Positions 1-58,958 of a stretch of 58,958 nucleotides of DNA are shown here, in pieces. Below the pieces are notes generated by a model. That model saw only the letters and a program-made list of their open reading frames with translations. It had not been told where the DNA came from and ran no database searches. Position numbers and translations under genes: made by a program. The stretch is from Macrostomum lignano. Its lineage: Eukaryota. Position 1 is the stretch's first letter. Every line of letters begins with the position of its first letter. The stretch lies in contig NIVC01001933.1 in NCBI GenBank assembly GCA_002269645.1, forward strand, positions 1 through 58,958. The letters run 5' to 3'.

Positions 1-10
1 GGGGTGGGGA

Positions 11-245
11 CTCTTTGCCTTATGCGTACATCTGGGACTGGGTTAGGGTTAGGGTTAGGGTTAGGTTAACATCTGGACTGGCGGAGTGAGGTGGGGGCTC
101 TCTGCCTTCTGCGAACATCTGGACTGGGAAGTGGGTGGGGGCTCTCTGCCTTCTGCGTACATCTGGACTGGTGGTTTGGGGGTGGGGGCTCTCTGCCTTC
201 TGCGTACATCTGGACTGACGGAGTGGGTCGTGGGCTCTGCCTGCT
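11..245. repeat. Minisatellite, ~45-bp unit, ~5 copies, with an embedded (TTAGGG)n tract at ~41-66
   Basis: Conserved core CTCTGCCTTCTGCGTACATCTGGACTG alternates with variable G-rich segments; GGTTAGGGTTAGGGTTAGGGTTAGGTTA is embedded. Confidence 0.85.
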
Positions 246-655
246 GCGGGCAACAAAAACACGGAAATCCAACCAGAGGGCAGTAAAATTAGGACTCAAG
301 ATTAAATCTTAATTATTGAAATAATTACAAAATTATAAACATATGACCTCTAAATTGCTTTAGAGAGGTCAAATTGCAAAGCAGTGAAACGCGAACAGTT
401 ATTAAAAGAGGTGAACAAGTGGCGAATAAGATGGAGGAATTGAAGTTGAAGAATCTCATACGGAAATACAGGTCTGACGAGATCAGACCCGTCTCACTAT
501 GGGGAAATCTTGGTCAAGAAAAACGCCAAAGCAAATTCAGGGGAATTCATGCAGAAAAACCCGGCGAAATTCAGGTTATGCTTTGAAAGAGATTAAACAG
601 AAACACAGTCAGCTGTTCTATATCTAAAAAAGGAGAAAGTACAACGGTGCGTATC

Positions 656-2387
656 TCAGATGCGCAGGGCGGACACCAGCTCGTTGATGCCGCCGGCAGC
701 GCCGCCCTCCGGCACGCAGCTGGTCAGAACGAAGTCAAAGAAGCTGGCGGAGGCCCCCGATCCGGGCCGGACGTGAGGAAGCTGTGCTGCAGCAGCGCCC
801 GGTACTTGGGCCGCCTCTGCACATCCTTGGTCAGGCAGAAGTTTACAAAGTTGTGCGCGTTGGCGCTGAACCGTTCGTCCGTCAGGCGCGGCGGGTCGCT
901 TTTTACCACCTGCAAAGTTGCCGAGTTGCTTGTGATTCACCAAAGCTACCTGTGAGTCACCAAAGCTACATGTGAGTCACCAAAGCTACCTGTGAGTCAC
1001 CAAAGCTACCTGTGAGTCAACAAAGCTACCTGTGAGTCACCAAAGCTACCTGTGAGTCACCAAAGCTACCTGTGAGTCACCAAAGCTACCTGTACACCCT
1101 CAAAGACACCAGTGCTTACCTGCTCGAGCTGCTCAAACATGGTGCTCCACTGCTTGTAGGGGAAGCGGCCGGTGCAGAGCTCGTACAGGGAGATGCCCAG
1201 AGACCAGATGTCGCTGCGTACATCGTAGCCGTCCTGCATTCGCTGATGGTCGATACGCTCGGGGCCATGTATGGCCGGCAGCCGGCGTCCCGGGTCTTGG
1301 CGATGCTGTCCACCAGGTTTCCAGCGATGCCAAAGTCGCACAGCTTCACTTGGCCAGAGCGGTCGGCCAGGATGTTGCTGGGCTTCACGTCTCTGCGGTT
1401 GTGGTGAAGAGACAGCTAATTGCGAATTCCTTTCTATGTACTTTACACCTGGATCTGTATCTGCGGTTACATCTAAATGGGGATTTTTAATATCTGAATG
1501 GGGATTTGCAATATCTGAATGGGGATTTGCAATATCTGAATGGGATTTGCAATATCTGAATGGGGAATATCTGAATATCTGAATGGGGATTTGCAATATC
1601 TGAATGGGGATTTGCAATATCTGAATGGGGATTTGCAATATCTGAATAGGAATTTTAAATATCTGCATGGGGATTGCAAATATCTGGGAATTTCAATATC
1701 TCATTGGAGAAACCAAACACAAGAACCACTGAACTTACCTATGCATCATCTTGAGATGCTCTTCAGGTAGTTCAAGGCAGACACAGTGCAGTAGGCAATC
1801 GAGGCAATCACGGGCTCGGGAATGTGAGTCATGAGATGGTGATACACCACCCGGTACAGCTTGTCCAGGCTGGTGTCCATCAGCTCCATGCAGATCCAGC
1901 AGTCGCCCTCCTTGAACAGGGCCCCGTAGGACTTGGCAATGAACTCGCAGTCGCAGTTGACAACAATGCTGAGCTCTGCCAGCATGTTCTTCTGCGTGCG
2001 CTCGTCCACGGTGGACCGGATGCGCTTGACGGCCAGCGGGATGCCAGTGGGGATGTACCGCATGCTGTTCACCGTGCCGAATGCGCCCCGGCCGATCTCG
2101 CCGAGGTCTTCAAGGTCGTCGACGCTGAAATCTCGCTCGACATTCGGCGATGCGGCGGAGTCGGCGGTTGCCGAGGCGTCGCTGTCAGACGGAGACGGCA
2201 GCTTCAGCTTGCCGACAGCCGGCATTGAGGACAGGCAGGACAGCTGCGGCTGCAGGCCGGTGGTCACCGAGCGGCAGTCGTTGCCGGTCGCTGCTGCCGT
2301 AGCAGCCGCCGCCGCTGCCGCTGCGGCTGCCGCTGCCGCGATGGGCAGCTCGAAGCGGGGCTTCTGCAGTTTGCTCTTGTCGCCCAT
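656..2387 (-). CDS. MAP2K4: Dual-specificity MAP kinase kinase 4 (MKK4/SEK1-like); exons 2387-1739, 1392-1120, 909-656; three apparent 1-nt deletions
   Basis: Motifs [105 protein letters not shown]. GT-AG junctions are phase-compatible (CAT AG|A GAC; CAG|GTG). The frame needs +1 nt near 1760, 1261 and probably 754. Confidence 0.9.
936..1094. repeat. 20-bp tandem repeat (CACCAAAGCTACCTGTGAGT) x~8 in MKK4 intron 2
   Basis: Direct reading; nearly perfect copies. Confidence 0.95.
1478..1690. repeat. ~21-bp tandem repeat (ATATCTGAATGGGGATTTGCA) in MKK4 intron 1
   Basis: Direct reading; source of the spurious IQILQIP ORF. Confidence 0.9.
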
Positions 2388-2534
2388 GGGAGCGCCGCAG
2401 AGTGCAGTGGAGAGGCGGTTGCTGGCGTGGAGGTGCTGCGCGCTGGGGGCTCGGGGACGGACTGGGCTGGAGGATGGGCGAGTGGGCGGAGTTCGCGGTT
2501 GAGTTGTGAGGATTGAGCAGGATTTCTTTGTCTG

Positions 2535-3230
2535 TCTGAGATCTATGAGGAGGCTGTCTGAGCATCTATGAGGGAGGCTGTCTGAGCATCTATGAGGGTG
2601 CCTGTCTGAGTATCTATGAGGGAGGCTGTCTGAGCATCTATGAGGGAGGCTGTCTGAGCATCTATGAGGGTGCCTGTCTGAGTATCTATGAGGGAGGCTG
2701 TCTGAGCATCTATGAGGGTGGCTGTCTGGACATCTATGAGGGTGGCTGTCTGGACATCTATGAGGGTGGCTGTCTGGACATCTATGAGGGTGCCTGTCTG
2801 AGCATCTATGAGGGTGCCTGTCTGAGTATCTACGAGGGTGCCTGTCTGAGTATATAGGAGTTTGGAGGGCGGCTGTTTGGGGAGCTGGGAGGGCGGTTGT
2901 TTGAGGAGCTGGGAGGGTGGCTGTCTGAGAAGCTGGGAGGGTGCCTGTTTGAGGAGCTGGGAGGGTGCCTGTTTGAGGAGCTGGGAGGGTGCCTGTTTGA
3001 GGAGCTGGGAGGGTGCCTGTTTGAGGAGCTGGGAGGGCGGCTGTTTGAGGAGCTGGGAGGGCCGCTGTTTGAGGAGCTGGGAGGGTGCCTGTTTGAGGAG
3101 CTGGGAGGGCGGCTGTTTGAGTAGCTTGGAGGGTGCTGTTTGAGGAGCTGGGAGGGCGGCTGTTTGAGTAGCTGGGAGGGTGCCTGTTTGAGGAGCTGGG
3201 AGGGCGGCTGTCTGAGAAGCTGGGAGGGTT
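2535..3230. repeat. Two adjacent, related ~24-bp minisatellites upstream of MKK4
   Basis: GGGAGGCTGTCTGAGCATCTATGA units (2535-2850) grade into GGGAGGGTGCCTGTTTGAGGAGCT units (2860-3230). Confidence 0.9.
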
Positions 3231-3835
3231 ACCTATTGATACTTGTGGAAGAGCCGTCTTATAAGCAATTCAGTAAATATATATAATTATCGAAAACAAC
3301 TGATTTCACTTTCTTATATATGAAAAGTTTTTAAACGCAAATTTTTGACATGCTTTATATTTAGGTTATTAATGCGTAGCATACCAAAGTGAAGACTGGT
3401 TAGAGTAAAAGTAGTTGCCGTAGATAATTGTTGGTCAGTCTAGCACCGGAGCTGATGAACTGATAAATGGCATAAATAAATTAATACCTTTTGTATAAAG
3501 CATGAGATGTGTGGAAATGCTGCAAAGCACACTACTTGGTAGCTTAAATAATGATTGTGTCAAGGTGTAAAAATAAGTAGGAAAATTTAAAATTGCTTTG
3601 AAACAATTGGCGTAATGCAGTATAAAGCCAAATAATAAAGACTGCAAGAGTACTCAACTAATTAAGTGACTGCATGTACTTTTCAGTTATTCACCTGCAG
3701 TTTACAACTGCATACGCAGTCTAGAGAGACTAAATTCAGAGATGGATAGCAAGCAGAGCTGTACGACTTGTAGCCAAGATGTTGGAATTCAGACTAATTA
3801 GTTCAACTTTTCATACAGATACTGACAGGAAGATA

Positions 3836-3990
3836 GGATCAGAATCCTCAGATGTGATTGCAGCTCTCGTATTGAGCTATGGGGATCAGAATCCTCAGAT
3901 ATGATTGCAGCTCTCGTATTGAGCTATGGGGATCAGAATCCTCAGATGTGATTGCAGCTCTCGTATTGAGCTATGGGGATCAGAATCCTT
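3836..3990. repeat. ~50-bp tandem repeat x3
   Basis: GGATCAGAATCCTCAGATGTGATTGCAGCTCTCGTATTGAGCTATGG repeated. Confidence 0.9.
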
Positions 3991-4135
3991 AATTAAATCA
4001 AAGCTATCTGTTACTATGAAACTAGTTTACATATTAACGATTATCCCATTAGTTGCAATCATCCAATGGTTAAAGTTCCGGTAGGGATGCCTCAGAGGTA
4101 GGAAAAACCAAGCCAAATACGCATAAATTTCCCCA

Positions 4136-6400
4136 TCACTTGTCGCAGCGTCGCAGTTTCGTATTAACGCTGGGCTCCTTGTAGTTGACGGCCGCCGCTC
4201 GTTGACGGCGAGGCCGCAGAGGCGCTGACGAGTTGACGGCGGCAGCCTCGCCGGTCAGGTCGGCGCACGCAGCGGACGATTCCGCCGAGGCGACGGTGGT
4301 GGCGGTTGAAGACTGCTTCCGGCGATGCCGCTTGGTGGCGGGCGCTTCGTCGGCAGCGGCGGGTGGCGCCATCAGAGACGAGCGGCGCGGCGCGCTGGTC
4401 TTCGCCGCGGACGGCGGAGACAGCAGGGGCTTCGGCAGCAGGGAGGGCCTGGGAGCAACGCGCAGCTCGCGAGTCAGCACCTTCGCTGTCAAGGAGCAAG
4501 CGGCCGCGTCACCCATCGCGGTGGACACGGAGGCTCGAGCAGTGTCCGGCCAATCGGGAAGCTCGGCGAAGTCCGGCTGATCAGGCAAGGTTGACAGCCT
4601 CGGATGCGGTGGCGGCGACAAGACAAGCGCGTGTCGAACGTCCAGGACAATGGCTGGCGGCGACGGAGGTGGCGGCGGCGAGGGAGGCGATGGAGTCGCT
4701 GTGGATGGCGGAGGCTGGTTGATGACGAAGGTTCCCCGACGCTGGTGACTGCCAGCAGCGCGGTTGGCGACCGGGCGCCTCTGCTGTATGGATGGCGCCA
4801 GCTGCTTGCCGATGAGCTTCAACGATGAGGTCGGCGAGAGCGTCGCTGGCCGAGGCTCTGACGGCGCCTGCGGAGACGGCGGTGAAAGCTGGTCGAAAGT
4901 GGCGTTGCCGTTGCCGCTGGCAGCAGCGCTGGTGTCGGCGCCGCACTTAGGCGGAGTTCGAGCCAGCCGGTGCCGGGGGATGAAAGGGTTCTCCGTCGGG
5001 TTTTGAAGCTCTTCGGCTGACCGCTGGTGGACTTGCGATTTCTGCTCCTGGTTTCGAACGAATTGACTGCGCCTTTGAGGCCTCCGCTGCTGCTTTGGCT
5101 GCGGCTTTAACTTTAAAGCCTTCCGTTGCAACCCAGCTGCGGGCTTGTTCTGTTCCGCCGGTATCTCTGGCAGCTGGTTCAACTCCTGCTGAACTTCCAT
5201 TGACTCGTGTGGCAGAGAGTGGCGCGACTTCTCATGCCGACTCTGATTGGACTGATTCAGCTGCTGTTGTTGTGGTTTATCCTGCTGTTGTTGTTGAGGT
5301 TTATCCTGATGTTGTTGTTGAGGTTTATCCTGCTGTTGTTGTTGAGGTTTATCCTGATGTTGTTGTTGAGGTTTATCCTGCTGTTGTTGTTGAGGTTTAT
5401 CCTGCTGTTGTTGTTGAGGTTTATCCTGTTGTTGTTGTTGAGGTTTATCCTGCTGTTGTTGTTGAGGTTTATCCTGTTGTTGTTGTTGAGGTTTATCCTG
5501 CTGTTGTTGTTGAGGTTTATCCTGTTGTTGTTGAGGTTTATCCTGTTGTTGTTGTTGAGGTTTATCCTGATGTTGTTGTTGAGGTTTATCCTGCTGTTGT
5601 TGTTGAGGTTTATCCTGCTCAAGAAACGCGACCTGATCATTCGGCAAGGATCCTCTCGCTGAGCAATTCAAGCTGGCCCTCCCAGCCGCCTCGGAGCACT
5701 CCATCAGCGGCGTCAGCTGCCTTGACAGCTGCTGTTTGATAACCAATGACTCGCTGCTGGACTCACCCGATGCGGCAAGGCCAGGCGCCGGTTCGATCAC
5801 AACAGTTCGACGGGACTTCAGCACAGCTGTAGTAGATTTTGGCACAGCTGCACCGCTCTCACTGCTACTTTGAGTAGTAGTAGTAGTAGTGGATTGGGGC
5901 TGCAAATCTTGACTGACAGTTGCGGCAACGGTAGCCACTGGAAGACGAGACTCGGCAGCAGCCGCATCCTTGGTTGGTGGCGCGGCCAGGGCCAGCTCAT
6001 CCAGAGCAGACTGGCTGAGCTGCACACATTTTGACAGGTGCTCAAGCGACAGGATAGCCTGAGAATGCACCTCCATAAACATGGCCCGACAATTGTTAAC
6101 ATTAGCAAGGCACCTGCGCAGGCTGCTGTTCTCCAGCTCAAGCTGCTTCACTCGGGCAGTGAGACTCGCCACCTGATCGTGCGCCAGCTTCTGCTGAGCT
6201 TGCAGGGCCCTCTCCTTGCCAGCAGCTGCAGCATTGCAGCTCATCAGCGGTGCAATCCTGTTCTCTTTCAGACCTTCATCTCGCACGTGTCTGGCCAAGT
6301 TGGATGCGCCAGCAATGGCGCGCCCGGAGCTGCCAGGCCTGGCACTGGCGCCGCCATGATACTGAGTGCGGTGCTTCAGAGCCGCGCTTGCTAATGGCAT
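4136..6400 (-). CDS. SGO1: Shugoshin family protein, intronless, 754 aa
   Basis: N-terminal coiled coil (ERALQAQQKLAHDQVASLTARVKQLELENSSLRRCL) and C-terminal basic SGO motif RPRRQRAAAVNYKEPSVNTKLRR; low-complexity middle region. The paralog number in the symbol is nominal. Confidence 0.85.
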   Translation of the reverse strand: MPLASAALKHRTQYHGGASARPGSSGRAIAGASNLARHVRDEGLKENRIAPLMSCNAAAAGKERALQAQQKLAHDQVASLTARVKQLELENSSLRRCLANVNNCRAMFMEVHSQAILSLEHLSKCVQLSQSALDELALAAPPTKDAAAAESRLPVATVAATVSQDLQPQSTTTTTTQSSSESGAAVPKSTTAVLKSRRTVVIEPAPGLAASGESSSESLVIKQQLSRQLTPLMECSEAAGRASLNCSARGSLPNDQVAFLEQDKPQQQQQDKPQQQHQDKPQQQQQDKPQQQQDKPQQQQQDKPQQQQQDKPQQQQQDKPQQQQQDKPQQQQQDKPQQQQQDKPQQQHQDKPQQQQQDKPQQQHQDKPQQQQQDKPQQQQLNQSNQSRHEKSRHSLPHESMEVQQELNQLPEIPAEQNKPAAGLQRKALKLKPQPKQQRRPQRRSQFVRNQEQKSQVHQRSAEELQNPTENPFIPRHRLARTPPKCGADTSAAASGNGNATFDQLSPPSPQAPSEPRPATLSPTSSLKLIGKQLAPSIQQRRPVANRAAGSHQRRGTFVINQPPPSTATPSPPSPPPPPSPPAIVLDVRHALVLSPPPHPRLSTLPDQPDFAELPDWPDTARASVSTAMGDAAACSLTAKVLTRELRVAPRPSLLPKPLLSPPSAAKTSAPRRSSLMAPPAAADEAPATKRHRRKQSSTATTVASAESSAACADLTGEAAAVNSSAPLRPRRQRAAAVNYKEPSVNTKLRRCDK

Positions 6401-8250
6401 GGGTTTTTAGTTGGCAGAGGCTTAGCGCTTTGGTACTTGAGTGATTTTTCTGCTATGATAAATTAAGCTTTCTTTAAAACTGACCCTTTTGAAACCTTGA
6501 ATTTATTTCTGAAATGAAAATTTTCAAGTAGAAGCTTGTGAAAAGTACAAAATGAGTTTTACAATTTGCACATTCATAATCATTAAAGAAATTTTCTATT
6601 GAGGGTATCATATAACGAAAGTGAATATAAGGATTGTGCTGTAGAAAGCTACAATTCATTTTTTTGCAATTTTGCAATTTTCTTATTGTATAATTTTCTT
6701 ATTGTATAACAAAATTGACACAAGTAATCAATTGGGTGTGGATATTATAAGACAAAAGAATGCAAATATTTTTAGTTATAATAGTTATAATAATAAAAAA
6801 GTAAGTTTATTATCTAACTACTAGGCCTCTCTTATTATAAGCTTATGATGAGTCTTAACACTAAAAATGTTATATTTAATATTTTGTGATAGACAAAATG
6901 ACTATATTAAGTTTAATAGTTTAAGTTTAAATTTAATAGATGTAATGGCAATGAAGATTTAGAGCTAATTTGTACATTCATTTAGATTTACAAATAGCAC
7001 AAGATTGAGCAGCCTAAGGAAGTACAAAAAGGTGGCACAATAGACTTTGCAAACCCCCCAGCTTAGTGAGCCAACTAGCTTAGTGCACCTATCCCATTAG
7101 AGCTAGATGGAGGTTGGGGAGGGTTCAAATAAATCTGCATTGGCACTTGCCAGTCACACATTCTGGCCACCATAATATTGTATTATCATAGACAAAAAAT
7201 AGTAGACAAACTGGCAGTAGACAAAATGATTGTCAATGTCAACCTATGGCACAAGTTACTTTTTTTAATGGGGTTGACACTTTGGATAACAAAACAACAG
7301 ATAAAAAATGACTAACAACTAAAACTCCAAAAGCATAGGCACTACAAAGCATGGATACTGGCCTAGGTGCATGATTTCTATTGCTAGGTCTATGCCTATG
7401 TATTTGAGCAGGTCTATAGTCATTTTAGGGCCTAATGACAAGAAAAAGACCTTTTTGGTAACAGCGATTATGGTTTTTAAGCAGAAAATTATCTTAAAAA
7501 TCTTAACTGATATGAAACCTAAAATTTCCAGGGTTTGCTAAAATAGTAAAATGTTAATTCATTTCATTTTATTTAGACACTGCATAGATATAGTCTTGAT
7601 TTTTCATATTTGTATGCTTTTCAAATTTGGTGAATAATTTTTTGTTTTTCTTGGTGGGCTTTTTACAAGGAGGATCCTCTATGTTTGTATCTGAATACTC
7701 TAGGAAAAACTCAAAACAATCTGCACAAAAACAATATATAATTGTAGGCCTAGCTTGATTATTTTTTAAGTTATATATGCATTTATTTTTTGATAGACTT
7801 TTTGAAATAGCCCTTATACACAACTTTAATTTTAACAAAATGATTACAAACTGATATTTTAAAGTGTCTACTATCACTAAAATGCTCAACTCTTTGAATC
7901 TTTCATTTTTACCATAAGGTAGAGCATGTCTGTCATACTTATCTCATAGAAGCAACTTGTCACCAAAATGACTTGTCACTAAAATGACCTATATCCCTTA
8001 AGTATATTTAAAATTATCATCAAATTAAGAATAAGAAATTATAGAGTACAGTCAAAATCATTATATTCAAAATTGTCATATTATAACTTGACCAAATCTA
8101 TAAAACTAAAACAATTAAATATGACAAATTTGACCAAAAAAGGCATATACCACATATTTATAAGGGTATTATTCGGAAAGTAGTATTAGTTTTACTTGTA
8201 GCAGACGTTTGGTAAGTTGCATTTACAAAAGTTTGGTATTGTTTGAAAGC

Positions 8251-9152
8251 AGCAAGTCTTTTCTTTTAAATGACTTAAAGTGCCATCAATTTGGATCTAT
8301 ATTTTAAGAGATATATGTACTTGAGTAAAGGAAGATTGGTCATAGACTTACAGAGCCTAGACACAAGCCTTCTATATAGACAATCTACCTCATATCCTTA
8401 ATGAGCCATTAGGAAACCCAATAGGCATTTAGCATGACATGAATAATATTTTGCAAATACTTGTAAACTATCTAGACTGAACAATCTAGTCTATTGGCTA
8501 TTTTGTCGATGCTTTGGTGGCAGTCTTCATTGATTAAGTTGAGAATATGATCCATTAGGCCAGTATCATAGATCTTATCCTAACCTTATTATGTTCACTC
8601 ATGTCAGTTCTTCTATCCTTAAACTTGTTTACCTGCCTATTCATCATTATCTTTCTAATGGAGTAGTAGGATAGAGTTTATGGATACTTTGATAACAGTC
8701 TTTATCAATCATGTCAAGAATATATCCAAGACAAGGTTGCCATTGGCATGGACCTTTGGTCAGTTTAGTTCTAGTTCATGTTTGTTCTTCCACGACTGAA
8801 CTTGTTTACTAACTTGTTCACTACCATTGTGCGAATAGAATTGTCTCTATGTGCAGTTTGAAATTATCAAGGAAAATAGAATATCAACTGCTTTGCACCT
8901 AGATCTCCAAAGTATAAATATAGCATACCATGTTGTTTCCTAGTCTTTGAATGTATAGGCTAAGGCTATCTATTTGATGACTAATGATCAAAATTAAGCA
9001 ACAGTGAAGATTTTTTTAACATAACTGGTTTAGCCTTATTTGGTCTTTTATAAGTCTATGACCAATTTCTCTCTACTTAAGTATACATATATCTCTTAAA
9101 ATATAAAACAAAATTAATTGCAATTTAAGACATTTTAAAGAAGAGACTTGCC
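8251..9152. mobile_element. Diverged foldback / non-autonomous DNA element
   Basis: Arm 8251-8357 (AGCAAGTCTTTTCTTTTAAATG...GGTCATAGACTTACAGAGCC) is the imperfect reverse complement of arm 9042-9152. Confidence 0.6.
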
Positions 9153-9232
9153 ACTTTTTTATACTTAGGAAATTGTATTTGGAAGGAAGGTAGGAAAAAG
9201 AAGGTATAAGATATTATATTCATTTCTTTATA

Positions 9233-9959
9233 GAAGTGCTTATCCCCACAGTCCCATGCCAATAGTTCCAATTTTATCCACACAGATCTATGTCAATAAT
9301 TTTCAGCTTATCCCCATGGTAGCTTATTGAAATAGCTGCTACCATTCAAGTCTATAAGCCATGTTAATAATTCCAATTTTATCCACATAGATCCATGTCA
9401 ATAATTTCCAGCTTATCCTTATGGCAGCTTATTGGAATAAAGAACCTTGAAATGAATATGTTCAAAAACTATCTTTTTGTTTTCACTATTTTATAAATCT
9501 TCTAAATAAACTATATATATTGAATACTAAATAGCATCAAGTAAGTACTTTGTTAAAACTTTTTGTCATTAAAAGGGTTAATTTTAAATATTTGCTTAGC
9601 TGCTGGCTTTAGGCCTACTTAGAACAACCAAACATCTCAAGGATTGAGAGAAATAAGACTTGCAAAATTCAACTATATTATGGGCCTAATAATATTTTCA
9701 TTAATAATAAAAATATCAATTTAACATCAATACACAAAACTAAACACAAACAATTGAACAATCTTAGCCATGAGGATAAGCTGAAAATTATGGTTAAAAT
9801 GTGGTTAAAATTGTAATTATTGACATGGCTTATATAGACTTGAATGGTGACAGCTATTATTTTAAATAAGCTGCTATGGGGATAAGCTAGAAATTATTGA
9901 CATGGATCTGTGGATAAAATTGGAATTATCAGCACGGGACTGTGGGGATAAGCACTTCC
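9233..9959. mobile_element. MITE with long TIRs and a 9-10 bp TSD (Mutator/MULE-like)
   Basis: Arms starting GAAGTGCTTATCCCCACAGTCCC and ending GGGACTGTGGGGATAAGCACTTC are complementary over >130 bp. TTTCTTTATA is duplicated on both flanks (9223-9232 and 9960-9969). Confidence 0.75.
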
Positions 9960-11812
9960 TTTCTTTATATTCATTCAGCATAAAATGCTAAGATTAATAT
10001 TAATAACAATTTAGATAATTTAGTTTAGTTGCTTTCCTTGTAAACTATATATGACAATATAGAATATGACAACCTTGGGCAGAGCCAAAATTATAAACTG
10101 CAAAATCAAAACTGCATAAAACAAAAACTCTTTTATATCTCAAAGAATAACAAATAACCTAATAAAGTTAGGTTAAGCCTAGGCCTAACTATGCCCATCA
10201 ATGAGCATGAAAATGTGTTTCTAGTATTCTATGCAGCTAGCAGCTGCTCATCAGCTCATGTAGGATCAAAGTTTAACTGCCTGCGCACTTGCAAACACAA
10301 GTGTCTATCGATGCATTTCTATTAGGCCTAGGGCCTATAGCTCCAAAAGTGATCAATTGTATATTACTTAATATTGATAACCCTTTCATGCCTTGTCTGA
10401 CTCTGGAACTTGTGTTAAAGGTCACCAATAACTTTGGCAACAGTTCATTCTTGCAACAAGAACATAGGCCTAGTTTAAAAGTCGTCTTTTTTTCAGTCGT
10501 AGGGCCTAGGCCTATTCAATGCTGTTTGATTGAAACCATTGAAGTCGATTGTCGAAGACGAAGAGCATGATCCTTGAAAAATGTAATTAAAGACTTATCA
10601 GGTGTCTAAGCAAGTTCACAATCACGAAAGCTACACGGTGAGCCTGACAACAAGTTAAGCAGTCGACGTAACCACGTTACCACGTAAAGTATAAGTTCAG
10701 AAATAATAAGAGAAACAGTCCGAAATTGTTATTCTATTTTTAAACTGGCGAAAAAATAGAAAGAGAAGTTCTGGTTTAAACATATTTTTAAACATAAATA
10801 AAGCTTAAGAAAAGAAATGTTCATTTATCATTATAGTGTTATATTATTTTTTGGAACATAAGTTCAAGTTTTTATTTTTATGAGTTATGGTACATGTAAC
10901 AAAATTTGAAAACCAAAATTCAAATCTCGACTTTTACTGAGATTAAAAATACAAATTATTATTTTAGTTCAGTGAGTATACTTGTTTAATTTAATAATTA
11001 AAATAATATACATGCATGTCTAATTAATCGATCGAGATTTTCGATAAAAATGTACTTTGCTTCAGTGTTCTTTGCTAATGAATTATTTGACGTTTTTATA
11101 TGAGAAATAGACTTTCAATAAAATGTCACTAAATGTGGCTGGTAAGATTAGAATTTGATTAATATTATGGATTATGCTAGTTAATGCTGTTATGACCATG
11201 GGCAAATGTTCTTAGTTCACCAAGGCTTTTTCTTCAGTATTTTTTTCTTTTTTTCATTAACTAGGCCTAAAAGAAAAACTTTAAAAATATGGCAATCTTC
11301 AAGTTTCGTTCGTTTAATTATTTCCGGAATTATTTCGCCCTCTATTCAAGGGTGGTGGGGGGTGGGTGTTGGAATTAAACAAACGAAACTTGAAGATAAC
11401 CAAAAATATTTATTTGACTTTCATTGGGACAACAATAAACTATAGCCTAGGCCTATTATCTTTTTATAGAAATGACTTTAAAAACTGTGACACTTATGAG
11501 CATACAAAAAATTGCACTTATGTTTTTGGTAAGTTTTAGCATAAATTGTCTTTAAATGCAAAGCCAATATAATAAGCTAATACCAATAGGAAGGCAGCCT
11601 CCCTTAAGATATCCCAGAGCCATAAATATAATAATTGAACTCATTGATTGTAGCCCTATTGCTAGAAGAACTCAAGGCCCATAGTTCAGAAGGCGACATG
11701 TATGCCAAGATTTCCTGGCATACAACAAGGGTCTTACCATTTTTCAATATATATTAGGGTATATCTCTCAGCATATATAACGCAAAAGATACATTGTGTC
11801 AAATGATTTTTT

Positions 11813-12307
11813 GGCATAACTATGGTTTCGTTCATTATATTATTTCTTGTTTTGAATTTGTTCCAGCTTACATAGAAATGGCTGGACGACCATCGGCTCC
11901 TCTTCCTACAAATGCACTGCCAAATCACACATCTGTAAACCACTGGCTCCATTTTGTGGACCCCCAGGACCCAACGGTTCATACGAACACTATTGAGGGA
12001 ACATGTGCGCATTGCAAGGCAAAGTTTCACAACATGTATGGGACGAGTGATGGTCTATTTGAAACTCATCTGCAGGAATTTCTGTGGCGCCGTCTAAATC
12101 CACAAAATGTGTTTGGCAACTTTCTCTACTGGGTGTCACACTATTATCCCGTCTAATTATCTTTCTCGTGACTTCAAACTCGAATTTGAACTTTTTTGGT
12201 GGTGGGTCATCTTTTTTAACTTAAAATAATATAACGAGCCATTTCTACGTGCGCTGGAACAAATTCCACACAAGAAATAATATAACGAACACAACCATAG
12301 TTATGCC
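11813..12307 (+). mobile_element. Internally deleted Merlin (IS1016/ISXO2-like) DNA transposon
   Basis: ~70-bp TIRs GGCATAACTATGG.../...CCATAGTTATGCC. The internal reading frame to 12156 encodes HTSVNHWLHFVDPQDPTVHTNTIEG...LFETHLQEFLWRR, the C-terminal part of a Merlin/ISXO2 DDE transposase. Confidence 0.85.
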
Positions 12308-12928
12308 TTTTTTGTATTGGTAATAATTAATGATACATTTAGCTTTATATTAAATGAGCTTATAAAAACTAGTCCTAGTCCTATTAAATAGTAGATTAAG
12401 CATAATGATTAGGCTTTGATATACTTTTTAATAAATTAATATAACAGAAAAGTCTTTTGTATTTTGCAATTGTTTTAAGGTGCCAATAAAAAAAACTAAA
12501 AATTTGTATATTTTAGTAAATTGCCATTTCTATATTTTGGCCTAAGGCTAAGCCTCTTATTTTATATACTAAAATTTTCAACAAAAAAAATAATAGAGGT
12601 TATATATACATTTTAGTATTTAAATATTTAGTAACTAACAACCCTTTATTCTTTGGCCTAAAGGAAAAATCATAATTATTTGTTTTTGTTACAATCTAAA
12701 AACTTTTATTCAGGCAAAATTCATATTAAAAAATACATAATAGTTTAAAAGTTGATATATTTAATTACTTAATAAAATAAGGATATTGTTATTGAATATT
12801 TTATATTAAATTTTTGTTATTATAGGTTAGGTCAAGTAACCATGATAAAACATAAGTCTAACATTTTCATTTAGTTTCAGGAATTTACAGTTTCATCTAA
12901 GCTAGAATTCAAATAGATTTTGTCTGAC

Positions 12929-15900
12929 ATGGCCAAGCAGAAAGAAGAACTCCTGCAGGACAAGCTGGCACAGCTGCATTCATTATTGAAAAAGGCTGTG
13001 GTAAGTTCAGCATGTGCTTAGAATGTCATCGTTTTTATTCCAATGCCCAATCTGCTAATTTTTAATGGGTCTCATCATTTCTAGAAAGAGAAGAACAGCA
13101 GCGACATCACAATTGACTCAATCAATAAAATCTGCGAAAAAGTCAGGACTGAGTCTCGAGGTGAGGAGATTTTGCCATTTGATTTTATGTTGAGAAGTGT
13201 CAGACTTTTGTGTGAACTGGAGCTGTTCTGTTGAGTGCTCAAGTGTCAGACTCCTGTGTGACCAATCCTGAGCTGTTCTGCTGAGTGCTCAAGTGTCAGA
13301 CTGCTGTGTGACCAGTTCTACTGAGTGCTCAAGTGTCAGACTCCTGTGTGACCAGTTCTGCTGAGTGCTCAAGTGTCAGACTCCTGTGTGACCAGTTCTG
13401 CTGAGTGCTCAAGTGTCAGACTCCTGTGTGACCAGTTCTGCTGAGTGCTCAAGTGTCAGACTCCCGTGCACAACGCAAGCCCCTGCCTAACCGCCCGCCC
13501 TGTTGTTTATCATTGAACAGTCCAGTCGCAGACCAAGAACAAACTGCAGGCTCTCTACATGCAGGCCATGAACGATGCGGAAACTGAGCAGGAGTGAGTA
13601 CTTCACTTGCTAATTGTGCTTTTAATCTGACCCGACAGTCTCTGTCTCCAGTCTTAGCAGTTTAATTTTAGTCACTTTGCCAACGTCTTCTGCTTGGGCT
13701 GAGTAGTCCGCAGTAGTCATTGCTTTCTGTATGCACGAAGCTCAGCCTTGGGCTTGTCGTGGTCTTCTCGCACATGGATTCCAGCCTCTTAAAGCGCCTA
13801 GAGTGTTTACACTGTCTGATGATGGGAAATTCGGGTCCGCTGTCCCGCAAATGGATTCCAGCCTCTTAAAGCGCCTAGAGTGTGCCTCAGACGTGACTCT
13901 ACGGCCCCAGAGTCGTTTCAGAGTCGCAGACAATAAAAAGCCTCAGATTGACTCTCAAGTGATTCTTTGACGACGTTTTGGCGACTTGTACCGTGACGTG
14001 AAATCTCGTTTTAGAGTCGTATTGAGTCACTTCTTTCCTGCTTTACCTGTGTTGCCTGCAATGACTTTAAGACAACTCTGGGACAACGCAATTAACTTTT
14101 TTTTATTAGAGGCGCACTTTAAGCGACATAGGCACACAACCGGCGAGAGGCATTACTGCCCATTCCGCCGACTCTCCTGAGCAGGCATAAAAGCGCGCGG
14201 ATACGTACGCAGGCACACACTCGCACAGGAGTGTACAGCGGCCCTAACTTTATATTATCGTTAGGCATGTACACTTCACTGCGCCTTTGGGGGTTGGCTC
14301 TCAAGGCCGTTAATTGCACGAGCAGAGCCAAGCCGAGATTCCAATTCAGCCCCAAATTAATGTGACTGCACTTGGAATCGAGCCTGGGTCGCTGGCACAC
14401 CAGAGCAGCTGCGCTACCGCTCGGCTACGGCCCCCCTACGCAAGTAACTTTGTGAGACTCTTCTTTGTCTTGGGTACCGTTTTCATCGGGTGTACACCTT
14501 GTGTGAGCGTGTGCGTGTTCTGAGATCAGTGGCTCCGATTCTCTCTCACGTTATTATTATCGAACTGGCTTATAAACTGCACTAATTGTTAGTTAAAAAT
14601 ATCTCAACCCCTCAGATGCCTAAAAAAGGCTCTCGACTTGATCGTTGAAATTCGCGAGCTCAAGGAGTCGCTCAGCAAGTACAGCGCACCGACGGTGGTC
14701 CGCCGCGGCGTCCTGATGTCGCTGCTGCAGGAGGCGGCCCGCACCCTGCCGCTGTGGGTTGGCGAACCCGGCCACGAGGCGCCCCCGCTGTGCGGCTCCC
14801 GGGCCCCCGACCCGTCCTACATCTGCCAGCCCAGGGACAAGATCGCCGCCCTGGTGAGGGAGGACGGCGAGGACAACTGGATCCTGGCTGAGGTCATCAA
14901 GTACCAGTGGACCAACGGCCGCTACCACGTGGCCGATGTGGATGCCGAGGAGGGCAAGGAGTGAGTTCGCTGTGTGCTGCTCTTGTCTTTGGTTTAGACA
15001 TGCTTTTGGCTAGTTGTGTCTGTTGGCAGGCACTTGTCGCAGGTGAACTGCGTGTTACTGTGTATGCAACTGCACGTGTTTCCATGCTTTATCTGGCACC
15101 CCAGTCCCGTTTCCATGCTTTATCTGGCACCCCAGTCCCGTTTCCATGGTTTATCTGGCACCCCTGTCCCGTTTCCATGCTTTATCTGGCACCCCTGTCC
15201 CGTTTCCATGCTTTATCTGGCACCCCTGTCCCGTTTCCATGCTTTATCTGGCACCCCTGTCCCGTTTCCATGCTTTATCTGGCACCCATGTCCCGTTTCC
15301 ATGCTTTATCTGGCACCCCTGTCCCGTTTCCATGCTTTATCTGGCACCCCTGTCCCGTTTCCATGCTTTATCTAGCGCCCCTGTCCCGTTTCCATGCTTT
15401 ATCTGGCACCCCTGTCCCGTTTCCATGCTTTATCTGGCACCCCTGTCCCGTTTCCATGGTTTATCTGGCACCCCTGTCCCGTTTCTATGATTTATCTGGC
15501 ACCCCTGTCCCGTTTCCATGCTTTATCTGGCACCCCTGTCCCGTTTCCATGCTTTATCTGGCACCCCTGTCCCGTTTCCATGCTTTATCTGGCACCCCTG
15601 TCCCGTTTCTATGATTTATCTGGCACCCCTGTCCCGTTTCCATGGTTTATCTGGCACCCCTGTCCCGTTTCCATGCTTTATCTGGCACCCCAGTCCCGTT
15701 TCCATGCTTTATCTGGCACCCCTGTCCCGTTTCCATGGTTTATCTGGCACCCCTGTCCCGTTTCCATGGTTTATCTGGCACCCCTGTCCCGTTTCCATGC
15801 TTTATCTGGCGCCCATCACTTGCTAGTCAAACATGTTGATCAATCAGCTACTTATAGTAGATTCACGTGCAAGTTTTTTAATGCAGTATAATAATTTTCG

Positions 15901-18480
15901 GATTCATGCAGTTAACGGCTGATGATATTTAATTAAGCAAACAATGCTGCAAAGCTCATTAATTTCACTCCTATCCGCTCCATCCTTCACTCGTCCCTCA
16001 ACCGGAAAGCAGACCGGAGTAAGTGCATTCGCCGTTGCATTTAACCAATCTTGAAAATATTTTTGTCATAATCCGGTGCCGCATATGCTACTGCTCACTC
16101 CTCTATCTTAGTAGTATAGTTAAACTAACTAGCCTAAAATGTTTGTGTCACTTAGCTAGTTAGTTTTCCTTGTGCATAAATATTTGATCTGACGCGCTTG
16201 TTTGTTTAAACGGATTGCATGCTTGCAGTTTTGGCGCCAATTTGAACCAAACAGTTCAGTTCTATCTAAGCTACCTTGATGTTAACTCTTGAAAATTAGA
16301 ACTAAAATTGTTATTAATCTAAACTTAGATTAAATTTAGAATTCTGAATGAATATCTATAGTAACCGACAGGTCCAACTGCTTCTGTTACTCTCACAGTT
16401 GGCGTGCTGCTCAACTTATTTGCTTTTTTATATTAATGCTATCGATTCTGGTGCATAAGCATTGCCTGTCTGTTATTGCGCTTGAGCTTACCCACACCAA
16501 GGACTTTTAGAGGCCTGGACTGGACGCAGACCCACACCTTCACTAAATGCTTACGCCCACACCTTTTCTAAATGTTTACCCCTGCACCAAGGACCTCTAG
16601 AAACCTGGACTGGAAGCAAAATCCACACCTTCGCTAAATGTTTACCCCTGCACCAAGGACCTCTAGAAACCTGGACTGGAAGCAAAATCCACACCTTCGC
16701 TAAATGTTTACCCCTGCACCAAGGACCTCTAGAAACCTGGACTGGAAGCAAAATCCACACCTTCGCTAAATGTTTACCCCTGCACCAAGGACCTCTAGAA
16801 ACCTGGACTGGAAACAGAATCCACACTTTCGCTAAATGTTTACCCCTGCACCAAGGACCTCTAGAAACCTGGACTGGAAACAGAATCCACACTTTCGCTA
16901 AATGTTTACCCCTGCACCAAGGACCTCTAGAAACCTGGACTGGAAACAGAATCCACACCTTCGCTAAATGTTTACCCCTGCACCAAGGACTCTAGAAACC
17001 TGGACTGGAAGCAGACCCACACCTTCGCTAAATGTTTACCCCTGCACCAAGGACCTCTAGAAACCTGGACTGGAAGCAGACCCATATCTATGTTAAATGT
17101 CTATCTCTGCGCCAGGGATCTCTAGAAACCTGTACAGGAAACAGACCCAAACCTTCGCTAAATACTTACCTGCTGAGAGACTGTCCCTGGTTCAGACATC
17201 CAGAGGTCCCTGGTCCGCATGGGAAGATTTTGATTCAGTTTTTCTGTCATCACGGTTTGCGCCACTGCCGCTGCCTCCAGCATCCCGCTGTTTACTTTGC
17301 CTTCCTGCCAATCTGTCTGACCCACCGATCGCATCTCAAGCCCCGATACGCATTGAATTAACTCAGCTGATGCCTCTGGATTTTGACTTGTAGGCGGCAC
17401 TCGCTGCCCAAGACCAGCGTGATTCCCCTGCCGCTGTGGAAGGCCAACCCGGAGACCAACCCGGAGGCGATCTTTAAAAAGGGCGAGGTGAGGTTCCGGA
17501 TTTGAATTTTTGGAATTGATTTTGCGCTATACTTGTGTTTAACTCGTCCTTGAGAATCATCCCAATCCGCCTCCGAGAATCACCCAAATCCGCCCCTGAG
17601 AATCACCAGATGCGCCCCTGAGAATCACCAGATCCGCCCCTGAGAATCACCAGATGCGCCCCTGAGAATCATCCCAATCCGCCCCTGAGAATCACCAGAT
17701 GCGCCCCTGAGAATCACCAGATCCGCCCCTGAGAATCACCAGATGCGCCCCTGAGAATCATCCCAATCCGCCCCTGAGAATCACCAGATGCGCCCCTGAG
17801 AATCACCAGATCCGCCCCTGAGAATCACCAGATGCGCCCCTGAGAATCATTCCAATCCGCCCCTGAGAATCATCCCAATCCGCCCCTGAGAATCACCAGA
17901 TCCGCCCCTGAGAATCACCAGATCCGCCTCTGAAAATCACCAGATCCGCCCCTGAGAATCATCCCAATCCGCCCCTGAGAATCACCCCAATCCGCCCGTT
18001 AAGAATCGCCAAATCCGCCCCTGAGAATCAACAAATCCGTCCCTGAGAATCATCAAATCCTCCCCTGAGAATCGCCAAATCCGCCCCTGAGAATCATCCC
18101 AATCCGCCCCTGAGAATCGCCAAATCCGCCCCTGAGAATCATCCCAATCCGCCCCTGAGAATCATCTCAATCCGCCCCTGAGAATCGCCAAATCCGCCCC
18201 TGAGAATCGCCAAATCCGCCCCTGAGAATCATCCCAATCCGCCCTGAGAATCGCCAAATCCGCCCCTGAGAATCGCCCACTCCCGCCGCGCCAGATGGTG
18301 CTAGCCCTGTACCCGCAGACCACCTGCTTCTACCGCGCCCTGGTGGACGAGCCGCCGACCTCGGTGCACGAAGACTACCAGCTGTTCTTCGAGGACCCGT
18401 CTTACCCTGAAGGCATCGCGCCCTCGCTGGCTGTGCCGCAGCGCTACGTGATTCCCCTGCGCGATGAGCAGAACGCCTGA
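12929..18480 (+). CDS. SGF29: SAGA-associated factor 29; exons 12929-13000, 13085-13160, 13521-13593, 14616-14960, 17394-17487, 18295-18480
   Basis: Continuous spliced frame: MAKQKEELLQDKLAQLHSLLKKAV...RRGVLMSLLQEAARTLPLWVG...PPLCG...WILAEV...EEGKERH...WKANPETNPEAIF...VLALYPQTTCFYRAL...FED.SY (tandem Tudor domain). All junctions are GT-AG and in phase. Confidence 0.95.
13195..13465. repeat. ~40-bp tandem repeat x~6 in SGF29 intron 2
   Basis: CTGAGTGCTCAAGTGTCAGACTCCTGTGTGACCAGTTCTG units. Confidence 0.9.
14096..14436 (-). mobile_element. tRNA-derived SINE (family copy 1)
   Basis: Minus-strand head GGGGGCCGTAGCCGAGCGG (A box)...GGCTCGATTCC (B box); body shares blocks with the copy at 50884; A-rich tail. 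Confidence 0.7.
15085..15815. repeat. 31-bp tandem repeat x~23 in SGF29 intron 4
   Basis: CCCTGTCCCGTTTCCATGCTTTATCTGGCAC units. Confidence 0.95.
16500..17170. repeat. 66-bp tandem repeat x~10 in SGF29 intron 4
   Basis: CCACACCTTCGCTAAATGTTTACCCCTGCACCAAGGACCTCTAGAAACCTGGACTGGA... units; 22-aa periodicity in the spurious ORF. Confidence 0.95.
17550..18280. repeat. 22-23-bp tandem repeat filling most of SGF29 intron 5
   Basis: GAGAATCACCAGATCCGCCCCT and GAGAATCATCCCAATCCGCCCCT variants; the array ends ~14 nt before the acceptor. Confidence 0.95.
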
Positions 18481-18711
18481 CCTTTGCTGTCCGATCGGAC
18501 TGCTATGAGCATTTTGTGTGGCATTGAGGACCGCTTGCTTCACACATTTTGTTGCGTTTTGTATTTAAATAATACATCAACTATTTTCTAGCACTTAACT
18601 ACAGTCAGTGTATGATACTCATAATGCAATAATTCAACTCCAATTTGAGATCTGGTTGCCGAGTACTTTTGTTTAATTTATCTTTCTGAACTGCAATTTT
18701 GGACCTCTCAC

Positions 18712-20795
18712 TTTTGACTGCCTCTCACTCTTGACTACCTCTCACTTTTGACTGCCTCTCACTCTTGACTACCTCTCACTCTTGACTACCTCTCACTCTT
18801 GACTACCTCTCACTCTTGACTACCTCTCACTCTTGACTACCTCTCACTCTTGACTACCTCTCTCACTCTTGACTACCTCTCACTCTTGACTACCTCTCTC
18901 ACTCTTGACTACCTCTCACTCTTGACTACCTCTCACTCTTGACTACCTCTCACTCTTGACTACCTCTCACTCTTGACTACCTCTCTCACTCTTGACTACC
19001 TCTCACTCTTGACTACCTCTCTCACTCTTGACTACCTCTCACTCTTGACTACCTCTCACTCTTGACTACCTCTCACTCTTGACTACCTCTCACTCTTGAC
19101 TACCTCTCACTCTTGACTACCTCTCTCACTCTTGACTACCTCTCACTCTTGACTACCTCTCTCACTCTTGACTACCTCTCACTCTTGACTACCTCTCACT
19201 CTTGACTACCTCTCTCACTCTTGACTACCTCTTACTCTTGACTACCTCTCTCACTCTTGACTACCTCTCACTCTTGACTACCTCTCACACTCTTGACTAC
19301 CTCTCACTCTTGACTACCTCTCACTCTTGACTACCTCTCTCACTCTTGACTACCTCTCACTCTTGACTACCTCTCACTCTTGACTACCTCTCACTCTTGA
19401 CTACCTCTCACTCTTGACTACCTCTCTCACTCTTGACTACCTCTCACACTCTTGACTACCTCTCACACTCTTGACTACCTCTCACACTCTTGACTGACTC
19501 TCTCACTCTTGACTACCTCTCACTCTTGACTACCTCTCACTCTTGACTACCTCTCACTCTTGACTACCTCTCACTCTTGACTACCTCTCTCACTCTTGAC
19601 TACCTCTTACTCTTGACTACCTCTCTCACTCTTGACTACCTCTTGACTTCCTCTCACACTCTTGACTTCCTCTCACTCTTGACTACCTCTCACTCTTGAC
19701 TACCTCTCACTCTTGACTTCCTCTCTCACTCTTGACTACCTCTCACTCTTGACTTCCTCTCTCACTCTTGACTGACTCTCACTCTTGACTACCTCTCACT
19801 CTTGACTTCCTCTCACACTCTTGACTACCTCTCACACTCTTGACTACCTCTCTCACTCTTGACTACCTCTTGACTTCCTCTCACTCTTGACTACCTCTCA
19901 CTCTTGACTTCCTCTCTCACTCTTGACTACCTCTCACACTCTTGACTACCTCTCTCACTCTTGACTACCTCTCTCACTCTTGACTACCTCTCTCACTCTT
20001 GACTACCTCTCTCACTCTTGACTACCTCTCTCACTCTTGACTACCTCTCTCACTCTTGACTACCTCTCTCACTCTTGACTACCTCTCTCACTCTTGACTA
20101 CCTCTCTCACTCTTGACTACCTCTCTCACTCTTGACTACCTCTCACACTCTTGACTACCTCTCACTCTTGACTTCCTCTCACTCTTGACTACCTCTCACT
20201 CTTGACTACCTCTCACTCTTGACTACCTCTCACTCTTGACTACCTCTCACTCTTGACTACCTCTCACTCTTGACTACCTCTCACTCTTGACTACCTCTCT
20301 CACTCTTGACTACCTCTCACACTCTTGACTACCTCTCACTCTTGACTTCCTCTCACTCTTGACTACCTCTCACTCTTGACTACCTCTCACTCTTGACTAC
20401 CTCTCACTCTTGACTACCTCTCACTCTTGACTACCTCTCACTCTTGACTACCTCTCACTCTTGACTACCTCTCTCACTCTTGACTACCTCTCACACTCTT
20501 GACTACCTCTCACACTCTTGACTGACTCTCTCACTCTTGACTACCTCTCACTCTTGACTACCTCTCACTCTTGACTAGCTCTCACTCTTGACTACCTCTC
20601 ACTCTTGACTACCTCTCACTCTTGACTACCTCTCTCACTCTTGACTACCTCTCACTCTTGACTACCTCTCACACTCTTGACTACCTCTCACACTCTTGAC
20701 TGACTCTCTCACTCTTGACTAGCTCTCACTCTTGACTACCTCTCACTCTTGACTAGCTCTCACTCTTGACTACCTCTCACTCTTGACTACCTCTT
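18712..20795. repeat. ~2.1-kb 17/19-bp tandem array
   Basis: (CT)n-CACTCTTGACTAC units downstream of SGF29. Confidence 0.95.
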
Positions 20796-21344
20796 AATCT
20801 TGGCTAACTTATCCTTGTCGACCCTCTTAGTCTCCATCCTAGCAAATTCACCTCGGAGCTACCTATCTCTCAGTCATCCTCCCAGCTTCCTCACGCCCCC
20901 AACCTGCATCTGCATTCATCCGCCGTCTCAGTCTGTCAAAAACGTTCGAGCAATGGCTGTACTCAGCCAAAAGTATCCGATATTAGTTGTGAGAATTCGA
21001 AATTCATATTAAAGAAAAAACGGCTAAGTTAGACGAGAATAATCTTGAGCGTAGAGAAACAGCCATCAATGCAAATTGCTTTGGCATGGCTACTGCAGAA
21101 CAGAAATACTCGTCTAGGTTCTGCAAACAGATTAGAATGCGACTGCTGTTGCCGCTAATGAAGTTGTGTGGGCTGTAGCGATGCCGTGAGTGTGTACACT
21201 AGACATGGTCTGCACTGCTGTGCAGGTAAGTTATTACTATAGTAGTCTAGGTTATCCAGATTTAATAGCCGTTTAGAGAAACGTACATGTATTCATCTCT
21301 ATCTTAGTGCAAAGTCCGCCATAAAGCAATAATGTTTACGTGTA

Positions 21345-21520
21345 GGGGGTAGTGCAGCTCATGGCTGACTCTCACGCCATGGTCCCTGGTTCGATTCCGT
21401 GCGATTGGAAAGTCTGGGCCGCTGTCCACTGAGCGCGTGTCTGAGTACAGTATTGGCGCGCTTGTGTGTGCTCATGCAGGAATCGTGGGTCGATTTTGCC
21501 AGGGTGCCTATAATCATTAG
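21345..21520 (+). mobile_element. tRNA-derived SINE (degenerate copy)
   Basis: GGGGGTAGTGCAGCTC...GGTTCGATTCC; shares GGGCCGCTGT.CACT with the 14.1-14.4 kb copy. Confidence 0.5.
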
Positions 21521-22509
21521 AGTTAGGGTTACACTATATGCACTCTACATTATATATTAAAATACATACATGTGGTTACAATTTTTATTACAATCAGAAA
21601 GCAAGACTGGTGAGGAGAGTGGAGAGCTGTGGCTATGAGTTGGATTGAAGCCGCCACTTGCTGATCGCTGCTGGTTTCGCGGCGGGAATTTTACCGTCTA
21701 TAAATTGGAATTTTCGCGATTGATTTTAGAACAATCGCCCCTAAACTGGACTCGACTCAGTGCTGGTTGAGTAATCTGATCTCCAAGACAAGCTTATTCA
21801 TTTCCTACTTCCTACTTGGAATCGAGCACCAAGTTCAATTTTTAAGTCTCAAAGTCACCTCAAAGGCTATTGATTTGCTCCTTAAAGAAGCTGGTCGCAT
21901 TTCTGGCAAGACTTCCTGGGCAGCAATCAGCCATGACCCATCGTCAAGCCTTTGACATCTGACTCTGCCCAGTGCCCAGGTCTGGAAAATCTCTCGTCAA
22001 TAAAAAATGATTCTGAATAAACCAGCTTTGAAATGAAGAAAGTCAATAAAGATATGAGGCCAATTTTTGCTGACGACACCGGAGCTTGAGCACGTTTTTG
22101 TGCCCCGTGGTGACAACTTATATGAGCACAGTTATAACCCAAAGTTTGATTGCTGACCCCTGGCTGCGCTGTTGCCCAGCCAGACGCCTCAATGAACGAA
22201 GAAGTGACTTGGCGCACCGCGGATTGACTGTCGCGGCTTAGAAGCATCGGAAGGGGGCTGCAGCCGACTGGAGCCGAAGCCGAATTTTCCTAACTGCCAA
22301 CTCGCTTCATTTGATTGGCCAAGCCAAGTTCGAGCCAATGACGGCAGCCCCAGCCGAGCAGAATCGCAGGGTTTGAAGGCCCTTGGCGTACGGCTTTGCC
22401 TCCGCTATTCGTTCCGTTCACCATGAATTGCCGCCCCCTTTAGCCATATAACTGAGACAGGATGGGCCCGATTGTTGACAGCTTGACTTGGAGGCCAACT
22501 TGATTGACA

Positions 22510-22609
22510 ATACAGACACGGACAGACAGACACGGACGAACAGACACAGACAGGCAGACACAGACAAACAGATACAGACAGGCAGACACGGACAGACAGA
22601 CACAGACAG
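22510..22609. repeat. ACAG-type microsatellite just upstream of the first identified channel exon
   Basis: Direct reading. Confidence 0.85.
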
Positions 22610-22613
22610 GCCC

Positions 22614-25600
22614 ATGGGCTCGCCAGCCAGCGAGAATCTGACCGTCTGCTATTTCGGTCACCCGCCGTTCTCGGACACCGTGGCCGGCCAGCTCCGAGGC
22701 GTGTTCTGGGACCTGGCCCGGGCCGGCCTGCAGCAGTGCGGCGAGCCGCTGGACTTCCGCTACCGCGCCTTCGCCAGCGAGAGCCACCTGCTGAGCGACG
22801 GGGTCACCCGGGGCTGCAATGTCAGCCTGCCGGTGGCGAAGGCGCCGCTGTTTGGCCTGCTGAGCGAGCACAAGTTCCTGCCGGTGGTGACCACTCCGGG
22901 TGAGACCGGGGCGGAGAGCTTGCAAAAGTGTCTGAGACTGCGAATCTGTCAATCCGCCTCTGAGAACCATCTCAATTCGCTCCAAGAATCACCTCAATCC
23001 GCCCCTAAGCATCACCTCGATCCGCCCCTTAGAACCCCCCCCCCAATCCATCACTGAGAATCGTCCCAATCCATCACTGAGAATCGCCCCAATCCGTCAC
23101 TGAGAATCGCCCCAATCCATCAGTGAGAATCGCCCTCAATCCATCACTGAGAATCGCCCCCAATCCATCACTGAGAATCGCCCCAATCCATCAGTGAGAA
23201 TCGCCCCAATCCATCACTGAGAATCGCCCTCAATCCATCACTGAGAATCACCCTCAATCCATCACTGAGAATCGCCCCAATCCATCAGTGAGAATCGCCC
23301 TCAATCCATCACTGAGAATCGCCCCAATCCATCACTGAGAATCGCCCTCAATCCATCACTGAGAATCGCCCCCAACCCATCACTGAGAATCGCCCTAATC
23401 CATCAGTGAGAATCGCCCCCAATCCATCACTGAGAATCGCCCTCAATCCATCCCTGAGAATCGCCCCCAATCCATCCCTGACAATTGCCCTTTGCGAAGT
23501 TCACACCTGACACCTGCGCAGAAGACATGACGCCGCAGGTGGCGGGTGCAGAACTTCGGTGCCCCAGTTTTGTACCAAGTATGTCCAAAACTTGAAAAAC
23601 AAATTCAGGAATTCAGAAAAAACAGCCAGTAGATCTTATTTTCAAATAGTTTTCAAAATTGAAACAAGGAAAAACTGATTCAGAATGTGCGCAGCAAAAA
23701 ACGCAACAGTTTATTGCTTTTCGAAATTCCCCCGCTGACAGACAGTCGGAATTTCCCCGAAGCGGGTCATAAATCCACGATAGAATTGAATTATTTCCGA
23801 GTTCATACCGAGAATCGATATTTGAAACCCCCGATGCACCCCACACGCCAGTTCGAACCCGTCTGAGGCCTTGAAATCGGATCTCTTGAGCACCCGTTTT
23901 TGGATGGGAAATTTATTTAATTTATGCACGAGTTGGGACTCTCAATTTTCAAGCGACCCAATTATCGAGACAAGTTGGCATATTTCATTTTTCCACTATT
24001 TTTATTGCATATTTTATATACTTTAGCCCTACTGTCAATAAAGAATTTCCATCAGCATTCCTGATTGGCTGATGCAGAGAGCAGCTGAAATGCGCTTTAC
24101 TTGACCGCTTAGTCAGAAAGGTCCGTTTGAAAATTTGAATTTCAAATTAAAAAGTTATTGCACACGCGTTTGAAATGAGAATTCGAACCATTGAGGTCAG
24201 TCTGTATTGTTGCTGCCATGCTCAACTGGAATGAGGTGACGGATTTCTGTTGCATTGAATGTACTCTGATGTACACGGATGTACACTGGTGTGCATTGAA
24301 TGCACTCTGATGTACACTGCTTTACACCGCTGTACACTGCTGTACACTGCTGGTATGCACAGATGTACACTGCTGTACACTGCTGTACACTGCTGTACAC
24401 TGCTGGTATGCACAGATGTACACTGCTGTACACTGCTGTACACTGCTGTACACTGCTGGTATGCACAGATGTACACTGCTGTACACTGCTGTACACTGCT
24501 GTACACTGCTGGTATGCACAGATGTACACTGCTGTACACTGCTGTACACTGCTGGTATGCACAGATGTACACTGCTGTACACTGCTGTTATGCACAGATG
24601 TGTAACGTGCGGTGTTTGGCAGTGTAAAAATCAACGAAGGCCCCGTGGGGCAGTGATGGCTATACATGTATTTATGCGAGTCAACGATGTACATAGAGAG
24701 AGCGAACGTACATTACAATTATTCAGCAAAATATTTGTCAATACGATACCAGTTCAATGACTGCCAATAAGGCAAGGAATAAAACCATTACAGATGTACA
24801 CTGCTGTACACTGCTGTACACTGCTGGTATGCACAGATGTACACTGCTGTACACTGCTGGTATGCACGGATGTACACTGCTGTACACTGCTGGTATGCAC
24901 AGATGTACACTGCTGTACACTGCTGGTATGCACAGATGTACACTGCTGTACACTGCTGGTATGCACAGATGTACACTGCTGGTGTCAACAATGCCATACA
25001 AAAATCTGTAGGAAGTTCAGCACGCAAAAGCAAAAACACACGCTGCCCGCAGCGGAGCGAAATGTTTTTGCAGCTTCTCCCCACCGAGTGCACACTGCTT
25101 GTTATATTTTGCTGGCAATTTCAGTTTACCCCAGCTATTGCAGAAAGCTTAAACTCCTCTCCATAAAGCTGATGTCGCAGCTGAAAATGTACTTTTAGAC
25201 TAGTTCGAATACGCATCATTCGATTTTTAGATTTATGAGCAGATGGTGTAGCGTTGAGTTTTGTGGCCCACAGCGTGACCATTCTGATTTTAATACTAAT
25301 TTGCGTCTTTCTAAGAAACAAATGCTCACGATTTCTTTGAGACCAAATGACATGTCAGTTAGTTTTAACCCATATTAACCCTAACCCTAGCCCTCAGGTA
25401 TCCCTGATGAGACAAAGATTATTCATACACCCTTACTCACTCTCCTTGCCAGTTGGGACCCGGTAGTCGTAATCCGCCGGTACTGCACTTCATTCTCTCC
25501 TACCTAACCCTAACCCTAGCCCTAACCCTAGCCCTAACCCTAACCCTAACCCTAAACCTAGGCTAGCGACAAATCATTTTTATCATAGTGGATTCACTGA

Positions 25601-28600
25601 GTAGGCTATCATACGAGCGTAGATCGATCTTAGATGCCCTTATTAGCTGATAAATTGCATTTTTTCATCGCTACACTCAAGTTTGCCCAAGGGCCTTCAT
25701 TCCCAACGTCATCAGCTGGCTTTTGTCCAATGCACCAGGCCTGAGGCAGTCGCAGACCCACAGTTATACCTGTACATGTACCTATCCATTTTTCGGCTTT
25801 CCTCCCCTCCCGCAATGCAGGCTTGAAGCCCTTAAAGAAGAATCTGGTTTGCGAGCTTGGATACTAAGATGAAGCTGGCGCAAACCAAATTATGGGTTCA
25901 ATCGAAGCGGAGGCTTGACAAATTAATAAGATGAGGAACCAGACCGGTGTCTGCGAATGAGGGTAAGAATTGGTGCTCCAGGCTCTGGCACACGCCCGCC
26001 TTGGTCGCAGTTATCCGCGTGTCCTTAACTTTGTTTAGAGGAGAAACACCGGGGCAGAGCCGTCTTGCGACGACTTTCCCCGGGTCCCGGCGCTGCCCCA
26101 GTTATCGGCCGTTCGCTAGGAAGCTGCTTGGGCAAATATTTAAAGTGCGAGCAGCAATGCAACGAGACAATGGGGCCCATTGTGCGCTCAAGTCTGACTG
26201 GGGCGATTCAATTCTGTCACTCCTCATCATTTCCATCGATCCGGCACTCCAGGTTTCACTCTGTGTGCATAGCGATTTAGAAGCCTCAATGCCATTCTCA
26301 GTGTCGCCCTTTGTGTCACTCTCTCTGTCACTATTGATGTCACTCTCTATGTCACTATTGATGTCACTCTGTCTCACTATTGATGTCACTCTCTGTGTCT
26401 CTATTGATGTCACTCTCTATGTCACTATTGATGTCACTCTCTGTCTCACTATTGATGTCACTCTCTGTGTCTCTATTGATGTCACTCTCTGTCTCACTAT
26501 TGATGTCACTCTCTGTGTCTCTATTGATGTCACTCTCTATGTCACTATTGATGTCACTCTCTGTCTCACTATTGATGTCACTCTCTGTGTCTCTATTGAT
26601 GTCACTCTCTATGTCACTATTAATGTCACTCTCTGTCTCACTACTGATGTCACTCTCTGTCTCACTATTGATGTCACTCTCTGTCTCACTATTGATGTCA
26701 CTCTCTGTCTCACTACTGATGTCACTCTCTGTCTCACTACTGATGTCACTCTCTGTCTCACTATTGATGTCACTCTCTGTCTCACTATTGATGTCACTCT
26801 CTGTCTCACTATTGATGTCACTCTCTTTGTCACTATTTATGTCACTCTGTGTCTCACTATTTATGTCACTCTCTGTGTCACTATCGATTTCACTCTCTGT
26901 GTCACTATCGATATCACTCTCTGTGTAACTATTGATGTCACTCTCTGTGTGTGTCAGTTTTAAGTGTCTCTTCACATGTCGCTACCAGTGCAGTACGAAG
27001 TACCATTGTCAATGTCACTCTCAATGTCACTCTCTTATATCTGAATCAACATCAGCCCTCCCCAGAGTATTCGCTAATTCCACTGCGCACCTCACCCACC
27101 GCCGCAGGCGCAGTGTGGCTGGACCCAACCATCCGGCCGCACCAGTCCGGCCTTTCGCAGCTGAACTTCGTGGTTCACGCCTGGCCACTGCTGGTCATCA
27201 TCCTGGTGTCCTGCGCCTACGCCGGGGTCATCGCCTGGCTCATGGTCTGGACTGGCGCCTGCTGACTGTTAGATAGGCTTGCTGACTGTTAGATAGGCTT
27301 GCTGACTGCTAGAAAAACTTATTACCTGTTAGACAGGAGAATTACCTGTTCAGGAGTATTACCTGTTAGAGACAGGAGTATTACCTGTTAGACAGAACTA
27401 TTACCTGTTAGACAGGAGTATTACCTGCTAGACAGGCTTATTTCATATTAGACAGGCGTATTACCTGTTAGACACGCTCATCAACTGTTAGACACGCTTA
27501 TTACCTGTTAGACAGAAGTATTACCTGTTGGACAGAACTATTACCTGTTAGACAGAACTATTACCTGTTAGACAGAAGTATTACCTGTTGGACAGAACTA
27601 TTACCTGTTAGACAGAACTATTACCTGTTAGACAGAACTATTACCTGTTAGACAGGCTTATTACCTGTTAGACAGGCTTATCAACTGTTAGACACGCTTA
27701 TTACCTGTTAGACAGAAGTATTACCTGTTAGACAGAAGTATTACCTGTTAGACAGGCTTATCACCTGTTAGACAGAAGTATTACCTGTTAGACAGGCTTA
27801 TCACCTGTTAGACAGAAGTATTACCTGTTAGACAGAAGTATTACCTGTTAGACAGAACTATTACCTGTTAGACAGAAGTATTACCTGTTAGACAGGCTTA
27901 TCACCTGTTAGACAGAAGTATTACCTGTTAGACGGAAGTATTACCTGTTAGACACGCTTATAAACTGTTAGAACAGCTTACTATAGAATACCTATTGGAC
28001 AGGTTTATAACCTGCTACAAGGACTGATTAGCATTCAGACAGACATGAAACAGCGTCATCTCCCAGCCAATTTCCGCAAGCCACTGGGGCTCCCTCTTCA
28101 TCAAACGCAGCCTCTCGCATCCCCTCTCCCCTCCCCCGTCTTGGATTTCAGGAGCGGCTGAAAAATCCCCAGGAATTTCCCAGACCCTTCCTGCGCGGCT
28201 TCTGGGAAGGCTGCTGGTGGGCCTTCATCACCATGACAACCGTGGGGTGAGTTTAGAAATATCGTTTTGCAAAGCATTCTGGCATTCTTTTTGCTGTGCC
28301 TGGCAACCCCGCTTGAAGCACCGCTTGAACCGGGGATGAATGCCCTCTGCAGCGCCTGCGGGCTGCCTGCGCGCTGGCGTGACTTGCTGCTGCTATTTTC
28401 TAGCGAAAATTCATTCGCTGGGGTGAATTGCTGCTGCTATTTTCTAGCGAAAATTCATTCAGTCCGAGGTTTCTTCTTTCCCTCATTTGGATTCGTGAGC
28501 GTCACACTTCTTCTCTTCACCTCTATTCTCAGTATCTTCTCTACTCTCTCTGTTTACTCTCATTGTCTACTCTCCCTGTCTACTCTCCCTGTCTACTCTC

Positions 28601-31600
28601 CCTGTCTACTCTCCCTGTCTACTCTCCCTGTCTACTCTCTCTGTCAGTCTACTCTCCCTGTCAACTCTCTCTGTTCGTCTACTATATCTGTCTACTATTT
28701 CCGTCTACTCTCTATCTACTCTCTCTGTCTACTCTCTCTGTCTACTCTCTCTGTCTACTCTCATTATCTACTCTCCTTGTCTACTCTCTCTGTCTACTCT
28801 CTCTGTCTACTCTCCCTACCTTTTCCCTCTCCCTGTCTACTCTGTATACTCTCATTGTCTACTCCCCCTGTCAATTCTCTCTGTCCGTCATCTATCTCTG
28901 TCTACTTTCTATCTACTCTATCTGTCTACTCTACCTATTCTTCCTACCTACTATTCCTGCCCCGTACAAGCAGCTCGCAGGCGGCAGTGCAGCGCAGAAT
29001 CTGCAGCGGCCGGTGCGCAGCCCAAAACTGTGACGGATCCCATGGGATAATGAAGGGTGCAAGGGAATCCCAGGCCCATTCTTCACTCGTTTAACCGCGG
29101 GGTCGCGTGGAGAAAGTTTTCTATGCCGGGGTCACCGGGGGCTCCGCAGCTGCCCGAGGCAGCCGAAGATGATTTAAGGTCAGCTGCTGGCAGCCACCAC
29201 CCACTACGGCAAAGTTTTTCCCCAGGCACAGAGGGGTGCAACTGCCAGCTGCCTGATCAATCTGATGACTCCTCGAGTTCCGAGCTTCCCTGCTAATTGT
29301 CTGCCGCCTTTTTGCTCAGTTTGCTTAACCTAGAAATCGAATGAATGATATTTTGTCTGTGGAATCTGAAATTCCATCTCGATGGAATCCCAAATTGGAA
29401 AATCTCCCTTAGTATACCAAATTACTTTCGTGGGAAATATCCCACAGCAGCCTGAGATCCCCAATCGGGAAATATCCCACAGCAGCCTGAGATCCCCAAT
29501 CGGGAAATATCCCATAGCAACCCGAGATCCCCAATCGGGAAATATCCCATAGCAACCTGAGATCCCCAATCGGGAAATATCCCATAGCAACCCGAGATCC
29601 CCAATCGGGAAATATCCCATAGCAACCTGAGATCCCCAATCGGGAAATATCCCATAGCAACCCGAGATCCCCAATCGGGAAGTATCCCATAGCAACCCGA
29701 GATCCCCAATCGGGAAATATCCCATAGCAACCTGAGATCCCCAATCGGGAAATATCCCATAGCAACCCGAGATCCCCAATCGGGAAATATCCCATAGCAA
29801 CCTGAGATCCCCAATCGGGAAATATCCCATAGCAACCCGAGATCCCCAATCGGGAAATATCCCATAGCAACCTGAGATCCCCAATCGGGAAATATCCCAT
29901 AGCAACCCGAGATCCCCAATCGGGAAATATCCCATAGCAACCCGAGATCCCGAAGCGGGAAATATCCCATAGCAACCCGAGATCCCGAAGCGGGAAATAT
30001 CCCATAGCAACCCGAGATCCCCAAGCGGGAAATATCCCATAGCAACCCGAGATCCCGAAGCGGGAAATATCCCATAGCAACCCGAGATCCCCAATCGGGA
30101 AATATCCCATAGCAACCCGAGATCCCCAAAGCAGACATCCGATTTCGAACCCCGCAGCTACGGCGACCGCTCGCCGAAGACCATCTGCGGCAGGCTGTTC
30201 GCCTTCCTGTGGATCAGCTTCGGCCTGGTGATCACCTCCATGTTCACCGCTGGCATCACCACCGCGCTCGGCCAGAGCTCGCAGTCGTTTGACAACTCCA
30301 AACTGTTCCAGGCCAATGTTAGTTTCCGTGTTCTCATTGTCCTGTTCTTCATTTTGAAAATCTAAATATTTTCTAAATTCTAAATATTCTTTTACAAAGG
30401 CCTTCGAATCTTCTCCTCAATTCCTCAAAAGTACTGAGTAGGGCACTTCTTTGGAATATTTTGACGCACGGATTCCCCATTAATCGTGCATAAAGGGATT
30501 CCTAGCTAACCTTGTCGAAGAGATTCCCAAATACTCTTGCAAAACGGATTCCCCATTAACCAAGGGATTACCAACTGATCTTGCAAAAGGGATTCCCCAT
30601 TAACTTTTCGAAGGGCTTCCCTACTAATCCTTTGAAAGGAATTTCACATTAACCTTTTCGAAGGGATTCCTTACTACTATTGCGAAAGGGATTCTCCATC
30701 CTTGTCGAAGGGATTCCCATTAACCAAGGAATTCCCCACTACTTTTGTCAGAGGGATTCCCCACTGCTCTAGCGAAATGGATTCCCATTGTGAAGCGGTT
30801 CCTGTTGAAGGGATTCCCGGTTAACGTTTTAAAGGGATTTCCTACTACTCTTGTGAAAGGGATTACATAACTTTTGCGAAGGCAATTCCCAAATCATATT
30901 GTCGAAGGAATTCCCAAATCATATTGACGTGGGAATTCCCTAATCATATTGTCGAGGGAATTCCCAAATCATATTGTTGAAGGGATTCCCCATCAATATC
31001 GATAATTTAGACGCGCAAAGAACCCAGCATAGCAACCAATTCCTGGAAGCCCTGAATCCGTGTCGGGGCAAACTGAAAGATCGCACAGCACTGCCGGCCT
31101 CTCCAACCCCTCCCTTCACTGGCCCCGGCCGGCACCTGCAGATGACGGTGATGAACGGCTCGTTCGAGGAGACACTGGTGTACGAAGTCGGCTCGAACCC
31201 CATCGGTAAGCCGCTGCACCGGTAGACTTTGGTATTTGGCTTGTCGGGGCCATCAATTTAGCAGACAGGCTCCGCAGTCGGATTGTAAAAGCAGCAAATT
31301 TTTCTCTGCTAAACTCGCCCTGACTGTCGGGCCAGTCCTTGATTTGCTTCTGCGGTCTGGGAAACATAAAAGATTAGACAAATAAAATTACTGCGCAAAA
31401 ACTGCGAGACAGGAGGCGGGCAGGCTCTGCTGAAGCATCTGCCCGAGTCTGGGAGGCAGAGAGCTCGGGAAAATGGCGAGAAAAAGAAGACAGTTCATTG
31501 AAAAACAGAGACACTAAGAAATGCTGAGTGAGATACTGGGATACTGAGTGAGATACTGGGATACTGAGTGAGATACTGAGTGAGATACTGGGATACTGAG

Positions 31601-34600
31601 TGAGATACTGGGATACTGAGTGAGATACTGAGTGAGATACTGGGATACTGAGTGAGATACTGAGTGAGATACCGAGTGAGATGCTGAGTGTGATACTGAG
31701 TGAAATACCGAATGAAAACTGGGTGAGATACTGAGTGAGACGCCGAGTTAGACACTGAGGTAAATACTGAGATACTGAGTAAGATAGTGAGTGAGATACT
31801 GAGATACTGAGGGAGATACTGAGTGTGGTACTGAGTGAAAACCGAGTGAAAACTGAGTGAGATACTGAATGAGATGAGTGAGATACTGAGTGAGAACTGA
31901 ATGAGATGAGGGAGATACTGAGTGAGAACTGAGTGAGAACTGAATGAGATGAGGGAGAGACTGAGTGAGAACTGAATGAGAACTGAATGAGAACTGAATG
32001 AGATACTGAGTGAGACACTGAGTGAGAAACCGAGTGAGATACTGAGTGAGAAACCGAGTGAGATACTGAGTGAGAAACCGAGTGAGATACTGAGTGAGAA
32101 ACCGAGTGAGATACTGAATGAGATACTGAGATATTTCGGATTTTCTAAGAATTTCTAAGAAACATTTTGAAATGAGGATTATCTAAGAACGAAGCACTCC
32201 CCTCCTACTTTGAGTCGTCCATTTCCCCGGACTGACCCGCCCCGACCCCTTAACCCAGCGGTGAACTCCTTGGACGAGCTGTTCGGCCGCCAGGCCTGGC
32301 AGCACTCGGGCAGCGAACCGCCGCAGGACCACCCAGCCTCATCACCGCCGGCCTCGGCCAATGCCAGTGACGCTGCCGGTGTTTCCCATGGCAACAGGGC
32401 CGCCCGTCACTACGGCGCCCTGATCGAGCACTTCATGTACCTGCACATGCGCCAGGAGCACCCGCTGCAGGTGGCCGGCGTCAAGCTGCAGATGGTGCTG
32501 AAGAGGCCGTCTGTGCGGGGGCTGCTGACGAGGCTGCGACCCAGCCTCACCGGCTGCCTCATCAACTGGCTGGTGACCCGGCAGCACAGGGTGTTGGCGG
32601 ACCTGGTAGGGCTGCAACATCAGGGCAGCGACGCGGTGAGTCAGGGGCTAACTAAGCTACATAGGCTTGCCTTGTCTACCTTGTCTACTTTGGGTACCTT
32701 TTCTACCGTGTCTACCTTTTTTGTACTTTGGCTACCTTGTCTACTCTGGCTACCATGACTACTTTGGTTGGCTACCTTGTCTACCTTGTCTACTTCGTCT
32801 AATATGGCTACCTTGTCTACTTTGGCTACCTTGGCTACTTTGGTTGGCTACCTTGGCTACTTTGGCTACTTTGGCTACCTTGGCTACCCTGGCTACCTTG
32901 ACTACCTTGTCTACTTTGGCTACCTTGGCTACTTTGACTACCTTGGCTACTTTGACTACCTTGGCTACCTTGGCTACCTTGGCTACTTTGACTATCTTGG
33001 CTACTTTGACTACCTTGTCTACTTTGGCTACCTGAACTACCCTGGCTACCCTGGCTCGAAAGCTACATAATAGGCTATCTAGTCTAACTTGGAATTCCGT
33101 GTCCATCTCAGTTGCCTTGACCATACCTGGTCTACTTAGCAGCTGCTTCTACCCTAGCAGCCTCATCTCCCATGCCCACCTTAGCTTTTTAGCTACCGAG
33201 GCTACCTTAGCTTTCATGTTTAGCTTGGCAACTCAACTTATTGAATGAAGCCGCAAAATTCGGTTGGTCACTGGCTTCTCAACCCAATCAACAGTGAGGC
33301 TGGAGCAGTTTTTGTTTATTCCGGTCATTCACTGCTCGCCTTCGAAGCGGAAATTGCTGCGAAAGCAACAGATGTTACAGCCTTAACTCAGCGCCAGCCT
33401 CCATCTCATGCTTCATCCGGAGCCTGAGCAGGATTAAATAGATTAAGAAATGAGCTGCTCGTCAATGCAAAAAAGTGTTGCCCCCGAGACGAAAAGGATC
33501 CGTGATGTTTGCTGAGCGCGGAGACTTAGGACAGCCACTTGGGCACGAACCGGCTCTGAGGCCTCCTCTGCGTGCGACTTTGCCATCCCCTCATTAATCT
33601 GCTTTACTAATTTATCCTACATTAGCATCACGGCACCCGGCCTCTGTCACTGCTCCTCTGATTCCTGTCACTCCGATTCTTAGTCACTCCTCTGATTCCT
33701 GTCACTCCGATTCTTAGTCACTCCTCTGATTCCTGTCACTCCGATTCTTAGTCACTCCTCTGATTCCTGTCACTCCGATTCTTAGTCACTCCTCTGATTC
33801 CTGTCACTCCGATTCCTGTCACTCCGATTCCTGTCACTCCGATTCCTGTCACTCCGATTCCTGTCACTCCGATTCCTGTCACTCCGATTCCTGTCACTCC
33901 GATTCCTGTCACTCCGATTCCTGTCACTCCGATTCCTGTCACTCCGATTCCTGTCACTCCTCTGATTCCTGTCACTCCGATTCCTGTCACTCCGATTCTT
34001 AGTCACTCCTCTGATTCCTGTCACTCCGATTCCTGTCACTCCGATTCCTGTCACTCCGATTCCTGTCACTCCTCTGATTCCTGTCACTCCGATTCTTAGT
34101 CACTCCTCTGATTCCTGTCACTCCGATTCCTGTCACTCCGATTCCTGTCACTCCTCTGATTCCTGTCACTCCGATTCCTGTCACTCCTCTGATTCCTGTC
34201 ACTCCGATTCCTGTCACTCCGATTCCTGTCACTCCGATTCCTGTCACTCCGATTCCTGTCACTCCGATTCCTGTCACTCCGATTCCTGTCACTCCGATTC
34301 CGCCTCCTCAGCCGTACGACGACCCGAAGTCGCCGGAGGGCATCGCCAAGTCGCTGTTCTTCACCAACCAGCTGCACCTGCTGGTGCTGGCGTTCGCCTT
34401 CGCCGTGCTCTTCGCCGCGCTGCTGTGCTGGGAGAGATTTTGGTGGGCACCGAGGAACCCCGACTACCAGTGTGAGCAACCGGGTTTACTCAAAATTTAC
34501 TCAGAATTCAATGGGAAGAAGCTTTCATATGAAGGATTTGATCTCTTGACAGCTTCATATCGTCATTCGTTAATCGATAGAAAGACAATATCGAAATAAA

Positions 34601-36078
34601 TATATAATAAATAACTAATAAAAAAAAATATATATATAACGAAAATTGTTACTGCTTTTGATGAAGCTAGCGAGACCCAATGTTCATCTTTTGATATGTC
34701 TTACCTTTCATCATACGAGTATAGCTCTATTGATAATTATAGAACCTTTCGTTTTGAAAATTATGTTAATTTTATATCCTACGTAATTATGTCCTGTGCC
34801 TAAAAACCATTATATTGGCACGGCTCGGCTCATTGGTTTTATAGGCTTTTCAGGCACAGGTTTCAGGCACTTCTAGGTTTTTCAGGCACAGGACCTGTGC
34901 AGTTGTACGAAGGATATATAATTATCATAGAATCCAAATTTTCTCAACAAAAAACTCCATGTATCAATAGAGCCATTAGAAAGACAAAATATATAAAATG
35001 ATCAACATTGGGTCTCCCTAGCTCCCATCGAAAGCAATAACAATTTTTTTTTGCTGAAAAAAATTAAAATGCTCCCATATTCGTAATCCGTATTTTTTGG
35101 TGTAGCCGGCCTCCTAAAATTTTTGGTGGGGAGGACAAAGCCAAGAATTCTGCATATTGTTCGTGTACATGACTAAATTCCTACAAGTACATTATTTTCA
35201 TAATGGTGCTGTCTGCGATTATTTTGGCGCCGCAGGCGCTCATTTTAGCGCTGCAGGCACTCATTTTGGCGCTGCAGGCACTCATTTTAGCGCCGTAGGC
35301 ACTCATTTTAGCGCTGCAGGCACTCATTTTAGCGCTGCAGGCACTCATTTTGGCGCCGTAGGCTCTCATTTTAGCGCTGCAGGCACTCATTTTAGCACCG
35401 TAGGCACTCATTTTAGCACCGTAGGCACTCATTTTAGCACCGTAGGCACTCATTTTAGCGCCGTAGGCACTCATTTTAGCGCCGTAGGCACTCATTTTAG
35501 CGCCGTAGGCACTCATTTTAGCACCGTAGGCACTCATTTTAGCACCGTAGGCACTCATTTTAGCGCCACAGGCACTCATTTTAGCACCGTAGGCACTCAT
35601 TTTAGCGCCACAGGCACCATTTTTTGTTGCCATGAAGCAAAATTATTGATTTCCATAACAGGTCAACAAAGGTGGGGTGGGGGGACAATGCATTAGCATG
35701 TCTCCCCCATAGCTCTTACTGGGGGGACATGCCCCCCTGTCCCCCCGGTGGTGACGCCTCTGACTTGAGTAGTCTTCGTAGGAAAATAGTGGCCCTTAGA
35801 AGGGCCGTTTTAGAGCTTCAAGTGACAATTACACGCAACTGCAGCAGCCAACTCCAATCCGCAGTCATCGAGCACAACTGGAAATACGAGCGGCAGAAGA
35901 AGGAGGCCGAGTTCACCCAGCAGCTGGACTTCAAGTCCTACTACAAAAGAAGAAAATCTTCCAACGGCTCCTTGAGCCCGCCGGCAGCAGCGGCAGCAGC
36001 GGCAGCAGCAGCGGCCGGCAGCCGGAGCGGCGGCAGCGACGGAAGCTTCCGGCAGCAGCAGCAGCTTCGCTTTCTTCC

Positions 36079-36124
<46 letters not shown>

Positions 36125-36316
36125 GGTATTTCAGAAATTTCCGAAAGCAATTCGCCGTTGATTCGAGGCGCGGCCAACGGCGGCTGCCTTCGAAGTTCGC
36201 CAGCGACACCGTCGGCGGTCGGCCGGCGTTCTCAAGCGACCAATTTCTCGCCGAGGCCGGCCGGAGTCGAGTTCGAGGACTCCGCAGGCAGCTGCAAGTC
36301 GGTCGGGTTCGTGTGA
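22614..36316 (+). CDS. iGluR-like ligand-gated channel with a K+ channel selectivity filter (GluR0/AvGluR1-like); exons 22614-22899, 27108-27244, 28152-28246, 30158-30317, 31142-31205, 32259-32635, 34312-34471, 35865-36316; true N-terminus uncertain
   Basis: Spliced ORF of 1731 nt (576 aa + stop), all junctions GT-AG and in phase. PBP2-like S1 (LTVCYFGHPPFSDTVAGQLRGVFWDL), M1 (WPLLVIILVSCAYAGVIAWL), pore (GFWEGCWWAFITMTTVG|YGDRSP), M3 (RLFAFLWISFGLVITSMFTAGITTAL), S2 (NSLDELF...GALIEHF), M4 (LHLLVLAFAFAVLFAALLCW). Confidence 0.8.
22950..23480. repeat. 23-24-bp tandem repeat (GAGAATCGCCCCAATCCATCACT)
   Basis: Direct reading; related to the 17550-18280 array. Confidence 0.9.
24255..24985. repeat. 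Two blocks of a compound GTACACTGCT-based repeat (24255-24600, 24790-24985)
   Basis: Direct reading. Confidence 0.9.
25372..25562. repeat. Interstitial telomere-like (CCCTAA/CCCTAG)n tracts
   Basis: AACCCTAACCCTAGCCC at ~25378 and ~9 hexamers at 25503-25560. Confidence 0.8.
26310..26950. repeat. 24-bp tandem repeat (TATTGATGTCACTCTCTGTCTCAC)
   Basis: Direct reading; source of the SETESDIN ORF. Confidence 0.95.
27260..27975. repeat. 20-bp tandem repeat (TTACCTGTTAGACAGAAGTA)
   Basis: Direct reading; intron 2 of the channel gene. Confidence 0.95.
28525..28950. repeat. Degenerate CTACTCTCTCTGT repeat
   Basis: Direct reading; intron 3 of the channel gene. Confidence 0.85.
29430..30130. repeat. 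35-bp tandem repeat x~20
   Basis: CCCAATCGGGAAATATCCCATAGCAACCCGAGATC units ending ~27 nt before the exon 4 acceptor. Confidence 0.95.
30470..30990. repeat. Degenerate GAAGGGATTCCC-core repeat
   Basis: Recurrent GGATTCCCCATT/GAAGGGATTCCC motif in intron 4. Confidence 0.7.
31520..32130. repeat. ~12-bp repeat (GAGTGAGATACT)
   Basis: Direct reading; intron 5. Confidence 0.9.
32665..33060. repeat. 9-bp repeat (CTACCTTGG/CTACTTTGG)
   Basis: Direct reading; intron 6. Confidence 0.9.
33655..34300. repeat. 15-bp repeat (ATTCCTGTCACTCCG)
   Basis: Direct reading; ends ~11 nt before the exon 7 acceptor. Confidence 0.95.
34642..35047. mobile_element. Diverged foldback / MITE-like element
   Basis: AAAATTGTTACTGCTTTTGATGAAGCTAGCGAGACCCAATGTT (from 34642) is the imperfect reverse complement of AACATTGGGTCTCCCTAGCTCCCATCGAAAGCAATAACAATTTT (~35004-35047). 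Confidence 0.65.
35220..35620. repeat. 21-bp repeat (GGCACTCATTTTAGCGCCGTA) x~18
   Basis: Direct reading; intron 7. Confidence 0.95.
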
Positions 36317-37526
36317 CCCCCGGTGCTCGGCAGAGATCAGCATCATTTCGGACAGCTCTCCTGTCCCTGAGCACTCGCTCTGAGCGCACCTCAAGGGAGT
36401 CCTCTGATCCCTTCAAAACTCGTGAATCATGTTTCCTGGAAAATGCCTCGCCTGCGGCACAGAAACGATTTTCAGAGGGGCCTTCTTGCCTCTCTGGCAA
36501 ACAACTTAAATGTTTCGCGCGGTACCAAAGTGAACGGACACCAAGCCAGGCCATTTTTGTGACGAAACAATCCGCCGTGGATAACTGAGAAGTAGAGACG
36601 GACTCTCGAGAGCGCATAGCGCTGAAATATTGGGGTTACGCCATAGACTAAAACCGATTGGCCAAGTAGAGCATACCAAGTGTGACGTTGTCAGTTTAAG
36701 ATGGTCCCGAAAAGGGCCGTTGGACTGCTGTTCTCCATAGTCATTCAACCCTTCAGTTTCACCGTTTCAACTAAACTTTTCCATTCGTTTATTGCGACGT
36801 TTACTTGTAGTAATGCCCAACGATTTTGTGGCAATTTCTAACTCACTGTATATTTTGCTACCCTCTCTCGCGACCGTATAAAATTGGCACGATCGATAAT
36901 TTTAAGTTCTCTCGCCAGCCAATGAAATCACTCGTGCTCGCGCTACCCCCCCTCTGCGCTCTTTTATTAAACCCCCCGCCTGGCGGCGGGCACCCCTCAC
37001 CCCTTGCCCCTCTCTCTCTCTCCTCTCTGTCTGTCCTTGGCCGTGTGTGTGTTTTGCGTTCTTGTCTGGCTGCCTCGAGCCTCCCTATTTCTCGCCACGG
37101 CCCCTCTGTCTGGGCCAGCCTGCTCACACACTTACTTGACTGTTTCACGCCACGACCGACGCCAAACTCGCCACTACGTTTCACTGCCTTCACTGTGCTC
37201 ATAGCCGCTGCTCACGTCACGTCGCCATTACATCACTCGTCTGTCGCTTGAACACTCATCCGATTTATCTTGAAAGAAACCATTGTTGCAGCCGCCAGTG
37301 CCCAGGAAACCATAGTTTGTTATTTGCCAGTAACAACCAACTTACTATTTATATTGATAATAAAAACGACTACGGCAGTTTCCTGCCCTTATTGCCAAGT
37401 GCTCCGCTACACCATCCACTGCGCCTGAGTTGACTCCAACTTATTTTTGGGACTAAAACGGCCCTTTTAAGGGTCACGGCCAACATCAATAACGTGACAC
37501 CAAGGACAATTTTTTCTGCTCAAATA

Positions 37527-38172
37527 TCCTAAAATAACTTGATTTTAAGTGTCATTTGATTGTACTCAGTAAAACAGAACAAATGACAATTTTTTATATA
37601 GCAGACTTAATATGTGTTTATAATATTAATAGCGTTGTGGGACTTTAAAGAACTGTTTATATGTTATTATCGGGACTTTATCGATTTAAATAAATCGATA
37701 TGGGAGAAAAAAAACAAAAGACGCTTTAGCAACTTTTTTTCGACTAGTTCGAGCTATTAATCTAAATTTAGGGTGAATGATCATTCTAAGCATACCAAAT
37801 ATCAGTTTAAGTTTCTTTACCTGATATTTAACAATCCAATTCAAAAAAGTACATCTTTTAAAAAATAATTAGGTTATAAATTTAAAATCCGATTAAATTG
37901 AATGCCAACGAAAATCTAAAATTGCTGCGTCAATGTGCACATGTACAAGTTTGATTAAAAATAAAATACAAATTAAATCATAATTTACAGTCTCTGAATG
38001 AAAAACAATGTTTAATCGACTATCTAGTGACATAAAATATTTTAGCAGTTCTTTATAATCCCAAAAAGCTATTAACGAACACATATCGAGTTTGTTATAT
38101 AAAATCTTGTCATTTAGTTTTGTTTTACCAGTACGTTAAAATGGCACTTGCAATTATCAAAGATATTTTAGG
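37527..38172. mobile_element. Diverged foldback element with ~150-bp imperfect arms
   Basis: CCTAAAATAACTTGATTTTAAGTGTCATTTG...GGGACTTTAAAGAACTG matches the reverse complement of ~38040-38172. Confidence 0.65.
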
Positions 38173-39144
38173 TCATTTTAGGCCACTCGAACGCACCCTA
38201 AATGCTCTGGCAGTGCACGCGCTCCGTATCGGTCTGCAGCCCTTTCTAAGAACACTAGAAGTAGGCGTCCTTCGACAATATTTCAGCTGTCCATGACATC
38301 GCGGTCCTTTTTAGTGCCTCAGCTCCCCGGCAACCCGGCCGACTCGAGTTTATATCAATCCCTTACTCGGCCCTTCTCACTTACCTCTGCTGTTATGCCT
38401 GCCGACGCTTTCTGCTCTTCTTCATATTAAATTTCTAATTTATTGTCTTCAGCTCGTATATCATATGATTCTGCAAGGTCGCCACATCCGGTACCAAAAA
38501 GTGTTTTCTTGGTCATAAAAAATAAATTTAAATTCTGATGGTATAAAATTCACTGTTTTTTCAAACCGTTTTTCGAAGCAAAAGTCAAACATGACTACTC
38601 ACAGCACAAAATCAGTAGAGCAGTTCGTGCATTATAAAGTTATTTCGCTATTGAGATTAAAACGCGAAATTCAGACGAAAAGCACGTCGACGTAAAACAG
38701 GAAAAGACAAAAAGCGCCTGACTAGCGGAGTTTGTATTGCCGTCATCTTAAAATTTGTCTGTCTGCAACAATCAGACATCAGCAACCAAGGCCGACACTA
38801 AAAATACTGATACACAAAACTTCTATGAAAACAGAGAGCTCTATTAATAAACTTCTAAGAAAAATATCTCCAAATCAGAAGCGGATAAAAGCGAGACTTC
38901 AGAAACCGACTCAGCCTCATAAAAAGCTTGGAATGGGACCGGAGTCAAAAAATTTCTGCTACAAGCGGGAAGGCAAGTCAGCCACAACAGCTTGAAGTTT
39001 GGTGCTTTGGAGAGATTAAAAATTAGTATAGGGAATTAAGTGGAGCCGCAGAACACTTCTCTGTTCCCTAGAATTCCTAATGGGGTGCCATACTCTGTTA
39101 TTGGTCTAACATCTCATCTTTTAATGCCCCTCAGCCGGTATACC

Positions 39145-39265
39145 CCCCTAATAGTGTCCTCTATGCCCCCTAATAGTGTCCTCTATGCCCCCTAATAGTG
39201 TCCTCTATGCCCTCTAATAGTGTCCTCTATGCCCCCTAATAGTGCCCTCTATGCCCCCTAACAGT
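39145..39265. repeat. 22-bp repeat x~5
   Basis: CCCTAATAGTGTCCTCTATGCC units. Confidence 0.9.
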
Positions 39266-39434
39266 GCCATCCACACCTCCAAATAATCGGAGTGAGTCGC
39301 CACCCACAGCAGGAGCGGCAGTGCAGAAAGCAAACAGCAACCACAACACGGATCCAAATTGAGTTTCACAACACACAGCCACTACAAGCATTCGTCTCGC
39401 CATTATCGAACAAAAAAGAAGATTTGTTTAAATT

Positions 39435-45556
<6,122 letters not shown>

Positions 45557-46614
45557 GAGTCTGCTTTCAAATTAAGTAGTCTCTCTAAATGCAGAAAAAA
45601 GTTCCTTGAATGTTAAAATGGAATGGTGAATAAGCTGATTAGCTGACTCTTTCGTGGATAGTCACAAAGTTAAAATAATCACTATTGACAATAAATTTAA
45701 GTATGATTTAACTTAATTTAATTTTTCTATAATTATTGACATAATAATCACTTAAATTGAAAACCTTATGGCTTTCCTTAGTCAATGAGTATATGAATCT
45801 CATACTTTTATTGAATTGTTTGAACACACGTATTATTATATTAATTTACACCGCTAAGATATTAATGCACTGAATAATGCTAGCGTTGTCATTAAAATTC
45901 ATTCAATAAAGCCCCTGCTGGTTTAAAACTTACTTCTATTGATATTATAATTTGTTTTGTAAATAGGCCGTTTGATAATTTGTAGTGAACGATATGACTG
46001 CTGTACCGCTACACTGACCCAGCGTTCGATCTTTCAATCAATGCAATCTCGTAAAATTTCCAGAAACAGGCAGTAACACTTCAAAAGAAATAAGTTGCAC
46101 TTGTATGTAGCTGATTAAAGCAATTTGTATTTCAAAAAATGATATTCGTAGATATCAATAACGTTTTACTTAATGCACTCATGCACTGGGCATGACTCCT
46201 TCCTGGACCTCTTCGGTCGCTCTTTTGAATTTTTACCAGCAGAGAATTTTCACCAGAAGGCGGCCAGTTAATTATAGACATGGGCGTCCAGATCCAGATG
46301 CAGTTCGCTTTCAGAAAACTTAAAAAACCATCCCAGAACTGGACGTAGAGGAGATCTGGCTTGCCTTCTCAGACAGGATTTCTGTCCATGCTGTGGTCAT
46401 GTCATAAGATAAATGCGGTTTTCACTTTACCTCGTTACCAAGAATTGGCAGCCCCATAAATCCACTGTTTCACTCAATCCCACATCAGCTCCGATTTCTT
46501 CTGCTATTGCATCGTATCTGTGTACGGGAAAAGGCCGTGTCGATCATTGATATGATGTCATGCACTCGGGCAGTACAAATGTAGTTAAGCTCTTCTGTTT
46601 TTCCAGAACTAAAC

Positions 46615-46940
46615 AACAACACAATACGCATCAGGGCGCGCTTCAGGGCCAGGTAGCGAACGAGCGTGCCGCCGCCGACCGAATCCTGGGTGCCGGCGTC
46701 AGCCAGCAGGCAGTCGACCAAACGCCGAGTGCGGGCCTGCCCCGCCGGTCAGTACAGCGTCAGCAGCAGCACCTCCTGCACCGGCTGTAGGCAGTACGAC
46801 TCGGCGCGGATGATGCGGCCTGCCAGCTGGAGTCGCCGACGGCTGCAGCTGGCGCAGGTTAGATTACATGGCTTTGCATCAGGGCGCCGGCCTGGTCCGT
46901 CCAAGCGACCTGTTGTGCTCCACCCGCGCCCCACACTGCT
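46615..46940 (-). mobile_element. 3' fragment of a non-LTR retrotransposon ORF2 (RTE-like), interrupted
   Basis: RRRLQLAGRIIRAESYCLQPVQEVLLLTL* then RGQARTRRLVDCLLADAG resembles the post-RT RRL.LAGH...RGR...D.L..D tail of RTE-type LINEs; isolated GC-rich patch. Confidence 0.55.
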
Positions 46941-47982
46941 TTTGTCATCTCTCTCGGATCAAACAATCAGTGGAAGGCATCCTGGCACAGACAGAGGCAT
47001 CTCGCGCTGCTGCACTCAAAATGACAATCTTTGGTCATGGCTGTTTTGTTAGATTGCGCTACCTACAAAAGAAAAATCCGCAGTGAGGTAAGCTCTTTCT
47101 GCCTCTCCGGTGTCTAGAAATTTGGTCTATGCCCGTGAGAGACGAGGATTAGCAGAATGGGCAGCGTCGGCACCGGAGCCCTGCAGGCTGCGGGTCAGCT
47201 AAATGAGTCAAATGCCGCACGCGTGCAGCTTCTTTTGGAATTTAAAGTAATCAGCTTACCAAAAAGACATTCAGTTGTATTTTATCATTTCAAACAAAGC
47301 GGCTTTGTCAGAGAAGTTGTATTTTGCTTTAAAAAATTATAGATAGTAACAATTAGCCGAAATTATAAAAATTAGATAAGTACATGCAGCATCATTTTAG
47401 TATTAGTAAAAAAATAAGGGTAGCGAAAATCTTTAAGCAACATCTAATTAAGTGTGATAATGCCAACGCATTCGGTTCGACAGTACGACATTACGAGTGC
47501 AACACGATACAGCTCGGCAAGCTTACATACACAAGAATAAATATACTCGCATATTAAAGGCTCGTTCGCACTGCAATCAATTCAACCATAAAATCTGATG
47601 TACAGTGTGTACAAACTTAAGGATCGCGTAAAATTTGCCTCGAATCGGATTGTGGTGCGAACGAGTCTTCTTTGGGTTTTTATAGTGCACTGTTTTTTAG
47701 TGCTCTTCAGGTATAGACAAATAAAGCAATATTTTAAACGTGATCTGCTGCTTTTAGAAACTGCGTAATATAATGATTAAAATATTTAGCGATCAGCAGA
47801 ACTTTCAATGCTTTGACAGTTTTAAGGCAATATCTAGAAAATCATTCAGCAACTTCTAAATAAATTATTTATCAAGTACGCTTTCACCCACTTGTCTCCG
47901 TCAGCACATTCGGCAGCAGTTCACAATGTGTTCCGCCTGCTGCCCTCCAGCTGCAGCTCTATGCAGCACGTATCGCTGCTCT

Positions 47983-50900
47983 TCAGCATCTGTCGCTGTT
48001 TCCGCTGTTGCAGCAGCACGAATCGCCAGCAGATCTTGTCAAGTTCAGGCAGATCTGGCTGTCCCACTTCCGGTCCGCCAGAGTGTAGCTGCTGAGCATT
48101 GAATCAATGATGCCGAACTTTGCGTGCAGCCGGTTGATGGTGACGTCCAAGTCTGAATGAATTTCAGAGGTTGGCGGTTAGGAAACGACTTCACCAGGGA
48201 ACAACTTAAACTAGCTATTGGATTCAGACCAGCAGAAATGGCATTTACATAACTACGATACTGTTAAGGAATTTCAATAAACGTAACGGAATCGCAGCTT
48301 CATTTCTTCACGTTTAAAGGTGAGATTTTTGCAACGAAAATACTCGTAAGATATAGGAAAATACAAATCGGTACTACCGATGGGCACATGCTATACTGTG
48401 TGTAACTGTTCATATCCCGAATACTGCATGTAGATAAATTTCAGTTCCAGAAATTTTACCTGTACTCTCCTTGTAACTCGGCGCCGCAGCTCGACTAGAA
48501 ACGAAAGTGTCGCGCAGTCTCTGCAGAACGAACTGGACGATCTGGAAGTCGCTCGAGCCACCGGCCCCGCTCTGCGTTGGCTCCCTGGCCCCTTCGTAAC
48601 TGTCGTTGAGAATGACCACAAACAGATTGACTACGATGAACATCAAGAAGGAGACGTACAGAGAGAACGCGAGCTTCGGGAGCAGTCCGTGGCGGCTGAC
48701 TGTGGCCATGTCGAACTTGCCGAGCATCGCCGAGAACAGAGTTGACATGGTGCCGAGGGGGGAGCTGAACTGCAGCTGCACCGGCCCGAGCAGCTGGTTC
48801 ATCAGCCAGCAGAAGGCGAAGAAGATGACACAGAAAAATACGGCGAAAGAGCTCAACTTGCTGAGCGAGGATCGCAGCGTGCCGAGCAGGTGGCCGAGGC
48901 TGGCGCTGAACCTGATGAGGCCCAGCAGCGACAGCTGCAAAAGGAAGCAGGAGAAGCCGAGCGAGTAAAAGAAGAATTCGTTGAGCAGCAGCAGCTGACG
49001 TAGCTGCGGTCGGCCTCCGTTCACCGCAGCCTCCAGAGCACTGCCAGTGCCGGCTGTGCGGAGACCATAGAAAACGCAGGCGACCACCATGAAGATGATG
49101 ACGCCCATGTCCAGCCAGTTCTCAAAGTTGGTCCAAAACTGGCGACAGTTTCGCAGCTGAATAGCCAGAAAAACGATGCGCAGAAGCAATAGAAGGCCGG
49201 CTAGAATCTCTGAGACCAATGCAAAGACTCCCACTGCACCCACGTAGCGGTACAGCCTAGTGCTAAGGAGCTGCTCGCTGGCGTGAGCACCGCCGAATGA
49301 ATTGAGTTCCGATGCCATGGCAACCGCGGTGAACAGGTTCACGTCCGAGTAAAACAAGTCCAGCTCAACGACCAGCAGGCTGGTGGACGAGTCCAACCAG
49401 CCCAGGCGCTGCAGCTCGGCCAGGAAAGCTCGACTCGGCGCCAGTCCTTCCGGCAGCAGGGCCACAAAGCCGCCACCTCGGTATTCGGCTAGAATTCCCG
49501 AGTACGGCGCACCGTCAGGCCGGTTCATGAAGGCCTGCTCAAGCGGCGACGCCGAGAGGTTGCACGGAGCTGCGGCAGTCCAGCCCGGCAGGAAGCAGCC
49601 GGTTTCATCAGTGCCGCTCGCTAACGGCGACTGGCGTTGCTGGCGAGGCCTTCTCAGCTGGCGCAGTGACAGCCGGCTCAGACGGTAGCCGCATCCGTCG
49701 GAGATCAGAAACGAGGCGGAGTCTGCGAAAACAGTAGGCAAGATGCTGGAGTTTATAACTTTGTACAGCTCAGTGGCAGTTCCATCCACGGCAACCAGGT
49801 CTTTGTAGTTCAAGTGCTGCTTGATGCTTTCGTGTAGCCGGAAGGTTCCAGGGTCGATGTTGCCGTAGCAAATGCAGTATTGAAGCAGGAGCAGCAGCAA
49901 GGTGAGGACCAGCTTCACAGTGGCGCTGATGGCAGCCTTGCGGACCGGGTTCTGTCGAGCTTTGGCCTCGAGTTCGTATAGAAATGCGATGCCCTCTGAA
50001 AATTTTTTGTTCGATTTGAAGCTGCCTGTCTAATTGAATGTGGTTATTTCAGATATGTACATGCAAAGAGGCAGTTCGAGAACATCTAGTTCGAACTCTG
50101 TGGCCCCACTCCCCTTACTTGAGCACATCCTCACCCGCACTCAATAAAATGCACGCAATTCTGCTATATCAGACAATAAATACACAGGCGCAGCCACCAC
50201 TTTTTGAGTAGTTAACTAACACTCGCAAACTCTAGCCAGAGTTGCTCGGTTTTAATAGAAAAGACATTCCTTGAGCAATCAAGGAATACTATAAGTTAGC
50301 GGTAACTGTCCTTGGATCTTCTCCAAGGAGTTTCTTCAATATCTTTTTGGTTGTTGTCCTTTAGATCTGCTTCGTGCTTCCAACAGGCATGCAAAGAGCG
50401 CACGTTCTCTCAAAGTGCACTAACTCGTAGTAAAAGTCAAAGTAAAAAGCAATAATTTTAATGCTTCTACTGATAAACGGTTGCGGCAAACATTTTAAAT
50501 CTTTGCTCACCTCTCTGATGCTCTTCGTTGAAGTACCTGACTCGGATGAGGGTGAAGTTCTCAACGTCGTAGTCTTTTCGAAATATCACAATTAAGACGA
50601 GGCCAATCAGTGCCACCTGAAAATTAAAAAAATGGCCTAACTAATCGCTGAATGAGTTCAACCTAAAACTGCTATAACCATAGCTTAGTCCTTTAATTAT
50701 AGCCCCCTATTCATAACACTATCCTTGCCTCAATCACATCATGGACTTTGGATTCTCAAAAGTCTGGGACGCAGCTATGCGAGCTTTTGAGCAAGAAACT
50801 ACTGAATATAAAACGATGGATAGATGGTGTCAGAGAAGAGATCCTCAATATTGTACAAAATGTTGAGACTTAAGCTTTCGTATGGGAGGAGCAGCTTAGC

Positions 50901-53900
50901 GTCTGACTCCCGTGCCTCGAGCCCTGGTTCGATTCCAGGGTCACATTCAATTTGAGCTTAGTATGAAAAATTGGCCGAGGTTTTCGTGCGATTCGCACCC
51001 ACGGGGGCCGATTCCCAAGGCACAGAGAGTGTGTACACCCTGTGTGAGCATGAGTGTCATGTTTGCTCAGGAGTCCGCGGAATGGACAAAATTTCCTCGG
51101 CACTGATTGCGGGACAATGTCGCGGAAGGCGTTGTGCCAAGGTGCCCACAATGCTCCCCTGTGATTATTTTTTGCTTATTTTTCTATGATCGTACAGTTG
51201 AATACAACTCAACTAGCTTGATAAATAGATAAATGTTGACTTGCAAACCTTCAGCGGCTGTACTAGAAACGCGGTCTGAACAAACGACAGCACAAAGGAG
51301 AGAAGCCACTGCTGGGACTTCTCCTTGCCCCACTGCATAGCGTAGAACACGAGGAAGACCCCGGCGCCGAGCATGCTACCCAGAACCAGCGCCCAGCCCA
51401 CGTACTGGCACCAGTGCGGCAGCTGGAATCCCGTCGACGGCATTTCGCTCGCCTGTGGCACCAGCGGTGTGCTGGCTGGGTTACTAAAAACGTCTTTGGA
51501 TTTGAGCGTCCTTGAATCAGCTGATTTTCTAGATCGATAAACAATTCCGGTTTCAAGCTGAAATGAATTTGGAAAATAAGTAATAGATACTCAATAAATA
51601 ACTAAGCAATGGTACCAACCGCACCTATCTGTAGTACAAACGCACCTATGGACTTTGCAGCCCTTAAACTTAAAGAAGTGCGGCGAGTTCCCTAATTTTT
51701 ACAGCTCAAAAGCATTTTTTTCTGTCAAGCAATGGTTTTACAGATGTGCCGCAGTTCACGGTTGCTATTGGCAAAGATATGAAATTTAGGAACGAATGAA
51801 ATAAGGGTGAATATGTGGGTTTAAGTACCGGTATATGCGGATAATAAATTTACTCACTAGATCAAAGACCCCGTCATCTGTAGTACTCTCCGACTTCTCT
51901 CTGGACTCTTTCATTGCATCTGAATTCTCAAGAGAAGAACTGGGCGTTGCGGAATTGCTTGCTGATCTTTTGGACTTCAAAAAGAAAATAGTGACAGCAG
52001 CTGAAACTGGCACAACAACAACAGCGCCCAGCATGGACGTGAACAGGGTGTTGACTGACAGCTTGATCGGTCCGATCGTGATCGTGTCTGACGCTGACTG
52101 GCCCCCTCCCCAACACCGTAAAACATGGCATTGGATATCATGGTTAAGAAGAGCAGACAGAAACAGACGCCAAATCGCTGCAGCCGAGAAAAGTTCGTGT
52201 CAGTTTTACGCTTGACCACCGACATCCACAGGTGATCGTCGAGGAACTTTCGCGACAGATTGTTCCTCACAAAGCGCTGCTGGAATGCCAACTGCTCTTT
52301 GTTCGCCAATGCTATCGCAATAGGCTCTTGGTACGGCAGGATCGTTTCGGATGAGTTGAATATGTAGCTGAAAAATTAAATATTTCTTCTGCTGATCAAG
52401 TATCAGGAATCCAGTGAAGTTATCGTTGTGAAAACATACCTGACATTGTACAAACAATCTGTGATAATTATTTTCTGCAGCATCCACGGAGAAATTGGTT
52501 TCTGTCCTTCAAGCGAAATTTCTATCTCGAGAATGTCACCCAGATGTTTCCCTGTTGTCATTGTGAAGTGATTTATATCACCCGGCTGAAAATTCTAAAA
52601 AAAAGTTAGTTGAAAATATAAAAAAATTTCACTTTACTGTTTCAGCCAATGGATTTCACACTGTCGTTTTCTTACCTGTCGAATCCCATCAGACATAACT
52701 CTTAGCGGTTCTCTGTGAAGTTCACCCGAAACCGATAGTAGCGGGCATATCCGGGTTCCAGCGTTGCTTCTATCGCTGGCAGTGTACACGTCAATCCTGT
52801 AGACAAACTTTTCATTCGCATCGTCGATCAGAGGTAAATACTTAAACTGAAATTTTTTTCGAGAAAGGTGTTTGCTTTTTATCTTGACGACGAATTTTAA
52901 TTCCGAAGAATCAGCGGTTTAAAGCATGTTGGCAGAATATCCAGTCTCACCCTTTCGCTGTCTTTGTTGTCAATGCGACGCAACCAGACAGCAATCGGGA
53001 TGAAGATGACCCAAAGAGCCACCACGGTGCCCACAACTGCAGCGCTGTCCGCCAGCTTTCCCTGCCAGTTGTCGAACAGCTTGCCGAAATCGATGAGATT
53101 CGGCAATACATTCATTCCCGCGCCAAGGCTACCGAAGAGGTTGCTGACGAACCTCGGTCGATTTGGGACATCGGACGCTTCGACAGTGCACGAAGCTCCA
53201 GCAGTTGAAGGCTTCGTCCAGATCTCCTGGCAGAGTCCCAGATGAGACAATCGTACTGAGACAGACCAAACTCGTAGGACAGGCTCGGGTCAGCACAAGA
53301 AGAGGCTACCTCGCCGCTGGGCTCCCGGTAGCAACCGTCTCGCTGGACTCCGATGAAATAGGTACCGTTGGAAACTGCAGGTAGATAGAACGAGCCTTGG
53401 CTAGCGTTCGTTAAATACTCCAATGGAGTCGGAAGGCGGTCGAGCTGCACAAAGACCTGCAGTGCGTGGCTGACATTGAGTGGTAGCACTGTCACCTCCA
53501 GGACTCCAAAGGTGACATTCACGCTGTGATAAAAGCTCAGCCACCGATCCGTCGGGGTAGCATTGACCACAGATTTTTCGCCGGCCGCTGTTGCAGGTAA
53601 AGAGAAGGTGAAACTTTCCGAGCTGGAAGGCGCTGCAGCGCGACGCGAGCGGCAGCCTCTCTTATCAATCATGAGGACAGGCGAAGCAACGGATGTCTTC
53701 GGTTGCCACACATACGGGCTGCGGCCTGAGAACACAGCCTTAACTGAGTCGCAGCCGCTCAGCTGTGGCAGACTGGCGTCACCCAGTGCCGACTGAAAAC
53801 TAACGCTATCGTTGCTTCCATTAAGGCGAACTCCCTGAACTGACAGTGCGGAATCGGAGATGGAATAGGACCCCGAGCTGTTGAGAAGAATTTCCGTTAC

Positions 53901-56900
53901 ATATTCAACAGTTGTGAGAACAGACTCTATTACTCCTCTGACTTTTGCGCTAAGCTCTTCGGTTCCAGTTGCTGGGGTAGTCGAAAGACAATTTATCTGA
54001 CTCGAGTTTGAGCAGGCGCTTTCGTTGTTGGCATTGTTGGCCTTTGCAGTGGCGTCAGATGCGGACCAAATATTCGAGCCAGTGAACACAATATCTGTTT
54101 CGTGTTGCGTGTTGCGCGGTTCGTTCGTGATAGAAAAGCTGTTTAATAACCCGATAACACAATACGTAAAGGGAGGAATAACTGTTGCTCTTACCTGAAC
54201 CCATAAGCGGTTGCACGTCTTTTTGGAGTTTTTCTTTAAATTTTCCAAAAGAATCCGTAACTTCTTGAAGCTTTGAAGCACCGAGCTCCTGAGACAAGCA
54301 TTTAATGGGTGAAATAAGTGGGTGAAGCTTTTTACAGATTCAGATTCAAGTATCCAAGGAAAGCACCGAAAGTATCTTGGCTACAGCAATAAAGGTACTT
54401 ACCTGCGCATTAACCGTAATCTGATCTGTTCGGTCAGGGGGGAAAGCTGTCCTCAATACGTCATTTGTCTGCTCCAAATCCTCGGGAGAGTTCAAGCTGA
54501 AATTGGCGACCACTTCGACAAGCTTCGTACGCAGCTGAAAATATAGTGAGAATACTAGCTAATATTGCATACTAGCTTGTGCCAAAACTGCTTGTTATCA
54601 TTGCCTTTTCAATAACCATGTGAGTGATAAATCTGAGCGCATATGCTACTTACCTCCGCCATTCTTCTATTAAACGCCGTCCTTTCTTCACTCGTAGCAT
54701 TTGCTCCTTCAGCATCTTCATTCTTGGCGTTCATTACCGACGTCAAGCACATAAGAGTGGTGGCAGCTCCCTGCTGGTTGCCACTCTTCAAATGCTGGCT
54801 TAATTTATCACTTGTTCCGTCCATTATGTCCGAAATGCCCGCGAGAAGCTCAGATGCGGGAATTGCCGGCGGATAAACCTGAAGCGGGACGAGTAAGAGT
54901 ATTTACTAAGCTTGCGAATGCTTAAAAACGATTAAGAAATTAAAGAATTTGAACAAAACAGTGCAGGCAGATTGGGTGCTTACTGTGACATCGAAAATGA
55001 ATGCAATTTTATCGCCTAAACTGTCAACGACATTTATGTAGGCGTCAGTCTTGTACCCATGAGTCGAAGAACCGACCGGAAGTACTACCTCCGGAGAGAC
55101 AGCCGTCGGTCCATAGAACAGTAGAATAGTGCGCAGGTGTCCTTTGGGCCTGATGCGGTATTCGTAAGTCAAGCTGGATGCAGTCACATTAAACTCCACC
55201 CAGCTCCAGCATGAGATGCGAAATTTAGTTTCCATGGCAATGCCTTCACGTGGCTCGATCGTGCAATTGCCTCCACTGGCTGGTTTATTAACAACAAAAG
55301 TCTTTGAAACAGTGAAAGGACCCTCCTGAGCGAAGCTTGATGCCGACACTTGAACCAGATAAACAACACCTGGATCAAAGTGTTTTCTCTGCGAACGATT
55401 CAAAGAATGGGGTCGATTTTACTTCTCAAAGTAATTCGTTGAAAACTGATTTCGGTGACCAAACTGTTACTATGTTAATTCTCTTGAGGTGCAACTCACC
55501 CGATTCAGTGAGAACAGCCAAATCCTCAAAGCCGCCTGCTTGCAACTGCCGCATGGCCCATGTAAAGGACAGGTTATCAAATTTTGTACCGCAATTTTCT
55601 TTGCAGGATGCCTCGTAAGCCAGGGGAATACGTGCAGATACTTTTTCAGCACAATTACTGACGCACCTGAAAATAGGTTTATAATCAGCTGATTTAGGGT
55701 ATTCGATTCAAAGAAAATTATCTGAAAAACAGAAGAGAATATAATTTACCCAATTAGTATTGTTGGCAAGGCCTGGGGACTCAGGAATATGGTCCACTCA
55801 CTAAAAGCTGATCTTGAGTCCTTGAAGACATCAACTCGTAGAACATACGACAAGTTGGGCATCAAGTGCCATGTGCTCAGCACTAAAGCAGCAGCAGTGT
55901 GTTCATTTCCCTCGGAAATGATTCCAACTCCATTTCCAAAACAGCCTCTGAATTCTGCAGAGCCCTGCATGTCTGGAGGCCTTATAAAGCTGGTGCTGGG
56001 ATTAGGAGTCAGTTCTGATTGCTGCATGCAAATCCACCGAAAGGACATCGCAGTCAAGTTCCCGGCCTCTACATCCCAATCACGCGCGTCCAGTTCAAAT
56101 CTAACAGTTCGATTATAAGCCACAGACACAGGTGAACTGCTGCTAAAGTTGACGCTTATCGGTGTTTTTGTTATGTTTAAATAGAAAGCAAACTCTGCAG
56201 AAACCGGAGGTGTCACTTCCGCCATGGACAAGTTCAACACAACCTTATACAGGCCGTACCAGAGGGAGCGCGGCGGAAGTCGAAAGCTAAGTAAGTCCGG
56301 AAAGCTGAGATTCGTCACGGTCCCAGTCACAGTTTCCACTCGCCATCGTCGCATTGTAACACCGGTTTTCGAACAGTTCAGCTCAGGCAATCCGCTGACT
56401 AGAACTTCTTGCGATCTCATTTGTTGCAAAGGCATTCTGGGGTCCCACTGGGCCAGTTGGACGCCGAAATGCGAGAAGTTTAGCTGTGGGGCCTCGCACA
56501 TCCAGTCCATGATAGTCGCCAGAGTCTCGGCTGTGTCATTGCTCACGTGATTAAAGGCGAACACGGTAGCAGAAAACCCACCGAGGTGTGGGTAAATGTG
56601 ACTGAAAGAGATCGACATGTTCTCATAGGAGATAGCAGTGAAATTGATTCCACGTGATGCTGAGTACGGCTGGCATAATGCAGGCACGCCAAAGCTGATA
56701 TTTGTTGAGTCTCCAAAGTCAACTACAAAGCAGCCGTTTGTGCCGAAGCGAGTGATATTAAGAAAAAAGTATGTCGCGTTGGAGAGCAAAGTAGTTCCAT
56801 TGGTTCGGAAGCTGCCAATGATCACAGCGTCAAGGACAATGTCAACTGTGATCGGAATGCTTTGAAATGAGACCAGATTAGAGCAGTTCAGACTGAAGTT

Positions 56901-58958
56901 TCTTACTCCCAATGCAGCTCTAGTGAATTCTTGAGCAAGTGTCACTTCGCCAACAGTGCTTAAGCTGCTCACATACAAGTATCGAGAGCCGAACTGGGCC
57001 CAGCTGAACATGCAGTGTAGGTTGTTCAAATCTACCTCTGAGCTGGATAAACGAAACTGCACCTCCGCGGGTGTGTAAAGCACGGTGGAGTTGTACTCTA
57101 GGACTAGGCCTCGAACAGCCTCCTGCACAACAATCGGACCAAATGTGACAGACTTATTGCTGACGTCATTCCAAACAGACACGGTGGTGGTAAAATTTCC
57201 TACAGATGGATACTGAACAGAAATATTTCCTGTCGCGTTCGGAGGATATTGAATTCGACCATCCCCACAGTCAATGCCAGTCCGGAGAGAGGATCCGGAC
57301 AACACGGATAATACATAAAAACCGGCTTCTGCTCGCCGAAGAGCCAGAGGCCCCGACCAGGCAAGACCATCCACAGCTTCCTGGCAATGAACAGTGGCGT
57401 TCGAAGCATTCTTCTCGGAAACCAAATTCCAACAAGTTAATTCCACAAGCTCTGGTTTTAGTAAAAGATCCCGGTAGCATCGTATTGGCAGCCGGACTGG
57501 TTCCACCGAAAGATTTTTTGTAACAGTCAAATTTCCAAACTTCATCCGGCATGTTGCGTTAGTGGGTTGAGGATCAGGATGAAAGAATTCAAAGCTTGAG
57601 TTGACAGAAAATAGCTCAACAAATTTAGGTGCCAGTAAGATCAGCTGATGAACTGGATTTTGCACTAGTACACTCAGGCTACGACGTTCAGATTGAGTGT
57701 GAAAGTTTGATGCAACATTCGTTATCACGTACAGGCCAGGCGATTCATAAGAGAGATTCAGTGATTCAGATGCTTTCCAAGCCAAAATCTGCCCATCTGT
57801 CACAGAAAAAGTACTCCCATTTCCCAAGTTAATTTGATAAGTAACGTGGCTTCCTGTAGTGACAGAGAATTCCAATTGGAATGTATGATTTGTTGTACAA
57901 CGGTCTGACTGGAGTTGAACCATAAACTAGTAATGTTCTGCTGTAAAATGACATAGTAAGCTGCGGTAATACTTGACAGCTGGTTCCAGCAGGTCACGTT
58001 GGCCAATGCAAACGTGAGTCTTCGCTGAATGTTAGGATTTCGTTGAAGATTCCCACGGGCTGCAGAGTCTTGCTAAAGTTTCTGTGCGAATTTGGCTGTA
58101 GCTTTGCGTAGCACGAGATGGGCAATTCGATATCGGGCTGCCTCGAATCTAGAATAATTAAAAACCACGCGTTATGATTTAGTTTTGTTTATTTACATTG
58201 ATGCATCAACTATGCATCGAATATTAAAAACGTCACTCACCATTTCAAAGCTCAGAGTAGCATTCAATGGCAGCAGGTTCTGGAATGTAAGTCATCGAAA
58301 GTCGCAGAAACTCGCTCAGTTGAGGCACCACATCAATGCTGTCTGCTGTCTGCCAGTTTCCCGCAGCATTGCAACGATGCAAGTGAAGTTGAAGCGTCCC
58401 ACATCTGCTCCAAAGACTATTTTAAGCGTAGCAGAGTGGGACTCAAAATTTGCTGTATGACCTGCCGTAAGCCAGTCCAATCAACGAGCGGTTTGTTGCT
58501 GAAAGAAACTGAAAATTGCACAGCGGAGCCCGCAGCCAAGCCGCAGTGACTATAAGGGTATCGTTTGGTGTCAGCAGAGATGCTGAAACTTGACAACTGG
58601 CATTGAGCACGGAACCTCAGCGCATGATAGTTATTGAGCAGTGCAACGCAGCCAACATTGTTCGAAATATCGCTCTCTGTATAGGAGGGCTGATGCTGTT
58701 GTTAAAGATTACGCAAAGCTTTTTTAGACTTGGACATGCATCAGCAGTCACGTTAAACATGTACAAGCAATCGAATTGGGTGCTATTTTGAAGGCCTCGT
58801 CGAAGTAAGCCCTGATCGCATTTGGTGAAAGTTGACATCTCACTGACAGCCAAGTCTTCCGACGCTAAGAAGGCCATGGGCTGAAAGTTGTCCGAGGCGG
58901 GGGTACCTCTTCGATCGAAGTCCCGAACGAAGGTGCAGAAAGTGTGAGACTGTAAGGC
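47983..58958 (-). CDS. PKD1-like polycystin (PKD repeats-REJ-GAIN/GPS-TM-PLAT-TMs-polycystin channel domain); 5' end lies beyond the window; several apparent 1-nt deletions
   Basis: PKD/REJ ORF 55746-57923; REJ exons (CVSNC, GGNCTIEP.EGIA); GPS-like region ~53250-53100 with VLPNLIDF; TM1; PLAT (YRIDVYT...AGT); DDHLWMSV...FSRLQR; LPHWC...GW; channel ORF 48460-49996; last exon 48152-47983. The exact PKD1L paralog is not assignable. Confidence 0.9.
50884..51185 (+). mobile_element. tRNA-derived SINE (family copy), in a polycystin intron
   Basis: GGTTCGATTCCAGGGTCACATT, CCCAAGGCACAG, GTGTACAC and GCTCAGGAG...GCGGAATGG blocks shared with the 14096-14436 copy. Confidence 0.7.

Follow-up and report, generated by a model that had tools for sequence, protein, structure and literature searches.

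A putative flatworm receptor gene combining a K+ channel filter with a GluR0-like ligand-binding domain and an M4 segment

The window, a stretch of 58,958 nucleotides assigned to Macrostomum lignano (contig NIVC01001933.1 of assembly GCA_002269645.1), carries on its + strand at 22614-36316 an eight-exon gene for a protein of the iGluR superfamily with an intact K+ channel signature. We favor, with moderate confidence, the view that this is a working gene encoding a single subunit of a channel that would be tetrameric, ligand-gated, K+-selective and inhibitory. The predicted subunit would combine a GluR0-like two-lobed ligand-binding domain (LBD, S1 plus S2), a K+ pore module (M1, pore helix, TTVGYGD and M3) and a eukaryote-type M4, with no ATD. 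The features of the gene are as follows.

22614-22899, + strand: exon 1, start codon and S1 (aa 1-95 plus 1 nt), with the NLTVCYFGHPPF strand/PP[FY] motif and no signal peptide
22900-27107, + strand: intron 1
27108-27244, + strand: exon 2, end of S1, pre-M1 and M1
27188-27244, + strand: M1, in exon 2
27245-28151, + strand: intron 2
28152-28246, + strand: exon 3 (95 nt), M1-P linker, pore helix and first half of the filter, TMTTVG
28188-28232, + strand: pore helix, in exon 3, with TMTTVG from 28230
28247-30157, + strand: intron 3
30158-30317, + strand: exon 4, completion of Gly173, YGD (to 30167) and M3
30195-30269, + strand: M3, in exon 4, with the gate-region motif SMFTAGITTAL
30318-31141, + strand: intron 4
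31142-31205, + strand: exon 5 (64 nt), start of S2, MTVMNGSFEETLVYEVGSNPI, matching M. lignano P0010
31206-32258, + strand: intron 5
32259-32635, + strand: exon 6, bulk of S2
32297-32395, + strand: low-complexity insert in S2, exon 6, flatworm-specific
32414-32440, + strand: conserved acidic-residue motif GALIEHFMY, exon 6
32636-34311, + strand: intron 6
34312-34471, + strand: exon 7 (160 nt), S2-M4 linker and M4
34372-34428, + strand: M4, in exon 7
34472-35864, + strand: intron 7
35865-36316, + strand: exon 8, cytoplasmic tail with the conserved FIEHNWKYERQKKEAEF segment
35978-36019, + strand: poly-Ala tract in the tail, exon 8, after FIEHNWKYERQKKEAEF
36080-36121, + strand: poly-Gln tract in the tail, exon 8
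36314-36316, + strand: stop codon, exon 8

Spliced in phase, the eight exons yield 576 aa plus a stop codon (1731 nt) in the order S1-M1-pore-M3-S2-M4-tail, as an earlier note on this DNA had proposed; all seven introns have GT..AG borders, and the GC3 of the exons is 0.85, far above chance, compared with a GC of 0.42-0.50 in the introns. The introns, spanning 22900..35864 with lengths of 824-4208 nt, had been described as long and repeat-rich, and minisatellite arrays indeed fill each of them. The filter TMTTVGYGD straddles the junction 28246|30158, where the Gly173 codon is divided GG|C, and both this motif and the M3 motif MFTAGITTAL, which had been reported before, are read in the spliced protein. 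Two donors, GTCTGG and GTTAGT, are weak. The tail of M. lignano P0010 contains the same NWKY[DE]RQKKEAEF segment, and M. lignano P0002 begins at a Met equivalent to the start of the window protein. An Rfam search of the window found no RNA family.

Six of the seven introns coincide in position and phase with introns of the Acropora digitifera homologue, and all six Acropora introns are matched. The Acropora intron columns 406, 439, 502 and 525 are identical in the alignment, and the remaining pair differ by 1 and 5 columns and fall in variable linkers; the phases (0, 2, 0, 1, 0 and 1) are equal in the two genes, and exons of 95, 64 and 160 nt have the same size in both. The phase-2 intron within the filter Gly codon is present in the Acropora gene too, as is the phase-0 intron after exon 2, while the phase-1 intron after exon 5 is common to Acropora and Dimorphilus. 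Both weak donors lie at intron positions kept in Acropora.

The window protein belongs to a metazoan family of marine invertebrates with at least 458 cluster representatives, found in cnidarians, hemichordates, annelids and flatworms. Examples are Nematostella LOC116614398, Acropora LOC107338448, Saccoglossus LOC102804213, Dimorphilus DgyrCDS12770 and the M. lignano A0A1I8J... fragments, and every member with a name bears the annotation "uncharacterized". A full-text literature search found no description of this metazoan family, and the iGluR phylogeny papers examined do not mention it. The window protein aligns end to end with the family, retains all family-invariant residues and carries the family motifs [FC]WWAF[VI][TS]MTTVGYGD in the pore, NGSxE and GxLxDxY in S2, and WE after M4. 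In the tree it clusters with M. lignano (100/100 bootstrap, for which two non-overlapping M. lignano fragments were each run separately), and the split between bacterial GluR0-like proteins and the metazoan family likewise received 100/100 bootstrap. There is no grouping with Kir, K2P or Kv channels, and the bacterial GluR0-like proteins form a separate group; the gene is an intron-containing member of a large unnamed metazoan clade, in line with the earlier description of the clade as poorly characterized. Recent horizontal transfer from bacteria was considered and rejected, given the conserved positions of the introns and a tree that agrees with the species tree. Compared with other members, those of flatworms lack a signal peptide, have a single Cys where most have CC in S1, and contain a low-complexity S2 insert (33 aa in the window protein) as well as tracts of poly-Ala and poly-Gln in their tails. 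In some cnidarian members, the N-terminus bears CUB+Ig domains.

The claim that the protein is ATD-less was borne out, since exon 1 opens directly in S1 and the upstream neighbor is a separate SGF29 gene that ends at about 18477. No coding exon was found between the end of SGF29 and 22614, and no signal-peptide exon (ATG plus hydrophobic ORF) was found on the + strand at 18480-22613. The protein starts with MGSPASENLTV, without a hydrophobic stretch or signal peptide, and M. lignano P0002 is alike, whereas signal peptides or extracellular CUB/Ig domains precede S1 in the relatives. The closest relatives of the window gene and of the neighboring MAP2K4 are M. lignano proteins, with about 44% and 59% identity, respectively, in support of a flatworm origin. 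Meanwhile, no transcript or protein matching the locus was found in a collection of 5.8 billion proteins, and no genomic locus of M. lignano P0010 is on record.

The pore sequence of the window protein is CWWAFITMTTVGYGD. Its pore helix and filter (WWAFITMTTVGYGD) resemble those of classical K+ channels, down to the WW aromatic cuff and the Asp that follows GYG. Pfam Ion_trans_2 matches the protein at 2.5e-15, and its PDB matches are K+ channels only, over the pore only (KvLm at 1.2e-10, then KcsA and Kv). The Q/R/N-site pore and the SYTANLAAFL gate are absent, and the window protein has TMTTVGYGD and SMFTAGITTAL. The filter motif is unchanged in 76 of the 78 family members examined, which implies that it is under strong selection. 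In GluR0, the channel is selective for K+ and the topology is inverted (PMC12332018, PMC13099474); however, AvGluR1 conducts Na+ with TXVGYG (PMC3483616), so that a GYG signature need not mean K+ selectivity.

The domains flanking the pore are more divergent. Pfam Lig_chan (PF00060) matches the window protein with 34.3 bits (cut-off 30.8), and SBP_bac_3 and Lig_chan-Glu_bd match neither this protein nor its metazoan relatives; among the HMMs suggested earlier, Lig_chan and Ion_trans_2 therefore recognize the protein and SBP_bac_3 does not. When a family profile confined to the LBD was compared with the PDB, the Synechocystis GluR0 LBD (1IIT/1II5) was the best match, near full length (E 5e-7), and 2PYY matched at E 5e-6. 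No eukaryotic iGluR LBD chain matched this profile at E<=10, which indicates that the window LBD is of the GluR0 type. In hhalign, the family S2 matched the bacterial GluR0-like S2 with a probability of 96.6% (E 5e-10), and the S1 match to bacterial S1 is weak alone (E 0.012) and convincing only within the full-LBD profile match. Against family HMMs built without flatworms, S1 and S2 of the window protein scored 17.9 and 14.4 bits, compared with 2.3 and 5.6 bits for the best of 500 shuffles. The window LBD alone matched no solved LBD in the PDB, the single match being a chance-level one to a ubiquitin-domain protein. Judged by these scores, the window LBD is very divergent yet recognizably of the family in both S1 and S2.

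The fold was modeled on the Saccoglossus homologue P0073, which is about 30% identical to the window protein. Its AlphaFold2 model (pLDDT 88, pTM 0.75) has AMPA and NMDA receptor LBD-TMD chains as top Foldseek matches (E 2e-13), over about 430 of 440 columns with M4 included. On this model of a family homologue, S1 and S2 form a type-II periplasmic-binding-protein clamshell; the question raised earlier of whether S1/S2 has such a fold is answered at the level of the family, by the P0073 model, the GluR0 LBD profile match and the HMM scores of the window S1 and S2. The order S1-M1-P-M3-S2-M4 is agreed upon by the alignment, hydropathy, Pfam Lig_chan and the AlphaFold/Foldseek result for the homologue. 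Hydropathy identifies three TM segments (aa 123-141, 186-210 and 394-412 for M1, M3 and M4, respectively), and K/R are enriched on the M1-P linker, on the P-M3 linker and after M4, a charge distribution that favors the receptor topology. In a channel so arranged, as in GluR0 and in iGluRs, the LBD would lie outside and the P-loop would enter from the cytoplasm. A small extracellular ligand would close the clamshell and M3 would be pulled open, and the selective passage of K+ would then hyperpolarize, and so inhibit, the cell.

In the alignment, the predicted binding pocket has an acidic residue (D/E) in 73 of 77 sequences, Ser/Thr in 63 of 77 and P-[YF] in 70 of 71. The window protein keeps the pocket acid E304, the NGS motif (with its Ser) and the PPF motif; in its second S2 motif E stands for D and F for Y, and the core of S2 shows strong conservation with M. 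lignano. The arginine loop of the window protein, VAKAPLFGLLSEHK, has no Arg, a residue which, as placed by alignment and without coordinates, occurs in 33 of 73 relatives. Since the amine-binding acid is kept and the carboxylate-binding Arg is not, the ligand may be something other than an alpha-amino acid.

The same protein with the same gating might instead be a non-selective cation channel, and hence excitatory, with loss of selectivity as reported for the rotifer AvGluR1, which is Na+-permeable despite its TXVGYG (PMC3483616); in the window protein, the scaffold around the filter is of iGluR type, presumably inverted, and M4 is added to it. We regard this as unlikely, given that WWAFITMTTVGYGD matches bona fide K+ channels and K+ channels are the only PDB matches, that the filter motif is near invariant (the same 76 of 78 members), and that GluR0, the nearest characterized relative by LBD and M3 motif, is K+-selective. 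It is also conceivable, if rather improbable, that the flatworm LBD is vestigial or repurposed and that the protein acts as a leak or otherwise-gated K+ channel, or as a silent or modulatory subunit. The lack of a signal peptide in the window protein and M. lignano P0002, the strong divergence of the window LBD, the low-complexity insert in S2 and the absence of the carboxylate-binding Arg would all suit such a role; however, S1 and S2 are still recognizable as family, E304, NGS and PPF are retained, the S2 core is conserved strongly between the window protein and M. lignano, and the distribution of charges supports the receptor topology.

That the locus is a pseudogene or unexpressed relic, or that the model is incomplete at its 5' end, is most improbable. 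The empty search of the 5.8-billion-protein collection, the missing signal peptide and the weak donors GTCTGG and GTTAGT point that way, but the frame stays open for 1731 nt over eight exons with a GC3 of 0.85, every family-invariant residue is kept, the weak donors occupy Acropora-conserved intron positions, and the start Met is common to M. lignano. There is practically no likelihood that the protein is an ordinary K+ channel (Kir, K2P, Kv or KcsA-like) and that the likeness of its flanks to S1/S2 arose by chance, even though searches with the single sequence match K+ channels only and in the pore only. Lig_chan scores above its cut-off, the bacterial/metazoan split has 100/100 bootstrap and the M3 motif FTAxxTTAL is present on both of its sides; the homology of S2 and of the whole LBD to GluR0, together with the near full-length Foldseek match to iGluR LBD-TMD chains including M4, refutes this candidate.

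In animals, Cl- channels are credited with fast inhibition. The glutamate receptor relatives with a K+ signature are presented in the literature as GluR0 of bacteria and a single odd case in a rotifer, AvGluR1 (PMC12332018, PMC3483616). In the present family, a perfect K+ filter is kept within an iGluR scaffold that includes M4, and a coral and a flatworm share the gene structure. It is possible, though we put it forward tentatively, that cnidarians and bilaterians possess an ancient, widespread and undescribed class of fast ionotropic inhibitory K+ receptors, descended from GluR0, M4-bearing and ATD-less, which are opened by an extracellular small molecule, possibly not an alpha-amino acid, and of which the window gene is a member. 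If the proteins are ligand-gated K+ channels, they would add a new class to the inhibitory ionotropic receptors and offer chemogenetic silencing tools a compact template from nature. They would also be a surviving intermediate on the way from GluR0 to modern iGluRs, which would make the timing of M4 gain and of selectivity loss directly testable.

Among known systems, GluR0 (Slr1257 of Synechocystis PCC 6803) and bacterial GluR0-like proteins share the TTVGYGD-type filter with the window protein. GluR0 has the M3 motif FTAxITTAL and no ATD, as the window protein does, and FTAxxTTAL is common to the bacterial proteins and the family; the inverted topology is presumably the same in both (PMC13099474). 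GluR0 and its bacterial relatives (P0023, P0108 and others) end after S2, whereas the window protein adds M4 and a 160-aa cytoplasmic tail, its gene is eukaryotic with seven introns, and the arginine of the GluR0 T-P-E-R motif is not conserved in it. AvGluR1, which is poorly selective, binds amino acids; the window protein lacks the carboxylate-binding Arg. The full architecture of AvGluR1 includes an ATD, which the window protein does not have. AvGluR1 is, like the window protein, a eukaryotic iGluR-superfamily subunit with TXVGYG and M4 (PMC12332018, PMC3483616), and its published description gives it the complete eukaryotic iGluR architecture (PMC12332018). By sequence comparison, the clade is nearer to bacterial GluR0 than to AvGluR1-type eukaryotic iGluRs, AvGluR1 itself being set apart by its description; of the chimeric GluR0/AvGluR1 design proposed earlier, the filter and M4 hold, but the LBD is of the GluR0 type and matches no eukaryotic iGluR LBD. 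The AMPA, kainate, NMDA, delta, epsilon and lambda iGluRs have the same LBD-TMD fold, as judged from the homologue model, and the same S1-M1-P-M3-S2-M4 order. In contrast to these receptors, the window protein has no ATD, a K+ filter replaces the Q/R/N site, MFTAGITTAL stands where iGluRs have SYTANLAAFL, and the family LBD profile has no sequence-level match to iGluR LBDs. KcsA, KvLm and Shaker/Kv channels have the same pore helix and filter as the window protein, which differs from them in the S1/S2 split around the pore module, in the extra M4 and in a membrane orientation that is presumably inverted.

The channel gene of the window was found at 22614-36316 on the forward strand, where eight open reading segments, all very GC-rich at the third codon position (GC3), are joined by GT..AG introns throughout. 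The exons, all with GT..AG junctions and high GC3, are as follows:

22614-22899, + strand, channel exon 1
27108-27244, + strand, channel exon 2
28152-28246, + strand, channel exon 3
30158-30317, + strand, channel exon 4
31142-31205, + strand, channel exon 5
32259-32635, + strand, channel exon 6
34312-34471, + strand, channel exon 7
35865-36316, + strand, channel exon 8

Together they amount to 1731 nt, that is, 576 codons and a stop, so that the eight in-phase exons described in the earlier note were right in every detail, length included. GC3 is 0.85 in the exons versus a GC of 0.42-0.50 in the seven introns, and minisatellites with periods of 9-94 fill every intron. By tblastn, relatives matched all of the channel exons and nothing else in the window. 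In addition, two M. lignano UniProt fragments run uninterrupted across the splice junctions, P0002 spanning S1, M1, the pore and M3, and P0010 spanning M3, S2a, S2b, M4 and the tail. The splice sites of an Acropora digitifera relative (P0004, locus L003) were mapped exactly and compared with the window introns. The coral gene has six introns at alignment columns matching window introns 2-7: four are at identical columns (406, 439, 502 and 525), and the other two pairs (721 vs 722 and 780 vs 785) both lie in variable linkers. The phases of the six are 0, 2, 0, 1, 0 and 1 in both genes, and three exon lengths (95, 64 and 160 nt) are equal. We regard this agreement as the strongest support for the gene model. 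Since positions and phases match, the phase-2 intron within the filter glycine codon (Gly173, divided GG|C over the junction 28246|30158) is ancient. A phase-1 intron in S2 is common to Dimorphilus and the window gene, and only the intron between S1 and pre-M1 is window-specific in the gene-structure comparison. Upstream, 22506-22611 holds a (CAGA)n-type array with a period of 14/28 that extends to within 3 nt of the start codon; the channel gene's putative promoter and 5'UTR are accordingly unusual.

Other genes were also recognized in the window:

657-2450, - strand, exons of a MAP2K4-like dual-specificity kinase, best match M. lignano BOX15_Mlig028471g1 (59% identity)
14653-18477, + strand, SGF29 tudor-domain gene (Pfam SGF29_Tudor, 2e-32), directly upstream of the channel on the same strand
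41519-44264 and 4169-5002, - strand, protein-kinase exons of CaM-kinase-like appearance, and a GC3-rich ORF that weakly matches the Shugoshin C-terminus
48509-51467, - strand, polycystin-type cation channel, a 482-aa single exon (PKD_channel 4.6e-18, Polycystin_dom 1.6e-17)

For the MAP2K4 exon, the M. lignano match reached E 1.5e-59 versus 7e-44 for the next, and the Shugoshin match (1.9e-4) was below the cut-off. The SGF29 gene was considered as an amino-terminal domain (ATD) of the channel and rejected, being a separate gene. The polycystin-type gene is a second ion-channel gene of the window. Meanwhile, an AT-rich intergenic block occupies 6000-14000 (GC 0.30-0.38 vs about 0.5 elsewhere), and a repeated unit at 41000-41430 (+ frames), whose 19-letter translation gave chance tblastn matches, is probably a minisatellite within a kinase-gene intron.

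The spliced translation bore out the K+ filter and the M3 sequence that had been read previously: the pore is CWWAFITMTTVGYGD and M3 is SMFTAGITTAL. Of the Pfam models that the earlier note had suggested searching, Ion_trans_2 (2.5e-15) and Lig_chan (34.3 bits, cut-off 30.8) were matched, and no Pfam model of a ligand-binding domain (LBD) was. Searching PDB sequences with the window protein returned genuine K+ channels only, over the pore (KvLm at 1.2e-10, then KcsA and Kv), and the family profile gave the same outcome. Three membrane segments are evident from hydropathy (M1 123-141, M3 186-210 and M4 394-412), and the M1-P linker, the P-M3 linker and the stretch following M4 are enriched in K/R residues, a distribution that fits the GluR0/iGluR topology. 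Of 78 family members inspected, 76 have the filter motif, and the complete K+-channel signature, with its WW cuff and the Asp next to GYG, does not vary across the family.

The LBD was approached through the family. Aligned with bacterial GluR0-like proteins by hhalign, the family S2 gave a probability of 96.6% (E 5e-10), and S1 was weak yet collinear. When an LBD-only profile (S1-GT-S2 from 19 members) was searched against PDB, the best sequences were the Synechocystis GluR0 LBD (1IIT/1II5; E 5e-7, nearly full length), followed by 2PYY, a GluR0 homologue from Nostoc, and by amino-acid-binding proteins; at E<=10 the search returned no eukaryotic iGluR LBD. The fold was modelled from a 91-sequence alignment on the Saccoglossus relative P0073, which aligns end to end with the window protein at about 30% identity. 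The model (pLDDT 88, pTM 0.75) matched AMPA and NMDA receptor LBD-TMD chains in Foldseek (E 2e-13, about 430/440 columns), in keeping with the proposed iGluR architecture with M4, and gives this homologue a clamshell, as expected of PBP2-type S1/S2. The aligned window protein covers all of its secondary-structure elements and retains the residues conserved in the family. With HMMs from which flatworm sequences had been left out, window S1 and S2 scored 17.9 and 14.4 bits (best of 500 shuffles, 2.3 and 5.6).

Profile searches recovered about 60 named full-length relatives from Cnidaria (Nematostella, Acropora, Porites, Actinia, Xenia, Hydractinia, Clytia, Rhopilema), Hemichordata (Saccoglossus, Ptychodera, Glandiceps), Annelida (Dimorphilus, Owenia) and Platyhelminthes (M. 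lignano), and an exhaustive HMM search gave 458 cluster representatives at E<=1e-30. All named relatives are annotated as "uncharacterized" or "potassium channel domain-containing", and the family is unnamed, which agrees with the poorly characterised clade anticipated earlier. We found no description of it in the full-text literature or in papers on iGluR evolution, an absence that applies to the searchable literature and is not proof; it is a family overlooked as a whole, not a one-off. The nearest relatives of the channel are M. lignano proteins. Together with the MAP2K4 match, this was taken to place the window in a flatworm close to M. lignano but distinct from that species. The next-best matches after the family are bacterial GluR0-like proteins, which end after S2 without M4. 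In Neighbor-Joining (NJ) trees, the window protein grouped with each M. lignano fragment at 100/100, the bacterial and metazoan groups were split at 100/100, and a bilaterian clade received 53-58/100. These trees and the shared introns indicate vertical inheritance since at least the cnidarian-bilaterian ancestor rather than recent transfer. A second member adjoins the P0004 gene (L003 10321-10979, - strand; Acropora digitifera DF970805.1), which makes the family tandemly duplicated in this coral. In some cnidarian members (P0064, P0067-P0069, P0071-P0077, P0079, P0081, P0083, P0084), CUB and Ig domains precede S1, a different extracellular module at the position of the iGluR ATD. Four proteins of 2400-4000 aa (P0381, with 4084 aa, P0404, P0407 and P0415) have a family-type LBD-pore module at the C-terminal end, and may be either fused gene models or giant-ectodomain channels.

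Function aside, the interpretation in the earlier note is supported. The best-supported reading is that the window protein would be a tetramer in which a GluR0-type clamshell outside the cell gates a K+-selective pore. Ligand gating is proposed because 73/77 members have D/E (E304 in the window protein) where GluR0 has the Asp that binds the ligand amine, and the lobe-2 Ser/Thr and P-[YF] are kept in 63/77 and 70/71. Only 33 of 73 members have the arginine that GluR0 carries in its T-P-E-R loop, and in the alignment the window protein lacks it, so the ligand may not be an alpha-amino acid. It is also conceivable that the LBD has become vestigial in the flatworm lineage. This alternative is kept alive by the lack of a signal peptide in the window protein and of any upstream exon found that could supply one, by a 33-aa low-complexity insert in S2, by poly-Ala and poly-Gln runs within the tail, and by an LBD too divergent to match GluR0 alone in the PDB search; however, the window and M. 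lignano proteins show good conservation of the S2 core. The M. lignano fragment has the same start Met. For the gated pore, K+ selectivity is proposed because the full signature is invariant and because GluR0, which is inverted in the membrane, is K+-selective (PMC12332018, PMC13099474); it is uncertain because AvGluR1 passes Na+ despite its TXVGYG (PMC3483616). Channel function is directly testable.

The window protein cannot be classed with the canonical animal iGluRs, since it lacks the ATD, the Q/R/N site, the SYTANLAAFL motif and an LBD sequence match. It also falls outside the prokaryotic GluR0 group, given its M4, its introns and the separation at 100/100. The earlier reading as an ATD-less, intron-containing eukaryotic member is supported, with six introns matched in Acropora. 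AvGluR1, by its description, has the full eukaryotic iGluR architecture, and the window protein does not appear to be of that type. The window protein belongs to the unnamed metazoan family; its closest characterised relative is GluR0, and it would work as a GluR0 with an added M4.
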